Part shown: piece by piece, positions 1 to 64,000 of the stretch | Position numbering within the stretch: position 1 is the stretch's first letter | Layout of the letters: every line of letters begins with the position of its first letter | NCBI GenBank assembly: GCA_902546975.1 | Contig: CACCLU010000004.1 | Location: 89,134-153,133 of the forward strand | Direction of reading: 5' to 3' | DNA from: an uncultured Alphaproteobacteria bacterium | GTDB taxonomy: Bacteria > Pseudomonadota > Alphaproteobacteria > HIMB59 | Length of the DNA: 64,000 nt | The notes under the pieces: generated by a model | The model's input: only the letters and a program-made list of their open reading frames with translations | What the model was told of the DNA's origin: nothing | Databases searched by the model: none | Made by a program: the position numbers and the translations under genes

Positions 1-757
1 CCGTTACTAAACCAAAACCTGAAGAAATTACTACTGCAATACTCACTTTGTCAAAAGCATATGCAGAGACCAAACAAAAATAACCTGTAGTTTCTAATAT
101 TCCTTGAAAAAATAAAATAGGAACTGCTTTTTTTGTCAGTGTTATTTTAGACTTCATAAAAAATAATAAGGAAGCAATACCCAATAAGCTAAAAAATCTT
201 ACATATATAACAGCCTCAATTGGATTTAAAGAATTAGAGGCCTCTTGAGAAAAAATAAGACCCAAAGCCAGCATACCACTTGCCATAAATGACACAATTA
301 GAGACTCTTTTATCTGTTTTTTTGATAAACCTAGGCTTTCTTTAAAACTATCAGCGCTTATGGATACAAATATTGCGCCGGATATTACAACAAGAGTGGC
401 AATCCACTGAGTCAGTGTGGGTTCACTTCCTAAAAAAAATCTTATGACAAAAACAAAAAAGGGGTTGGTCGCTGTTATCGAGGCTACAATTGATACTGGT
501 CCCATTTGAAGACCTCTGTATAAACAAAGAAGTCCAAACATTATTAAAATTCCTGATAGGAAACTATTACTCAAACCAATCGCGTTTGGAGAAAGACCAC
601 TTCCAAAAAAATAGAATAAAATTAAATAAAATATTGAGCCAACAACCAGCATCCAAAAAAGTGAATTTTTAAATCCAACTTCCTTTGATGAAAATCTAGC
701 TAAAAAATCTCCAACACCAAAACTAAAAGCTGAGAGAATACCCAATAAGATTGCCAT
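1..757 (-). CDS. EamA/DMT family transporter (3' end runs off the window)
   Basis: Hand translation from ATG at 757: MAILLGILSAFSFGVGDFLARFSSKEVGFKNSLFWMLVVGSIF..., a hydrophobic EamA-type N-terminus; absent from the ORF track, presumably because its stop lies outside the window. Confidence 0.8.
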   Translation of the reverse strand, partial: MAILLGILSAFSFGVGDFLARFSSKEVGFKNSLFWMLVVGSIFYLILFYFFGSGLSPNAIGLSNSFLSGILIMFGLLCLYRGLQMGPVSIVASITATNPFFVFVIRFFLGSEPTLTQWIATLVVISGAIFVSISADSFKESLGLSKKQIKESLIVSFMASGMLALGLIFSQEASNSLNPIEAVIYVRFFSLLGIASLLFFMKSKITLTKKAVPILFFQGILETTGYFCLVSAYAFDKVSIAVVISSGFGLVT

Positions 758-772
758 CAATATAACTAAAAT

Positions 773-1108
773 CTAAACGTGAAAACTCTCACCACAACCG
801 CATTCACTAGTCTGATTAGGATTTTTAAAAATAAACCTTTCTCCAAATTCTTCTTTAATAAAGTCCATTTCTGTGCCTATTACATACATAACTGCTTTGT
901 CCTCAATATATAGAGGAAACTTGTAATCATTGACTAGCTCACAACCTTGTATGTTATCATTACTCACATACTCCATTGTATAACTCAATCCCGCACAACC
1001 TTTAGTGCTTAAGCCAATCTTTAAACCAATAGCATTACTATTATTAACTAATAATTTAGAAATTTGTTCTTCAGCAGTTTTGGATAATGAAAATAAAGGA
1101 CTGGTCAT
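773..1108 (-). CDS. sufA: A-type Fe-S carrier (HesB/IscA/SufA family)
   Basis: KGCAGLSY and C-terminal CGCGESF motifs; last gene of the suf operon. Confidence 0.9.
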   Translation of the reverse strand: MTSPLFSLSKTAEEQISKLLVNNSNAIGLKIGLSTKGCAGLSYTMEYVSNDNIQGCELVNDYKFPLYIEDKAVMYVIGTEMDFIKEEFGERFIFKNPNQTSECGCGESFHV

Positions 1109-1109
1109 A

Positions 1110-1499
1110 CTAAAAACCTAAAACTAACTTAGCATTTTCACTCATCATATCTTTATTCCATGGTGGTTGAAAGGTTAGTTTTATACTGACTTGTCCTACA
1201 TCATTTAGTTCATGGACTTTTTTAGCAACCTCTAATGGAAAACTATCAGCAACTGGACAGTTAACTGTTGTCAGTGTCATGATAATTTTAATATTGTTAA
1301 AATTATCTATTGATATGTCGTAAATTAAACCAAGATCATAAATATTCATATCCATTTCAGGATCTTTTATATCTGTGAGAACTTTGATTATATGATCATT
1401 TGTTAATGTCACTGACTGTGATGACGATTTTTCTCCGTAAGTAATCTCACCTTCAGAACTTACTTTTGGCATAAAGTCAGAGAGTGTTTTATTATCCAT
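1110..1499 (-). CDS. sufT: SUF Fe-S assembly factor, DUF59/MIP18 (SufT-like)
   Basis: DPEMDMNIYDLGLIY, MTLTTVNCP and FQPPW motifs. Confidence 0.85.
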   Translation of the reverse strand: MDNKTLSDFMPKVSSEGEITYGEKSSSQSVTLTNDHIIKVLTDIKDPEMDMNIYDLGLIYDISIDNFNNIKIIMTLTTVNCPVADSFPLEVAKKVHELNDVGQVSIKLTFQPPWNKDMMSENAKLVLGF

Positions 1500-1502
1500 A
1501 GC

Positions 1503-2711
1503 CTATTGAAGAAGTTTTAGAGTTTTTTTCAAAGAGTCTATAAAATGATCAATATCATTAAGATCGTTATAAATACCAAAAGAGACTCTGCAAGAACCAG
1601 GGATACCTAACTTTTTCATAAATGGTTGGCAACAATGGTGACCTCCTCTAATCATAATTCCATACTGGTCAAGAAAAGTGGCAATATCATTAAAATTTTG
1701 GTTTTTAACATTAAAAGAAACAATGGATGTAGCATTTCCATCTTCATTAGAGCCATATATATCTACTTCTTTGAATTCACGTAAAGCTTTAATTAATGTA
1801 GATCTGAGTTTTTTTTCATTCAGAAAATAGTCTTGGTAATTATTATTATTCAAATATTCCATAGCGGTTTTAAAGCCAATTGCTGCCTCAATTGAAGGCG
1901 TACCCGGTTCAAATTTATTAGGTAACATAGCATAGGAAAAATCATTAGATGAAACTTCATTGATCATCCCTCCTCCAAGTGTTGGAGGATTTAATTTATT
2001 TAAAATATCTTCTTTACCATACATAATTCCAATACCAGATGGACCATAAAGTTTATGAGATGAAAAAGAGTAAAAATCACAATCTAAATCTTTTACGTCT
2101 ATTTTTAAGTGTGCTATTGATTGACAACCATCAACGGCAACATAAGTATCTTTATTAATTGATTTTTTAATCTTTTTAATATCAAGTATTTGGCCAGTTA
2201 CATTTGACATGTGTGTTAAAGAGAGAACCTTTGTGGAGTCATCACAATTATTAATGATATCGTCTTCAGATAGAATGCCATCTTTCAAAATAGGAATTAT
2301 TTTTAATTCTAAACCTAATTTTTTACATAAGTTCATCCAAGGCAAATAGTTTGAGTGATGTTCTAATTCTGTCACAACAATATTATCGCCCTCTTTAAGA
2401 TGTTCAGCTAATGAATTAGCAATAATATTTATAGAGTCAGTAGCCCCTCTTGTAAAAATTATTTCATCTGTAGAGTTAGAATTAATAAAATTTTTTGCTA
2501 CATCTCTAGATTTTTCATATAAATCTGTAGCATCTATACTAAGTGAATTCATTCCTCTATGAACATTTTCATAAGAATTTTCTAAAAATTCAGAAATAGA
2601 GTTAATTACTTGTTTGGGTTTCTGAGTACTTGCTGCAGAGTCAAGATAAGTAATAGCTTTGTCTCTAATCTTTTTATCTAAAATTGGAAAATCTAATTTA
2701 ATATTATTCAT
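1503..2711 (-). CDS. sufS: SufS-type cysteine desulfurase
   Basis: YLDSAASTQKP, PLP lysine in FSSHKLYGPSG, catalytic RGGHHCCQP. Confidence 0.95.
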   Translation of the reverse strand: MNNIKLDFPILDKKIRDKAITYLDSAASTQKPKQVINSISEFLENSYENVHRGMNSLSIDATDLYEKSRDVAKNFINSNSTDEIIFTRGATDSINIIANSLAEHLKEGDNIVVTELEHHSNYLPWMNLCKKLGLELKIIPILKDGILSEDDIINNCDDSTKVLSLTHMSNVTGQILDIKKIKKSINKDTYVAVDGCQSIAHLKIDVKDLDCDFYSFSSHKLYGPSGIGIMYGKEDILNKLNPPTLGGGMINEVSSNDFSYAMLPNKFEPGTPSIEAAIGFKTAMEYLNNNNYQDYFLNEKKLRSTLIKALREFKEVDIYGSNEDGNATSIVSFNVKNQNFNDIATFLDQYGIMIRGGHHCCQPFMKKLGIPGSCRVSFGIYNDLNDIDHFIDSLKKTLKLLQ

Positions 2712-3808
2712 GATAATAAACTTTCAATTAACTCATTTGAATAATTCTTTAGCATATCATCTTTTATTGACTCAATAATCTCAACAATAAATGCTTTTTT
2801 TAATATTTTTTTAGCTATTTCGCTATCAATTCCTCTGGACTTAAAATAATAAATTTGCTCGTCATCTAATTTGGAAACAGTAGACCCGTGACTACATTTT
2901 ACATCATCTGCATAAATTTCAAGTTCTGGTTTATTGTTGGCTTTCGATATGTCATCTAAAAGCAACGATCTGCTCATTTGATATCCATCAGTTTTCTGAG
3001 CAATAGAGTCAACATATATCTTTCCTTGAAAGTTTGTAATAGCGCCCTTCTCAACAATAGATTTAAAAATTTCTCTACTTGACGAAGAAGGCTTTAAATG
3101 TTGTATAAATGAATAATTGTCATTTACACCATAATTGTTGATATTAAGACCATATAAATCAAAATTACATTCGTGATTTAATGATGCATAAAACTCGTTT
3201 CTTGTATGGATATTATCTGATTGAAAAGAAACAAAGTTTAAATAAGAGTTGTCTTGTAAATTAGTCTCAAAGTATAAAAAAGATTTATTATTTGAAACAT
3301 TATAGTGAACTACATTTAACTTAGAACTATTAGATAAATCTAAGAAAATTGATTTAGGGTACTCATCATTTGATTTGCTATTAAAAATAATAAGATTGAC
3401 TTCGTTTGTAGAGGATTTAGATATATGTATGTTCTCATTTATTTGAGAAATATCTAAAAATAAATTTCTATCATCAAATGTATCTAAATTTACAGATTTA
3501 GTTTCCCTTTTTACTAAAGAGGAGACTCTAAAAAAGCTATCTTCATTATTGTAATTCCAGAGATTTAAATTAGTTGTCAAATCAAATGGATTTGAAATAT
3601 AAGAGGTAATATTTTTGGTATTATCTAATAGTTTAGAAAAATTTATATCTCTAAGTAAGATTTCGGATTTGACTTCTTTATGGAGTTGAGCGTATTTATA
3701 ATTTTCAATTTTAAAATTTTTATATGGGTTTTGATTATCTAAGATGTCTTTAGCATATTGAGATACACTTTCAGATTGTATCTTGTCTAAATTTAATACA
3801 AGTTCCAT
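2708..3808 (-). CDS. sufD: Fe-S assembly protein SufD (divergent N-terminus)
   Basis: C-terminal KPELEIYADDVKCSHGSTV; position between sufC and sufS. Confidence 0.9.
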   Translation of the reverse strand: MELVLNLDKIQSESVSQYAKDILDNQNPYKNFKIENYKYAQLHKEVKSEILLRDINFSKLLDNTKNITSYISNPFDLTTNLNLWNYNNEDSFFRVSSLVKRETKSVNLDTFDDRNLFLDISQINENIHISKSSTNEVNLIIFNSKSNDEYPKSIFLDLSNSSKLNVVHYNVSNNKSFLYFETNLQDNSYLNFVSFQSDNIHTRNEFYASLNHECNFDLYGLNINNYGVNDNYSFIQHLKPSSSSREIFKSIVEKGAITNFQGKIYVDSIAQKTDGYQMSRSLLLDDISKANNKPELEIYADDVKCSHGSTVSKLDDEQIYYFKSRGIDSEIAKKILKKAFIVEIIESIKDDMLKNYSNELIESLLS

Positions 3809-4554
3809 TAGGCGGTTTGAGATATCTCTTCGTAACCTTTTTCTTCTAGCTCTAAAGCTAAAGAGTAATCACCAGATTTTACGATTTTACCATCTGCAAT
3901 AATATGAACAAAATCAGGCTTTATATAATTTAAAAGTCTTTGATAATGAGTAATGACTAAGAAAGAATTATCATTATTTCTTAATTTATTTACTCCCTCA
4001 GAGACAATTCTTAAGGCATCAATATCTAAACCGGAGTCTGTTTCATCTAAAATAGCCATTTTGGGACTTAACATAGACATCTGTAAAATTTCTTGTTTCT
4101 TTTTTTCACCACCAGAGTAGTTAACATTTAGATCTCTTTTAAGCATTTCAGTACTTATATTCAATTCTTCTGCTTTTGATTTCATTAATTTAGCAAATTC
4201 TAATGCGTCCATTTCACTTTGACCTAAATATTTTCTTTTAGAATTGATTGCTGTTTTCAAAAAAAATGAAGTTTGCACACCAGGTATCTCCATTGGATAT
4301 TGAAATGCAAGAAATAATCCCTCGTTTGCTCTTTCATCAACATCTAATTCCAATAAATTTTTTCCATTGTAATCTATTGTTCCATCATTTATTTCATATT
4401 TATCTTTACCAGATAGCACGTAAGAGAGTGTGCTTTTACCAGAACCGTTAGGGCCCATAAGTGCGTGAACCTCACCTTTATTAATAGATAAATCCAAACC
4501 TTTAATTATTTTTTTTTCTTCAATAGAGACATGAAGGTTTTTAATTTCTAACAT
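3808..4554 (-). CDS. sufC: Fe-S assembly ATPase SufC
   Basis: Walker A GPNGSGKST, signature YSGGEKK, LDETDSGLDIDAL. Confidence 0.96.
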   Translation of the reverse strand: MLEIKNLHVSIEEKKIIKGLDLSINKGEVHALMGPNGSGKSTLSYVLSGKDKYEINDGTIDYNGKNLLELDVDERANEGLFLAFQYPMEIPGVQTSFFLKTAINSKRKYLGQSEMDALEFAKLMKSKAEELNISTEMLKRDLNVNYSGGEKKKQEILQMSMLSPKMAILDETDSGLDIDALRIVSEGVNKLRNNDNSFLVITHYQRLLNYIKPDFVHIIADGKIVKSGDYSLALELEEKGYEEISQTA

Positions 4555-6011
4555 TATCCAACGCTTCCCTCTAAGCTAATTGCGACTAATTTTTGAGCTT
4601 CAACAGCAAATTCCATTGGTAAATGTTGAAGTACCTCTTTACAAAAACCATTCACAATTAACCCTACTGCATCTTCACTGTTTAATCCTCTTTGCTGACA
4701 GTAAAATAATTGATCTTCGTTAATTTTTGAGGTTGTGGCCTCGTGCTCAACCATTGAGTCGGAATTACTTGACTCTATATATGGAACTGTATGAGCTCCA
4801 CATTGATTGCCTATTAATAGAGAGTCACATTGAGTAAAATTTCTCGCATTTTTGGCTTTCGACAAAATATTTACAAGGCCTCTATATGTATTATTAGCTT
4901 TTCCAGCTGAAATGCCTTTTGATATGATTTTAGAAGACGTGTTTTTACCAATGTGTATCATTTTTGTGCCAGTGTCAGCTTGTTGCATATTGTTAGTTAT
5001 GGCTACTGAATAAAATTCTCCTTTAGAGTTATCTCCTTGTAAAATGCAGCTTGGATATTTCCATGTAATTGCAGATCCTGTCTCGACTTGAGTCCAAGAT
5101 ATTTTAGAATTTTTCCCTCTGCAGGCACCTCTTTTGGTTACAAAGTTGTAGATGCCTCCCTTACCCTCTTTATCTCCTGGGTACCAGTTTTGAACTGTTG
5201 AATACTTAATTTCAGCATTATCTAGGGCAACTAACTCTACATTAGCAGCATGAAGTTGGTTTTCATCTCTCATTGGTGCAGTACAGCCTTCTAGGTAACT
5301 CACATAACTGTCTTTATCAGCGATTATAAGCGTTCTTTCGAATTGACCTGTGTTCATTGCATTAATTCTAAAATATGTTGATAATTCAACTGGGCACCTT
5401 ACTCCCTCAGGAATGTAAATAAATGATCCATCAGTGAAAACGGCTGAGTTTAATGCTGCGAAAGAATGATCTGATACTGGAATTACACTTCCTAGATATT
5501 TTTTTACTAATTCTGGGTGAGTTTTTACTGCCTCAGAAATTGAACAAAATACTATACCTAAGTCACTCAGTTGTTTTTTATATGTCGTGGCAACTGATAC
5601 GGAGTCGAAAACAGCATCAACAGCTATACCAGATAACATTTTTTGTTCTTTTAATGGAATTCCAAGTTTTTCATAAGTTTTTAGTATTTCTGGGTCTATT
5701 TCATCTAGTGACTTTGGTTTATCTTTTAAACTTTTGGGTATTGAGTAATAATAACAATCTTGATAATCAATTTCTGGAATATTCAATTTAGCCCATTGAG
5801 GCTTCGGTAATTTGTTGAAGACTTTAAATGCATTTAGTCTCCATTCAAGCATCCACTCTGGTTCATCTTTTTGGGCAGATATGAATTTTATTATTTCTTC
5901 ATTTAAACCTTTTGGAGGTCGGATCTCGTCTACTTCAGTAGAAAAACCATATTTGTAATCACTACTACCTAGTGTGTTTACTTGTTTAATTGTTTGTTCT
6001 GTAGCTGCCAT
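4554..6011 (-). CDS. sufB: Fe-S assembly scaffold SufB
   Basis: [32 protein letters not shown] motifs. Confidence 0.97.
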
Positions 6012-6071
6012 AGGTCTCGATATATATGATAAATAAGGATTTTTACAAGAAAATACGAGTAAATACCCTAA

Positions 6072-7172
6072 TTAGTTCAGTTTCTGTTTAATAATCCCAC
6101 CACCTAAAACCCTATCATTATCATACAAAACACAAGCTTGACCTTTTGTAATTGCCTCTGCGGGTTCATCAAACTCAAAAGAGTAGGAAGTAGATTGTTT
6201 AATTAGTTTTCCCTTTTTTGGTTCAGATAAAGATCTAATTTTTGCACTACAAGGAATTTCAACAATTTTTTTGGAAAGGTCGTACTCTGGCATAATAAAA
6301 TTCAAATCACCTAATAAGAGGGATTTACCTAACAAATCTTTCTTATCACCAACAATTATTTGGTTTTTATCTTTAATGATATCAACAACATAAAGTGGGT
6401 CTTCATTTGCTATACCTAAGCCTCTTCTTTGACCAACTGTAAAATTTTGAATACCGTCATGAAAAGATAAAACATTACCTAAAAGGTCGAGTATTTCACC
6501 TTTCTTCTTATTTGACTTAATAAATTTTTTATAATCTCCATCTGGAATGAAACATATATCTTGACTATCCTTCTTGTCATAAACGATAAGACCAAGATCC
6601 TCTGCTATTTTTCTAGTTTCTGCTTTAGATATCTCACCAAGAGGAAATCTTAGGTAATCTAATTGATCCTGTGTTGTTGCAAATAGAAAATAACTTTGAT
6701 CCTTCGATTTATCCTCAGCCCTATACATATGGGCATCTTTAGTTTTACCTTTTCTTCTAATGTAATGACCTGTTGCCATACAATCTGCCTCTAATTTTTT
6801 TGCAAAGTTCATTAAATCTCTAAACTTGACAGTCTCATTACACTTAACACAAGGTATGGGTGTCTCACCATTTTCGTAAGCGTTGATAAAGTAATCGATT
6901 ACATCTGATTTAAATGTTTTTTCATAATTAAATACATAATGGGGTATATCTAATTTTTGGGCAACTCTTCTAGCGTCATAAATATCAAGACCAGAACAAC
7001 AAGAACCTTTTTTTGCAGAGTTATTAGAAGTATAGAGCTGAAGAGTTATACCTATAACATTGTATCCCTCTTTTTTTAATAGACCAGCTGTGACAGAACT
7101 ATCTACTCCACCAGACATAGCAACCACCACTGTTGTGCTTGATGGATCTTTATTAAAACCTAATGAATTCAT
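6072..7172 (-). CDS. mnmA: tRNA 2-thiouridine(34) synthase
   Basis: AMSGGVDSSV, PCVKCNETVKF, ATGHY, KDQSYFL, DSQDICF, GQACVLY. Confidence 0.96.
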   Translation of the reverse strand: MNSLGFNKDPSSTTVVVAMSGGVDSSVTAGLLKKEGYNVIGITLQLYTSNNSAKKGSCCSGLDIYDARRVAQKLDIPHYVFNYEKTFKSDVIDYFINAYENGETPIPCVKCNETVKFRDLMNFAKKLEADCMATGHYIRRKGKTKDAHMYRAEDKSKDQSYFLFATTQDQLDYLRFPLGEISKAETRKIAEDLGLIVYDKKDSQDICFIPDGDYKKFIKSNKKKGEILDLLGNVLSFHDGIQNFTVGQRRGLGIANEDPLYVVDIIKDKNQIIVGDKKDLLGKSLLLGDLNFIMPEYDLSKKIVEIPCSAKIRSLSEPKKGKLIKQSTSYSFEFDEPAEAITKGQACVLYDNDRVLGGGIIKQKLN

Positions 7173-7204
7173 TTATAACTTGCTTTTTTTATCAAAAGTA
7201 ATCT

Positions 7205-7861
7205 ATGATCTCTTCTTTAATTATGCCAGAAGTATTTATACAAGGTGGTGAAGGTAAACTTCAAGCCAAATACTCACCTAGTGAACAAGAAAAACCAAAT
7301 ATAGCTATAATTCTCCATCCCAATCCTAAACACGGTGGAACTATGGACACTAAAGTTAATTATGCTGCATTTAAAGTGATGAAAGATGCGGGTTTTTCAA
7401 CGCTAAGAATAAATTTTCGCGGTGTTGGTAAGAGTGATGGTGCCTTTACTGAGGGAGAGGGAGAGCTAAATGATGCAAGTGTCTCTTTAGATTGGCTCCA
7501 AAAAAAAAATGAGGATTTTAGGTCTTGTTGGATTGTAGGATTCTCCTTTGGTGCATGGATTGGATTTCAAACTCTAATGAGAAGACCAGAAGTAGATGGA
7601 TTAATTTTAATAGCCCCACCTGTAAATTTGTACGATTTTAATTTTTTATCACCCTGTCCTATCAAAACATTGATAGTTAGAGCTGAACAAGATGAAATAG
7701 TAAAAAGAGATAACTTAAAAGAATTTTTTGAAACATTTAAAAAACAAAAAAATGCGGAAGTGTCAATGGAAACTATCTCAAAATCAAATCACTTATTTGA
7801 GGGAAAGCTAGATCCTCTTATGAACACTTTAAATAAGTATATTCAAAAACACAAAAGCTAA
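7205..7861 (+). CDS. Alpha/beta fold hydrolase of the conserved alphaproteobacterial isc/suf-adjacent type
   Basis: LHPNPKHGGTMD, NFRGVGKSDG, nucleophile elbow GFSFGAW, C-terminal NHLF. Confidence 0.85.
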   Translation: MISSLIMPEVFIQGGEGKLQAKYSPSEQEKPNIAIILHPNPKHGGTMDTKVNYAAFKVMKDAGFSTLRINFRGVGKSDGAFTEGEGELNDASVSLDWLQKKNEDFRSCWIVGFSFGAWIGFQTLMRRPEVDGLILIAPPVNLYDFNFLSPCPIKTLIVRAEQDEIVKRDNLKEFFETFKKQKNAEVSMETISKSNHLFEGKLDPLMNTLNKYIQKHKS

Positions 7862-8907
7862 CACTTTTCACCTAAGTAAATATTTTTTAAAACTTTTGTA
7901 GTTTCATAATATGTAGATTGTTTTTTTAGCATATATCTTATACCAAGTAATGCCATTCCTTGGGATTCAATGAAATCTCCGTCTATTTGGTAATTATCAA
8001 TTAAAGAAATGTTATCAAAATACTCAGTGAAAATTTTTTGTAAAGTTAGATTTTTTCTTCCACCGCCCATTAAAATAATTTTGAATTCTGATTGCAAGGA
8101 AATCAAAGAATTAATAGCAAATGGAATAACTTCAAGTAATGTATAAATTAAATCATTTAAATTTTTATCTTTAATAGAATTATCTATATATTTATGAAAA
8201 TAATTTCTGTCTAAAGATTTAGGAAGTTTTTCTAAAAAATACTTGTCACTTATTATTCTGTTAAATAGAACATCAATTTTTTGACCATTATTAGATAATG
8301 AACCATCAACATCAAATCTTTCTTTAGTTTTTTCAAAAATTAAATCATTAACGACGGCATTACCAAAAGAACTATCACCAGCAGTAATTTTTTGGTTATC
8401 AATAACAGTTATATTAGTAACACCTCCTATATTGACAAAAATAACCTTTTTTAAATCTAGTTGATTAGCTAAGACTCGGTGGAATTCTGGCATTATTGGT
8501 GCCCCATTACCACCATTTAACAAATCATTTTTTCTAAAGTTACATATAACAGGAGAGTTAGTGTTAAATCTAATACTCTTATCAAATAGTTGTATTGAAA
8601 TTTTTGTTTTTTGATCGTGGTATATTGTTTGTCCATGCATTGCAATTAAGTCTATTTCGAAATTATTTTTTTTAATAAAATTGTTTATAGAATCCTTATA
8701 TTCTTGATTTAGCTGGTTTATAACTTTGGTATCGTCTAGGTATCCTTTCAAAATTACATTACGTAATTTTAATTGCAGGTCATCACTATATGGAATGAAT
8801 TCATTTGATATATCAGTGACATATGAAACTCCATCAGATTTGACCAAGCTACAATCAATACCATCTAAAGAAGTACCAGACATGCAACCGAGGGCGATAT
8901 ATTCCAT
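7858..8907 (-). CDS. anmK: Anhydro-N-acetylmuramic acid kinase
   Basis: GCMSGTSLDGID, HGQTIYH, GGNGAP, NIGGVTNIT. Confidence 0.92.
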   Translation of the reverse strand: MEYIALGCMSGTSLDGIDCSLVKSDGVSYVTDISNEFIPYSDDLQLKLRNVILKGYLDDTKVINQLNQEYKDSINNFIKKNNFEIDLIAMHGQTIYHDQKTKISIQLFDKSIRFNTNSPVICNFRKNDLLNGGNGAPIMPEFHRVLANQLDLKKVIFVNIGGVTNITVIDNQKITAGDSSFGNAVVNDLIFEKTKERFDVDGSLSNNGQKIDVLFNRIISDKYFLEKLPKSLDRNYFHKYIDNSIKDKNLNDLIYTLLEVIPFAINSLISLQSEFKIILMGGGRKNLTLQKIFTEYFDNISLIDNYQIDGDFIESQGMALLGIRYMLKKQSTYYETTKVLKNIYLGEKC

Positions 8908-8940
8908 TTGATATCTATAAAATTATGTTAATTATTATAT

Positions 8941-10137
8941 ATGATAGATTATATACAGTTATTTAAAGATAGAAATCTATTCAATCAATGCACTAATGAA
9001 ATAGAACTTAATAATTTACTCAATAAGAAAAAAATTATTTTTTATATTGGATTTGATGCAACTGCTGATGCATTACATGCCGGAAGTCTTGTTCAATTAA
9101 GAGCTATTAAGACTCTAATCAAACATGGTCATCAGGCTATAGTACTATTAGGTGGAGGCACAACAAAAATTGGTGACCCCTCTGGCAAAGATGCCTCAAG
9201 ACAAATTTTAACTTACGAAACAATCCAAAAAAATATTGAGAATTTTAAAAGAATATTTGAACATTATTTTAGAGATTTGAAAGAAAATATAAAATTTATA
9301 AATAATGATCAATGGCTTGATAAATTAAATTACATAGAGTTATTGAGAGATTTGGGAAGTCAAGTTTCAATCAATCGTATGCTTACATTTGAGAGTGTTA
9401 AAGAGAGACTTAAAAGAGAGCAATCATTATCATTTTTAGAATTTAATTACATGATACTCCAAAGTTATGATTTTCTTCACTTAAATAAACATGAAAATTG
9501 TGAGTTGCAAATTGGCGGCTCGGATCAATGGGGTAATATCGTTTTGGGTATGGAAATTATATCAAAAATAAACAAAAAAGATGCTTTTGGTCTGACTACA
9601 CCTCTTTTAACTACCTCTACAGGTAAGAAGATGGGCAAGACCGAGCAAGGCGCTGTCTGGATAGATCAAAATAAATACAGCTCTTACGATTTCTATCAGT
9701 ATTGGAGAAATGTGGATGATAATGATGTGGAAAAACTATTACTTATTTTTAGTGATTTAGACAAAGAAGAAATAAAAATATTAATTAAAGAAGATATCAA
9801 TAATGCGAAAAAAAAATTAGCATATTTAGTGACAACAGATTGTCATTCAGAAAGCTCAGCACATGAGGCTGAAGAAAAAGCAAGATCAATTTTTGAAAAT
9901 AATTCTTTCGATAATATTGATGAAATTAACTTTAAAATAGACTCAAAACTCATAGATACACTAACATCCAATAGTACGGTCTCATCAAAATCTGAAGCAA
10001 AAAGGCTAATCGAGGGTGGTGGTATAAAGATTGACGACGAGCAAATCAACGATATTAATCTTACTATTGATAAGTCTTATAACGGAAAAATACTCAAGAT
10101 TGGTAAAAAAAAATATTTTAAAATTATCGTTAAGTAA
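8941..10137 (+). CDS. tyrS: Tyrosine--tRNA ligase
   Basis: YIGFDATADALHAGS, QIGGSDQWGNI, KMGKT, C-terminal S4 domain. Confidence 0.97.
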   Translation: MIDYIQLFKDRNLFNQCTNEIELNNLLNKKKIIFYIGFDATADALHAGSLVQLRAIKTLIKHGHQAIVLLGGGTTKIGDPSGKDASRQILTYETIQKNIENFKRIFEHYFRDLKENIKFINNDQWLDKLNYIELLRDLGSQVSINRMLTFESVKERLKREQSLSFLEFNYMILQSYDFLHLNKHENCELQIGGSDQWGNIVLGMEIISKINKKDAFGLTTPLLTTSTGKKMGKTEQGAVWIDQNKYSSYDFYQYWRNVDDNDVEKLLLIFSDLDKEEIKILIKEDINNAKKKLAYLVTTDCHSESSAHEAEEKARSIFENNSFDNIDEINFKIDSKLIDTLTSNSTVSSKSEAKRLIEGGGIKIDDEQINDINLTIDKSYNGKILKIGKKKYFKIIVK

Positions 10138-11146
10138 CCAATATATCTTTTATAGCATCATTAACAAAATTTAAATCATCTTTGGACTTACCTTCTCCAG
10201 CATAGTGACCGTAGCTTGAAGGAATGATTCGTAATTCACCATTTTTAATATTTTTTAATTCAATTTCATTATCCTCTGGGGGGAAGTATAAATCATTTTT
10301 ACCTGGCATTAAAATACATCGCGCAGTAATAGAGTTAAGAGCTTTATCAAATTGATTATTAAATTTATTATTGTTGCTAATGTCGTGCTCTTGCCAAGTT
10401 CTTATCATCGCTAATAAATCATTTGCATCCTTACGATAATAAATTCTATTCCAAAGTTTATCCAAAACTTCTTTTGCATCTTTGTAACCATCATCGATAT
10501 ATTTTTTTTCCCTAAACCAGTCTTGCCCATGCGCCCATCCAGCCCATACTCTTGCCATTGTTGTTTTTCCATTTTGAGGTTGTTTTTCATAAATTCCAGA
10601 ATTCCAGTTTGGATCTGAAGTCAAAGCAGCATATACACCCTCTAAAAATACATATGTATGCTCTGTGGTTTTCGCATGACCACACATTGAAATCATATTT
10701 TCTACCATGTCTGGAAAATATGACGCCCACTGAAAAGCTTGTTGTCCTCCCATTGACCAGCCTATTACTAATTTAATTTTTTCTATGTTAAATATTTCTT
10801 TTAGAAGTGTGTATTGTGCTTGCACGTTATCATATATTGTAATTAAGGGAAAATTAGGTCCATTAAAGGGTTTTTCTGTATTACTGGGTGAGGATGAAAC
10901 ACCATTACAAAACATATTTGGAATAATGATGAAATATTTATCTGGATCTATGGGAAAATTATTACCAATCAGATATCCTTGCTCAAGATGTGTACCAGCA
11001 TACCTAGTAGGAAATAAAATTACATTTGATTTGTCAGAATTTAGTTTCCCAAATGCTAAATAATTTAATTGTAAATCTATTATGTCACCTGATTTTAATT
11101 TGAAATTATTTAGTTGGTATTTATGTAGTTCCTCTTTACTAATCAA
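10130..11146 (-). CDS. Homoserine O-acetyltransferase-like (MetX-fold) alpha/beta hydrolase; substrate unknown
   Basis: IIIPNMFCNGVSSSPSN, GWSMGGQQAFQWA nucleophile elbow, DLYFPP Asp, YGHYAG His. Confidence 0.7.
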   Translation of the reverse strand: MISKEELHKYQLNNFKLKSGDIIDLQLNYLAFGKLNSDKSNVILFPTRYAGTHLEQGYLIGNNFPIDPDKYFIIIPNMFCNGVSSSPSNTEKPFNGPNFPLITIYDNVQAQYTLLKEIFNIEKIKLVIGWSMGGQQAFQWASYFPDMVENMISMCGHAKTTEHTYVFLEGVYAALTSDPNWNSGIYEKQPQNGKTTMARVWAGWAHGQDWFREKKYIDDGYKDAKEVLDKLWNRIYYRKDANDLLAMIRTWQEHDISNNNKFNNQFDKALNSITARCILMPGKNDLYFPPEDNEIELKNIKNGELRIIPSSYGHYAGEGKSKDDLNFVNDAIKDILVT

Positions 11147-12544
11147 TTAAAATAACTTTAAATATTCTTTGATTTCCCAATCAGTTGTAGTTGTATGATA
11201 TCTAGACCACTCATCATATTTATATCCAATAAAATTGTTTATCATAGCCTCAGAAAAAACTTTTTTAGTTAATTTATCAGCAGCAAAAGCGTCTACTGCC
11301 TCTAATAAATTTCTTGGCAGTGTAGTAACCTCTTTTTTTTCTTTCTCGGTCAAATCATAAAGACTTTTATTAGTTGGTTTTGGGGGCTTCATTTTTTTGT
11401 CGATACCCTCTGTAACAGCTGCGGCTAATAAAGAAAAAGTTAAATAAGGATTTTGAGTTAAATCAGACGCCCTATTTTCTATACAATATCTATTTTGCGG
11501 TAGTCTTATCATAGCTGATCTATTATTACTGCCGTATGTCATGTGTGTAGGAGCCCATGTATGACGGCCACCATCAAGGCCCTCAACAGTAGGAACAAAT
11601 CCATTATATGAGTTAACAGTTGGGCACGCTAGAGCTGTAATCGCTGCTCCATGTTTTAAAATTCCAGCGACAGCATTGTAGGCTTTATCAGAGAAATTAT
11701 TCCCATTCTTATATATGTTATTATTTTTCTTTTTAATTGATGCCACACTATGATTGATGTGAGCGCCAGCTCTCCAATCACTAATAGTTGTCTTTGGCAT
11801 AAATGATACAAAATATCCATATTTTTTTGCAACTTCCTTTAGTAATACTCTTAAAAATACAAATCTATCAGCCATCCCTAGAATATCTGTGTAACCGAAA
11901 TCTAATTCATACTGGCCATATGCACCCTCAGCAACGACGTCATGGAGATCCCATTTCAAATCATTATTTAAAATATCTATTATTTCTTTTAAAAAATGCA
12001 TTCCATCTATTGAGTACTCTGAGTCATACCCAAAAGCTTGTCTTCTCAAATTTATAGGATCTCTATCAATTGCTTTAACTGGTTTGTCGCCCTCCCACTT
12101 CATTAAGAAAAATTCAGGTTCAATACCAACAAAAAATTTCAAGTCAGATTTAGCGCTTTCCTTTATTTGTTTTTTTAACGTCATTCTCGGGCAAACATCG
12201 TAAGGTTTGTCATTCCAATATAAATCTGCAAAAACCCATGCACATGTTTTATCCCATGGACATATAACAAGACTATCCAAATCTGGCACAGGGATTTGAT
12301 CATTATCTGCTGGGGTTAATTCTGGAACAAAGGAAACAGAATGAACAGCAAATTGAGGGCCTTTACCCATACAAAGATCCTCAAAATCAGATATAGGCAT
12401 AGGCTTAGTTTTTGGACTACCCAGAAAATCAATCCAATTAGAATAAATGTATTTTACTCCTTTTTTTTCTAAATCCTTTTTTATTTTTCTAACTTTTTTT
12501 ACATCAGGTAAGGCGTCTTTAAAATTTTCAAAATATTGACCCAA
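11147..12544 (-). CDS. Glutamine synthetase-like gamma-glutamyl-amine ligase (paralog 3)
   Basis: GIEPEF, GQYELDF, FMPK, HINHS, NNRSAMIRLP, IENRASD..NPY; TTG start with GGAGGAG Shine-Dalgarno; flap reads TWAP rather than EAP. Confidence 0.85.
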   Translation of the reverse strand: MGQYFENFKDALPDVKKVRKIKKDLEKKGVKYIYSNWIDFLGSPKTKPMPISDFEDLCMGKGPQFAVHSVSFVPELTPADNDQIPVPDLDSLVICPWDKTCAWVFADLYWNDKPYDVCPRMTLKKQIKESAKSDLKFFVGIEPEFFLMKWEGDKPVKAIDRDPINLRRQAFGYDSEYSIDGMHFLKEIIDILNNDLKWDLHDVVAEGAYGQYELDFGYTDILGMADRFVFLRVLLKEVAKKYGYFVSFMPKTTISDWRAGAHINHSVASIKKKNNNIYKNGNNFSDKAYNAVAGILKHGAAITALACPTVNSYNGFVPTVEGLDGGRHTWAPTHMTYGSNNRSAMIRLPQNRYCIENRASDLTQNPYLTFSLLAAAVTEGIDKKMKPPKPTNKSLYDLTEKEKKEVTTLPRNLLEAVDAFAADKLTKKVFSEAMINNFIGYKYDEWSRYHTTTTDWEIKEYLKLF

Positions 12545-12620
12545 GTTAGTCTCCTCCTAAAATTTAAATCTTATCGAATTGAAATTATATGACCATAATA
12601 TAAAATTACTACTTCAAATT

Positions 12621-12866
12621 ATGAATATTGATTACTTTAAAAAATCATGGATTAAATTTTACAAAAGAGGCTTTATGATGGGATTCTTTGTTTTAACTTT
12701 TATACTCACTGTTGATCAGTTTTTACAGACACCACTTTTTTTTAGTAAGATTACAGATATAAAAGTATTTATGTTCATTATATCCACTATTTTTTTTGCA
12801 GCAGTGTTTTGTGGTCTTTTAGCAGTGATTTTTTTATCACTAATTATGATCGCTACTAAAAAATAA
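12621..12866 (+). CDS. Small hypothetical membrane protein (ATG start preferred over the upstream TTG at 12579)
   Basis: Fills an otherwise empty gap; two hydrophobic stretches; no recognisable family. Confidence 0.4.
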   Translation: MNIDYFKKSWIKFYKRGFMMGFFVLTFILTVDQFLQTPLFFSKITDIKVFMFIISTIFFAAVFCGLLAVIFLSLIMIATKK

Positions 12867-13607
12867 TTATAATTTAATATTTTCTAACCAATTCAGTAAT
12901 TCAAGTTCTCTGTTAAATTGATCTTCATTTTCAAAACTTTGTAATTTATTTAATAATGCTTCAAATTCATTTTCACTCATAATCTTTAAATAATTTCTTT
13001 TCCAATAACTCATTAATTTACCGATATAGTTGTATGGTAGTTCTGGATGATATTGAGTACAAAATATGTTTTGTTTTTTATGACATATAGATTGAATAGA
13101 ATGATTATTCTCAGAAATTATGTCAAAGTCCTTGGGAAGAGTTTCTAAACTATCGTAATGATGACCAGGGGCAGTAAATAAATTTTTTTTATTTTTATAA
13201 ACAAAATGATTTTTTATAATTTTTATTTTTTCAGAATATCCAAACTCTGGACTCATAGAACTTGATATTTTTCCTCCAAATGCTGTTACAACCACTTGAA
13301 GACCCCAACAACTTCCCCAAATTGGTCTTTCTAGAGTTGCTATTCTATCAAATATCTTCAACTGATTTTTATTGTGATCATTGTCATCATAAATATTACC
13401 GAGACCTCCGGTCCATAAAAAGGCATCGTAATCTTCAAAACTAAATTTATTTACATCCTCAATGTAAGGTTTATAAACCGAGATATTTGAGAGGGGATTT
13501 TGCTTTTTAATAATTTCTTCAAAAAAACTATATTGATAAGAAGAATTTGATTTAACATGTTCATTATCATGGTTTTGATCCATGCCACTGATAATTAGTA
13601 AATTCAA
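12867..13607 (-). CDS. Class I glutamine amidotransferase-like protein (putative gamma-glutamyl-amide hydrolase)
   Basis: WTGG, nucleophile GSCWGLQ, QYHPE; no synthase domain. Confidence 0.85.
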   Translation of the reverse strand: MNLLIISGMDQNHDNEHVKSNSSYQYSFFEEIIKKQNPLSNISVYKPYIEDVNKFSFEDYDAFLWTGGLGNIYDDNDHNKNQLKIFDRIATLERPIWGSCWGLQVVVTAFGGKISSSMSPEFGYSEKIKIIKNHFVYKNKKNLFTAPGHHYDSLETLPKDFDIISENNHSIQSICHKKQNIFCTQYHPELPYNYIGKLMSYWKRNYLKIMSENEFEALLNKLQSFENEDQFNRELELLNWLENIKL

Positions 13608-13616
13608 GTTTTCTGT

Positions 13617-13787
13617 TTATTTATGTCTAGAGAATTTCTTTTTTAAAATCAATTCGTTATCTTTTTTTGCAATTTTTCTTAAAATAAAAATCATAAATGC
13701 AATCCAAATAACTGCTGCTATTAGTTTATTTTCAGCTATTGATTGAATGAGATTTTGAAAAAAGAGATTTGAAGTGTTGTAATCCAT
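13617..13787 (-). CDS. Small single-TM protein (56 aa), not in the ORF track
   Basis: Hand translation MDYNTSNLFFQNLIQSIAENKLIAAVIWIAFMIFILRKIAKKDNELILKKKFSRHK; stop 10 nt before the GATase start. Confidence 0.5.
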   Translation of the reverse strand: MDYNTSNLFFQNLIQSIAENKLIAAVIWIAFMIFILRKIAKKDNELILKKKFSRHK

Positions 13788-13793
13788 TTATTA

Positions 13794-13819
13794 TAAGGCG
13801 GGGATAATTCCCCGCCTTA
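13794..13819. terminator. Perfect 11-bp hairpin after the amt operon
   Basis: TAAGGCGGGGA-taat-TCCCCGCCTTA, GC-rich in an AT-rich background. Confidence 0.7.
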
Positions 13820-13828
13820 AATTATACA

Positions 13829-14002
13829 TTATTTTGTTTTTTTTGCAGTATCAGACTCGTGTCTTGCTGTTGCCATAGTGACTAGCACGCATAGAGCAAT
13901 AACAAAAAGGGTCCAAAATATCAGTGCACCTTCACTGTTGGCATAAGTGAAATAAGCGTCCACACCTTCCCAACTATTTTCAGGTCCTGGAAATGTATTC
14001 AT
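13829..14002 (-). CDS. Small membrane protein (57 aa) co-transcribed with amt, not in the ORF track
   Basis: MNTFPGPENSWEGVDAYFTYANSEGALIFWTLFVIALCVLVTMATARHESDTAKKTK; strong SD AAGGAAGGAG; starts 21 nt after the amt stop. Confidence 0.75.
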   Translation of the reverse strand: MNTFPGPENSWEGVDAYFTYANSEGALIFWTLFVIALCVLVTMATARHESDTAKKTK

Positions 14003-14022
14003 ATTTTCTCCTTCCTTATATG

Positions 14023-15300
14023 TTACTGATATGCCTTGAGATTTAACTCAGCGCTATCAATACCTGCTTTTTGAACTGCATCTGGTACACGTAACCAATT
14101 CATCATTTTCATAATGAATGATAAACCATAACCAGGCACAAATCCTACTAAGAACATGACTATACATCCAACTAACTGTCCACCAAAACTTGTTGGAGGA
14201 ATATCACCAGATGCTGGATAGCCTGAAGCAAATAATCCCATTGCAATCACACCCCATATACCGGCAACTCCATGAACAGATATAGCTCCTACTGGATCAT
14301 CAATCTTGAAAACACTGTGTAACCAATTATTCGCAGGAATAATTATAACACCGCCAACAAAACCGAGAACAAAGGCTAATCCTGGATACCAAACATCAAG
14401 CCCAGACGCACAGGAGAAAATACCTGCAAGACCACCTGACATCATCCAGAATGGGTTACCTTTACTCATCCAGAATGCACCAATCATTCCTCCACCTAGA
14501 CCCATGAGGGTATTGAAAGCGAAAGATGATAATGTTGCTGGAGCACCGTAAATGTTTATCCATCCACCAAACTCTGCACCTGCCCAGATTAAACAACCAC
14601 CGAGGAATCCGAAGAAACCAACAATAATCATTAAAAGACCAATAAATGAGAAACGAAGATCATGACCCTCAATCTCATTCGCAGAACCGTCAGCATTGTA
14701 TTTACCAACTCTAGGTCCTAAGTTTAAGACAACTCCGAAAGCAAACCAACCTGCTACCATGTGAACAACACCAGCTGCTCCAACATCATGATATCCGAAT
14801 TGTGTTACTAACCAACCATCAGGATGCCAGCCCCATGAAGCGGCTAAGATCCATGCTACAGACCCTAAAACAACAGCCAAGAAAGTAAATGAGCTAATTC
14901 TTATTCTCTCAAGAACAGATCCTGAAAAAATAGATGCTGTAGTACAAGCAAATAATGTAAATGCTGCCCAGAAAACACCTGTGGCTTGGTCACTTAACAT
15001 TGGCCCCATAGATACATTCCATGGAGTACCATAACCGTCAAGTGCTATTGGAGTAAATCCCTCTGGAAATGCAAGATAAATATACCAACCAAATAACCAG
15101 AAGGTTGGTATCATAAACGCGAACGCTAAAAGGTTTTTTGTAGCTGAAGAGACCGCGTTTTTAAAACGAGACGATCCTACTTCATACATCAAGAAACCTA
15201 CGTGAATTGCAATCATTAACGCAGTACACCACCAATAGTAAGCTTCCATACTGACGTTCGCTTGCATCATCACGTACGATTCAAGTTCTTCAAGTGTCAT
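14023..15300 (-). CDS. amt: Amt-family ammonium/methylammonium transporter
   Basis: About 11 TM segments, twin His (GVVHMVAG, ISVHGVAG), DDPVGA, GxxER; SD AGGAGG. Confidence 0.92.
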   Translation of the reverse strand: MTLEELESYVMMQANVSMEAYYWWCTALMIAIHVGFLMYEVGSSRFKNAVSSATKNLLAFAFMIPTFWLFGWYIYLAFPEGFTPIALDGYGTPWNVSMGPMLSDQATGVFWAAFTLFACTTASIFSGSVLERIRISSFTFLAVVLGSVAWILAASWGWHPDGWLVTQFGYHDVGAAGVVHMVAGWFAFGVVLNLGPRVGKYNADGSANEIEGHDLRFSFIGLLMIIVGFFGFLGGCLIWAGAEFGGWINIYGAPATLSSFAFNTLMGLGGGMIGAFWMSKGNPFWMMSGGLAGIFSCASGLDVWYPGLAFVLGFVGGVIIIPANNWLHSVFKIDDPVGAISVHGVAGIWGVIAMGLFASGYPASGDIPPTSFGGQLVGCIVMFLVGFVPGYGLSFIMKMMNWLRVPDAVQKAGIDSAELNLKAYQ

Positions 15301-15533
15301 TATATGACCTCCTTATTAATTATTACTTTTTATTTTTATAAAAATAAAAAAGAACAGAGAAAAAATCTTTTTACAACTTTTTAGAATCTTCTTTCCTGTA
15401 CTTTTATGTATTTTACTTTTAATTGACTTAATTATAAAATCAAAAGAGATTAATTAATGTTAAAAAAAGATTGAGTTCAATTGTTTTTTTAATGGTATGC
15501 ACGATTTGCATATTTAGATAGAGGAGATATATA

Positions 15534-16841
15534 ATGGCAACTAACCTTCACCAATTTGCAAAAAAAAATGGTGTTAAATATTTTTTTGTAAGCTTTGTAG
15601 ATTTATTTGGAGTGCTCAGATCAAAGCTTGTACCTGCAACAGCTATAGATGAAATTCAATCTGAAGGTGCTGGATTTGCTGGTTTTGCAACATGGCTTGA
15701 TATGTCTCCAGCTGACTCTGATATGTTTGGTATGCCTGATGGTGATAGTGTTATCCAGCTTCCTTGGAATAAAGAAATAGCTTGGGTTGCCTCAGATTTG
15801 TTTATGGATGGTAAACCAGTAGAAACCTCACCCAGAATAGCCTTAAAAAGACAAATAGAAAAAGCAGCTAAAAAAAATCTTTATATGAAGTCAGGTGTTG
15901 AGTGTGAATTTTTTCTAGTTAATGAAGATGGGACTTCTTTATCAGATCAAAGGGATACGCAAGCAAAACCATGCTATGACTCCTCTGCATTAATGAGAAG
16001 ATATGATGTTATTACTGAAATATGTGACTCAATGATCTCACTTGGATGGAAACCTTACCAAAACGACCATGAGGATGCGAATGGTCAATTTGAAATGAAC
16101 TGGGATTTTTCAGATTGTTTAGTAACTGCAGATAGACATGCTTTTTTTAAATTCATGGTGAAATCTATTGCAGAAAAACATTCATTAAGGGCGACTTTCA
16201 TGCCCAAACCTTTCACAAATTTAACAGGCAATGGATGTCATTGTCATATTTCTATTTGGGATAAATCTGGCAAAAAAAATATGTTTTTAGATAAAAAAGA
16301 TGAATTAGGTTTATCCAAAACTGGTTACAATTTCTTAGGTGGAATAATGGAAAGTGCGGACAAAATGGCTGCTGTTTTTAATCCAACTGTAAACTCCTAT
16401 AAAAGAATTAACGGTAGTGTTACAACATCAGGTGCAACTTGGTCACCAAGTTCGATTACTTGGGCAGGTAACAACAGAACACACATGGTAAGAGTTCCTG
16501 GAGCAGGAAGATTTGAATTGAGATTAATGGATGGAGCTACAAATCCTTATTTACTTCAAGCAGGTATTTTACTTTTAGGATTGGACGGTTTAAATAATAA
16601 AAGAGACCCTGGTAAAAGATTAGATATTAATATGTACACAGAGGGTCACAAGGCTGGAAAAGTAAAGAAATTGCCATTAAATCTTCTTGATGCAATACGT
16701 GATTTTGATAAATCAAAAATCATTAGAGCAGGTTTTGGTGATGATTTAGTTAATAGCTATGTCAAACTAAAAAATCAAGATTGGGGTACTTTTAATAAAT
16801 ACCTTTCTAATTGGGAAAGAGAAACAACTCTAGATTGTTAA
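15534..16841 (+). CDS. gmaS: Gamma-glutamylmethylamide synthetase (GlnT/type III-annotated GS)
   Basis: GAGFAGFATWLDMSP, NDHEDANGQFEMNW, SGATWSP; methylamine-cluster context. Confidence 0.88.
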   Translation: MATNLHQFAKKNGVKYFFVSFVDLFGVLRSKLVPATAIDEIQSEGAGFAGFATWLDMSPADSDMFGMPDGDSVIQLPWNKEIAWVASDLFMDGKPVETSPRIALKRQIEKAAKKNLYMKSGVECEFFLVNEDGTSLSDQRDTQAKPCYDSSALMRRYDVITEICDSMISLGWKPYQNDHEDANGQFEMNWDFSDCLVTADRHAFFKFMVKSIAEKHSLRATFMPKPFTNLTGNGCHCHISIWDKSGKKNMFLDKKDELGLSKTGYNFLGGIMESADKMAAVFNPTVNSYKRINGSVTTSGATWSPSSITWAGNNRTHMVRVPGAGRFELRLMDGATNPYLLQAGILLLGLDGLNNKRDPGKRLDINMYTEGHKAGKVKKLPLNLLDAIRDFDKSKIIRAGFGDDLVNSYVKLKNQDWGTFNKYLSNWERETTLDC

Positions 16842-16848
16842 ATTATTT

Positions 16849-17403
16849 ATGACACCTGAAGTTTTACAAGAAAAGTTTCTTGATTGGCAATGTCAATCTA
16901 GAATTCAGGCATTTAGAACACAAAATGGCAGACCAAATTCATCTATGGCACCTATATTGCTTGATAAGAAAGGAAATGAACTTCTAAGAATTATTGTTGT
17001 AATTTCGGAAAATGATCCTGTAAACACTACAAAACTGTTTGAACACACTTTTAAACGAACTTACGATCCTGCTGATCGATTTGATAAAATGAATAAATTT
17101 TTATCTTCTGAATATTTTATGGATAAAGATAAATTTTCAGACTCTTTATTTGCTACTTTTCCAAAAAACTCAAGTATCTCAAAAAAAGTAGTTAAAGACG
17201 GCTCATGTATCTTAGATTTTATTCACCTTTCTACAAATTATAGATTGTCATGCTCTCCTTTTATTCTCGATAAAAATGAGGAACATTGGGAAAATATTTT
17301 TTGGCATAATAAAAATTTTAATTCTGGTTTGGGAAATGACATTGATGTTATAAAATTTATTCCAAACTGGAAAAAATCTAAATTAATAAGAATTAAAGAT
17401 TAA
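16849..17403 (+). CDS. Hypothetical protein co-transcribed with gmaS
   Basis: 184-aa ORF starting 7 nt after the gmaS stop and followed by a hairpin. Confidence 0.75.
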   Translation: MTPEVLQEKFLDWQCQSRIQAFRTQNGRPNSSMAPILLDKKGNELLRIIVVISENDPVNTTKLFEHTFKRTYDPADRFDKMNKFLSSEYFMDKDKFSDSLFATFPKNSSISKKVVKDGSCILDFIHLSTNYRLSCSPFILDKNEEHWENIFWHNKNFNSGLGNDIDVIKFIPNWKKSKLIRIKD

Positions 17404-17416
17404 AATATTTGAAAGT

Positions 17417-17440
17417 ATAAGGGAGCAAAGGCTCCCTTAT
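17417..17440. terminator. Hairpin between convergent operons, probably a bidirectional terminator
   Basis: ATAAGGGAGC-aaag-GCTCCCTTAT. Confidence 0.75.
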
Positions 17441-17450
17441 TTATAAAATT

Positions 17451-17927
17451 TTACTCAACTAACTTAAAGTTCTCACCCTTAGCGTATGTTCTTTTTAACT
17501 GTACCAAGGGATGATTAGGTGACATTTGAAACTTAATTAAAAGTTCTCTTGCTAACATATCTCTGTCTTGTTGGTTTTTTGGAAGTTTAATCTTCTTTGG
17601 TAAAGTTATCCAAGCGTTTGCATTTCTGTCAAACACAGCAGGGGTATCGCCTTCAAAACCCATATGGATGTCCTCTAACCAATTTAAATCATCCCAACCC
17701 ATAATTTCGATATATTGTTTAAGAAATGGTGTTAAGTGCTTGTAATCAGGAATTAGGTTAACATCATAACGATAGCCAATATGCTGGCCAATCATTTTTT
17801 CTCTTGATGTTTTAATTTCCTTATCTTTTAATTTAGCTCCGCCGACAACTTGATAACCTTTTGACTTAGTAGGTTTTTTTGATTTTGCAGAAGTTGATTT
17901 CTTTTTTGTAACTTTCTTTTTAACCAT
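17451..17927 (-). CDS. Hypothetical protein with Lys-rich N-terminal tail
   Basis: SD AGGAG; last gene of the 23893-17451 operon. Confidence 0.75.
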   Translation of the reverse strand: MVKKKVTKKKSTSAKSKKPTKSKGYQVVGGAKLKDKEIKTSREKMIGQHIGYRYDVNLIPDYKHLTPFLKQYIEIMGWDDLNWLEDIHMGFEGDTPAVFDRNANAWITLPKKIKLPKNQQDRDMLARELLIKFQMSPNHPLVQLKRTYAKGENFKLVE

Positions 17928-17936
17928 AATACTCTC

Positions 17937-19271
17937 CTAAATTGAGTGGTAGTTATCTACACCTACTGTTAAATCTGTACCAGCCAATGGAACTTTAGCC
18001 ATTGCTGATGACTCCATTGTCAATGCAGCTAGATCTTCTGGCTCAAGTGAGTGAATGTTTGTCTTACCACATGCTCTTGCTAACATTTGGCACTCAAGAG
18101 TCATAGTGCTAAGCAAATTATAAACTCTCTCTGCTGCCTCTGTTGGGTCTAATCTACTTCTAAGAACAGGATCCTGTGTGGCCACACCAACTGGACATCT
18201 ACCAGTATGGCAGTGATAGCAGTAACCTGCCTCCACTCCCATTTCTTTTTCATAATCAGCTTCTGGAATATCTTTGTTACAGTTCAGTGCTACTAATCCA
18301 GCTGTACCGATAGCAATAGCATCTGCACCAAGAGCTAAGGCTTTAGCCATATCAGCTCCATCTCTAATACCTCCAGCAAATACCAATGATATTTCACCAG
18401 TTTTACCAACATCGTCCAAAGCTCTTCTTGCTTCTCTAATTGCCCCAATACCAGGAATACCAGTATTAGCTGCTGCGATGTGTGGGCCAGCTGCTGTTGA
18501 GCCTTCCATAGAGTCTAAAAATATAGAGTCAGGGTCACATTTTGCTGCCATTCTGACATCGTCATAAACTCTTGATGCACCTAATTTCAATTGAATTGGC
18601 ACTTGATTGTCAGTTAATTCTCTTAATTCTTGAACCTTAAGAGCTAAATCGTCCGGTCCCATCCAGTCTGGGTGTCTAGCAGGGGATCTTTGATCAATAC
18701 CAGCAGGTAATGATCTCATCTCAGCTACTTGGTCAGTAACTTTCTGGCCCATTAAGTGACCACCCATCCCAACTTTTTGACCTTGGCCAATGAAAACCTC
18801 AATAGCGTCAGCTAATTGAGCATGGTGTGGGTTGAAGCCATACCTGGATTGAATACATTGATAATACCATTTGTGAGAGTACCTTCTCTCATCAGGTATC
18901 ATACCCCCTTCTCCAGAGCAAGTTGCACTTCCAGCCATTGATGAACCTCTAGCTAAAGCAGTTTTTGCTTCATAAGAAAGAGCACCAAAACTCATACTTG
19001 TTATGTAAACAGGAATATCAAGTTTGATAGGATTTTTTGCTCTAGGGCCTATTATTGTTTCTGTTAGACACTTCTCTCTGTAACCTTCAATAACAAATCT
19101 TGTTAATGTGCCTGGTAAAAAAACTAAATCATCCCAGTGAGGAATTTTTTTCATTAACGCCATACCACGCATACGATAACGACCAAGTTGTGATTTGATA
19201 TGAATGTCGTCCATTACCTCGGGGGTAAAAATTGAGTTTTGTCCTAATAATTGTGTATTACGTTTTGCCAT
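17937..19271 (-). CDS. FMN-binding glutamate synthase-family subunit (MgsC paralog retaining Cys cluster)
   Basis: SMSFGALS, SGEGG, GQGQKVGMGGHL, SPARHPD, CYHCHTGRCPVGVATQD. Confidence 0.88.
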   Translation of the reverse strand: MAKRNTQLLGQNSIFTPEVMDDIHIKSQLGRYRMRGMALMKKIPHWDDLVFLPGTLTRFVIEGYREKCLTETIIGPRAKNPIKLDIPVYITSMSFGALSYEAKTALARGSSMAGSATCSGEGGMIPDERRYSHKWYYQCIQSRYGFNPHHAQLADAIEVFIGQGQKVGMGGHLMGQKVTDQVAEMRSLPAGIDQRSPARHPDWMGPDDLALKVQELRELTDNQVPIQLKLGASRVYDDVRMAAKCDPDSIFLDSMEGSTAAGPHIAAANTGIPGIGAIREARRALDDVGKTGEISLVFAGGIRDGADMAKALALGADAIAIGTAGLVALNCNKDIPEADYEKEMGVEAGYCYHCHTGRCPVGVATQDPVLRSRLDPTEAAERVYNLLSTMTLECQMLARACGKTNIHSLEPEDLAALTMESSAMAKVPLAGTDLTVGVDNYHSI

Positions 19272-20107
19272 TAGCCTAATATTCCTTTCTTTTCTGCTGG
19301 CTCTAGATTGTCATAATTCCAGAGCATTCTTCCTGCAACGTATTTCTTAAATTTTGAAGCTGGGACCTTGCAATCAATCTCAGCATTTTTAATTTTTTGT
19401 TCTAGCCATCTAACCTCGTGTTCATTCATTTCACCAGGTACGCAGTCTGTTCCAAGCGAATGAGGCTCCCCTCCTACAAAAATGATTCCATCATACATTG
19501 AGTCACCCATGTTTGCGTTTACATCACCACAAACGATAATTCTTCCTCTTTGCATCATAAATCCAGTGTAAGCTCCAGCATTTCCGCCAATAAGAATAGT
19601 GCCACCTTTCATATCAATTCCAGTTCTTGCACCTGCATCGCCTTTAACTATAAGGTCACCGCCTCTAAGAGCAGCTCCAAAACAAGATCCTGCATTGTTT
19701 TCAACAACAACTTTTCCTGACATCATATTTTCAGCACATGACCAACCAACTCTTCCGTTAACTCTCACTGTTGGTCCATCGATACAACCGATACCAAAAT
19801 AACCTAAGCTACCCTCAAAGATTAAGTTTAACTTATTTAGAATTCCCACACCAAGTGAATGTTTTGCACCAGGGTTTTTAATAACTATAGACCCATATCC
19901 CTTTCGAATTGCATCTCTGATTTTTTGATTCAATTCATGAGCATCAATGCCTTCACAATCAATGGAGGTTCTTTTATTAAAATCAACTTCGTGATTACCG
20001 TAGTAGGTATAATTTTCTTCTTCTGTTACTTCAAAATATAATTTTTGCGATCTACCTGATAAATTTTCATCATCAAAAGCAGTAGTTCTTTTTGTTATGC
20101 CTGCCAT
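19271..20107 (-). CDS. GXGXG-domain protein (MgsB/GltB3 paralog) with N-terminal extension
   Basis: Repeated G-x-G-x-G beta-helix motifs (GDAGARTGIDMKGG, GNAGAYTGFMMQRG). Confidence 0.85.
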   Translation of the reverse strand: MAGITKRTTAFDDENLSGRSQKLYFEVTEEENYTYYGNHEVDFNKRTSIDCEGIDAHELNQKIRDAIRKGYGSIVIKNPGAKHSLGVGILNKLNLIFEGSLGYFGIGCIDGPTVRVNGRVGWSCAENMMSGKVVVENNAGSCFGAALRGGDLIVKGDAGARTGIDMKGGTILIGGNAGAYTGFMMQRGRIIVCGDVNANMGDSMYDGIIFVGGEPHSLGTDCVPGEMNEHEVRWLEQKIKNAEIDCKVPASKFKKYVAGRMLWNYDNLEPAEKKGILG

Positions 20108-21036
20108 ACTTTTACCTCCGCTTCATAAGGGTCATATGTTTTAATTTCGTGAGGAAATATATTCCTAATTGCAACTTCCTCTGATGCACATGCTACGATG
20201 TCTTTACTTTCGTAGATTACCATTGGCTTAGCGGCCATATGGTCTTTTGCCATTCCCAACTGATCCTTTGTTGCTACAACATATGTAAAAACTCCATCGA
20301 GCTCATCCAAGCTATCATGCATAGCTTTTTCTAGTTCAATGCCGTTAGCCATCTTATCAGCTATATAGACAGCAATTATTTCTGAGTCACAATTTGAATT
20401 AAACCTGTAACCTTTTCTTTCAAGTACTCTTCGATTGCCCCAATAGTTAGTCAATTGACCATTATGAACAACTGACACATCCTCAAAAGGAAAAGCCCAA
20501 TAAGGGTGTGCGGATTTAATATCTACATCAGACTCGGTAGCCATCCTTGTATGGCCAATACCGTGGGTACCCATAAATTTATCAAGGCCATATTGATTGG
20601 ATACAGTATTTGCATCGCCTAAGTCTTTAATGAGCTCAAGACCCTTACCAATAGATAAAATTTCAGTTTTTTCGACTGTTTCTATCTCAGTAGCCAAATC
20701 TGTGAGGTCACCTTTAAAATCAAATATATATCTGAAAGCGTATGGGGTGCTGGAGCTTTCTTTTGTTACTTTAGCACCATGTTTTTTTAAAATAGAGTCG
20801 ACAGCATTTTTTCTATTTTTTAAATCAGCAGGTGAGTCGACAGTTGCATTTACCTTTTCAGCCTCGTTTTCAGATATTTTAAATCTCATTACAAAGCCTT
20901 TTTTTAAAGGTGTTCCGTACATAGCATATCCTGTTGAGTCAGGTCCCCTATGTTTAAGACCTTGTAACATAAGGCCCATTTGTTCACCGACGTTGACTGT
21001 CTTCTTTTTATTTATAACTCCAGCTATTCCACACAT
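20095..21036 (-). CDS. Class II (Ntn) glutamine amidotransferase (MgsA paralog)
   Basis: N-terminal MCGIAG, HRGPDSTG, GHTRMATES, HNGQLTN, DSE. Confidence 0.88.
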   Translation of the reverse strand: MCGIAGVINKKKTVNVGEQMGLMLQGLKHRGPDSTGYAMYGTPLKKGFVMRFKISENEAEKVNATVDSPADLKNRKNAVDSILKKHGAKVTKESSSTPYAFRYIFDFKGDLTDLATEIETVEKTEILSIGKGLELIKDLGDANTVSNQYGLDKFMGTHGIGHTRMATESDVDIKSAHPYWAFPFEDVSVVHNGQLTNYWGNRRVLERKGYRFNSNCDSEIIAVYIADKMANGIELEKAMHDSLDELDGVFTYVVATKDQLGMAKDHMAAKPMVIYESKDIVACASEEVAIRNIFPHEIKTYDPYEAEVKVWQA

Positions 21037-21055
21037 ACTTTTCTCCTATCTTATC

Positions 21056-22525
21056 TTATGGTAAGCAATCTAGGTATTTATCGAGATCCCATTGAGTCGG
21101 AGTTGCTAAAAATTCTTCCCACTCATCTCTTTTATACTCCATAAACACTTTCATCATGTCACCTGGTAGAGCATCTTGTATTACCTTATCGGTTTCTAAT
21201 CGATCTAATGCCTCACCAAGAGTCATTGGTAATTTTTCAACTTGCTTACCAGCTTTCATTTGTTCATACATATTTTGTTGTTCAGGTTTGCCTGGATCCA
21301 TTTTCTTTGAAATACCATGGTCGAATGCTTTCAACAGGCCGCTTCCCATTAAGTATGGGTTGTGGGCTGAGTCAACTGATCGATATTCAAATCTACCAGG
21401 GGCAGATACCCTTAAACCACAGGTTCTGTTTTGATATCCCCAGTCCGCATAAACTGGAGCCCAAAAACCTGTATCCCAAAGTCTTCTATATGAATTCACA
21501 GTTGAGGAACCCAAGGCTGTTAAAGCAGGAAGGTGTTCCATGACACCACCAATTGCTTGAAGGCCTATTTTTCCAGGAATTCTTCTATCTTTTCCGTCCG
21601 GCATAAAGACATTTGTACCTCCCCTACGGTGATGAAATACATTTTCCATACCTGGGATAGTCTTGTTACCACATGGTATTAACTCATCTTTTCCGCCCTT
21701 CCAGAGTGAAATATTTGTGTGACACCCAGAAGCAGACACGCCAACAAATGGCTTACTCAGAAAACAAGCAATCAAATTAAATTCTCTTGCTACTTGAGCA
21801 CAGATTTGTCTGTAAGTTGATAACCTGTCAGCGTTTCTAACAACATCATCGTAGTTGAAATTTAGTTCTAATTGTCCAGGCGCGTCCTCATGGTCACCTT
21901 GGATAATGTCCAAACCCATTGCACGTGAATACTCAATTACTTTCATGTAAACAGGTCTTAATGATTCAAATTGATCAATGTGATAGCAGTAAGGCTTAGA
22001 GAAACCTGAGCCAGTCGGTGAACCATCTTCGTTTTTTGTTAACCACATCATTTCAGGTTCTGTCCCTGCTCGTAATTCTAGTTTGTGTTTCTTTTTAAAT
22101 TCTTCATGGGCTCTTTTTAAGTTACCTCTGCAATCAGATGTAAGATATCCACCAGGATCTTTTTCTTCTTCCCTGTTTCTAAAACAAGTACAAAAAACTC
22201 TGGCAATTCTTTTATCCCATGGAATTTGAACAAATGTTTCAGGGTCAGGTATACCCACTAATTCGTGAGCCTCTGGTCCATAACCTATGTAATCACCATG
22301 TCTATTTGTAAATAGATTAGCAGTAGCTCCATAAACTAATTGGAAACCTTTATTGGCTACACTCTCCCAATGATCTGCAGGAACACCTTTACCTACAATT
22401 CGACCTGTAACAGAAATAAATTGATAATAAATGTACTCAATTCCTAATTTATCAATTTTTTTTCTAACTTGTTTTATATAGTCTTGTCTCTTTTTATCCT
22501 TAACGTACGTTTCTAGCGCTGTCAT
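21056..22525 (-). CDS. Glutamine synthetase-like gamma-glutamyl-amine ligase (paralog 2, GMAS-like)
   Basis: GTEPEM, GDHEDAPGQLE, SASGCH, FWAP, NRTCGLR, FEYRSVD..NPY. Confidence 0.85.
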   Translation of the reverse strand: MTALETYVKDKKRQDYIKQVRKKIDKLGIEYIYYQFISVTGRIVGKGVPADHWESVANKGFQLVYGATANLFTNRHGDYIGYGPEAHELVGIPDPETFVQIPWDKRIARVFCTCFRNREEEKDPGGYLTSDCRGNLKRAHEEFKKKHKLELRAGTEPEMMWLTKNEDGSPTGSGFSKPYCYHIDQFESLRPVYMKVIEYSRAMGLDIIQGDHEDAPGQLELNFNYDDVVRNADRLSTYRQICAQVAREFNLIACFLSKPFVGVSASGCHTNISLWKGGKDELIPCGNKTIPGMENVFHHRRGGTNVFMPDGKDRRIPGKIGLQAIGGVMEHLPALTALGSSTVNSYRRLWDTGFWAPVYADWGYQNRTCGLRVSAPGRFEYRSVDSAHNPYLMGSGLLKAFDHGISKKMDPGKPEQQNMYEQMKAGKQVEKLPMTLGEALDRLETDKVIQDALPGDMMKVFMEYKRDEWEEFLATPTQWDLDKYLDCLP

Positions 22526-22546
22526 TTTATTCCTCCTCCTTTTACA

Positions 22547-23893
22547 TCAACTCCAAGGGAACGGGCTCTTTGAAACCGGATGTAACTTCCCTTCTTCATA
22601 ACGAGAAAATCTAAAAGGTTCTAGAATTTCAGATTTCTCACCAAGTAACTCATTAGATACAAGATCACCTAACCCAGCCATTTTGTATCCATGGTTTGCA
22701 TCAGCTATAATATATACGTTTTCTCTGTATCGGTCGAATACGGGAAAACGATCTGGAGTAACACAGCCAATACCGCCAGCTTTTTGCTTTTTGTATTTAG
22801 CGTGACATCCATCAAATTGCTTTTGGCAAAAAGCCAAAGCTGAGGTCCATTTATCCTCAAAAGAAGCCCTAGGTTGAAACTCATCTGAGTCATGACCATA
22901 AGGGTCAAGACTTATGTCGTTTACAGGTTTATTTATGTCATAAGGAGAGGAGCCGCCTTGTATACCATCTCTGTAGACATCGGGCTTATAGTAAAAACCC
23001 CACATAACATTTTCATGTATAACATCTCCTGTTTTATTTGAGACAAGTGTAGCTTCTGTATCAACATGAATAACTGGGTACTCTGTTCCGTTTGCTGTTT
23101 TATAACTTCTTGGATCAACTTCCAACTCACCCTCTTCAAGCGCCATGTATGACCACATAGGTATATCATCAGTAAATGAACCATCAGGTTTTTTTATTTT
23201 TACGGTGTTAGGTAATTCTAAAATTTCCCAAAATTTTCTTACCCAAGGGCCAGCCGCAACAACTAATTGAGTGCATTCAATTTTACCCTCTGAAGTTTCT
23301 ACAGCCGAAACTGCTCCACTACCATTAGAAGAAATTAAATTGTTAACAGTCACACCTTCTAAAACTTTTGCTCCAGCTGATACTGCTAACTTATGGAAGC
23401 CCTCTATAGCTCCTCTATTAGCTCCATATCCTGTTTTCTTTTCGTGTAAAACTGAAGTGATGCCTTGAGCTTGCCAATCTGGCAACATGTCTTTCATATA
23501 CTTATCACAATCTGATGCTCCCTCGATAAACTCAGAGTCAAATCCTATTTCTTTTTGCTGCTCATAAACTTCAGACATGCCCTCTTGCATAAGCTCGGAG
23601 TTGATCTGCATGTAGCCAACTGGCTTGTAAGTTAAAGCCTCAGCATTCTCATTCCAAACATTTACAGAATGAGCCATTAGTCTTCTCATTGCAGGCTGGT
23701 AGTAGTTGTTCCTTACAATTCCACATGCAACACCACTTGCTCCATTTGCAACTTTGGATTTTTCCAAAACGACTACAGAATTTTCTTTGAGTTGGCCTTT
23801 GCTGGATAATTTTTTACAAAGATGCCATGCGGTGCTCAGACCGTGAATTCCAGCCCCGATTATTAAATAGTCACATTTAGTAGGTAAGCTCAT
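22547..23893 (-). CDS. FAD-dependent oxidoreductase, DAO/SoxB superfamily (start moved to ATG 23893)
   Basis: GAGIHGLSTAWHL Rossmann motif, GASGVACG; SD GGAGG precedes ATG at 23893. Confidence 0.85.
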   Translation of the reverse strand: MSLPTKCDYLIIGAGIHGLSTAWHLCKKLSSKGQLKENSVVVLEKSKVANGASGVACGIVRNNYYQPAMRRLMAHSVNVWNENAEALTYKPVGYMQINSELMQEGMSEVYEQQKEIGFDSEFIEGASDCDKYMKDMLPDWQAQGITSVLHEKKTGYGANRGAIEGFHKLAVSAGAKVLEGVTVNNLISSNGSGAVSAVETSEGKIECTQLVVAAGPWVRKFWEILELPNTVKIKKPDGSFTDDIPMWSYMALEEGELEVDPRSYKTANGTEYPVIHVDTEATLVSNKTGDVIHENVMWGFYYKPDVYRDGIQGGSSPYDINKPVNDISLDPYGHDSDEFQPRASFEDKWTSALAFCQKQFDGCHAKYKKQKAGGIGCVTPDRFPVFDRYRENVYIIADANHGYKMAGLGDLVSNELLGEKSEILEPFRFSRYEEGKLHPVSKSPFPWS

Positions 23894-23952
23894 TATTTTA
23901 GTAACCTCCAAGCAGTTACATTTTGTCTGTGAGGTATGAAAAAAACACATTT

Positions 23953-23971
23953 TGTTTCATATTATGAAACA
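23953..23971. promoter_or_regulatory. Palindromic operator TGTTTCAT-ATT-ATGAAACA (perfect copy)
   Basis: Perfect inverted repeat upstream of the extra mgs-like operon; the same motif occurs at 24799, 32918 and 42246. Confidence 0.75.
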
Positions 23972-24010
23972 AAATTTTTATAAAAATCTATTATTTATCA
24001 ACAATAATCG

Positions 24011-24781
24011 TCAATTGGCAACAATTAGTCGAGAAATTTTAATCGAGGCAGATTGAAGGAGATCGACATAATACATCATAGTTTTTGGGTTTAAAATATT
24101 TTTACTTCCTGATAAAGCGATTCCGGCAAATGATCTTTTATCTTTGTCTAAAATAGCAACTCCTATTCCATAAGAGTTTTCAAAAGCTTCTCCATGATTA
24201 AGTGCATAACCGTTAGTTCTAATTTTGCCTAGTTGTCTTTTTAAATCATTTAAATTTGTAATTGTATTGTTTGTGTGTGGATAAAAATTATAACTACGAT
24301 AAATTGTTGCAATTTCATTTTCAGGTCTGTAAGCAAGCATGACTTTTCCCAAAGCACAGCAATGAGCGTCAAGTCTCATTCTAAAAGTTCTAATAGTTGC
24401 ATCATCATTGTTGTCAGAAATTTTATCAGAATGAACTATTTGAGATCCTTCAAGCATTGCCAAATAGGTAATTAAATTCGTTTTACTAGAGACCTCTTTT
24501 AGAATTTCTTTAGAAGTCTCAGAAATTGACTGAAGATAATCTGAGGTTTCTCCAAATTGAAAAGCTTTATGCCCCATAGTGTATGTATTCGATCCAGTAT
24601 TTTTATGGATATAACCAAGTTGAGATAAAACAGACAATAGTCTAAATGTAGTTGTTCTAGATAAAATTGCTTTTCTGGAAATATTCGATGCCTTCAACGG
24701 GAAAATTGATTTTGATAAAATTTCAAGAATTTTAAAAGATTTTTCCAGAGATTTATTTATATATTTTAAATTTTGTTGCAA
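24011..24781 (-). CDS. IclR family transcriptional regulator
   Basis: N-terminal KSLEKSFKILE..HTH (LSRTTTFRLLSVL..LGY), AHCCALGKVMLA, IRTNGYA; TTG start with GGAGG SD. Confidence 0.92.
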   Translation of the reverse strand: MQQNLKYINKSLEKSFKILEILSKSIFPLKASNISRKAILSRTTTFRLLSVLSQLGYIHKNTGSNTYTMGHKAFQFGETSDYLQSISETSKEILKEVSSKTNLITYLAMLEGSQIVHSDKISDNNDDATIRTFRMRLDAHCCALGKVMLAYRPENEIATIYRSYNFYPHTNNTITNLNDLKRQLGKIRTNGYALNHGEAFENSYGIGVAILDKDKRSFAGIALSGSKNILNPKTMMYYVDLLQSASIKISRLIVAN

Positions 24782-24798
24782 AACTGTCCTCCAACCAA

Positions 24799-24817
24799 TG
24801 TTCCACAGTATGAAACA
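24799..24817. promoter_or_regulatory. Operator copy TGTTCCACAGTATGAAACA upstream of iclR (putative autoregulation)
   Basis: Matches the 19-bp palindrome; 18 nt upstream of the iclR start. Confidence 0.65.
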
Positions 24818-24851
24818 TTATAGTATAGTTTAAGTTATTAGCAACTAGTGG

Positions 24852-26171
24852 TTAAATCTTACCAGGCACCCAACCGGTTCCCGCTAAAGGAACCCTTGCC
24901 ATTGCAGCAGCTTCAACTGTTAATGCACATAGGTCCTCAGGTTCAAGATTATGTAAATCGTTTTTACCACATGCCCTCGCTATAGTTTGGGCTTCAAGAG
25001 TCATAACCTTGAGATAATTAGATAATCTTTTTCCACCTTTTACTGGATCTAATCTTTTCATTAATTTTGGATCTTGTGTATTTATACCTGATGGGTCTTT
25101 ACCTTCATGCCAATCATCGAAAGCACCAGCTGTTGTTCCAAGTTTTTTGTAATCGCTCTCCCACTTTGGATCATTATCACCCAGTGCAATTAATGCTGAT
25201 GAACCAATGGAAACAGCATCAGCACCCAATGCCATAGCTTTTGCAACATCCGCACCATTTCTAATTCCACCTGAAATAATTAACTGAACCTTCCTGTGCA
25301 TATCTAAGTCTAATAAAGCATCTACTGCTGGCCTGATACATGCCAATGTTGGCTGACCTACGTTTTCGATAAATACCTCTTGTGTAGCTGCAGTACCTCC
25401 TTGCATGCCATCAAGCACCACCACATCAGCACCGGCTTTTACTGCAAGTGCAGTATCGTAGTAAGGCCTAGATCCTGCAATTTTTACAAATATGGGAACT
25501 TTCCAACCTGTTATTTCCCTGAGTTCTAAAATTTTAATTTCCAAATCATCTGGTCCAGTCCAATCTGGATGTCTACATGCTGATCTCTGATCAATTCCTT
25601 TTGGTAATGTTCTCATCTCGGCAACACGATCACTTATCTTTTGACCGAGTAACATACCTCCACCGCCAGGTTTAGCACCTTGACCTATCACAACTTCAAT
25701 AGCATCTGCTTTTCTTAAATCCTCTGGATTCATTCCATACCTTGAGGGAAGTAATTGGTAAACCAAATGCTTTGATTGTCCTCTCTCCTCAGGGGTCATG
25801 CCTCCATCGCCTGTTGTCGTTGAAGTCCCGGCAATACTAGCTCCTCTTCCAAGCGCTTCTTTCGCTGGTCCTGAGAGAGCTCCAAAGCTCATTCCAGCAA
25901 TTGTTATTGGAATATCTAATTCAAGCGGTTTTTTTGCAAATCTTGTTCCAAGAGTGACGTTAGTACTACACTTTTCTCTATAGCCCTCTAAAGGGTATCT
26001 TGACATTGATGCGCCTAAAAAAAGAAGATCGTCAAAATGAGGTAGTCTTTTTTTTGAACCACCGCCTCTAATGTCATAAATACCTGTTTCTGCAGCTCTT
26101 CGAATTTCAGAGTTTGTATAGTCATCAAATGTCCAAGATTTTCTTGGTGTAGTTTTAAATTTTTCTGCCAT
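24852..26171 (-). CDS. mgsC: N-methylglutamate synthase FMN subunit
   Basis: AGMSFGALS, TGDGG, GQGAKPGGGGMLLG, SACRHPDWTGPDDL; Cys-less FDDWHEGKDP. Confidence 0.85.
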   Translation of the reverse strand: MAEKFKTTPRKSWTFDDYTNSEIRRAAETGIYDIRGGGSKKRLPHFDDLLFLGASMSRYPLEGYREKCSTNVTLGTRFAKKPLELDIPITIAGMSFGALSGPAKEALGRGASIAGTSTTTGDGGMTPEERGQSKHLVYQLLPSRYGMNPEDLRKADAIEVVIGQGAKPGGGGMLLGQKISDRVAEMRTLPKGIDQRSACRHPDWTGPDDLEIKILELREITGWKVPIFVKIAGSRPYYDTALAVKAGADVVVLDGMQGGTAATQEVFIENVGQPTLACIRPAVDALLDLDMHRKVQLIISGGIRNGADVAKAMALGADAVSIGSSALIALGDNDPKWESDYKKLGTTAGAFDDWHEGKDPSGINTQDPKLMKRLDPVKGGKRLSNYLKVMTLEAQTIARACGKNDLHNLEPEDLCALTVEAAAMARVPLAGTGWVPGKI

Positions 26172-26854
26172 TAGTACTCCGATACATTATCTATATTAAA
26201 ATTATAAAGTTTTCTTGCTGAACCATACATTTTGAAGTTTTTAATCTCACTTTCATTTATACTTGCTTTTTTTAAAAGAGATCTCAAAATATTTTGATCT
26301 TTTTTATTCATTTTTTTCTCTTCGCAGTCAGCACCGAGTGATTTCACCTTACCCTTAATAAAAATATTTGCTTCATAGATACTGTCTCCCAGAGCGTCTC
26401 CAGCATCTCCACATATAACTAAATTTCCAGATTGAGCCATAAATGCAGACATATGGCCTACCGATCCTTTAACTATAATATCTATTCCTTTCATTGAAAT
26501 CCCACAACGTGAACTAGTATCACCATCAATGATCAAAGTTCCACCATGTGCTGTAGCACCGGCTGATTGGGATGCATTGCCCTTAACATGAACAGTTCCA
26601 GACATCATATTTTCTGCAACACCTGTGCCCACATTTCCATTTACAATGATATTTGCATTCATGTTCATACCAGCACAATAGTATCCTGTGTGACCATCAA
26701 TAGTGACTTCAATCTCGTCTTTTAGTCCAGCACAAATAGCGTGATTTCCATCTGGATTTGAAATTTTAAAAATCTTTTTGTTTGATTTTCTATCTATACT
26801 CTGAAGAGTTTCATTAACTTTTCTCAATGACTCTTTTTTTAAATTTAAATTCAT
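26171..26854 (-). CDS. mgsB: N-methylglutamate synthase GXGXG subunit
   Basis: GHTGYYCAGM, GNASQSAGATAHGG, RCGISMKG. Confidence 0.85.
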   Translation of the reverse strand: MNLNLKKESLRKVNETLQSIDRKSNKKIFKISNPDGNHAICAGLKDEIEVTIDGHTGYYCAGMNMNANIIVNGNVGTGVAENMMSGTVHVKGNASQSAGATAHGGTLIIDGDTSSRCGISMKGIDIIVKGSVGHMSAFMAQSGNLVICGDAGDALGDSIYEANIFIKGKVKSLGADCEEKKMNKKDQNILRSLLKKASINESEIKNFKMYGSARKLYNFNIDNVSEY

Positions 26855-27735
26855 TATTTGCCCCAGCTGTATACTTTTCCGGGCTCTGGTTCAAAAATTT
26901 TTGCTGAATTTACATTTGGTAAGTGTGCCATTGCTTGAAACTCTGAGGCAATAGCAACATAATCCTTTGTTTCTGCAACAACTGCGGGTTTACAAGCTAT
27001 CTCATCTCTAACAATTGCCATGCCATTTTTGGTTCCAGAAATAAATGTGTAAAAACCATCGAGGTCCTTCAGTCCATCCAAAAGTGTTTCTTTGAGTGAT
27101 TTTTTATCAGATAATCCGTTTGAAATATAACCTGCAGCGACTTCCGTATCATTCAAGGACTTTATTTCAATCCCTTTTTTCTGAAGCGATCTTCTTAAAT
27201 TGTTGTGATTTGACAAAGATCCGTTATGTACAAGACATTCATCCTCGCCTGTGGAATATGGATGAGAGCCATCTGTCGTGATTGCACTTTCTGTTGCCAT
27301 CCTTGTATGCCCAATAGCATGTGAGCCAGAAAACTTCTCTAGTGAAAAATTTTTAACAACATCCTTCGGATTTCCTACTTGTTTAAATATTTCTATGCAA
27401 CTACCATACCCAACTAAACTTAATTCATCATGATTTTTTAAAATTTCTATAAATTTCTTTGGCTTCATTGCTGTTTCAATTATTAAATGATCTGAAATAG
27501 ATTTTACTTTGATATCTTTTACTTGCTTAGATAGTTTTTTTGAAATTTCTTTTACTTGATCAGTATTAGAGCAGACCGAATATTTATATTTCTTTTTTTT
27601 CTCAGATGAGTATATCGCAAAACCTGCACTATCAGGACCACGCGTAGCCATACTATTCATCATTCCAGTAAGAAATTTACCTAATTGTGAATTATATTTT
27701 TTATTTTTTAAATATATTCCAACTATACCGCACAT
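26854..27735 (-). CDS. mgsA: N-methylglutamate synthase Ntn-amidotransferase subunit
   Basis: MCGIVG, RGPDSAG, GHTRMATES, HNGSLSNH. Confidence 0.85.
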   Translation of the reverse strand: MCGIVGIYLKNKKYNSQLGKFLTGMMNSMATRGPDSAGFAIYSSEKKKKYKYSVCSNTDQVKEISKKLSKQVKDIKVKSISDHLIIETAMKPKKFIEILKNHDELSLVGYGSCIEIFKQVGNPKDVVKNFSLEKFSGSHAIGHTRMATESAITTDGSHPYSTGEDECLVHNGSLSNHNNLRRSLQKKGIEIKSLNDTEVAAGYISNGLSDKKSLKETLLDGLKDLDGFYTFISGTKNGMAIVRDEIACKPAVVAETKDYVAIASEFQAMAHLPNVNSAKIFEPEPGKVYSWGK

Positions 27736-27740
27736 TAATA

Positions 27741-28337
27741 TTAAATACCCTCATACCCATACTCTAATGACGAGTCAGTAATGCTATGGTAAAAAGAACC
27801 ACCAAAGCTTCTTAATGCATAAAGGTTAAAACAAAACGGTTGGTCGTCTAAATAGTCGATCAGTATGTTAATTCCGTTATATGTCGTGTTCACGCAATTA
27901 TTTGGTTTAAACATATTTTCATTAAAATTTATTGGAGAACCTTTTTTTAAAACATTTTTTGCATTTACGCCTGATATTTGTAATACAGCTCTTGATTGTG
28001 AAATATCTGTAATGGCAAAATCCTCATCTCTAATCGATTTATAAATTTCGTCTTTCAAGTCAATTTTTTTTGAGATAATTAACCAGGTATCAGGACCGGT
28101 CCACAATACTCTTGTTTCTTGGTTGTGAGAAACTTTTAGACTTTCTGTCGGTAAATTAAGTTGATTTATGGTAACTTTTTCAATCTCAATTGAGCTTTTT
28201 TTAAATTTAGCAATTTGGATAATACTTAGGTCTTTTATTTCTGAAATTTTTAATAGGTTTTCTTTATTCTCATAGTCGCCAAACAAGCCGAGCTTATGAT
28301 CAAAATGAAGTGGTGATAGGTTTTGTGCTTGTTCCAT
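27741..28337 (-). CDS. soxG: Sarcosine oxidase gamma / N-methylglutamate dehydrogenase small subunit
   Basis: LWTGPDTWL, DISQSRAVLQISG, RSF; operon position. Confidence 0.85.
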   Translation of the reverse strand: MEQAQNLSPLHFDHKLGLFGDYENKENLLKISEIKDLSIIQIAKFKKSSIEIEKVTINQLNLPTESLKVSHNQETRVLWTGPDTWLIISKKIDLKDEIYKSIRDEDFAITDISQSRAVLQISGVNAKNVLKKGSPINFNENMFKPNNCVNTTYNGINILIDYLDDQPFCFNLYALRSFGGSFYHSITDSSLEYGYEGI

Positions 28338-31336
28338 TATGATCTTACCCTTGAGCCTTCGGGATCAACATAGTGTGAGGATACTACCTCAACAGGAATT
28401 GAAATATCTTTCAAAGGAGAGACAGCATATAGATTTTTACCAATTTTATTTTTACCATCTTTTATAATAGCTATGGAAAAAGGATTATTATATTCAACAC
28501 TCCAACAAGAAGATGAAACATGTCCAAGTTTAGGTATTGGGGCAACAGCACTATTATCTTCTATAATATGTGAACCCTCTGGGATCTTTGTTTTTTTGTC
28601 TAGTGGAACAAGTCCAACAATAGTTTGTCTATCCGACTCAGTGAATGCATCTTTAGATAAAGATCTTTTACCTATGAAATCTTTTTTCTGACTCACCATA
28701 CTATTCAGTCCAACATCAAAAGGAATAGTACGTCCGTCTAATTCTGCTCCTGCGACATGACCCATTTCTATTCTTAAGGTTGATAGAGCTTCTGTTCCGT
28801 ATGGTTGAATATCAAATGACTGTCCTACTTCCATGATCTTCTTCCACATATAAAGACCATAGTTTGACTCGACATTTACCTCATAAGCTAGTTCGCCAGA
28901 AAAAGAAATTCTATAAATTCTAGCTTTGATACCGTCTATTGAAGAGTCCACTAGCCCCATGAATGGTAAGCCCTCATTAGACATATCTACATCAGGAAAT
29001 AACTTAGATAAAAGATCTCTAGACTTTGGACCTGCCACTGCTATACCAGACCACTGTTCAGTAGTTGATAAGACATTTACATCTAAATCTGGCCATACAA
29101 CTTGTAAATAATACTCTAAGTGCGATAAAACATTTGCAGCTTGGGCAGTAGTGGTAGTCATATGAAAATGATTTTCAGATAATCGAGATGTTGTTCCATC
29201 ATCAAAAACCATGCCATCTTCCCTTAGCATTACTCCATATCTAGCTTTTCCAACGGGCAGTTTCAGCCATGCATTTGTATAAACTCTGTTTAAGAATTCT
29301 GGTGCATCCGGACCTTTAATATCAATCTTACCAAGTGTCGTAACATCACAAATTCCAACGTTTTTTCTTACATTTGCAGCTTCCCTATTAACAGCAGTGT
29401 TCATATCCTCAGAACCCCTTGGGTAGTATCTGGGTCTTTGCCATAAACCTGCTGCTACAAAAACAGCATTATTTTCCTCATGCCATGTATGAATGGGAGA
29501 TTTTCTTGTCGGTAAATAGTGATTACCAACTTCTCTACCTACGATAGCTCCAATTGTTACAGGAGTGTATGGTGGTCTAAATGTTGTATGACCAACTTCT
29601 GGAACAATCTTTTTTTCTATTTTAGATACATATTGCAAACCATTTAAATTACTTGTCTTACCTTGATCGCCGGCCATCCCAAGAGTTGTATATCTTTTGA
29701 CGTGCTCAATTGATCTGAAGCCTTCTCTAATTGCAAGCTCTACATCAGAAACTGCAACGTCATTTTGAAAGTCGATAAAGCGTTTTGGTTTTTTTCCAGA
29801 TGGTAAAGGCATACACCAGAGCTTTTCATGTTTTTCATAGCTAGGTTCATTTGAGTTGGGACTATTTGTAGGATTATTTTGATCTGTGAATTTGTTTGAT
29901 AAATCAAAGCCCACTTGAAAACCTTCAGCTAGAGATTGATTTAAGGTAAAAGAACCATTAGCAGCTCCAATTGCAGTTTCTTTCTGTCTTTTTTTATCTG
30001 GTACGAATGCATCAATATCATCGTTAAACTTTAATTTATTTCCAGCTTGGGAAGATAAATGAACCGTTGGTGTCCAGCCTCCGGACATACAAATGCAATC
30101 ACACTCTACTGTTTCTTCTAAAATAAAAGACTCTTTTGAAGAGTCAAGCTTACCAATGATAGCAGAGTTTATCTTCAAATGTCCTTTAGTGTCTGCGATC
30201 CCTGAATTAAATTTTATAGAAATACCCTTTTGCTGAACTTCCTTGACTAATTCACCGTTTGAGCTGTCTCGAGTGTCTACAATGATTGGTTCAATATCAT
30301 TTTTAATAAACTCAAGGGCAGTTGAATATGCTGTATCATTATTGGTAAATATAATTGGTTTCTTACCAACTAATGTTTCATAAACCTTCATATATTCTTT
30401 TGCTGCTGAGGCTAATACAATTCCTGGCCTATCATTGTTTCCAAAAGATATTGGTCTTTCAATAGAACCAGTTGAAACAATTACTTCTCCAGCTCTAATA
30501 TAATGTAGTCTTTGTCTTGGAGTGTATTTTGAGGGATTTTCAATATGATCGCTAACTCTTTCAATCATTACGGTCATATTGTGATCATAGTATCCAAAGA
30601 CTTGTGACCTTTTTTTTAATATTACATTTGGCATACTTTTTAGCTGGGAAATGGTATCACTAGCCCACTCTTTTCCTGACATGTTACCAATCGTAACTTC
30701 GTCAGTTAGAAGAGAGCCACCAAAATTAGGCTTGTCTTCTGCTAATATTACTCTTGCCCCGTTTTTTGCAGCAGCCAGAGCACTTGCGAGGCCTGATGGA
30801 CCAGAGCCAACAACGAGTACATCGCAGTGTTCATAATTATGCTCGTACCTATCTGGGTCAGGTAACAGTGGTGCTTTACCCATACCAGCAGCTTTTCTTA
30901 TAAATGGTTCATAGATTTTCATCCAAAAACTTTTTGGCCACATAAATGTTTTGTAATAGAAACCTGCAGGAAAAAAACGATTTAAGACATTATTGATTTC
31001 TCCAATATCAAATTGAACTGAGGGCCAACAATTTTGACTTTTAGCTTTTAATCCCTCAACTAACTCAACTTCGGTCGCAATGATATTAGGTTCAGATTTA
31101 TTACCATCATGCAATTGTACCATTGCATTTGGTTCTTCAACACCAACTCCCAAAAAACCGCGAGGGCGATGATACTTAAAACTTCTTCCAACTAAATGAA
31201 CACCATTTGCAATTAAAGCAGATGCAAGGGTGTCTCCTTCATAGCCATGATAAATAGTTCCGTTAAAAGTAAAGTTAATTTTTTTATCCTTATTAATAAG
31301 TCCGGTTGAGTTGGTTGTTCTAAAACTGTTAGACAT
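28337..31336 (-). CDS. soxA: Sarcosine oxidase alpha / N-methylglutamate dehydrogenase large subunit
   Basis: GRSFKYHRPRG, VGSGPSG, KRYTTLGM..DQGK, GcvT-like C-terminal half. Confidence 0.93.
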   Translation of the reverse strand: MSNSFRTTNSTGLINKDKKINFTFNGTIYHGYEGDTLASALIANGVHLVGRSFKYHRPRGFLGVGVEEPNAMVQLHDGNKSEPNIIATEVELVEGLKAKSQNCWPSVQFDIGEINNVLNRFFPAGFYYKTFMWPKSFWMKIYEPFIRKAAGMGKAPLLPDPDRYEHNYEHCDVLVVGSGPSGLASALAAAKNGARVILAEDKPNFGGSLLTDEVTIGNMSGKEWASDTISQLKSMPNVILKKRSQVFGYYDHNMTVMIERVSDHIENPSKYTPRQRLHYIRAGEVIVSTGSIERPISFGNNDRPGIVLASAAKEYMKVYETLVGKKPIIFTNNDTAYSTALEFIKNDIEPIIVDTRDSSNGELVKEVQQKGISIKFNSGIADTKGHLKINSAIIGKLDSSKESFILEETVECDCICMSGGWTPTVHLSSQAGNKLKFNDDIDAFVPDKKRQKETAIGAANGSFTLNQSLAEGFQVGFDLSNKFTDQNNPTNSPNSNEPSYEKHEKLWCMPLPSGKKPKRFIDFQNDVAVSDVELAIREGFRSIEHVKRYTTLGMAGDQGKTSNLNGLQYVSKIEKKIVPEVGHTTFRPPYTPVTIGAIVGREVGNHYLPTRKSPIHTWHEENNAVFVAAGLWQRPRYYPRGSEDMNTAVNREAANVRKNVGICDVTTLGKIDIKGPDAPEFLNRVYTNAWLKLPVGKARYGVMLREDGMVFDDGTTSRLSENHFHMTTTTAQAANVLSHLEYYLQVVWPDLDVNVLSTTEQWSGIAVAGPKSRDLLSKLFPDVDMSNEGLPFMGLVDSSIDGIKARIYRISFSGELAYEVNVESNYGLYMWKKIMEVGQSFDIQPYGTEALSTLRIEMGHVAGAELDGRTIPFDVGLNSMVSQKKDFIGKRSLSKDAFTESDRQTIVGLVPLDKKTKIPEGSHIIEDNSAVAPIPKLGHVSSSCWSVEYNNPFSIAIIKDGKNKIGKNLYAVSPLKDISIPVEVVSSHYVDPEGSRVRS

Positions 31337-31601
31337 TAAAGTCCTCGTTCATTTTACACGTATCAAAAATTTCATGTGTAGCGGTGTCTCTTGAGACTTT
31401 AAACCATTGTCTACATCCAGAAACATGATGCCATAGTTCTGAATGTTTTCCTCTTGGGTTGTCTCTGTAGTAAACAAAATTATCCCAATCCTCGGTTGAA
31501 ATTTCTTCTCCTAGTTGAGGTCTTTTTATAGTGGCGTCTCCGCCATAAGAAAATTCATTTTGTGAGCGCTTGCCACAGTATGGGCATTTTATTTCTAACA
31601 T
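31329..31601 (-). CDS. soxD: Sarcosine oxidase delta subunit
   Basis: CPYCG and WHHVSGCRQWF zinc ligands. Confidence 0.93.
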   Translation of the reverse strand: MLEIKCPYCGKRSQNEFSYGGDATIKRPQLGEEISTEDWDNFVYYRDNPRGKHSELWHHVSGCRQWFKVSRDTATHEIFDTCKMNEDFNV

Positions 31602-31604
31602 CTA

Positions 31605-32861
31605 TTAACCGATCCAAGGTTTAGGGCCTACCCCCTTTTCATCAATAATTTTTCCAGTATGGAATCTTTCAAGGTTAAAGTCTGAGTTGAGTTCATGTAC
31701 TTGATCTTGTGCTATTGTATGTGCAAAAACAAAACCTGAGCTAGGAGTAGCTTTAAAGCCTCCGTAGCACCAACCGCAATTAAGATATACACCCTCAATA
31801 TGAGTTTTATCGATTATTGGAGAACCATCCATGGACATATCCATAATACCTCCCCAAGTTCGAAGCATTTTGAGTCTACTAAAGTTTGGGAAGACAGCCA
31901 ATCCACCTGTTAAAACATGCTGTATCATTGGCATATTTCCTCTTTGAGCATAGCTGTTGTAACCATCTAAATCACCACCCATAACCATTTCACCTTTGTC
32001 AGATTGGCTGCAATAAAAGTGACCTGCTCCGAAAGTAACTACGTTATGAAGTAAAGGTTTAACTGGTTCTGAGACACAAGCTTGCAGAACATGTGCTTCA
32101 ATTGGAAGTCTCATATTTAACATGTCTGCTAAAAGTGTAGTGCTTCCAGCAACACACAATCCAACTTTTTTAGTTTTAATGTTTCCTCTTGATGTTTGAA
32201 CGCCTTCTATTTTTCCGTTATTAACATCAAAACCTGTCACTTCACAATTTTGAATTATATCGACACCCATGGAGTCTGCCTGTCTAGCATATCCCCAAGC
32301 AACTGCATCATGTCTTGCAGTTCCTCCACGTGGTTGCATTAAACCACCATGAATGGGAAAACGACATGTTTCTGAAAAATCTGCAAATGGGATCATCTTT
32401 TTTAAATCATCCCTTCCAAGAAGAATTGCATCAATACCATTTAATCTCATAGAGTTACCTCTTCTAGCGTAAGCATTCATTTGTGCATCAGAGTGAGCTA
32501 GGTTTATAATTCCTCTCGGTGAGTACATAACGTTGTAATTTAATTCTTGGCTAAGTGTTTCCCAAAGCTTCATACCAAACTCATAAAAATGAGCGTTTGA
32601 ATCAAACATATAGTTAGATCTCAAGATGGTAGTGTTTCTTCCAACATTACCTCCTCCAATCCAACCCTTTTCAAGTATGGCAACGTTTGTGATGCCATGT
32701 TCTTTTGCAAGATAATAAGCTGTTGCAAGACCATGACCACCGCCGCCTACAATTATGACATCGTATTCTTTTTTAGGCTCGGGGTCTTTCCAAGCTACCT
32801 CCCAATTTTCATGGTTGGTGAAAGCATTTTTTACTAAACTAAAAACTGAGTACTTTTGCAT
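31605..32861 (-). CDS. soxB: Sarcosine oxidase beta / N-methylglutamate dehydrogenase flavoprotein
   Basis: GGGGHGLATAYYLA, GGNVGRNTT, GTARHDAVAWGYAR, GWCYGGFK. Confidence 0.93.
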   Translation of the reverse strand: MQKYSVFSLVKNAFTNHENWEVAWKDPEPKKEYDVIIVGGGGHGLATAYYLAKEHGITNVAILEKGWIGGGNVGRNTTILRSNYMFDSNAHFYEFGMKLWETLSQELNYNVMYSPRGIINLAHSDAQMNAYARRGNSMRLNGIDAILLGRDDLKKMIPFADFSETCRFPIHGGLMQPRGGTARHDAVAWGYARQADSMGVDIIQNCEVTGFDVNNGKIEGVQTSRGNIKTKKVGLCVAGSTTLLADMLNMRLPIEAHVLQACVSEPVKPLLHNVVTFGAGHFYCSQSDKGEMVMGGDLDGYNSYAQRGNMPMIQHVLTGGLAVFPNFSRLKMLRTWGGIMDMSMDGSPIIDKTHIEGVYLNCGWCYGGFKATPSSGFVFAHTIAQDQVHELNSDFNLERFHTGKIIDEKGVGPKPWIG

Positions 32862-32917
32862 GATTCAATTAAACCTCTTCGAAAATATATATTCCTAATA
32901 TAATGCTACAATAAACC

Positions 32918-32936
32918 TGTTCCATAATATGAAACA
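32918..32936. promoter_or_regulatory. Operator copy TGTTCCATAATATGAAACA in the divergent soxB/tmm promoter region
   Basis: Near-perfect copy of the 19-bp palindrome. Confidence 0.75.
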
Positions 32937-33034
32937 ACATTTTTATTATCCCTGTATTTATTACAGATTATGACAAAAAATGGATTGGAAATTAAAATTT
33001 AATTATTAATATTAATTCAAATCGGAGGAGAATA

Positions 33035-34369
33035 ATGACAAAAGTTGCACTAATTGGTACAGGTCCCTGTGGACTATCTTTTTTAAGATCTCTGCATCAA
33101 GCGCAAAGCAAAGGCGAAAATATTCCTGAGGTTGTTGCCTTTGAAAAACAAGAAAGTTGGGGTGGTCTTTGGAATTATACTTGGAGAACCGGGTCTGATC
33201 AATATGGAGATCCAATTCACAATAGTATGTATAGATACCTTTGGTCGAATGGACCAAAAGAGTGTCTTGAATTTGCAGATTATTCTTTTGATGAGCATTT
33301 CAAAAAACCAATTCCCTCCTTCCCTCCAAGAGCCGTCCTTCAAGATTACATTTTAGGTCGTGCAGAAAATTCAGATGTAAAAAAATACGTAAAGTTTAAC
33401 ACAACTGTTACCTCTGTTGCTGATAATGGTAATGGATTTGATATTACATACCGAAATAAAAAAGACGATCAAACTAAAACTGAAAGTTTTGATAAATTAG
33501 TTGTTGCGACTGGACACTTCTCTGTTCCCTACATTCCTGAATATGAGGGAATGAATAGCTTTCCAGGGAGAATAATGCACTCTCATGATTTCAGAGACGC
33601 TGAAGAGTTTAGAGATAAAAACGTTGTCGTTCTCGGAAGTAGTTACTCTGCTGAAGATGTAGCGTTACAGTGCCATAAGTATGGAGCTAAAACTGTTACT
33701 ATTGGTTATAGAAACAATCCAATGGGTTTCAATTGGCCTGAAGGCATGAAAGAAGTACATTACATGGATAAGATCGATGGAAACAAAGCAGTTTTTAAAG
33801 ATGGCACAGTTCAAGAAATGGATGCCTTAATACTATGTACAGGTTACTTGCATCATTTTCCTTTTTTACCAGAAGATCTAAAATTAAAAACTCATAACAG
33901 GCTGTATCCTCCAAACTTATACAAAGGAGTAGTATGGCAAAATAATCAAAATTTGTTTTATCTTGGTATGCAAGATCAGTTTCATACTTTTAACATGTTT
34001 GATGCTCAAGCTTGGTATGTTAGAGACATAATAATGAACAAAATAACTCTGCCTTCAGCTGATGAGTTAGCAAAGGATATTGATAACTGGGTTAAAAAGG
34101 AAGAAGCCCTAGAGGATGCCTATCAAATGATTGATTTTCAAACAGATTATTGTGTGGATTTATGTTCTGCTGTTGACTACCCAAAAATTGACTTTGAGTT
34201 AATTCGCAAACATTTTTATGATTGGGAACACCATAAGGAAGAAAATATCCTGACCTATAGAGATAAATCCTTTTCCTCGCCAGTCACTGGCACCACTGGT
34301 CCCTCACATCATACTACATGGTTGGATGCTATGGATGACTCTATGTCTACATATTTAGATACAAAATAA
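33035..34369 (+). CDS. tmm: Trimethylamine monooxygenase (bacterial FMO)
   Basis: GTGPCG, GGLWNYTWRTG, SMYRYLWSNGPKECLEF, FMO motif FPGRIMHSHDFR, GSSYSAED. Confidence 0.93.
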   Translation: MTKVALIGTGPCGLSFLRSLHQAQSKGENIPEVVAFEKQESWGGLWNYTWRTGSDQYGDPIHNSMYRYLWSNGPKECLEFADYSFDEHFKKPIPSFPPRAVLQDYILGRAENSDVKKYVKFNTTVTSVADNGNGFDITYRNKKDDQTKTESFDKLVVATGHFSVPYIPEYEGMNSFPGRIMHSHDFRDAEEFRDKNVVVLGSSYSAEDVALQCHKYGAKTVTIGYRNNPMGFNWPEGMKEVHYMDKIDGNKAVFKDGTVQEMDALILCTGYLHHFPFLPEDLKLKTHNRLYPPNLYKGVVWQNNQNLFYLGMQDQFHTFNMFDAQAWYVRDIIMNKITLPSADELAKDIDNWVKKEEALEDAYQMIDFQTDYCVDLCSAVDYPKIDFELIRKHFYDWEHHKEENILTYRDKSFSSPVTGTTGPSHHTTWLDAMDDSMSTYLDTK

Positions 34370-34376
34370 ATAATAT

Positions 34377-34550
34377 ATGTCCAATCATACTCTTAATTTT
34401 ATTGGATGGGTTTTATTTATTATATCTGCTGTAGGCTTTATAATATCAAGTATTGGTAGTTTCTGGGCTATGTTTGGAAGTCTTTTTTTCTTTGTAGCTT
34501 GTTTTGTTTTTCTAATACCATTCTTTAGAAAAGAAAAAAATAAAGATTAA
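34377..34550 (+). CDS. Small two-TM protein (57 aa) directly after tmm, not in the ORF track
   Basis: MSNHTLNFIGWVLFIISAVGFIISSIGSFWAMFGSLFFFVACFVFLIPFFRKEKNKD; starts 7 nt after the tmm stop. Confidence 0.7.
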   Translation: MSNHTLNFIGWVLFIISAVGFIISSIGSFWAMFGSLFFFVACFVFLIPFFRKEKNKD

Positions 34551-35716
34551 GGAATATTTTTGTCAATCCCCTTTGGGATGAGTTTTTCTTTATCGTAAAA
34601 TGGTAAATCAATTATTTCGCAGTCAGCTAAATTATCATTAACAGAATCAACTTTAATTTGAAATTCTTTCCACTCACCAGGGTAGTCAAATCGTACATAA
34701 CCCACATACTTTTCTAAAGTAGGAGACCAAGTTGATGCTGAAAGATATCCAATTTTTTGTTCATTTGATGATAAATAAACTTTTGCTCTTGGAATAATTT
34801 CTTTATCGGTAGTTATACCAAATAATCTCTTTCCAAATTTTGTTGATAAAAATTCTAAAGCTTTTTTTCCAATAAAATTTTCTTTTTCCAAATCAACTAG
34901 AGAGCCTAATCCAATTTCATAAGGATTCATAGAAGAGTCAAAATCTGTGTTGTTATCTAGGATGCCTGCTTCAATTCTTCTTATATCCATTGATTCTAGA
35001 CCATCAAATGTCATACCCATCGGATATCCGATTTCACAAATAGTATCCCAAATTTTTTTATAATTAGTCTTATTTCCTAGAGTATAAATTTCGAAGCCTA
35101 ATTCAGAAGTCCATCCTGTTCTAGAGACATATACATTTTGATCAGCTATTTTTGAATAGCCTGAATGATAATATTTAAAATCATTGTTTATTTCTCCATT
35201 TGTCAGCTTTGAAATTATATCTTTAGAAATTGGACCTTGTATTTGTATCACTCGAGAATTAGGGTCAGTTATAGTAACTTCATAGTTTTTTTGATGAGCT
35301 TTTAACCAAGTTTCAAGGGGTCCATCAGGTTGGACGTACCAAAATTTATTTTGCTCTAATCTAAAAAGGACACCATCTATAAATATTCCGCCATTTTCAT
35401 AACAGGCAATTGCATATTTACCCCTGCCTACTTTCATATCTTTAATTTTGCGACAAAATATTTTATCAAGAAATTCCTCTGACTGTGGTCCCTCTATTTG
35501 AATAGGTTTTTCAGGTACATCATACATGACAGCTTTTCTTCTCAAATTCCAGTAACTATCTTTAATTTTATTTCCAACAGATATTGGAAAATAGCGATCG
35601 GCATATACACCATAAGAATTATCTTCTTTATGATAAAATTCAAAAAAAGGTCCTTTATCAAACCTGTTATCACTAATTGGTAAAGTTGAAGATTTATCTA
35701 AAAAAATTGAACTCAT
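34547..35716 (-). CDS. GcvT-family aminomethyltransferase / THF-dependent demethylase-like protein
   Basis: MYDVPE, IDGVLFRL, VSRTGWTSELGFEIY, RRIEAGILD; directly downstream of tdm. Confidence 0.85.
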   Translation of the reverse strand: MSSIFLDKSSTLPISDNRFDKGPFFEFYHKEDNSYGVYADRYFPISVGNKIKDSYWNLRRKAVMYDVPEKPIQIEGPQSEEFLDKIFCRKIKDMKVGRGKYAIACYENGGIFIDGVLFRLEQNKFWYVQPDGPLETWLKAHQKNYEVTITDPNSRVIQIQGPISKDIISKLTNGEINNDFKYYHSGYSKIADQNVYVSRTGWTSELGFEIYTLGNKTNYKKIWDTICEIGYPMGMTFDGLESMDIRRIEAGILDNNTDFDSSMNPYEIGLGSLVDLEKENFIGKKALEFLSTKFGKRLFGITTDKEIIPRAKVYLSSNEQKIGYLSASTWSPTLEKYVGYVRFDYPGEWKEFQIKVDSVNDNLADCEIIDLPFYDKEKLIPKGIDKNIP

Positions 35717-35732
35717 TTAAAAGATAAATAAA

Positions 35733-38084
35733 TTAGGATTTAACTCTTGATTTAGTTGGATCATAAAATGGGAAAGGTACAACCTTAGCCTTTATTCTTT
35801 TTTGTTGACCATCTAACTTACCTATTTCAACTTCAGTATTAAGCTCGCTGTATTTGACATTGATTTTACAAAGAGCAATATTTTTATTTAGAACAGGGGA
35901 TTTCATACCACTTGTTATAATGCCAACTTGTTCCCTTCCATTATTTGAAGGATGAACACAGTCACCATGCCCGGTAGTTTCATTTCCCTCAATCTCAAGT
36001 CCAACTAGTTTTCTTTGAGGGTTTGTCTTTCTTTCAAGTAAAGCTTCTTTACCAATAAAGTTATCTTCTTTTGATTTGAGAGGAACAGTAAAACCAATTC
36101 CCGCCTCAAACGGATCAGTTTGATCGTCGAATTCATAATTTGCAAAAACTAAACCAGCTTCAATTCTGACTAAATCCAAAGCGTCCAATCCCATAGGCAC
36201 AATTCCAAACTCCTCTCCGGCTTTCATTACAGCATCCCAAACTTCAGCAGCTTTACTCGGATGACAGAATATTTCATAACCTAGTTCACCTGTATATCCA
36301 GTTCTAGAAACCATTAAAGGAATTCCATCTAAAGTATTTAACCTAGCTATAGAAAACCTAAACCACTCTAAATCAGTCAATGATGTTTGATGAGGAGGGG
36401 TCCAGATTATCTTTTTTAATATTTCTCTACTCTTTGGCCCTTGGACGGAAACATTATGTAAATTATCAGTAGAAGATTTAATCCATACCTTTAAGTTATG
36501 TTCCTTTGCTTTTTCTCTTAACCATTCACCGCAATACTCATCTCCACAAATCCACCTAAAATTATCATCCGTCATTTTGAATAGTGTACCGTCATCAAGC
36601 ATACCTCCATGCTCGTAGCACATCGCAGTGTAAACAACTTGGCCAACAGATAGTTTTCTGATGTTTCTGGTGCAAGTCATTTGTAAAAGTTCTTCAGCGT
36701 CTGGGCCTCGTACTTCAAACTTTCTTAATGCTGATAGATCCATAATGATAGCCCGCTCTCTGCAAGCTTCATATTCTTGGTGCGCCCCGTAATTATTATA
36801 ATTAGAAGCTAACCAGAAGCCTTTGTACTCAACAATATTTTCAGTAAGTTTTGATACTCTTGGGTGAAAACCAGTTTCTTTAGTTAATTTTGGATCAGAG
36901 TCTGCTTTCATTCTAAATGCCATTCCTTTACTAAAAGGTCTATTCGGTCTATAGACTCTAACAAAAATGTCAGTAGGATTCCATCCATTAGCTGCATCTA
37001 CATCGTCTGGACAGGCAGAGGAGACACAAACTAAATTTTTCAGGGCTTTAAACATCACATAGTCTCCTGGTCTAGACCATGGTTCATCAAAAATTAAAGC
37101 ATTATTTGCATCAATGGCTGTGTTGTAAAATAAATTTATAGCATTCCAACCTAGTCTTTTTCTCACAGTAAACTTATCTAATACATAATTGAAATTATCT
37201 GAGCAATTTGGATGACCAAAATAGCCAATATCATCATAAAATTTCGAAGTACATGCAGTACCAAACGTATCATGTCTTCCGACAGTGTCTCTGTAGACTT
37301 CAACCATGGGCATTTGATTTTCATCGTAATATTTAGAATGGAGACCTGGCATTGGAAAAGCACTACCCATTAAATATCTACTATTAGTTGTATCTATTGA
37401 GAGCTCTTGGCCTTTTTGAAGGCTCTCTGAGTCGAATGCCATAAAGTCAGAACATTGTCTTCCATAAACATCAATTATCTGAATAAAATCTCCCTCTTTG
37501 ACCTCATAGGCCATTGCGGTATATCTTTTAACAAAAATTTCTTCAACAGGATCCATTAAAGGGTCTGGTAATAAAAATTCTCCCTCTTCACGTTTTTTAT
37601 TTCTTTGAACAATTACTCGTAGTTGGGATGCAGGAATATTTTCATGTGTAATTTCACTTTCGCCTGGTGCAGAAATTATACAAACAATGGAGTCGTTTGT
37701 TTTAAACTCCTCAATTGAACCTGAAAGTGAATTTTGAGAAAATACTAAAATCGATTGATTAATAGACTCTACCTCATATCCAAGTTTTTTTAATTTAGTA
37801 CGTGCTATTTGAGCTGACTCCTCCTCGCTCGTAAGGATTTTTTTTGTTAATTGTCCGTTGTGCTCGTTATTAAGACCTAAAGGTGATAGATTACACTCTC
37901 GCTTTGAATTAAAGCATACAATCTCGGCCTGTTGATGGCCTTCTAAATTAATTATTTTAATTTTGTCATCTGGTTCTAATTTTAATGTGAGAGAACCTCC
38001 ACCAATTACCAAATAATTTTCTAAGTCGTCACCAAGAGCTGGTAATCCAGGTTCATAAGGTTGAGTAACTCTTGGGATGATCAT
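35733..38084 (-). CDS. tdm: TMAO demethylase (DUF1989 + GcvT fusion)
   Basis: N-terminal DUF1989 repeats with GRQCSDF, HDTFGTAC, SSACPDD; C-terminal GcvT (DLSALRKFEV, RTGYTGELGYEI). Confidence 0.9.
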   Translation of the reverse strand: MIIPRVTQPYEPGLPALGDDLENYLVIGGGSLTLKLEPDDKIKIINLEGHQQAEIVCFNSKRECNLSPLGLNNEHNGQLTKKILTSEEESAQIARTKLKKLGYEVESINQSILVFSQNSLSGSIEEFKTNDSIVCIISAPGESEITHENIPASQLRVIVQRNKKREEGEFLLPDPLMDPVEEIFVKRYTAMAYEVKEGDFIQIIDVYGRQCSDFMAFDSESLQKGQELSIDTTNSRYLMGSAFPMPGLHSKYYDENQMPMVEVYRDTVGRHDTFGTACTSKFYDDIGYFGHPNCSDNFNYVLDKFTVRKRLGWNAINLFYNTAIDANNALIFDEPWSRPGDYVMFKALKNLVCVSSACPDDVDAANGWNPTDIFVRVYRPNRPFSKGMAFRMKADSDPKLTKETGFHPRVSKLTENIVEYKGFWLASNYNNYGAHQEYEACRERAIIMDLSALRKFEVRGPDAEELLQMTCTRNIRKLSVGQVVYTAMCYEHGGMLDDGTLFKMTDDNFRWICGDEYCGEWLREKAKEHNLKVWIKSSTDNLHNVSVQGPKSREILKKIIWTPPHQTSLTDLEWFRFSIARLNTLDGIPLMVSRTGYTGELGYEIFCHPSKAAEVWDAVMKAGEEFGIVPMGLDALDLVRIEAGLVFANYEFDDQTDPFEAGIGFTVPLKSKEDNFIGKEALLERKTNPQRKLVGLEIEGNETTGHGDCVHPSNNGREQVGIITSGMKSPVLNKNIALCKINVKYSELNTEVEIGKLDGQQKRIKAKVVPFPFYDPTKSRVKS

Positions 38085-38087
38085 TCT

Positions 38088-40160
38088 CTATGCTAATCCA
38101 AGAGCTTTTTTTCTTTCCTCGGCCCATTTTCTCACAATTACATCTACTGAAATAGCCATTAAAGAAACGAATAAACCTAGTGTTATAGCAACACCAGGAC
38201 CGTCTTGAGCTCTTGATAATGCTCCAAAAATAAGTTGGCCTAAATCTTCAGTTCCAATTAACGCTCCTAAAATTACCATTTGAAGAGTGAAAACAACTGT
38301 TTGATTAACGCCAAGCATAATTGTAGGGAAAGCTAATGGAATTTCAATATTTGTCCATCTTTGTATTCTCGAGACACCGGACATGGTGCCTGCTTCATGT
38401 AAGGAGAGTGGGACACTATTTAGACCCCAGACAGTATATCGAGTAGCAGGAACAGTAGCATAAACAATAGCAGCTATTAACACTGAGGTATCAGTAATAT
38501 TGAACAAGAAGATAACAGGTATTAAATAAACAAAGGATGGAAATGTTTCAAAAAAATCACACACGGAGAGAATAATTTTTGACCCCCTCTCAGTTTGTGC
38601 AAATATTGATCCAACTATTATTCCATTGAGAGATGCCATAATTACAGCAAATGTTGCCATGTACATTGTAATTAAAGCTCTGTCCCAATATTTTGACATA
38701 GCAATAAATAACATCATGCCCCCAACTAATAAGCTTGTTCTAATTCCACCAATGATATAAGCGACACCCATAGTAAGAGTCAACGTGGCAACTACTGGCA
38801 TACCTAGATAAGCTTTTTTCATAGGACCTAGAACTTCAGTTAGAAGAAACTTATTGAAAGAATTGAGAGAATAGAAAAAAGTTTCCCAAACCCAATCAAC
38901 AGCAGCATCAATATAGTGAGCAAAAGTAAAACCTTTTTCAATAGGTATGACATATAAGTAATTAATTTTATCGAAGTAACCATTTGCTATAAAAGCAATG
39001 ATTGAAAAAATTAAAATTGAGGTTCCAAAGATGATTAAGAGTTTATATCTTTGAAAAAAAGATAAATTTTCAAAATAATCAACTTGTTTATTCGCCCATG
39101 CTTTTGTAAATCGATCAAGGATAACAGCAATTAAGACGATACAAAAACCTGCTTCAGCAGCTTTGCCAATTTTTAAACTATTTAAGGCAATTTTTAAATT
39201 TAGACCAAGTCCTTTTGCACCAACGAAAGACGCAATTACAACCATTGCTAGGCATTGCATAATAACTGTATTGACACCGTTTAAAATATCTCGTCTAGCT
39301 GTTGGTATTAATACTTTAAATAAAAGCTGAGTTTTTGTACAACCGCTCATAAGTCCCGCTTCTACTACCTCAGGTGAAATTCGTTTTAATCCTAAAATGG
39401 TATTTCTTATCATTGGTGGGGTAGCAATTACTATAGTAGCTATCGAACCTGCATGATCGCCTAAACCAAATAAAGCTATAATAGGGACTAGATATGCAAA
39501 TTGAGGCATAGTTTGCATTACATTTAGTACTGGTTGCAAAGCTGTCTCAACTTTTCTATCTAGGTATCCCCATATTCCAAAGGATAGACCTAATACAAAA
39601 CAAATTGGTGTTGTAATTAGAACAAAAGAGAGTGTTTGTATAGATGGTACCCAATTTCCAAAGATTGATACATATAAAGATCCTATCCCTCCAAGTAAAG
39701 CCAATCTAATACCACCAAGTTGGAACCCAAGCAAAAAAGCACCGACTGTAGCTGCTGTCCATGGAAGTGCTGGCCATGTCATCCAATCATTATCTTTCAG
39801 CCAAGCATCACTAACAAAAACATCAATTATTTTGTCACCACCCAATAAAAGTTCTCTTACAAAAGTAATTAAAAATAATAAACCTTTAGATATAGATTTT
39901 GTGAATTCACGAAATGCTGCTTTTTCTTCATACATTTCAAATATGGGGTCCCATACTTTGAGAGGAAACCATTCATATAAAGCTGCATATATAATCTCAT
40001 TTAACTTAATTGGTATGAAAGCTAATATAGAGGGAAGTCTCCAAAAATAGTTACCCTCATTATGTGGCACTAAATTGTATAAAAGCAAAAATACAATTAA
40101 TAAAATACCAAACTGAGCTAGTTTTGAAGATCTAATGATATTTAAATAATTCTTATCCAC
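38088..40160 (-). CDS. tmoV: TMAO ABC transporter permease (two fused ProW-like domains)
   Basis: Two repeats (LNVMQTMPQFAYLVP, CDFFETFPSFVYLIP), each followed by an EAA-like loop. Confidence 0.85.
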   Translation of the reverse strand: MDKNYLNIIRSSKLAQFGILLIVFLLLYNLVPHNEGNYFWRLPSILAFIPIKLNEIIYAALYEWFPLKVWDPIFEMYEEKAAFREFTKSISKGLLFLITFVRELLLGGDKIIDVFVSDAWLKDNDWMTWPALPWTAATVGAFLLGFQLGGIRLALLGGIGSLYVSIFGNWVPSIQTLSFVLITTPICFVLGLSFGIWGYLDRKVETALQPVLNVMQTMPQFAYLVPIIALFGLGDHAGSIATIVIATPPMIRNTILGLKRISPEVVEAGLMSGCTKTQLLFKVLIPTARRDILNGVNTVIMQCLAMVVIASFVGAKGLGLNLKIALNSLKIGKAAEAGFCIVLIAVILDRFTKAWANKQVDYFENLSFFQRYKLLIIFGTSILIFSIIAFIANGYFDKINYLYVIPIEKGFTFAHYIDAAVDWVWETFFYSLNSFNKFLLTEVLGPMKKAYLGMPVVATLTLTMGVAYIIGGIRTSLLVGGMMLFIAMSKYWDRALITMYMATFAVIMASLNGIIVGSIFAQTERGSKIILSVCDFFETFPSFVYLIPVIFLFNITDTSVLIAAIVYATVPATRYTVWGLNSVPLSLHEAGTMSGVSRIQRWTNIEIPLAFPTIMLGVNQTVVFTLQMVILGALIGTEDLGQLIFGALSRAQDGPGVAITLGLFVSLMAISVDVIVRKWAEERKKALGLA

Positions 40161-41166
40161 CGAATAAAACTTTTATAACTTTAGAAGGGTTTATAGAGCC
40201 AACTACTGAATTTTTATCATCAACAACTTTAATAATTTCTTTACTATTTAAAATTTTTTCTGCTACGGTTTCTATAATATCATCTTTTTTAACAGCTATT
40301 TCTCCGGAGGCATGTGGATCAGAGGCATCCATGATTGACTCTATCTTCAATACTTTTTCACGAGGGACATCCTCAGTAAATTTCCTAACATAGTCAGTAG
40401 CAGGATTTAAAACTATATTATCTGGTTTGTCTAATTGTTCTATTATTCCATCTTTCATAATAGCTATTCTATCAGCAAGCCTCAATGCTTCGTCAAAGTC
40501 ATGAGTGACAAACATAATTGTTTTATTCAAAACAGACTGGAGTCTCAAAAACTCGTCTTGCATTTCTTTTCTAATTAGAGGATCAAGTGCAGAGAAAGGC
40601 TCATCTAAAAACCAAATATCAGGTTCAACTGCTAATGACCGCGCAATTCCAACTCTTTGTTGCTGTCCACCAGAGAGTTCTCTTGGAAAGTAATTTTCTC
40701 TACCCTTTAGGCCTACAAGCTCAACCATTTCAAGTGCTTTATGAATGCTATTTTCAGTAGTGACTCCTTTTACTTGAAGCGGAAAAGCAATATTTTCTAA
40801 AACTGTTTTATGTGGAAGAAGAGCGAAATTTTGAAATACCATTCCCATCTTTTCTCTTCTTAGTTCGATTAATTGCTTATTATTCATTAAGCAAATATCC
40901 TCACCATCAATTAAAATTTTACCAGAAGTTGCGTCTGTTAATCTAGATATACACCTTAGTAATGTTGATTTTCCTGATCCAGAGAGACCCATAACTACAA
41001 GCATTTCTCCCTGATTTACATCAAAAGAAGCATTGTTAACGCCAACTATGCACCCTGCTTCTTGAAATTTTTTGGCGTCTACATTCCCTCCACTTTCAGA
41101 TAAAAGTGTCTGAGCGTTATTACCAAAAATTTTATAGACAGATGAACAGCTAATAGTTGGTGACAT
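40153..41166 (-). CDS. tmoW: TMAO/betaine ABC transporter ATPase
   Basis: GLSGSGKST, LSGGQQQRVG, DEPFSALDPLIR (ProV-like). Confidence 0.88.
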   Translation of the reverse strand: MSPTISCSSVYKIFGNNAQTLLSESGGNVDAKKFQEAGCIVGVNNASFDVNQGEMLVVMGLSGSGKSTLLRCISRLTDATSGKILIDGEDICLMNNKQLIELRREKMGMVFQNFALLPHKTVLENIAFPLQVKGVTTENSIHKALEMVELVGLKGRENYFPRELSGGQQQRVGIARSLAVEPDIWFLDEPFSALDPLIRKEMQDEFLRLQSVLNKTIMFVTHDFDEALRLADRIAIMKDGIIEQLDKPDNIVLNPATDYVRKFTEDVPREKVLKIESIMDASDPHASGEIAVKKDDIIETVAEKILNSKEIIKVVDDKNSVVGSINPSKVIKVLFGG

Positions 41167-41192
41167 AAATTAATCTTTCCTAAAATAAAATT

Positions 41193-41221
41193 AATTCCCC
41201 CCTCAAAAAGAGGGAGGAATT
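41193..41221 (-). terminator. Hairpin between tmoX and tmoW
   Basis: Minus strand AAUUCCUCCCUC-UUUUU-GAGGGGGGAAUU, fully paired using one U:G wobble, followed by a U-rich tract. Confidence 0.65.
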
Positions 41222-41234
41222 CAAATTAGAAATA

Positions 41235-42176
41235 TTACTTCATAAATAGATCTATTTGATCTCTATTATTTGCAATATATGCAGTTGCAGCTTCAGCATG
41301 AGTCATGCCTTCGTTGTCAACGTAGTTTGCCATTTCACCAATGTTAGGTGCTGTAAATTCCATTTTTGTATAGAACTTATATGCAGATGTATGAGTGATT
41401 GGGAACTTAATGTGAGCAGCTTTTTTAAGCCAACCTTTTGGAGAACCACAACCAGTAGTCTCTAAAGAACCACCTTGTTCTAGTCTACATCCCTCGAAGT
41501 ATGGAGGAAATTCAATGAAAGTAAAACCAGCTGCATCTGTAAAGTTTGGAGACCAGTTAAAGATAATTGTGCCTCTTCCCTCTTTTTTAGCTGCTTCTAA
41601 TTCAGCCCATAATGCATCTGCAGTACCTGCAAATTTTACCATCCATAAATCATCTATACCAAGACCTTTAAGTCTGTTAGGCATAACTTCTGTGTGCCAC
41701 TCATAAGGACCTTCTAACCATCTACCTTTACCTTCAGAGTCTGGTGTTGCAAAGTTTGCTGCACACTCTGGAGATTTAAGTGCTTCCCAGCTTGGAAGAC
41801 CAGGACATAATCCATCTTCGATTACCCAGTTAGGAACACCCATTTCTTCAAAAGTAATAAGGTCGTGACTTCCAGCATCAATTAATCCACCTTTATCCAT
41901 AGCTTCATAAAAAGGCAGAGCCATTGTTGACTCCCAAGTTTCGTGAGCAACGTGAAGTTCACCTACTCTGACAGCTTCATATCTTGTTGCTGACTCAGCA
42001 GGGACTAATTCAACATCATAACCAAGCTCTTCAAAAGCTTGTGCCATAACGTTAGCCATAACGATTTGGCTTGACCAGTTTAAAACTGGAATTCTAATCG
42101 GGTCTGCTGCTTTTGCTACAGTTGTAAAACCAGCAAACAGGACTAGAGCGTAAAATAATGAAATAAATTTTTTCAT
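41235..42176 (-). CDS. tmoX: TMAO ABC transporter substrate-binding protein
   Basis: Signal peptide; NWSSQ, HETWE, EEMGVPNWV, FNWSPNF; adjacent to tdm. Confidence 0.85.
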   Translation of the reverse strand: MKKFISLFYALVLFAGFTTVAKAADPIRIPVLNWSSQIVMANVMAQAFEELGYDVELVPAESATRYEAVRVGELHVAHETWESTMALPFYEAMDKGGLIDAGSHDLITFEEMGVPNWVIEDGLCPGLPSWEALKSPECAANFATPDSEGKGRWLEGPYEWHTEVMPNRLKGLGIDDLWMVKFAGTADALWAELEAAKKEGRGTIIFNWSPNFTDAAGFTFIEFPPYFEGCRLEQGGSLETTGCGSPKGWLKKAAHIKFPITHTSAYKFYTKMEFTAPNIGEMANYVDNEGMTHAEAATAYIANNRDQIDLFMK

Positions 42177-42245
42177 TTACTCCTCCTATATCTATTATAA
42201 TAGTAGAAGTAATATAGGGCATAAGACAACAAGGTTGAAGCCTAA

Positions 42246-42264
42246 AAATCCATAATATGAAACA
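42246..42264. promoter_or_regulatory. Operator copy AAATCCATAATATGAAACA upstream of tmoX
   Basis: 16/19 identical to the 32918 copy. Confidence 0.6.
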
Positions 42265-42301
42265 ACTAGTCTTTAAAAAAAACCAAAAAATCAATAAAAA
42301 A

Positions 42302-43345
42302 ATGATTTTTGTGAGTAAAGAAAATCTGTCGCATAATTACAGGCAAATCGATAAGTTCTCAGGTAATTCAAAGATTATAAGCGTAATTAAAGGTGATGGC
42401 TATGGGCACGGCCTTTTGGAATGTTGTAAAATATTAAAAACAAATAAATGTAAAGATTTTTATGTAGCTAGGTTAGATGATGCTATCAAGCTGAGAGAAA
42501 ATTTTAAAAATATAAATATTTACCTTTTATCAGGTGTGATTTCAAACAATGATTTAAAAGAAATAAAAAAACATAAAATAATTCCAATTATTAATAATGT
42601 CGATCAATTATCTTTATTAAAAACTTCACAAAAACTTAAGTACGTTTTACATGTTGATACTGGAATGAATCGTCTTGGATTGCAGGCAAGCGAACTTGAG
42701 AAATATTCAAATTTAATCGATAAACAAAATATTATTTTTTTAATGTCTCACCTATCTTCTGCGGATGATTTAAAAAAAAATGAGTCTAGTAAACAATTAA
42801 ATAAACTTATTGACCTAAATAAAAATTTTAACTTACCTTTAAGTATTGCTAATTCATCTGGGATTTTTTTAGGAAAGCAGTATCATTTAAATTATGTAAG
42901 ACCTGGAAAAAGTCTATACGGAATTAATCCTTTCTATAAAAAAAGATTTAACTTAAGACAGGTTATGAGTATTTACTCACCTATATTACAAGTTCAAAAT
43001 GTCAGAAAAGGAAATTCAATTGGCTACAGCCAAACTTATAAACTTAAAAAAGACTTAAAAGTTGCAACAATAGATTTTGGTTACTCTGATGGATTTCTTA
43101 GAAGCGGAAGTAATAAAGCATCTGTTTATATAGATAAATTTCAATGTAGAATTTTAGGAAGAGTTTCAATGGACTTGATTACGATTGATGTGTCTAAAGT
43201 TCCCAATAACAAATTGTATTTAGGCAAACCTGTCGAAATAATTGGAAGTAATCAACGATATGAAAGAATTGCATACGAAACTGGGACTAATGAACACGAG
43301 ATTTTAATTTCTTTAGGCAGGAACTTAAGAAAAGTATATATATAA
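42302..43345 (+). CDS. alr: Alanine racemase (start probably 42302; the track start at 42257 lies inside the operator)
   Basis: VIKGDGYGHG PLP lysine, HVDTGMNRLG, MSHLSSAD, ANSSG, GYSDG, GRVSMD. Confidence 0.93.
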   Translation: MIFVSKENLSHNYRQIDKFSGNSKIISVIKGDGYGHGLLECCKILKTNKCKDFYVARLDDAIKLRENFKNINIYLLSGVISNNDLKEIKKHKIIPIINNVDQLSLLKTSQKLKYVLHVDTGMNRLGLQASELEKYSNLIDKQNIIFLMSHLSSADDLKKNESSKQLNKLIDLNKNFNLPLSIANSSGIFLGKQYHLNYVRPGKSLYGINPFYKKRFNLRQVMSIYSPILQVQNVRKGNSIGYSQTYKLKKDLKVATIDFGYSDGFLRSGSNKASVYIDKFQCRILGRVSMDLITIDVSKVPNNKLYLGKPVEIIGSNQRYERIAYETGTNEHEILISLGRNLRKVYI

Positions 43346-43348
43346 GTC

Positions 43349-45112
43349 ATGTACGAAGCTCCAATTAAAGATTTAAATTTTGTAATTAAAAATCTAATAG
43401 ATTTAGGCAAACTAAATAAAGTTAGTGATTACTCTGAATTTTCTGATGATTTAGTTGAAGCTGTTCTTGAAGAGGCAGGAAAAATAGCTTCTGAAGTGTT
43501 AGACCCTTGTAACCTTTCAGGAGACCATGAGGGCTCAAAAAGACTAGATACTGGTGAAGTCGTAACTCCTAAAGGCTACAAAGAGGCTTATGAGAGTTTA
43601 AGAGATGGTGGGTGGTTTGGCTTAGAGGCCAAAGAAAAATTTGGTGGTCAACAGATACCAGTAACTTTATCTGCCGCTGTTAATGAGATTTGGCATAGTT
43701 CTAATATGTCATTAGCGCTTTGCCACCTATTAACACAAGGTTTGATATATGCTTTACAAAAATCAGCATCAGAAGATCAAAAAAGCTTTTATATACCAAA
43801 ATTAGCATCAGGTCATTGGACAGGAACAATGAATTTAACTGAACCACAATCCGGAACAGACCTGTCTACGATTAAAACTAAAGCCATAAAAGAAAATGGT
43901 CATTATAAAATTTATGGACAAAAAATTTATATTACCTATGGGGAGCATGATTTATCTGAGAATATTATTCATTTGGTTTTAGCCAGAACACCTGAAGCGC
44001 CAGAGGGTAATAAAGGTATTTCTGTTTTTCTTGTTCCTAAATTTATTCCAAATGATGACGGCAGTATTGGCAAGAAAAATGATGTAGCCTGTTTGTCTAT
44101 TGAAAAAAAACTTGGTGTTAAAGGTTCTCCTACTGCAGTTTTACAGTTTGGTGAAAAGGATGGAGCAATTGGTTATTTAGTTGGAGAAGAAAATCAGGGT
44201 TTAAATATAATGTTCGAAATGATGAACCATGCAAGGTTCTCAGTTGGAGTACAAGGACTTGCTGTTTCTGAAAGAGCTTACCAGCAATCTAAAATGTATG
44301 CTTTTGATAGAGTTCAAGGAGTTCCGATTGATGGTCAGAAAGGTGATCCTATTATTCATCACCCAGATGTGCTTCGATTATCCTCGACTATGAAATCAGA
44401 AATCGAAGCTATGAGAGCTCTTGCAATTTATGGAGCTTTTGCTTTGGATATGACTAAGTCAGAAGAGAGTGAATATTGGGAAACAAAATCATCTTTAATG
44501 ATACCTATTATTAAAGGGTGGTTGACTGAAAGATCACTAGAGATTACATCAAACGCTATTCAAATTCATGGTGGAATGGGCTTTATTGAAGAAACAGGAA
44601 TCGCACAACATTATAGAGATGCTAGAATTCTCCCAATATATGAGGGCACCACTGCAATTCAAGCAAATGATTTAGTTTTTAGGAAGACGCTTCGAGACAA
44701 TGGTAAAAGCATATTAGAATTAATTGATGAAATTAAAACCGATACAGAAGGATCTGCGAGTTCAGATCGATTACAAGAGTTATGTAAAAAAATGGATAGC
44801 TCAATTGACTCTGCAAAAAAAGTTGTTGAGCACATTGTTTCTACTTCTAACAATAAAAAAAGACCTGCTGTATCGAGTGTTAATTATTTAATGATGTTAG
44901 GTTATATTTTTGGGGGTTGGATGATGATTAAAACTGCCAAAAAATCACTCGAACTAAAAGATAAAGGCGAAATTGATAATGAATTTCTGGATGCAAAAAT
45001 AGCTACATCAAGTATTTATGTATCAAGTATTTTGCCTAAAATTGATAGTTTAGCTTCCATAATTTTACATGGAGATGAAGATGTTTTAGCTATGAAACAT
45101 CAATGGTTGTAA
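43349..45112 (+). CDS. Acyl-CoA dehydrogenase (DmdC-like long type)
   Basis: TGTMNLTEPQSGTDL, QKIYITYGEHD, EKKLGVKGSPT, QIHGGMGFIEE, IYEGTTAIQA. Confidence 0.88.
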   Translation: MYEAPIKDLNFVIKNLIDLGKLNKVSDYSEFSDDLVEAVLEEAGKIASEVLDPCNLSGDHEGSKRLDTGEVVTPKGYKEAYESLRDGGWFGLEAKEKFGGQQIPVTLSAAVNEIWHSSNMSLALCHLLTQGLIYALQKSASEDQKSFYIPKLASGHWTGTMNLTEPQSGTDLSTIKTKAIKENGHYKIYGQKIYITYGEHDLSENIIHLVLARTPEAPEGNKGISVFLVPKFIPNDDGSIGKKNDVACLSIEKKLGVKGSPTAVLQFGEKDGAIGYLVGEENQGLNIMFEMMNHARFSVGVQGLAVSERAYQQSKMYAFDRVQGVPIDGQKGDPIIHHPDVLRLSSTMKSEIEAMRALAIYGAFALDMTKSEESEYWETKSSLMIPIIKGWLTERSLEITSNAIQIHGGMGFIEETGIAQHYRDARILPIYEGTTAIQANDLVFRKTLRDNGKSILELIDEIKTDTEGSASSDRLQELCKKMDSSIDSAKKVVEHIVSTSNNKKRPAVSSVNYLMMLGYIFGGWMMIKTAKKSLELKDKGEIDNEFLDAKIATSSIYVSSILPKIDSLASIILHGDEDVLAMKHQWL

Positions 45113-45113
45113 T

Positions 45114-45605
45114 TTGGAAAAATTCAAAAATAAATTAAGTAATTTTTTTAGTTGGCTTTCAAAGGCAGAATTAGTTGAGCTAGACTCAGTGGATACTAGC
45201 GAAGATCCAATCAGACCAGACATTGACAATGAATTTCGCACCTCGTATGGCCGCAAGATTTATGGATTAAAATCTAATGAAGATGTTGAAGGGTTTATTT
45301 GTCTAGCATTCTGTAACGATGTACCACAAACAATGAAAGAATTAGACTTAATGAGCAAAAATGCTTTTCATGAAAAAAACGCAAACATTGCTGTAGCCTA
45401 TACTGTTTGGTCAAGAAAAAGAGGAGCAGGTAAACAAACTATTTTTACAACAAAAAAGCTTGTTAAAGATGAGATGAAAAATATAGATCGCTTTATCACA
45501 CTTTCTCCTTTGACGCCTATTGCAACACATTTTCATATAAAGCATGGTGCTAAATTAGTAAATATCAATGCAACTTCCCAAAACTTTGAATACGACTTTA
45601 ATTAG
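45114..45605 (+). CDS. Hypothetical protein, malonyl-CoA decarboxylase/GNAT-like mini-domain
   Basis: AVAYTVWS, RGAGK and RFITLSP resemble motifs of the MCD catalytic domain; TTG start. Confidence 0.55.
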   Translation: MEKFKNKLSNFFSWLSKAELVELDSVDTSEDPIRPDIDNEFRTSYGRKIYGLKSNEDVEGFICLAFCNDVPQTMKELDLMSKNAFHEKNANIAVAYTVWSRKRGAGKQTIFTTKKLVKDEMKNIDRFITLSPLTPIATHFHIKHGAKLVNINATSQNFEYDFN

Positions 45606-47239
45606 GTCCCAGAGTAAATAGGCCCACCCCCACCCTCAGGAGTTACCCACTCAATATTTTGAGAAGGTTCTTTAATATCGCATGTCTTACAATGAATACA
45701 ATTTTGAGAATTAATTTTTAAAATTTTTTTTTGGAGGTCATTATCAAATTCAACTTCATACACACCTGCAGGGCAATACCTTTGGGCAGGTTCGTCGTAT
45801 TCTTCAATAGTAAAATTAGTTGACAGATCTTTATCATTAAGTAACAAATGGTTAGGTTGATCATCTGCGTGGTTAGTTCCTGATAAATAAACTGAGCTGG
45901 GTTTATCAAAAGTAATAACACCATCATATTTAGGATAAGTAATTTTTTTTGCTTTTTTAGCTGGGATCAAAGATTCATGATCAGCATGCTTATGTTGAAG
46001 GGTAAACGGAAGTTTACCTCCAAATATTTTTTGATCTAATCCAGTAAAAATCATTGCAGGTATTAGGCCCCATTGAAAACTGGGCTTTACATTTCTTGCT
46101 TTGTATAATTCCTCATATACCCATGAGTTTTTGAATTTTGACTCATACTCTGACAGTTCTTTATTACTATTTATGTGATCATTGATGACTTCTGCAGCAA
46201 TTATTCCACTTTTCATTGCGGTATGTGATCCTTTAATTTTTGGCATATTTAGAGTGCCTGCATCACATCCTATCAATAACGCCCCAGGCATATACATTTG
46301 TGGAAGACTCTGCAATCCTCCCTCTATTAGAGCTCTTGCTCCATAAGAAATTCTTTTACCACCATCTAATAATTTTTTGATATCAGGGTGAGTTTTAAAC
46401 TGTTGAAATTCATCATAAGGAGAAAGGTATGGATTCTTATAATCCAAACCTATTACGTAACCTAAGTATATTTGATTATTTTCAGCGTGATAACAAAAAC
46501 TACCTCCATATGTATCACTTTCAAGAGGCCAACCAACACTGTGAGAAACTTTACCGATTAGATGATTTTCAGAATTGATCTCCCAAATTTCTTTAAAGCC
46601 TATACCGTATTGTTGAGGAGATTTGTTGTTCGAGTCTAAATTAAATTTTTTAAGGACCTCTTTTCCCAGGTGACCTCTACAACCCTCTGATAAAACTGTA
46701 ACTTTACCTTTGATATTAATCCCAGGTTCATAATTATCTTTAGGTTTAAAATTTTTGTCTAAACCCATATCACCTGTTTGAACACCAATAACCTTTTGAT
46801 CGTTATCATAAAGTAATTTACTAGCTGCAAATCCTGGAAAGATCTCTACTCCTAAGTTTTCGGCAAATTCACCTAACCATTTGCAAAGATTAGATAAGCT
46901 AATAATGTAGTTTCCATGATTTTTTAAAACATTTGGTAAAAAAAAGTTTGGCACCTTCATACTTTTAGTTTTTGTATAAAATAAAAAATCTTCTGATGTT
47001 ACTGATGTATTGATTGGACTATTAAGATCTTTCCAATTTGGAATGAGTTCATCTAAAGCCTTAGTTTCAAAAACATTACCACTTAAAATATGAGCACCGA
47101 CTTCAGATGCTTTTTCTAGTACACAAATAGACAAATTCGTATCGAGTTGTTTTAGTTTAATTGCTGTTGATAAACCAGCTGGACCAGCTCCAACTATTAC
47201 TACATCGTAATTTAATTCTTCTCTCTGCACTTCGCTCAT
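45602..47239 (-). CDS. Electron transfer flavoprotein-ubiquinone oxidoreductase
   Basis: VGAGPAGLS, GAHILSG, C-terminal YCPAGVYE and NCIHCKTCDIK [4Fe-4S] motifs. Confidence 0.95.
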   Translation of the reverse strand: MSEVQREELNYDVVIVGAGPAGLSTAIKLKQLDTNLSICVLEKASEVGAHILSGNVFETKALDELIPNWKDLNSPINTSVTSEDFLFYTKTKSMKVPNFFLPNVLKNHGNYIISLSNLCKWLGEFAENLGVEIFPGFAASKLLYDNDQKVIGVQTGDMGLDKNFKPKDNYEPGINIKGKVTVLSEGCRGHLGKEVLKKFNLDSNNKSPQQYGIGFKEIWEINSENHLIGKVSHSVGWPLESDTYGGSFCYHAENNQIYLGYVIGLDYKNPYLSPYDEFQQFKTHPDIKKLLDGGKRISYGARALIEGGLQSLPQMYMPGALLIGCDAGTLNMPKIKGSHTAMKSGIIAAEVINDHINSNKELSEYESKFKNSWVYEELYKARNVKPSFQWGLIPAMIFTGLDQKIFGGKLPFTLQHKHADHESLIPAKKAKKITYPKYDGVITFDKPSSVYLSGTNHADDQPNHLLLNDKDLSTNFTIEEYDEPAQRYCPAGVYEVEFDNDLQKKILKINSQNCIHCKTCDIKEPSQNIEWVTPEGGGGPIYSGT

Positions 47240-47261
47240 AATGTTGATTATATATTAAATA

Positions 47262-48215
47262 TTACGATTCTATCTGATTAAGTAGATCTAACTCTTTAAT
47301 AATTTCAGGTATTGCTTGAAATAAATCCGAAGAAAGTCCGTAGTCAGCTATATTAAATATTGGTGCCTCTAAATCCTTATTAATAGCGACTATGACTTTA
47401 CTTTCTTTCATACCCGCTAAATGCTGTATTGCACCGGATATACCTACGGCAATATAAAGCTCAGGAGCAACCATTTTACCAGTTTGTCCGACTTGGTATT
47501 CATTGCCAATATATCCTGAATCAACAGCAGCTCTCGACGCTCCAACAGCTGCATTAAGTTTATCAGCTAAATCATATAAAAGTTTAAAATTATCAGAGTT
47601 TTCTAGTCCTCTACCTCCAGACACAACCACTCGAGCATTGCCCAATTCAGGTCTGTCACTCTTTGATACTTCTCTACTTACGAATGTTGTTTTAACCTCT
47701 GAATCGATGAAAGGAATATTTTCTACAGCAGCATCGCCCCCTGCTTCTTCACATTTTTCAAAAGAAGTGGGCCTGATAGTCATTAAATTAATTTTTTGAT
47801 CAGTTTGAACATAAGAAATAGCGTTTCCCGCGTAAATAGGTCTAATAAAAGTATCTTGGGACTCTATGCCTATAATATCACTTATTTGCGTAACATCTAA
47901 CTGAGCAGATACTCTAGGTAGCAGGTTTTTTCCAAATGTACTAGAAGGTGCTAAAATGTGTGAATAGTTTTCAGCTAAATTAGAAATTATTGGAGATGAT
48001 AATTCTGGTATTTGATTTTCTAATTTCTCATGATCACAAATAATTACTTTTTTAACTAACTGTATTGATTTTGCACTTTTAGCAAGTTCTTCAATTTTAT
48101 TCCCTAAAATTAAAAGATGAATATCTTCGCTTAATTTTTCGGCAGCACTAATAGTATTAAGAGTTGATGATTTTAAATTTTTGTTATCATGTTCCGCTAC
48201 TACAAGTACAGACAT
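47262..48215 (-). CDS. etfA: Electron transfer flavoprotein alpha subunit
   Basis: VVSGGRG, GASRAAVD, QVGQTGK, GISGAIQHLAGM. Confidence 0.95.
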   Translation of the reverse strand: MSVLVVAEHDNKNLKSSTLNTISAAEKLSEDIHLLILGNKIEELAKSAKSIQLVKKVIICDHEKLENQIPELSSPIISNLAENYSHILAPSSTFGKNLLPRVSAQLDVTQISDIIGIESQDTFIRPIYAGNAISYVQTDQKINLMTIRPTSFEKCEEAGGDAAVENIPFIDSEVKTTFVSREVSKSDRPELGNARVVVSGGRGLENSDNFKLLYDLADKLNAAVGASRAAVDSGYIGNEYQVGQTGKMVAPELYIAVGISGAIQHLAGMKESKVIVAINKDLEAPIFNIADYGLSSDLFQAIPEIIKELDLLNQIES

Positions 48216-48965
48216 TTATATTACTTTTGCCTCGTATTTTAGTTTTTGAACCAATTCTTTTACATCATTAACCATAATCCCTGCTTTTCTTTTTGGAGGC
48301 TCAATTACTTTTAAGGTTTTAATTTTTGATGATGTATCAATTCCAAGAGTGTCAATATCAATTGTCTCAAGAGGTTTTTTTTTAGCCTTCATTATATTTG
48401 GAAGAGAGGCAAACCTTGGTGTGTTTAATCTTAAATCACATGTTAAAACAGCTGGAAGTGAAGTCTCTAGGTTTTCAATACCTTCATCTATCTCCCTTGA
48501 TATAAAAACTTTATTATTTTCAATTTTTAAATTTGAAATAAAACATCCTTGTGGCCAATTTAATAATGCAGATAAAATCTGACCTGTTTGATTTGAGTCA
48601 TCATCGATAGCTTGTTTACCCATTAAAACGAGATCTGGTTTTTCTTTATCAATTATTATTTTTAGTGTTTTAGCTACTGCTAATGGCTCTAATGTGTTTT
48701 GACTTTTAACCAATATAGACCTATCAATTCCCATAGCCATAGATGTTCTTAAAACATCTTGGGATTTATCATCTCCAATAGATACAGATATTATCTCATT
48801 TGCAAGACCCTGTTCCTTAAGCTTTACTGCCTCTTCAATGGCATTTTCATCTGGTGGATTAACAGACATTTTAACATTTTGAGTTTCTACTCCACTATTG
48901 TCGCTTTTTACTCTTATCTGCACTTTGTAATCAACGACCCTTTTGACAGCAACTAAAACTTTCAT
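48216..48965 (-). CDS. etfB: Electron transfer flavoprotein beta subunit (start at ATG 48965)
   Basis: MKVLVAVKRVVDY, GKQAIDDDSNQTG, PRFASLPNIMKAKKK. Confidence 0.95.
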   Translation of the reverse strand: MKVLVAVKRVVDYKVQIRVKSDNSGVETQNVKMSVNPPDENAIEEAVKLKEQGLANEIISVSIGDDKSQDVLRTSMAMGIDRSILVKSQNTLEPLAVAKTLKIIIDKEKPDLVLMGKQAIDDDSNQTGQILSALLNWPQGCFISNLKIENNKVFISREIDEGIENLETSLPAVLTCDLRLNTPRFASLPNIMKAKKKPLETIDIDTLGIDTSSKIKTLKVIEPPKRKAGIMVNDVKELVQKLKYEAKVI

Positions 48966-49017
48966 TTGAATTTCAATAAAATAAACTAAGTTAAACAACT
49001 TACAAGATCCAAAAACT

Positions 49018-49563
49018 ATGACAAATATTAAGAAGAGGAAGATCTACAAAAATATTTATGAATTATTAATTAAATATACTAATAAACTTGATTTTAAAGA
49101 GATAAGAGAAAATTACATTTATAATGGAAATAGTGTCTCAGCTATTTGTTTTAATAAACAAGATCAAGTTTTTTATTTCACAAGACAGATGAGACCAAAT
49201 TATTTTTTTAATAAATTTTCACCTTACCCTCTGGAAATAGTAGCAGGTGGGATTAACAAGAAAGAAACAAGTAGACAGGCTATTATCAGAGAAATAAAAG
49301 AGGAACTTGGAGTCAAACCTATTTCGGTAAAAAAGTTGGAGTCACTCATTATTGCCCCAGATATTTTAGAAGAAATTACTGATATCTATCTTGCATACGT
49401 ACCTAGAATTACAAACTTTAAAATTATAAATCCTAATGAGGGAGAATATATAAAGATAATCCCGATGAAAAAAAAACAAATTTTAGAAATTTTAAAAACA
49501 AATAGAACACAAAATATTGTTACAAAATACTCTTTTTTAAAAATAAAAGAGCTTAAGATTTAA
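49018..49563 (+). CDS. NUDIX hydrolase (ADP-ribose pyrophosphatase-like)
   Basis: Nudix box GGINKKETSRQAIIREIKEELG; RQMR. Confidence 0.85.
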   Translation: MTNIKKRKIYKNIYELLIKYTNKLDFKEIRENYIYNGNSVSAICFNKQDQVFYFTRQMRPNYFFNKFSPYPLEIVAGGINKKETSRQAIIREIKEELGVKPISVKKLESLIIAPDILEEITDIYLAYVPRITNFKIINPNEGEYIKIIPMKKKQILEILKTNRTQNIVTKYSFLKIKELKI

Positions 49564-51985
49564 TCTTAATCATCTCTTTATCATAGATAGGATAAAGATG
49601 CACATTGCAGGGAACTTTTTTAGTAGCTATCTCTAATTCATAATTACCATTTTCTACAAAATTTTGATCAATAACATCTTTGCTTCTTATGTACCCATAA
49701 CCAATAGATTTGCCTATGGTGTATCCATAACCTCCACTTGATAACCAACCTACTTGTTTACCATCTCTAAATATAGTTTCTCTTCCTAAAAGGATTTGAT
49801 TTGGATCATCGCACGTAAAACCTGCAAAAATCTTTTTCAAACCTTTTGATTTTTGATTTAATAGTGCTTTTTTTCCAATGAAATCTTTGTCAGAGTTAAT
49901 TTTAGTTGCCCATCCTAATCCAGCCTCAAGAGGAGTATGGTCTGGCCCGATATCTGAACCCCAAGCTCTGTAGCCCTTTTCTAAACGACAACTCTCTATA
50001 CATCGATATCCAGCATTAACTAATCCAAATTGATTTCCATATTCCATTATTTTTGAATAAATTTCTGAGGAAAAATCTATTGGGAAATGGAGCTCCCAAC
50101 CTAACTCACCCATATAGGTTATTCTAATTGCATAAACATCTTTTGATGCAATTTTGATTTTTTTACATGTAGCAAATGGAAAATTATCATTTGATAAATC
50201 TGTATTTGTAAGTCCTTGAAGGATCTTTCTAGAATTTGGTCCCATTAATGAAAAAACTGAATTATCAAATGTTATATTTTTAACTTCTACTTCTAAATTA
50301 TTTGGAATATTTGAAATTATCCAATCATAGTCATGGGTCATAAAACCTGTTCCAGTTATTATATAAAAGGTATTTTTATCTATAACTGTTATTGTTAAAT
50401 CACATTCAATTCCACCATCGTCATTCAACATTTGGGTATAGATTGTCGAACCAATTGGTCTTTCAATTTTATTTGCACATAAATACTCTAAAGCTTGTAG
50501 TGAGTCTTTACCTGATACAATAAACTTAGCGAAAGATGTTTGGTCAATTAGAACAGCACTCTCTCTTGCGGCCTTTACTTCATTTCCAACAAATTCAAAC
50601 CAATTTTGTCTGTCAAAGGAATAAATATCCCTAGGCTCACTTCCTTTTGGTGCAAACCAATTAGGTCTCTCCCAACCCATTTTTTCACCAAAGCATGCAT
50701 TTGAGCTTTTAAGTTTTTCATAAATTGGAGATTTTTTAAATTCTCTCACTGAGGAGTTTTCCTCAAAAGGCCATGCCATAGTGTAATGTTTAGCATAAGC
50801 CTCATAAGTTCTTTTTCTTACCCACTCCAAATCTTGATGGGGTTTTCCAAATCTTCTTATATCAACTGGCCATAAATCGTAAGGTGGTCTTCCATTAGCT
50901 ACCCATTCTGCAAGTGCCATACCCGCTCCACCTCCAGCAGCTATCCCATATGCGTTGAAACCTGCGCCAACATAAAAGTTTTTTAATTCAGGACTCTCTC
51001 CTAAAATAAAGTTTCCATCTGGAGTAAAACTCTCTGGTCCATTTATTAATTCTTTGACCCCAGCAGTTTCAAGACTAGGGACTCTTCCAAGAGCATTATT
51101 CATTATTTGTTCAAAATGATCGTAATTTGAGTCTAAAAGTGAAAAATGAAAATCTTCTGGGACTGATTTTTCAGCCCATGATAAAGGGTTAGGTTCATAC
51201 CCTCCCATTGCAAGGCCTCCAACTTCCTCTTTAAAATAAATTAACCTGTCAGGATCTCTTAAAGTAGGAAGGTCTGATTTAACACCCTCTATTTTTTCAG
51301 TAACCAAATATTGATGTTGAAAAGATACTAAAGGGACATTAACTCCAACATCTTGTGCAAACTGTCTGGTCCACTGACCACAACAACAAACAATTTTTTC
51401 ACACTTTACTTTACCTTTAGATGTTTCAATACCTTCAATTACGCCATTATTTATAATTACCTTTGATACTCTAGTTTCCTCAAATATTTTTGCTCCTTTG
51501 TTTCTAGCTCCTTTAGCCAATGCTTGTGAAATATCTGTCGGATTTGCTTGTCCATCTGTAGGAAGGAAGGCTGCTCCATAAACATCATCTATATTCATGA
51601 TTGGCCATAAATCTTGAGCCTCTTTTGGAGTAAGTAGTTCCATCTTCAAACCAAATGAATGAGCTGTAGTAGTTTGTCTTAAAACCTCCTGCCATCTCTC
51701 TTTATTACAAGCTAGTCTCAATCCACCATTCATCTTCCATCCTGTTCCTAATCCTGTTTCTTTTTCAAGCTTGTCATAAAGATCAACAGAATATCCTAAT
51801 AATTGTGTAATATTTGCATTTGTTCTTAATTGGCCAACTAGTCCAGCAGCATGCCATGTACTACCAGATGTTAATTTACCACTTTCAATAAGTACAACTT
51901 CATGTCCTAAATCAGCTAAGTGATATACAGTAGAGCAACCCACTATACCACCCCCAATTACTACAATTTTTGAACTATCTATCAT
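49553..51985 (-). CDS. FAD-dependent N-methyl-amino-acid dehydrogenase, DAO + GcvT fusion (dimethylglycine/sarcosine dehydrogenase family)
   Basis: GGGIVG, GSTWHAAG, NGPESFTPD, GWERPNWF, RLEKGYRAWG. Confidence 0.9.
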   Translation of the reverse strand: MIDSSKIVVIGGGIVGCSTVYHLADLGHEVVLIESGKLTSGSTWHAAGLVGQLRTNANITQLLGYSVDLYDKLEKETGLGTGWKMNGGLRLACNKERWQEVLRQTTTAHSFGLKMELLTPKEAQDLWPIMNIDDVYGAAFLPTDGQANPTDISQALAKGARNKGAKIFEETRVSKVIINNGVIEGIETSKGKVKCEKIVCCCGQWTRQFAQDVGVNVPLVSFQHQYLVTEKIEGVKSDLPTLRDPDRLIYFKEEVGGLAMGGYEPNPLSWAEKSVPEDFHFSLLDSNYDHFEQIMNNALGRVPSLETAGVKELINGPESFTPDGNFILGESPELKNFYVGAGFNAYGIAAGGGAGMALAEWVANGRPPYDLWPVDIRRFGKPHQDLEWVRKRTYEAYAKHYTMAWPFEENSSVREFKKSPIYEKLKSSNACFGEKMGWERPNWFAPKGSEPRDIYSFDRQNWFEFVGNEVKAARESAVLIDQTSFAKFIVSGKDSLQALEYLCANKIERPIGSTIYTQMLNDDGGIECDLTITVIDKNTFYIITGTGFMTHDYDWIISNIPNNLEVEVKNITFDNSVFSLMGPNSRKILQGLTNTDLSNDNFPFATCKKIKIASKDVYAIRITYMGELGWELHFPIDFSSEIYSKIMEYGNQFGLVNAGYRCIESCRLEKGYRAWGSDIGPDHTPLEAGLGWATKINSDKDFIGKKALLNQKSKGLKKIFAGFTCDDPNQILLGRETIFRDGKQVGWLSSGGYGYTIGKSIGYGYIRSKDVIDQNFVENGNYELEIATKKVPCNVHLYPIYDKEMIKIKS

Positions 51986-52842
51986 TATAGTTTATCAAAC
52001 GACTCCTCAAATTTTTTGAGATTATCTGAAGTATACTCAGCATAATTAAATTCTATCTTAGAAGTGATCTCAGAGACCATACTCCACATTGTCTCTCTTA
52101 ATAAACTAGCAGTTTTCATTGCGTTATATTTAATTATTAAATCTTTTAATGGTTTTTCTTTAAAATACATTTCTAAAACTTCATTTTCTAGATTTTCATC
52201 TAAATCATTATTAGAAGATAAACCCCCTATATCAAACAAAGGATCATTAAAACCACCATATTCCCAATCTACTACCCATATTTTAGAACCATCATCAAGA
52301 AAATTTGCAGCCAATAAATCATTATGACCAAATACAATTTCTCTTGGAGAGGAGAGTTTTTCTAACTTTTCTGCTTTTTTTAACAAACTTGGAATTAATG
52401 AAATGTGAGAGCTATTATTATTTAATAAGTAATTTGAGTAGTACTTTATGACATAAAAAACCCAGAAAATTTGAGGCTGACCTGATAACTTGTTAGGTAT
52501 TTCATCATGAATTTTTCTTATGATCGGAACAATTTTATTTAAATTTTCTCTTACAGTTTTTGGTTCAAGAGTTTTACTTTCAATGAATTCTAAGACCAAT
52601 ACTCCAGGTTCATTATAAATTAATTTTGGAGACACCCCTATTTGATAGGCTGCTTCACTAACAATAATTTCGTTTGATCGATAAACTAGATGTTCTGGTA
52701 TATCTAAACCTAATCTAACAACTGATTTAGAACCAGAGTCTGATACTAAGAAATTAAGATTTGTAATTCCTCCCTCTAAAGGTTCAATATTTTCAAGATT
52801 TTTCCATATTGGAAGACTCTTGATTTTATTTTCAAATTCCAT
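51985..52842 (-). CDS. Choline/ethanolamine kinase-family phosphotransferase
   Basis: GGITNLNF, HNDLLAANF, VDWEYGG. Confidence 0.85.
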   Translation of the reverse strand: MEFENKIKSLPIWKNLENIEPLEGGITNLNFLVSDSGSKSVVRLGLDIPEHLVYRSNEIIVSEAAYQIGVSPKLIYNEPGVLVLEFIESKTLEPKTVRENLNKIVPIIRKIHDEIPNKLSGQPQIFWVFYVIKYYSNYLLNNNSSHISLIPSLLKKAEKLEKLSSPREIVFGHNDLLAANFLDDGSKIWVVDWEYGGFNDPLFDIGGLSSNNDLDENLENEVLEMYFKEKPLKDLIIKYNAMKTASLLRETMWSMVSEITSKIEFNYAEYTSDNLKKFEESFDKL

Positions 52843-52965
52843 TTGATTAAAACATACTGATCTTTGAATTATTTTCTACGGATAAAATCCAAAAACATTT
52901 GAAATTTTTTATAGAATTTTTTTTAAAAGCTATAATAATCTCCATATATATATTTAGGAGGTAGT

Positions 52966-54003
52966 ATGGATCTAATACAGAGACTCAATGAAGGAACTAT
53001 TTTGTGTGCAGAAGGCTATCTTTTTGCAATGGAGAGAAGAGGATATTTACAGGCAGGAACTTACGTTCCTGAGGTTGTTCTTGATAATCCTGAAGTAGTA
53101 ACTCAACTTCATAGAGAGTTTATTAGAGCTGGTAGTGATGTTGTTCAAGCATTTACTTATTACGGTCACAGAGAAAAGTTGCGTTTGATTGGAAAGGAAG
53201 AATTATTAGAACCTCTTCAAAAAAATGCATTAGAAATTGCAAAAAATGCTGCAGCTGAGTTTCCCCAGTTAGATTTAATGATAGCTGGTAATGTAGCTAA
53301 TACTAATATTTATGACCCTGATGACAAACAATCTCACATTGATTGTCAAAAAATGTTTGAAGAACAAATAGCTTGGGCAAAAGAAGCTAATGTTGATTTT
53401 GTTATTGCTGAAACAATTAATTGGACTGAAGAAGCTAAATTAGCATTAAAGGAAATTAAAAATGCAGGTTTAATAGCTGTCGTAAATCTTGCTATACCTA
53501 AAGGTGACAAAACAAGAGAAGGCCATAGTGCTGCAGAGGCCTGTAAAATTTTGGAAGACCATGGTGCTGATGTAGTTGGCCTTAATTGTTATCGTGGTCC
53601 TGAAATGACAATGAAACTGCTGCCAAGCATTAGAGAAAAAGTCTCATGCCATGTGGCTGCATTACCTGTTCCATATAGAACAACTGAAGAATTCCCAACA
53701 CACATGTATATAGAGGATCCAAATTGTAATTGTTTAGATGGTAATGTTTCTCATATTGCTCTTGATGGATTAACATGTAACAGGTTTGAAATGGCTGAAT
53801 TCACCAAACAATGTATGGACATCAATGTAAATTTTATTGGTATTTGTTGCGGTGCCGACCCTCATCATGTAAGAGAAATGGCAGTTGCTATGGGTAGAAA
53901 ACCAATTTCTTATAAATATTACCCTGATATGAGCAAACATTTTTCTCATGGCACAGAAAGCAGTCTTAAGGACATTAACAAAACTAACGAATGGCTTAAA
54001 TAA
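52966..54003 (+). CDS. Homocysteine S-methyltransferase (betaine-homocysteine methyltransferase-like)
   Basis: AEGYLFAMERRGY, Zn ligands GLNC and GICCG; SD AGGAGG. Confidence 0.88.
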   Translation: MDLIQRLNEGTILCAEGYLFAMERRGYLQAGTYVPEVVLDNPEVVTQLHREFIRAGSDVVQAFTYYGHREKLRLIGKEELLEPLQKNALEIAKNAAAEFPQLDLMIAGNVANTNIYDPDDKQSHIDCQKMFEEQIAWAKEANVDFVIAETINWTEEAKLALKEIKNAGLIAVVNLAIPKGDKTREGHSAAEACKILEDHGADVVGLNCYRGPEMTMKLLPSIREKVSCHVAALPVPYRTTEEFPTHMYIEDPNCNCLDGNVSHIALDGLTCNRFEMAEFTKQCMDINVNFIGICCGADPHHVREMAVAMGRKPISYKYYPDMSKHFSHGTESSLKDINKTNEWLK

Positions 54004-54033
54004 TTAATAAGACTTATAAAAAATAAATTTTAG

Positions 54034-54765
54034 ATGAGTATATGGGGAAAACTTTTAGCTGGGACTTTTGGTTTTGCTCTTGGGGGGCCAATCGGAGCTA
54101 TGTTAGGTGTAATAGCGGGTCACAGTGTTGATCGTATTCGAAACCAAAAATCTGACTCTAATATAGCCTCTAATTCACCACAAGAAATTATAACGATAGG
54201 TATAATTATTTTAGCAGCTAAACTGGCTAAAGCAGATGGTCAAGTTACAACTGATGAAATAAGCGCCTTTAAAGAAAAATTTAAAATACCTCCTGATTTT
54301 CAAAGTGATGTTAGCAAAATATTTAATGAAGCTAAAAAAAGCTCTGATGACTATCATCAATATGCTCAACAAATAGGAATGCTATTTCGTGGACAGCCTC
54401 AAGTTTTGGAGCAAATTTTAAACTTACTTTTTTATATCGCAGAGGCTGATGGTGAAATCAGCGACTCAGAAATAGTATTTATTCAAAATTGTTCTGATTA
54501 TTTTGGACTAAATAAAGCTCAATATGAAAGCATAAAAACTATGTGGCTGGATAAACAAATTGATCCATACAAAATTTTAGGAGTTGAGAAAAGTTTTTCT
54601 GATGGTGAAATTAGAAAGAGATGGATACAGCTAAGCAAAGAGTTACACCCTGACCAATTAAGGGCACAGGGTGTTCCTCAAGAATTAATCATTAAATCTG
54701 AAGACAGACTATCCGAGATAAATCAAGCCTACGATAAAATAAAAAGTATTCGCAAAATCAATTAA
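54034..54765 (+). CDS. djlA: DjlA-like co-chaperone (TerB + J domain)
   Basis: N-terminal GGPIGAMLG anchor, KLAKADG, C-terminal J domain with HPD. Confidence 0.82.
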
Positions 54766-54965
54766 ACTTTTTTTAACTGATCTGCTTTGGATTTGCCTTT
54801 GTCTTCAACAACTTCAAATTCGACTTTGTCGCCTTCATCGAGGCGGTCTAAACCTGCTTGTTGAACAGCTGTGATGTGGACAAAGATATCTTTATCTTCT
54901 CCATCAGGGGCAATAAACCCATATCCTTTTTTTGGGTTAAACCATTTCACTGTTCCTGTAGCCAT
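54762..54965 (-). CDS. Cold-shock protein
   Basis: GTVKWFN, KGYGFI (RNP1), DIFVH (RNP2). Confidence 0.95.
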
Positions 54966-55109
54966 TTATAGTCCTTTCTTAATCTTAAGTAGTAAATATT
55001 TAGCGTATCCAAACATAGTTAAAAATTTTATGAGATTTTTTTAATTAGTATTCAAATAATAAGCCTAAATATTGGTAAACTTTTTATAGCAATTTTTCTA
55101 AATTTAAAG

Positions 55110-55901
55110 TTAAAAATGGTAAACCGGGCCGCTACCTTTACCAATTTTATACAAACTTCCTTTAATTATGGCTCTTTTTATATAATTTCTTGATTTTTTG
55201 ACAGAATTTAAAATATCTTCACCTAAAGCTAAATTCGAAGCAATTGCTGACGATAAAGTACACCCAGTTCCATGTGTGTTTTTACTTTTAATGATACTAG
55301 ACTCAAAAAAGTGAATTTTTTTATTTTTTTTTATAAATAGACAGTCGAATATTTTTCCATTTTTAATTAAACCTTTGATCAGTATATCCTTAGCGCCAAT
55401 TTTTTCTAAAATTTGAATTGCATTAATCATATCATCTTTACTATTAATCTTGGTATTTGTAAGAATTTCTGCCTCCTTCAAATTAGGAGTAATTATCATA
55501 GATTTTGTTATAAGGTTTTTAGTTAAACTTGATATAGCGCTTTTCTTTAAGAGTAAATAACCAGATGTTGAAACCATAACAGGGTCTAAAACAACTTTAG
55601 ATATTTTATAGTTGTCAATAAATTTTGAAATTTCTTGAATAATTTTTTTATCACTTAACATACCAATCTTTATTGAGTCTGGTTTAATATCACTACACGT
55701 CGTATTAAGTTGTTCTCTTATAAACTTTGGGGTTGTATTAAAAATACTTTTTACCTCTTGAGTATTTTGTGCAGTTAAAGCAGTAATTACAGACATCGCA
55801 TAACATTTAAAGTATGTTATAGTTTTAATATCAGCTTGGATACCTGCTCCTCCTGATGAGTCAGAACCTGCAATTGTTAATACAGTTTTATATCTTTTCA
55901 T
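55110..55901 (-). CDS. thiD: Hydroxymethylpyrimidine/phosphomethylpyrimidine kinase
   Basis: TIAGSDSSGGAGIQAD, DPVMVS, TPNL.EA, HGTGCT. Confidence 0.95.
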   Translation of the reverse strand: MKRYKTVLTIAGSDSSGGAGIQADIKTITYFKCYAMSVITALTAQNTQEVKSIFNTTPKFIREQLNTTCSDIKPDSIKIGMLSDKKIIQEISKFIDNYKISKVVLDPVMVSTSGYLLLKKSAISSLTKNLITKSMIITPNLKEAEILTNTKINSKDDMINAIQILEKIGAKDILIKGLIKNGKIFDCLFIKKNKKIHFFESSIIKSKNTHGTGCTLSSAIASNLALGEDILNSVKKSRNYIKRAIIKGSLYKIGKGSGPVYHF

Positions 55902-56511
55902 AACTTGAAATAATTTTACTTACATCCATGCAATTCATTTTAATATTACCTTTTAATAAAGAGGATATCATAGCAACTCCATGGATTTTTAGTTTAAGTA
56001 TACTATTTACATCACTAATATTGATACCTCCTATTGCTATTAAAGGGATTTTTGTAGTTTTAGCACAAATTTTAAGCCCGCTTAAACCAAAATAATTTTT
56101 CATTTCTTTTTTTGTATTTGACGAGAAGGCTGAAACACCTATGTAGTCAACTCCCTTTAACTTTTTTACCTTTATGAATTCATTTTTATTACTTGCTGAA
56201 ACTCCTATTATAGCTTTTCTTCCCAATAATTTCCTAGCTTGATTATAGGGTAAATCATCCATACCAACATGTGCACCATGAGCATTTATAGATTTCGCAA
56301 TATCCACACGATCATTGACAATGAGGGTTTTTTTAAATTTAACACAATCTTTTTTTAAATCTTTCCCTAAGTTGTATAAATCAATTGTTTTTAAATTTTT
56401 AAACCTTAATTGAATACAATCGACCTTACTCTCAAATATTATTTTCAAATAATTATCCAACTTACTTAATGGTGTAAGTTTATCGTCAGTAACAAAACAA
56501 AATTTAAACAC
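55888..56511 (-). CDS. thiE: Thiamine phosphate synthase
   Basis: QLRFK, VNDRVD, GAHVGMDD, IAIGGI. Confidence 0.92.
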   Translation of the reverse strand: MFKFCFVTDDKLTPLSKLDNYLKIIFESKVDCIQLRFKNLKTIDLYNLGKDLKKDCVKFKKTLIVNDRVDIAKSINAHGAHVGMDDLPYNQARKLLGRKAIIGVSASNKNEFIKVKKLKGVDYIGVSAFSSNTKKEMKNYFGLSGLKICAKTTKIPLIAIGGINISDVNSILKLKIHGVAMISSLLKGNIKMNCMDVSKIISSYEKI

Positions 56512-57301
56512 TAGTAATTTTTAAATTATCTAAAATTTCTTTTTCTGTAATATTATTTAATTTGTTCAAGAAATTTACTTGAAAATCTCCTGGCCCCTCT
56601 GATTTTGATGCTGCGAGTTCTCCTGCGATTGAAAAAATAGCCGCTGAGCTTATCGCAGATTTGTATAAACTTTCACCTACAGAAGCAAATGCTCCTACTA
56701 TGCACGATAAAGAGCAACCGATAGCTGTAACCTTCGTCATAACACTTGATCCATTTGAAATTTTAGTGACATTATCTTCATAAATAATGAAGTCGTCTCT
56801 ACCGCTTATAAATACAACACAATTATTCTCGTTAGATAAAATTTTTCCAGACTCAATAGCTGCGTGACTTTCAATTGATGAGTCAACTCCCTTTGAAGAT
56901 ATTTTATTTTGATCTACTAGTGATTGAATTTCAGATGCGTTTCCTCTGATAATTAATTTTTTAGAGCTTTTAATAATGTCAAGAGAAGTTTGAGTTCTTA
57001 ACTTACTCGCACCTGAACCCACAGGGTCTAATATGATTGGTTTTTCTTGTTCAACATAATATTTAGAAGCCTCTAAAAAGCTAGGCCTCCAATTATCGTC
57101 TAACGTTCCAATATTATTAACAAGACAAGACGATATAGCAGCTATTTCTTTAAGTTCATTTGTTGCATGAGACATCAAAGGAGATGCTCCGATAGAGAGA
57201 AGAATATTAGCGTTTATGTTCATTGCCACGTAATTTGTAATACAATGTACAAGCGCTCCTTTATGTCTTAAGTTTTTTAAATCATTATAAATATGTTCCA
57301 T
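56504..57301 (-). CDS. thiM: Hydroxyethylthiazole kinase
   Basis: VHCITNYV, ILDPVG, IRGNASEI, TAIGCS. Confidence 0.93.
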   Translation of the reverse strand: MEHIYNDLKNLRHKGALVHCITNYVAMNINANILLSIGASPLMSHATNELKEIAAISSCLVNNIGTLDDNWRPSFLEASKYYVEQEKPIILDPVGSGASKLRTQTSLDIIKSSKKLIIRGNASEIQSLVDQNKISSKGVDSSIESHAAIESGKILSNENNCVVFISGRDDFIIYEDNVTKISNGSSVMTKVTAIGCSLSCIVGAFASVGESLYKSAISSAAIFSIAGELAASKSEGPGDFQVNFLNKLNNITEKEILDNLKITSV

Positions 57302-58686
57302 TATATACCTTTCCTTTTCATCAAAAGTGTCAATATTGTTGAAAATAGAATTGGCACTAAAAATGATGAGAATAATTTATAGTTATTAATAAATGTGAAA
57401 TTAATATTTAGAAAATCGCTCATTATATTTTTGCTGAATGAGGGATCAGGAAATATTAATACTCCCAGTAGTAAGCTCAAAAAAGAGATTATATATATTT
57501 GTTTTGTAGAGATATTAAAACCAAATAATCCCAACAGAAAAGGTAAAACTAAGCAACAACAAATTAAATCAGCAATTAAGAAGACGTATAAGACATTGTA
57601 GCCTTGCGAGGATAGTATGAAAACTGCCACCAAGAAAACAATAATAAAGTATAAGTTTGAAGAGGATTTTAAGGAGTAACTTGTGCTTAGGGAGACAATC
57701 TGAGAATTTATAGCATTTATTAATGTATCAATACTACTCAATACAAGAGAAGCAGCTAATATTACAAAAATGTATTTTATAAATGAAGTCTCGAGTAAAC
57801 CGAAAAGTTTCACAAATGTTAAATCAGGATCATCCATTGAGTAAAGTGAGATTGAAACTAGTCCAGAGTATCCAATGAAATAAACAATTATAAATATAAT
57901 TAAAGCAGATATAACTAAGCCAATACTAAGCGTTTTATTATCTTTAGCAGCATAAATTCTTTGCCAATTACCATGGTGAAAAAGATTGGTAAATGTAACT
58001 GCTACTAAAAAAGTCAAACCTGTTATCCATAGGAATTGATTATTAAAATCAAATAAATTAGCATTTTCGATCATAAATGAAGAGTTATCTGAAAAGTCTT
58101 GGAAAGGAATTTTAAAAACTAAAAACAAACAAATTCCTATAATGAATATGAATTGAATTAAATCGGTAAATATTGTTGCCGACAATCCTCCAATTAGAAC
58201 GTACGATAAAGCAATTAATATAATTATCATTGAAGAAATCCAATATGGTGTATCATTTAAAAAATTAAAGAACTTTGAGATAGATGTAATTTCAGCTATT
58301 AAGAAAACTGTCATATAAACTAAAGAAACTATTATAACAAAGTGGGATAAGTTCTTACCAAACCGTTTTTCGATACAATCGTGAAAGCCTGTTGAGTTTG
58401 GAAAAACCTTTCTTACATATTTTCCTATAAAGATGAATAAAACTAAAGGCATCGCAGCTCCAAGAGCATAACCAATCACATTACCCATTCCACCCCAAGT
58501 AGCTGCTGCGGCAGGCGAAAATATTATCCAAAAACCCAATGCGGAAGATACAAAAGAAGATATTGAAAAAAATAAGTTATATTTATTTTTAATAACAAAT
58601 TTATCATCTGATAATTCATTTTTTTTCAAAAAAAAGAATGACGCAGTAAAAATTAATCCAAATAAAATTAAAAAAAGAATTTCCAT
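57301..58686 (-). CDS. thiV: Sodium:solute symporter, ThiV-type thiamine-precursor transporter
   Basis: About 13 TM segments, GGLSATIFTDLIQ, NLFHHGNWQRIYAAK; first gene after a TPP riboswitch. Confidence 0.8.
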   Translation of the reverse strand: MEILFLILFGLIFTASFFFLKKNELSDDKFVIKNKYNLFFSISSFVSSALGFWIIFSPAAAATWGGMGNVIGYALGAAMPLVLFIFIGKYVRKVFPNSTGFHDCIEKRFGKNLSHFVIIVSLVYMTVFLIAEITSISKFFNFLNDTPYWISSMIIILIALSYVLIGGLSATIFTDLIQFIFIIGICLFLVFKIPFQDFSDNSSFMIENANLFDFNNQFLWITGLTFLVAVTFTNLFHHGNWQRIYAAKDNKTLSIGLVISALIIFIIVYFIGYSGLVSISLYSMDDPDLTFVKLFGLLETSFIKYIFVILAASLVLSSIDTLINAINSQIVSLSTSYSLKSSSNLYFIIVFLVAVFILSSQGYNVLYVFLIADLICCCLVLPFLLGLFGFNISTKQIYIISFLSLLLGVLIFPDPSFSKNIMSDFLNINFTFINNYKLFSSFLVPILFSTILTLLMKRKGI

Positions 58687-58715
58687 CTAATTTGCTCCTG
58701 TTTTAAAAGTATTTA

Positions 58716-58797
58716 AGGGAAACTTCCTACGCCAGAATTACCTGGATCAGGTTCGAGGGTTAAGTATTACCTTTCTCAGCCTTTCAGCACCCCTTAA
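58716..58797 (-). promoter_or_regulatory. TPP riboswitch (THI box)
   Basis: Minus strand GGGGTGC..GCTGAGA..ACCC.TCGAACCTGATCCAGGTAATTCTGGCGTAGGAA, about 40 nt upstream of the thiV start. Confidence 0.93.
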
Positions 58798-58872
58798 AAT
58801 TCCATATTATCAAACTAACTAAAATAAATCAATTATCTTTACTAAAAACTAATTTAATATTAAAAACATCAC

Positions 58873-60363
58873 ATGAAAATAATTGAAAACTTCTCTGACT
58901 CTAAATTAATATCTAGTAATTCAGAAGACTTCATAAAATTATATAAACCTAGTACGGGTGAGGAATATGCGCATGTTCCAAAAACAACAAGAGATGAATT
59001 TGAAAAAATTATCAATAAAATGAAATTAGCACAACCTTTATGGGCTAATACACCCATTACAAAAAGAAGTGAAATTTTATTTAAATTTAAAAATTTAATT
59101 GAAAAAAATTATGATTTAATAGCAAAAATAATATCTGAAGAACATGGCAAAGTTTTTTCTGATGCTAAAGGATCTTTGCAGAGAGGTCTTGAAGTAGTTG
59201 ACTTTGCATGCGGTATTCCTCATTTATTGAAAGGAAATCACTCAATTAACGTTGGAACAAACGTAGATTTGTTTGATATTAAGCAGCCTTTGGGAATTTG
59301 TGCTGGTATTACACCATTTAATTTCCCAGCTATGGTTCCAATGTGGATGTTTCCATTATCTATAGCATGTGGAAATGCCTTTATGCTAAAACCTTCTGAG
59401 AAAGTTCCTCAATGCTCTTTAAAACTTGCAGAGTTAATGAGTGAAGCTGGTCTACCTGATAACGTCCTCACAGTCGTAAATGGCGATAAAAATATTGTAG
59501 ATCTTATACTTCAGTGTGAAGATATTTCTTCAGTAAGTTTTGTTGGCTCAACACCTGTTGCAAAGTACATTTACACCGAATGTTCAAAAACAAATAAGAG
59601 AGTTCAAGCTCTTGGTGGTGCTAAAAACCATATGCTTATAATGGAAGACGCGAATTTAGAGGATGCAGTTAATGGACTAATTGGAGCAGCTTTTGGATCT
59701 GCTGGTGAACGTTGTATGGCAACATCAGTTGCTATGCCTGTTGGAAATATTCAAAAACCATTTATGGATTTGCTAAAGGAGAAGGCAACTAAAATCAAAG
59801 TTGGGGAGTCTTTAGACCCACAAAGCGAAATGGGACCTCTCATTACAAAGGAACACAAACAAAAAGTTCTATCTTATATTGAAAAAGGTGTTCAAGAGGG
59901 TGCGAAATTAGAGTTAGATGGAAGAGAAATTAGTCTTCAAGGTTATGAAAATGGTAATTTTGTAGGTCCTACAATATTTAATAATGTTACTGATGGTATG
60001 ACTATATACAAAGAAGAGATTTTTGGCCCTGTTTTATCTGTCCTTAATATGAATAATTTTGAAGAGGCTATAAAACTGATTAATAAACATCAGTTTGGCA
60101 ATGGCACTTCTATTTATACATCAAGTGGTTCATTAGCGAGAAATTTTATGAAAAATGTCCAAATAGGAATGGTTGGGATAAACATTCCTATTCCAGTTCC
60201 AATGTCTTTTTATACTTTTGGTGGCTGGAAAGGTTCAATATTTGGTGGTCATGGAATGCACGGAGAAGAAGGGATTAATTTTTATACCAAACGTAAGACA
60301 ATAACATCGAGATGGCCAGATGATGTCGCAGGGGCTTCACTCAACATGCCAACTATGAAATAA
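58873..60363 (+). CDS. mmsA: CoA-acylating methylmalonate-semialdehyde dehydrogenase
   Basis: ITPFNFPAMVP, KPSE, FVGSTP, GGAKNH, SAGERCMA, EEIFGPV, FGGWK.S.FG. Confidence 0.92.
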   Translation: MKIIENFSDSKLISSNSEDFIKLYKPSTGEEYAHVPKTTRDEFEKIINKMKLAQPLWANTPITKRSEILFKFKNLIEKNYDLIAKIISEEHGKVFSDAKGSLQRGLEVVDFACGIPHLLKGNHSINVGTNVDLFDIKQPLGICAGITPFNFPAMVPMWMFPLSIACGNAFMLKPSEKVPQCSLKLAELMSEAGLPDNVLTVVNGDKNIVDLILQCEDISSVSFVGSTPVAKYIYTECSKTNKRVQALGGAKNHMLIMEDANLEDAVNGLIGAAFGSAGERCMATSVAMPVGNIQKPFMDLLKEKATKIKVGESLDPQSEMGPLITKEHKQKVLSYIEKGVQEGAKLELDGREISLQGYENGNFVGPTIFNNVTDGMTIYKEEIFGPVLSVLNMNNFEEAIKLINKHQFGNGTSIYTSSGSLARNFMKNVQIGMVGINIPIPVPMSFYTFGGWKGSIFGGHGMHGEEGINFYTKRKTITSRWPDDVAGASLNMPTMK

Positions 60364-60369
60364 TGGATT

Positions 60370-60651
60370 ATGGACAAATTTAAAGACAGACAAAAAGCCT
60401 TTGAAGCAGAGCAAAGCCAAAAAGAGCAAACAGAATTTGAAAAAAGAAATTCAAGAAACAAAATCTTTGCTCAATACATTTTAGATGATATTGGACAATC
60501 CGATAATTCAGAATTACTGAGAGAAATAATATTATCTGATCTTGAGGAACCAGGAGATGAAGACATAGTACGTAAAGCCTTAGATGTATTAGCTAAAAAT
60601 AATAGTAGTCTGACTAGAGAAGATCTAGTAAAAAAACTCTCAGAAATATAA
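60370..60651 (+). CDS. DUF1476 protein (F1Fo-ATPase inhibitor zeta-like)
   Basis: FKDRQKAFEA...RNSRNK and EEPGDEDIVRK resemble the alphaproteobacterial zeta subunit. Confidence 0.7.
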   Translation: MDKFKDRQKAFEAEQSQKEQTEFEKRNSRNKIFAQYILDDIGQSDNSELLREIILSDLEEPGDEDIVRKALDVLAKNNSSLTREDLVKKLSEI

Positions 60652-60652
60652 T

Positions 60653-61093
60653 CTACCAAGACCCATTATTTTGCATACTGGCCCAAGGCTCTTTTATTTC
60701 AAGGCTCTCACCTTTTTGAAGTAACTCTATTGATATGCCGTCTGGTGATTTTATGAATGCCATATATCCATCTCTAGGAGGCCTGTTTATCACAACATCC
60801 TTTTTAATCAGATTTTCACAAACTTGATAAATATTATCTACTCTAAAAGCTAGATGACCAAAATTTCTGCCACCTTTGTATTCTTCTTTGTCCCAATTGT
60901 AAGTTAATTCTAAAAGAGGTTTCTTTTTACTATCAGCAGTGTCTTTATCATCAGGAGCACAAAGAAAAATTAGAGTAAATCGACCCTTTTCACTCTCTTT
61001 TCTCGAGTATTCAATTAGTCCTAATTTATTACAATAAAAGTCAAGTGATTGCTCAATATCACTTACTCGAACCATTGTGTGCAAATATTCCAT
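60653..61093 (-). CDS. gloA: Lactoylglutathione lyase (glyoxalase I, VOC family)
   Basis: YLHTMVRV, LELTYNWD, GRNFGHLAF, SPDGISIELLQ. Confidence 0.88.
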   Translation of the reverse strand: MEYLHTMVRVSDIEQSLDFYCNKLGLIEYSRKESEKGRFTLIFLCAPDDKDTADSKKKPLLELTYNWDKEEYKGGRNFGHLAFRVDNIYQVCENLIKKDVVINRPPRDGYMAFIKSPDGISIELLQKGESLEIKEPWASMQNNGSW

Positions 61094-61136
61094 TAAGATT
61101 AAATATCAAAAAATTTTAAATCTGTCCAAAAAATTT

Positions 61137-62009
61137 CTAAAATTGCTTATTGCTTCCAAGGACTATTTTTTTTCGAAGGACAGTTTCACGATAAAAAATA
61201 TATCCGACTGAAAATAAAATTAATGGACCTCCTAGTAGCACCTCTTTCGAGAGAAACTCACCAAAAAAAATATAACCGATGACAAATGCCCAAACAACAG
61301 AAGTGAAGTCTAAAGGAGCAAGAACAGAGGCTTCTGCTAATTGAAAAGATTTTGTAAGACAAAATTGAGCAGTAAACCCTAAAAAACCTGAAGCAATTAG
61401 AAAAACTAAGTCTAAATTATTTGGCCATATCCAATCATCACTATAGAAAAATAAACTTGAAACTGTTCCAAATAAAGTAAAGGCCCATACCGTTAAAATA
61501 TTATTATTAGTTATTAATATTTTTTTTAGAATTATCACTGCCATTGACAAAAATATACTAGCTAAAAGTGGTAAAACAGAATAATTGTTTAATAAATTCA
61601 CGTCCGGTTTCAAAATAATTACTACTCCAATAAAGCCAATAATAATTGCAATTATCCTCCTATATCCAATTTTTTCACCCAGAAAAAAAATTGATAATAT
61701 AGATATAAAAAAAACAGATGAAAAACTGATTGTTTGCATTTCGATCAGTGGAACATATCTAAGAGATATGAAGAAAAGACTCATTGCTGAAATTCCTACT
61801 AAACCTCTAAAAAAATGAAGTTTATAATTGTTAATAGAAGATATTTTTAGATTTAAATAATAAATGACAACTATCAATGGAATAAGAGCAAATAGATTTC
61901 TGAAAAAAACTACCTCAAATAATGGTAAGTTGTCGCCTGTTGCTTTTATACATACACTCATTAAAACAAAAAAAAGGACGGACAAAGACTTGTAGATAAA
62001 TGCTGACAT
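61137..62009 (-). CDS. EamA/DMT family transporter
   Basis: Ten TM segments, EVVFFRNLF, FLGEKIG, LAPLDF. Confidence 0.88.
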   Translation of the reverse strand: MSAFIYKSLSVLFFVLMSVCIKATGDNLPLFEVVFFRNLFALIPLIVVIYYLNLKISSINNYKLHFFRGLVGISAMSLFFISLRYVPLIEMQTISFSSVFFISILSIFFLGEKIGYRRIIAIIIGFIGVVIILKPDVNLLNNYSVLPLLASIFLSMAVIILKKILITNNNILTVWAFTLFGTVSSLFFYSDDWIWPNNLDLVFLIASGFLGFTAQFCLTKSFQLAEASVLAPLDFTSVVWAFVIGYIFFGEFLSKEVLLGGPLILFSVGYIFYRETVLRKKIVLGSNKQF

Positions 62010-62037
62010 GTGGTTAATCTAAATATATTAAATATGA

Positions 62038-62823
62038 ATGAATTTACTAATAGTTAATGGATATGACAAAAACGGATGGGGTAAACTAGCTAGATATGGA
62101 TTACAACCAATATGTGAGTTTTACAGAGACCAACTAAAAATAATTAATTCAAAAATAAAAACTACATTCATTTATCCATCTATGAACTTAGATGAAAATT
62201 ATGATGAAAGTTTCATCAAATCATTTACCGGCATTGTGTGGACAGGTTCAAGTCTCAATATTTATGATAATACAAGAGAAATTAAAAACCAAATTTCTCT
62301 CATGAAAAAGTTATCAAAGTTAAAGGTAAATATGTTTGGTAGTTGTTGGGGTATGCAACTTTTTACTGTTGCAAATGGTGGCGCAGTTAAAAAAAATCCT
62401 AAAGGTAGAGAAATTGGAATAGCCTATAATATAAGTATTAATAAATATGGTGCGCATCATCCAATGTACAAAGATAAGCCCCTGATATTTGATGCTTTTG
62501 CTTCTCATATTGACCATATATCCCAAAAGCCTAATAGATCTCATGTTCTGTCAGACAATCATTACTCAATTCAGTCTCTTATAAGCAATAAATTTTGGGG
62601 TACTCAATATCATCCTGAATTTAATTTTAAATACACAGGACAAATTTTAAATGCAAGAAAAAATATTTTACTTAAAGAAAAACTGTTTAGTAAAAATCAA
62701 ATACAAGAGTTAATCAAAGACTTTAAAAGACCTAATAACAAGAGTTATAGTCAATCTTTGTTAAAAGATACGTTAAGACACAAAGAATTAAAAAATTGGC
62801 TAAGTTATTTAAGAAAGAATTAA
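62038..62823 (+). CDS. Class I glutamine amidotransferase-like protein (paralog of 12867-13607)
   Basis: IVWTGSSL, GSCWGMQ, GREIG, QYHPE. Confidence 0.85.
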   Translation: MNLLIVNGYDKNGWGKLARYGLQPICEFYRDQLKIINSKIKTTFIYPSMNLDENYDESFIKSFTGIVWTGSSLNIYDNTREIKNQISLMKKLSKLKVNMFGSCWGMQLFTVANGGAVKKNPKGREIGIAYNISINKYGAHHPMYKDKPLIFDAFASHIDHISQKPNRSHVLSDNHYSIQSLISNKFWGTQYHPEFNFKYTGQILNARKNILLKEKLFSKNQIQELIKDFKRPNNKSYSQSLLKDTLRHKELKNWLSYLRKN

Positions 62824-63371
62824 TATAATTCTTTAAATTCTTTCAGATTATTACAAACTGAAAATAAATCTTTAAAGTTTTTATAAGCAAATTTGGAGTT
62901 CATTACTTTCTTGTATTGATTAATTATATCAGACCAATAATTATTATAATTAAACAAAATACATTTTTTACCCTTTATAACACCCAATTGAAGAGCGCTG
63001 ATTACTAAACTAATTTCTTCTATTGTACCCCCACCCCCGGGTAAAGCGACAAAACTATCTGACAATTGTAAAAACTTTTTTTTTCTTTGCTCCATTGTTT
63101 TCGTAACATATATTTTGTTAATTTTTGTGTGAATTTTCTCACGCTTATCTAGAAAAGATGGGATGATACCAGTTACATGGGCGTTATATTTTAATGCTGT
63201 CTTAGCAACAACACCCATTAATCCATTTTCTCCACCTCCATAAACAATGTCATAATCATTTTGTGCTAGATATTTTGTAACTGTTATAGCTAAATCTTTA
63301 AAATTTTTGTTTGATCCAAACATAGATCCGCAAAATACGGCAACTTTATGTTTAGAATTTTTTAATTTCAT
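62820..63371 (-). CDS. LOG family protein (TIGR00730)
   Basis: VAVFCGS, VYGGG..GLMG, RKKKF, PGGGGTIEE. Confidence 0.92.
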   Translation of the reverse strand: MKLKNSKHKVAVFCGSMFGSNKNFKDLAITVTKYLAQNDYDIVYGGGENGLMGVVAKTALKYNAHVTGIIPSFLDKREKIHTKINKIYVTKTMEQRKKKFLQLSDSFVALPGGGGTIEEISLVISALQLGVIKGKKCILFNYNNYWSDIINQYKKVMNSKFAYKNFKDLFSVCNNLKEFKELY

Positions 63372-63402
63372 ATAGATTTACTGTACAACAATATTTAAAA
63401 AA

Positions 63403-63693
63403 ATGACTAAAAAAAATAACATTGAAGAGCTTAAAAAAGTAAGAAAGAAAATTGATAATATTGATAACAAGATTATAGAGCTGATTGGTGATAGATTTAA
63501 AGAAATACACAAAGTCACTAAATTAAAGGAAAATAGAGAAGAAATAATTGATCACGAAAGAATTACTCATATTTTAAAGTCTGTTCAATCAAAAGCAAAA
63601 AAAAATAAAATTGACTCTGAAATAATTGTTAGAATTTGGCAAATTTTTATACAAGAAGCTATTAAACTAGAGTCTGCAAAAATAAAAAAATAA
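63403..63693 (+). CDS. Chorismate mutase (AroQ type)
   Basis: LKKVRKKIDNIDNKIIELIGDR, IIDHERI. Confidence 0.85.
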   Translation: MTKKNNIEELKKVRKKIDNIDNKIIELIGDRFKEIHKVTKLKENREEIIDHERITHILKSVQSKAKKNKIDSEIIVRIWQIFIQEAIKLESAKIKK

Positions 63694-64000
63694 TCACACC
63701 AAAACGATTACTAACATTATAAATAAAATTGATATTAGAATTGTGCCTGCAAAACTTGGTGTTGTAACTTTAATGTAGGATAAATTACTAAATTTATAAG
63801 ACTTACTTAATACTTGTTTAAAAGATAAACCTAAATTTTTATATAAACTATCTGTTAATAAACCTATTTTTTTAAATAAGGGTTTACCAATACCAGGTAA
63901 CATTTTTCTGTAAAACCAATCAGAATTTAAAACGGTTGATCTAATCTCGGAGGGATAAAGTTTAAATTTAACTAAAAATAAAAATGCAATAATTGCAAAA
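63694..64000 (-). CDS. mrpD: C-terminus of Na+/H+ antiporter subunit D (Mrp/Mnh), partial
   Basis: The frame continues past the track start to the window edge: FAIIAFLFLVKFKLYPSEIRSTVLNSDWFYRK, resembling the alphaproteobacterial MrpD tail. Confidence 0.6.
   Translation of the reverse strand, partial: FAIIAFLFLVKFKLYPSEIRSTVLNSDWFYRKMLPGIGKPLFKKIGLLTDSLYKNLGLSFKQVLSKSYKFSNLSYIKVTTPSFAGTILISILFIMLVIVLV

Follow-up and report, generated by a model that had tools for sequence, protein, structure and literature searches.

The window (the whole 64,000-nucleotide stretch of DNA that was analysed) carries, on the reverse strand at 34547–35716, an intact open reading frame with an ATG start that encodes a free-standing GcvT-fold protein of 389 residues, labelled type A here. 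The gene that precedes it on the same strand is tdm (35733–38084), which encodes a 783-residue TMAO demethylase with DUF1989, GCV_T and GCV_T_C domains (Pfam) and scores 1158.4 bits against NCBIfam model NF053776 (cut-off 1100). The spacer between the two genes (35717–35732, reverse strand) is AT-rich and 16 nt long, so that the ATG begins at base 17 past the tdm stop, in agreement with the earlier note on this DNA, which had put the start 17 nt downstream of tdm. No site resembling a terminator turned up when the spacer was scanned, implying that type A is co-transcribed with tdm. Further upstream on the reverse strand lies a TMAO-type ABC importer (38088–42176), identified with Pfam and NCBIfam and composed of a fused double betaine-type permease (38088–40160), an ABC ATPase (40153–41166) and an OpuAC-type binding protein, tmoX (41235–42176). 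The operon order is thus tmoX, ATPase, permease and tdm, with the type A gene last, as the earlier note had claimed. A SAR11-like genome has a syntenic tmoX-tdm locus, to which the importer is 54–76% identical, and SAR11_1302 binds TMAO (PMC11485210).

Upstream of tmoX, at 42246–42264, lies a copy of the palindrome TGTTTCATA-N-TATGAAACA that matches at 15 of 19 positions. A pattern search allowing up to four mismatches returned four sites in the window, the other three being at 23953, 24799 and 32918. An IclR-type regulator, recognized by its IclR domains, is encoded at 24011–24781, and the palindrome upstream of tmoX is likely an operator of this regulator. Convergent with the type A gene, on the forward strand, is tmm (33035–34369), encoding a trimethylamine monooxygenase (NCBIfam NF058570, 738.4 bits, cut-off 675). 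Directly 3′ of tmm, translation reveals a conserved hydrophobic 57-residue open reading frame (34377–34550, forward strand), the stop codon of which overlaps that of type A by 4 nt; it has no Pfam match, and a near-identical 55-residue homolog is called 3′ of tmm on other contigs. A partnerless SoxB-like flavoprotein is encoded at 22547–23950. A metF gene, sought near type A as a hint of methyl-THF chemistry, was not found in the window.

A Pfam search detected only two domains in the type A protein, GCV_T (PF01571; residues 39–271, 9.2e-46, 156.6 bits against a cut-off of 25.6) and GCV_T_C (PF08669; residues 296–375, 6.3e-09, 36.1 bits against 25.9), which bears out the earlier description of a free-standing GcvT-fold protein. 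From an alignment of 58 sequences AlphaFold produced a model with a pLDDT of 93.6 and a pTM of 0.90 (prediction from the single sequence gave a pLDDT of only 33.8 and an unusable model). The alignment-based model superposes over its full length on the T-protein of T. maritima (1WOO) and on P. ubique DmdA (3TFH), with Foldseek E values of ~1e-33 and query-normalised TM scores of 0.83–0.85. With both Pfam domains above their gathering scores and the three-domain cloverleaf fold, the protein belongs to the GcvT-fold THF-binding superfamily, and its putative folate site retains the catalytic aspartate (D114) together with the THF-stacking E209 and Y211. ESM Atlas matches fall only in generic ‘aminomethyltransferase’ clusters. 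Comparison with orthologs at 90–98% identity gave dN/dS values of 0.05–0.075, signifying strong purifying selection, and over 50 genomes carry the reading frame intact. The segment 34547–35716 is a real, strongly conserved gene that encodes a putative DmdA-like folate enzyme.

The genus was sampled with 71 genomes, probably of HIMB59 type. The type A gene lies directly 3′ of tdm in approximately 46 of these and within 1.5 kb of it in four more. Deeper type A lineages hold the gene in the same slot, accompanied by its own divergent LysR gene, and metagenomic relatives at 57–66% identity occupy the same tdm, LysR, type A and tmm arrangement. A LysR gene divergent from the enzyme gene is also present in other subgroups of the family, and the regulator has diverged in step with the enzyme (61–75% identity within type A, 46–49% to the P0120 group). 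The ancestral unit is a pair of divergent LysR and enzyme genes, the mark of an inducible single-step catabolic enzyme, and in this genus the unit lies between tdm and tmm. The lineage of the window has lost the LysR gene, an SMR gene and a 125-residue gene, and has kept type A, joined to the tdm operon. With the loss of its regulator the gene became the last cistron of the tmoX-tdm operon, such that type A would be made whenever TMAO is imported and demethylated. The 125–136-residue open reading frame beside type A in other lineages has no Pfam support, and its reading as a glyoxalase/VOC protein was a guess that was discarded. On a Phaeobacter plasmid, a homolog with 35% identity adjoins a LysR gene, a GlxA-type regulator and an aldehyde dehydrogenase, a setting that is suggestive but not decisive.

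Within the genus, one lineage (G008, G010 and G068) carries the same tmoX-tdm, tmm and soxBDAG island without the type A gene, and the type A family is absent from SAR11-like genomes that have tdm; TMAO catabolism consequently needs no type A gene. A separate six-gene module co-occurs with tdm at every place inspected. The type A gene is accessory and performs no essential step of the island. Outside the genus, family members are unlinked to tdm even in tdm-bearing genomes (G262, G098 and G377), and their neighbors vary (creatinase, agmatinase, a UAAP2-like DUF1989 protein, SDRs and GST). Across the family, betaine-type (OpuAC) importers recur as neighbors. Within the genus, a paralog, type B, lies 3′ of a cytoplasmic molybdenum (BisC-family) S/N-oxide reductase, inside another importer operon of the betaine type (OpuAC).

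The type A protein passes the cut-off of none of the NCBIfam models; the highest-scoring one is Tdm (NF053776), the C-terminal region of which (profile positions 396–758) gives 193.9 bits. Trees were calculated for a 126-row set and, with greater care, for a 50-row set, on which the AU tests were performed. In the 50-row tree the type A family forms a distinct clade (support 100/99), the DmdA-containing clade is supported to the same degree (100/99), and the two split jointly from Tdm-C, DmmD, SoxA/DMGDH and GcvT, again at 100/99; the 126-row tree presents the same picture. The family of the type A protein is thus an uncharacterised sister group of the clade that contains DmdA. Seven residues (E69, W126, D131, P152, Q158, R246 and W202) are derived and common to the type A protein and the DmdA clade. 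W202, kept in 111 of 112 type A sequences, aligns with DmdA W171, which has been called a DMSP-specific contact (PMC7487153; roles of DmdA residues were taken from this paper and PMC5395565). E205 is GcvT/Tdm-like, which makes methylene-THF chemistry possible for type A; DmdA proper has Gln or Lys at this position. In a set of 1.84 billion representative proteins, about 25 representative clusters at 50% identity exceed 200 bits, and individual clusters at 90% identity contain hundreds of metagenome sequences.

We tentatively favor the reading that type A is a stand-alone, folate-dependent, DmdA-like demethylase of a small methylated cation tied to TMAO breakdown, with an amine of the TMAO route as the most likely substrate, and regard it as quite possible, if somewhat short of probable. 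The protein, presumably soluble, would hold THF in its central cavity as DmdA does, bind the cation against the conserved tryptophan and an acidic pocket, and move one methyl (or C1) unit onto THF, whereby the carbon would enter the folate C1-oxidation pool. Because the genome contains neither GcvP nor a real GcvH nor DmmA, DmmB or DmmC, no flavoprotein, H-protein or DmmABC partner would be required. The likeliest substrates are dimethylamine (DMA), its N-oxygenated form produced by the adjacent Tmm, or TMAO/TMA. Counting against an amine, methyl transfer to THF is chemically much harder from a protonated amine than from a sulfonium, and to our knowledge there is no example of direct amine-to-THF methyl transfer without a corrinoid. 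The earlier note had considered methyl transfer onto THF with a methylated amine as donor; this is in keeping with a family that is sister to the DmdA clade, whereas the specific role in the DMA step is weakened by the genus lineage with an identical island lacking the gene, by the tdm-bearing SAR11-like genomes without the family, and by the six-gene module that accompanies tdm wherever inspected. That type A constitutes the folate route from dimethylamine to methylamine in Dmm-less ocean bacteria, directly or via Tmm-oxygenated DMA, is accordingly doubtful in our estimation, and of the two variants the second is the more plausible on chemical grounds. Tmm would N-oxygenate DMA to dimethylhydroxylamine or a nitrone, an iminium-like C1 donor, from which type A would pass the C1 unit to THF. 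If true, the fixed slot between tdm and tmm would reflect a pathway from TMA through TMAO, DMA and activated DMA to MMA; a passage in one report, citing Chen et al. 2011, states that Tmm acts on DMA (PMC3915288).

The same sister relation and the retained tryptophan, reported to contact DMSP, would also suit DmdA-like chemistry on a sulfonium or another betaine-type osmolyte (a DMSP analogue, for example) that has nothing to do with amines, in which case adjacency to tdm would stem from shared use of a betaine-type importer and from island formation. For this fold, the methyl donor with chemical proof is a sulfonium (PMC5395565), the position of type B behind a BisC-family reductase in an OpuAC importer fits a sequence of sulfoxonium, sulfonium and demethylation, and other family members adjoin OpuAC genes with no amine genes nearby. 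We nevertheless consider this explanation unlikely, though the strongest of the competing ones. The genome already has an authentic DmdA elsewhere (482.5 bits, cut-off 410) and a further DmdA-like paralog of 434 residues; type A stays between tdm and tmm even in relatives with as little as 57% protein identity; the streamlined lineage of the window kept the gene, fused to the tdm operon, while the LysR, SMR and 125-residue genes were lost; and type A and type B differ at the putative pocket (W202, Y65 and D254 in type A; Phe, Phe and Gly in type B).

Methylated amines make up a large pool of marine nitrogen and serve as precursors of aerosols, and how dimethylamine is handled by abundant streamlined bacteria devoid of DmmABC is a gap that has been acknowledged (PMC5520151). 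The gene delimits a well-bounded, uncharacterised sister family of DmdA, two paralogs of which each follow the gene for an enzyme that acts on an N- or S-oxide, within the operon of a betaine-type importer. Once found, the substrate would add a new folate-dependent demethylation to the C1, nitrogen or sulfur cycle of the sea and also reveal what HIMB59/AEGEAN-169-type bacteria harvest; were it DMSP-like, the outcome would be a modest extension of known biology.

Among the characterized proteins with this fold, the aryl O-demethylases LigM and DesA are remote from type A, which scores 75 and 60 against their cut-offs of 580 and 800, and the LigM-type fold gives a weaker match (TM 0.67, rmsd 5 Å). 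GcvT shares the fold (TM 0.83–0.84) as well as the catalytic Asp and the folate-site Glu and Tyr. Relatives of type A are publicly named ‘glycine cleavage system aminomethyltransferase T’, and the genome contains no other T-protein candidate, both of which would be expected of an ordinary glycine-cleavage T-protein; this reading, or that of a decaying paralog without function, is nonetheless hardly credible. On the GcvT models type A reaches 179.8 bits against a cut-off of 300 (NF001567) and 125 against 235.85 (TIGR00528). E. coli GcvT N113, R223 and R292, which contact folate, the aminomethyl group and the arm of the H-protein, and which are kept as N, R and R in 18 of 18 GcvT-clade rows, are replaced by P130, M243 and P309. 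The genome (94% complete) yields no PF02347 match for GcvP, and PF01597, for GcvH, gives only a 24-bit match over 38 residues. The missing partners and the lost residues rule out type A as the genome’s missing T-protein, and the intact frames and the dN/dS of ~0.05 speak against decay.

DmmD (Ruegeria pomeroyi SPO1579; Paracoccus aminophilus pAMI6), the THF-binding subunit that accompanies the dimethylamine monooxygenase DmmABC, is like type A a GcvT-fold protein that stands alone, has a comparable length and is encoded in clusters for methylated amines, and the earlier note had drawn the analogy. It is not supported: DmmD is a tight family (63–72% identity from Paracoccus to Rhizobium) to which type A is 25% identical, in this genome it matches Tdm-C best (172 bits, versus 99.8 for type A), in the tree it adjoins the Tdm C-terminal clade, and a clade uniting it with the type A family is rejected (p-AU 0.0012). 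Its gene adjoins dmmABC in three of three inspected loci, and tblastn with the P. aminophilus queries found no DmmA, DmmB or DmmC in this genome. The idea of type A as a relict DmmD left after loss of dmmABC was rejected as well. A weak PF11927 (DmmC-type) match was likewise dismissed as a Dmm component, being a 237-residue protein on another contig, with no NCBIfam match, in a genome with no DmmA or DmmB homolog.

The C-terminal THF domain of Tdm (PDB 9Q59; NF053776) has the same fold, and the neighboring Tdm is 29% identical to type A; both have Gly115 and Phe118 and both lack the GcvT Arg223. Type A differs in lacking the Zn-binding catalytic DUF1989 domain, in lacking Tdm-type residues at the signature positions of the DmdA clade, and in its separate clade (100/99). 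Another competing explanation is a DmmD-like capture of C1 units, in which type A, lacking a substrate proper to it, would combine formaldehyde or an iminium with THF to give 5,10-methylene-THF, supplied by Tdm or another neighboring demethylase, or by the SoxB-like flavoprotein. Such a role has been proposed for DmmD, which besides type A is the sole free-standing GcvT-fold protein in islands for methylated amines, and C1 in these marine bacteria goes through the H4F route only (both PMC5520151). The catalytic Asp, the GcvT/Tdm-like E205 and the Tdm C-terminal region as top-scoring model would also agree with it, as would the stand-alone DUF1989 protein adjoining the related P0120 subgroup. 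We judge it improbable, because kinship to DmmD and Tdm-C is at the superfamily level only and because a dedicated LysR, paired with type A from ancestral times, points to an enzyme that has an inducing substrate to itself. SAR11-like genomes and one lineage of the genus carry the flavoprotein module but no type A gene, and the DUF1989 neighbor in P0120 is UAAP2-like (243 bits, versus 87 for Tdm), convergent and not co-transcribed. Capture of C1 units, an option in the earlier note, looks redundant for Tdm, since the formaldehyde that Tdm makes reportedly passes along an enclosed tunnel to the THF site of the same enzyme (PMC13619132).

DmdA, the DMSP demethylase (P. ubique; PDB 3TFH, 3TFI and 3TFJ), is the nearest characterized protein and the best PDB sequence match (6.9e-41). 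Both enzymes are free-standing, of ~370–390 residues, with the three-domain THF-binding fold (TM 0.85), yet identity is only 27%. The phylogenetic check against DmdA suggested earlier is clear in its outcome, type A not being an authentic DmdA: it scores 159.3 bits on the DmdA model (NF009133) against a cut-off of 410, and a clade of DmdA orthologs with the type A family costs 82 lnL and is rejected (p-AU 5.5e-05). DmdA proper has Gln/Lys, Ala and Glu/Asp where type A keeps Glu205, Gln158 and Arg246, and the type A gene lies in a TMAO/TMA island rather than among DMSP genes.

The target is a 389-residue open reading frame (34547-35716, minus strand) that opens with ATG and carries the GCV_T and GCV_T_C domains, with no others found by domain search. 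On the same strand, profile searches identified an OpuAC-type binding protein (tmoX, 41235-42176), an ABC ATPase (40153-41166) and a fused betaine-type permease (38088-40160), followed by tdm, encoding the 783-residue TMAO demethylase (35733-38084; NCBIfam equivalog score 1158 bits, cut-off 1100). The tdm stop and the target ATG are separated by 16 nt, and a scan of this spacer for terminator-like sites found none. The earlier note's observation of a free-standing GcvT-fold protein just behind tdm is thus correct as written, in reading frame, domains and spacer. On the opposite strand lie tmm (33035-34369, plus strand; 738 bits, cut-off 675) and, directly 3' of it, a conserved hydrophobic 57-residue ORF with no Pfam match (34377-34550, plus strand), which meets the target tail to tail. 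On other contigs a 55-residue gene of nearly the same sequence stands behind tmm (L087:10587-10754 is one case), and the 57-residue ORF probably encodes a conserved membrane microprotein tied to tmm. A strong hairpin (41193-41221, minus strand; 12 pairs, six G-C) with a T-run stands between tmoX and the ATPase gene, directly after tmoX, and is probably an attenuator allowing excess binding protein. The palindrome TGTTTCATA-N-TATGAAACA has just four copies in the window (G+C ~32%): in the tmoX promoter, 5' of an IclR gene, 5' of a six-gene module (17451-23950) and at the soxB/tmm divergent promoter.

The target falls below every curated NCBIfam cut-off tested. It scores 194 bits against the Tdm model (matching only the C-terminal portion of the profile), 180 and 125 bits against GcvT models (cut-offs 300 and 236, respectively) and 159 bits against the DmdA model (cut-off 410), and lies far under the LigM and DesA cut-offs. 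The host genome (1.29 Mb, 94% complete) encodes eight GcvT-fold proteins—Tdm, two SoxA, two DMGDH/SARDH-like proteins, a true DmdA (482 bits), a 434-residue DmdA-like paralog and the target—with no canonical T-protein among them, and a search of the genome for P-protein and a genuine H-protein found neither. Furthermore, N113, R223 and R292 of the E. coli T-protein, kept in 18 of 18 GcvT-clade rows, are replaced by P130, M243 and P309 in the target. The lack of P- and H-proteins, the three replacements and the sub-threshold GcvT scores together rule out a glycine-cleavage component. Nor does the gene appear to be dead, since dN/dS is 0.05-0.075 (against orthologs at 90-98% identity) and more than 50 genomes carry an undisrupted frame; that the target is either a T-protein or a dead gene is accordingly very improbable, and the gene is a functioning one whose product has the fold expected. 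Its AlphaFold model (58-sequence alignment; pLDDT 93.6, pTM 0.90) superposes over its full length on the T. maritima T-protein and P. ubique DmdA (E ~1e-33, query-normalised TM 0.83-0.85) and further resembles dimethylglycine oxidase, DMGDH and sarcosine oxidase in their folate domains; these enzymes are not told apart by fold alone. The host genome, in which no glycine cleavage system (P, H or canonical T) was found, is yet otherwise rich in folate-linked demethylases. Its 434-residue paralog (G000:C2:179302-180645; 270 bits, under the DmdA cut-off), a further uncharacterised member of the DmdA clade, adjoins the second SoxA and a DMGDH/SARDH-like gene.

Among 1.84 billion representative proteins searched, ~25 representatives of the target family scored above 200 bits, below which scores fall to values common to Tdm-like and other folate enzymes. 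In both a quick 126-row tree and a careful 50-row tree (LG+C20, ultrafast bootstrap/SH-aLRT) the family forms a single clade (100/99). Authentic DmdA, the host's 434-residue paralog and many unnamed proteins form a second (100/99), and a 100/99 branch sets these two clades, with two stragglers, apart from the Tdm-C, DmmD, SoxA/DMGDH-type and GcvT rows. Clustering with authentic DmdA, which the earlier note had named as the outcome that would count against its proposal, was examined in the trees, and a direct join to DmdA orthologs is rejected (p-AU 5.5e-05). With a DmdA score so far under its cut-off, the target is ruled out as DmdA itself. Alignment columns E69, W126, D131, P152, Q158, R246 and W202 are common to the target family and the DmdA clade and absent from formaldehyde-handling domains; W202 aligns with DmdA W171 (PMC7487153 numbering), termed the key DMSP-specific residue (PMC7487153). 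By alignment, the target keeps the catalytic Asp (D114) and the folate-contacting E209 and Y211, whereas E205 is GcvT/Tdm-like, true DmdA having Gln or Lys there.

The analogy with DmmD drawn in the earlier note fared poorly. DmmD references from Paracoccus aminophilus pAMI6, Ruegeria conchae and Rhizobium johnstonii, each followed directly by dmmA, dmmB and dmmC (3/3 loci), form a tight family (63-72% identity across the three genera), to which the target is only 25% identical. Within the host genome, DmmD matches the Tdm C-terminal domain best (172 bits; 100 bits for the target), DmmA, DmmB and DmmC as queries found no match there, and DmmD adjoins the Tdm-C clade in both trees. Forcing the target family and DmmD into one clade costs 46 log-likelihood units (p-AU 0.0012; the groups tested are those named in the earlier note, but were defined after a first tree had been viewed), and on these grounds a DmmD left behind is ruled out. 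A 237-residue protein of the host genome (G000:C1:44397-45110; L014:4398-5111, plus strand) weakly matches PF11927 (57.6 bits; heme oxidative N-demethylase alpha/DmmC family), with no NCBIfam match and no DmmA/B homolog found in the genome; a second locus of this type is G001:C1:70715-71185. The target is thus neither DmdA, DmmD nor GcvT; it belongs to an uncharacterised family, sister to the DmdA clade, of which it forms the tdm-linked branch.

The GTDB family of the host comprises one genus of 71 genomes, 60 of which encode Tdm (truncated and weak matches counted) and 54 an ortholog of the target (type A, 57-100% identity). By coordinates, type A lies directly 3' of tdm in ~46 of the 54 and 0.5-1.5 kb away in four, with LysR and/or a 125-136-residue ORF of no known family in between; contig ends hide its position in the other four. 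The deeper layout, found in G001 (58%), G069 (65%) and metagenome proteins P0063 (66%) and P0101 (57%), runs tmoX-ATPase-permease, an SMR gene, tdm, LysR (opposite strand) and type A, then convergent small ORFs and tmm. The SMR gene (Qac/EmrE-type, 110 residues) lies between the TMAO permease and tdm in relatives (L047, 12985-13317, minus strand; L049, 4843-5175, plus strand; L087, 5255-5587, plus strand). In the window lineage the SMR gene, LysR and the 125-residue ORF are gone, but type A was retained and joined to tdm, which speaks for its usefulness in a TMAO context. The window Tmm shares only 56-57% identity with its counterparts in genus relatives at 73-87% Tdm identity (L047, L081, L082, L084), and may be a replaced allele.

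The target is nevertheless optional for the tmoX-tdm/tmm island. Three genus members (G008, G010 and G068; Tdm 73-75% identical), in which no target-family member was found, keep the island from tmoX to tdm, convergent tmm and then soxBDAG, with 5 to ~300 nt between the tdm and tmm ORF ends as called here (5 nt in two genomes); from search results, G002 may share this arrangement. Furthermore, homologs of the six-gene module adjoin tdm in three SAR11-like genomes (G421, G277 and G390) from which the target family is absent, supporting the module as a TMAO-pathway component. At their loci (L075, G421:C2:477713-496004; L077; L078) the first module gene encodes a 'monomeric sarcosine oxidase-like' flavoprotein, apparently SAR11_1304 of Sun et al. 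2011. The module flavoprotein is also present in the genus lineage without type A, and the module GS-like protein occurs (70-73% identity) in other tdm-bearing, DmmC-less genomes, where target-family homologs are unlinked to tdm. Because the island exists without type A and the module occurs in tdm genomes without a linked family member, general DMA handling in these bacteria cannot be due to the target, which could at most provide one genus with a further or alternative route. Its proposed candidacy for the DMA or formaldehyde step therefore survives in part: it is not DmdA and a DmdA-side methyl transfer fits, but it is not a strong general candidate for the DMA step, a role that the distribution of the six-gene module suits better.

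In DmdA the same fold moves a methyl group from a sulfonium onto N5 of THF in a redox-neutral reaction (PMC5395565), whereas formaldehyde or an iminium is captured as methylene-THF by DmmD and by the folate domains in Tdm, SoxA and DMGDH (PMC5520151). A DmmD-like capture of C1 units for a neighbouring demethylase is an unlikely role for the target; Tdm is reported to pass the formaldehyde that it makes along an enclosed internal tunnel to a THF site within the same enzyme (THF Kd ~150 nM; PMC13619132), although earlier modelling questioned whether Methylocella Tdm binds THF strongly (PMC12560246). We tentatively favor a stand-alone DmdA-like demethylase, suggested by the DmdA-side placement, the DmdA-type Trp, an ancestral private regulator and the lack of a conserved partner. 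Its substrate would be a small methylated cation from the TMAO route, as the tdm-tmm slot is kept down to 57% identity and the gene was retained during streamlining. Dimethylammonium is a poor methyl donor. Tmm is reported to be active on DMA (PMC3915288), and might N-oxygenate it to an iminium-like donor for the target, a version we consider improbable. A substrate with no relation to amines, either a sulfonium or another betaine, is somewhat less remote, yet still doubtful. As a putative DmdA-like demethylase, the target is a reasonable candidate for enzyme assay.

Across the wider family, the loci suggest common threads—a regulator of their own, betaine-type importers in many cases, and substrates that are rich in nitrogen or of onium type—with no fixed protein partner recurring among those inspected. 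A third subgroup (P0118, P0120 and P0121; 49-51% identity) retains a LysR with 46-49% identity to that of type A, and P0120 loci have a UAAP2-like stand-alone DUF1989 protein, an EutA-like protein and agmatinase as neighbours. The P0120 gene itself (49% identity; L093, logan SRR23126146 contig, 2000-5610) stands tail to tail with the DUF1989 and EutA-like genes, the agmatinase being located on a sister contig. More distant members adjoin LysR or XRE regulators, OpuAC importers, creatinase, SDRs or GST. A paralog, type B (398 residues, 46-49% identity), is sister to type A (95/88), present in at least 43 of the 71 genus genomes and absent from the host. At both loci inspected (2/2), type B lies directly 3' of a 783-residue cytoplasmic BisC-family molybdenum S/N-oxide reductase (944 bits on TIGR00509, no Tat leader region), itself 3' of a fused betaine-type permease; on L046 (G027:C6:60594-74346) the three occupy 7965-9161, 9162-11513 and 11513-13636, all on the minus strand. 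Also nearby at these two loci are an OpuAC protein, a BKACE enzyme, an SDR, a malonyl-CoA-synthase-like ligase and an HDAC-like protein. With its second betaine-type ABC importer, the type B cassette thus parallels the architecture of tmoX-tdm-type A.
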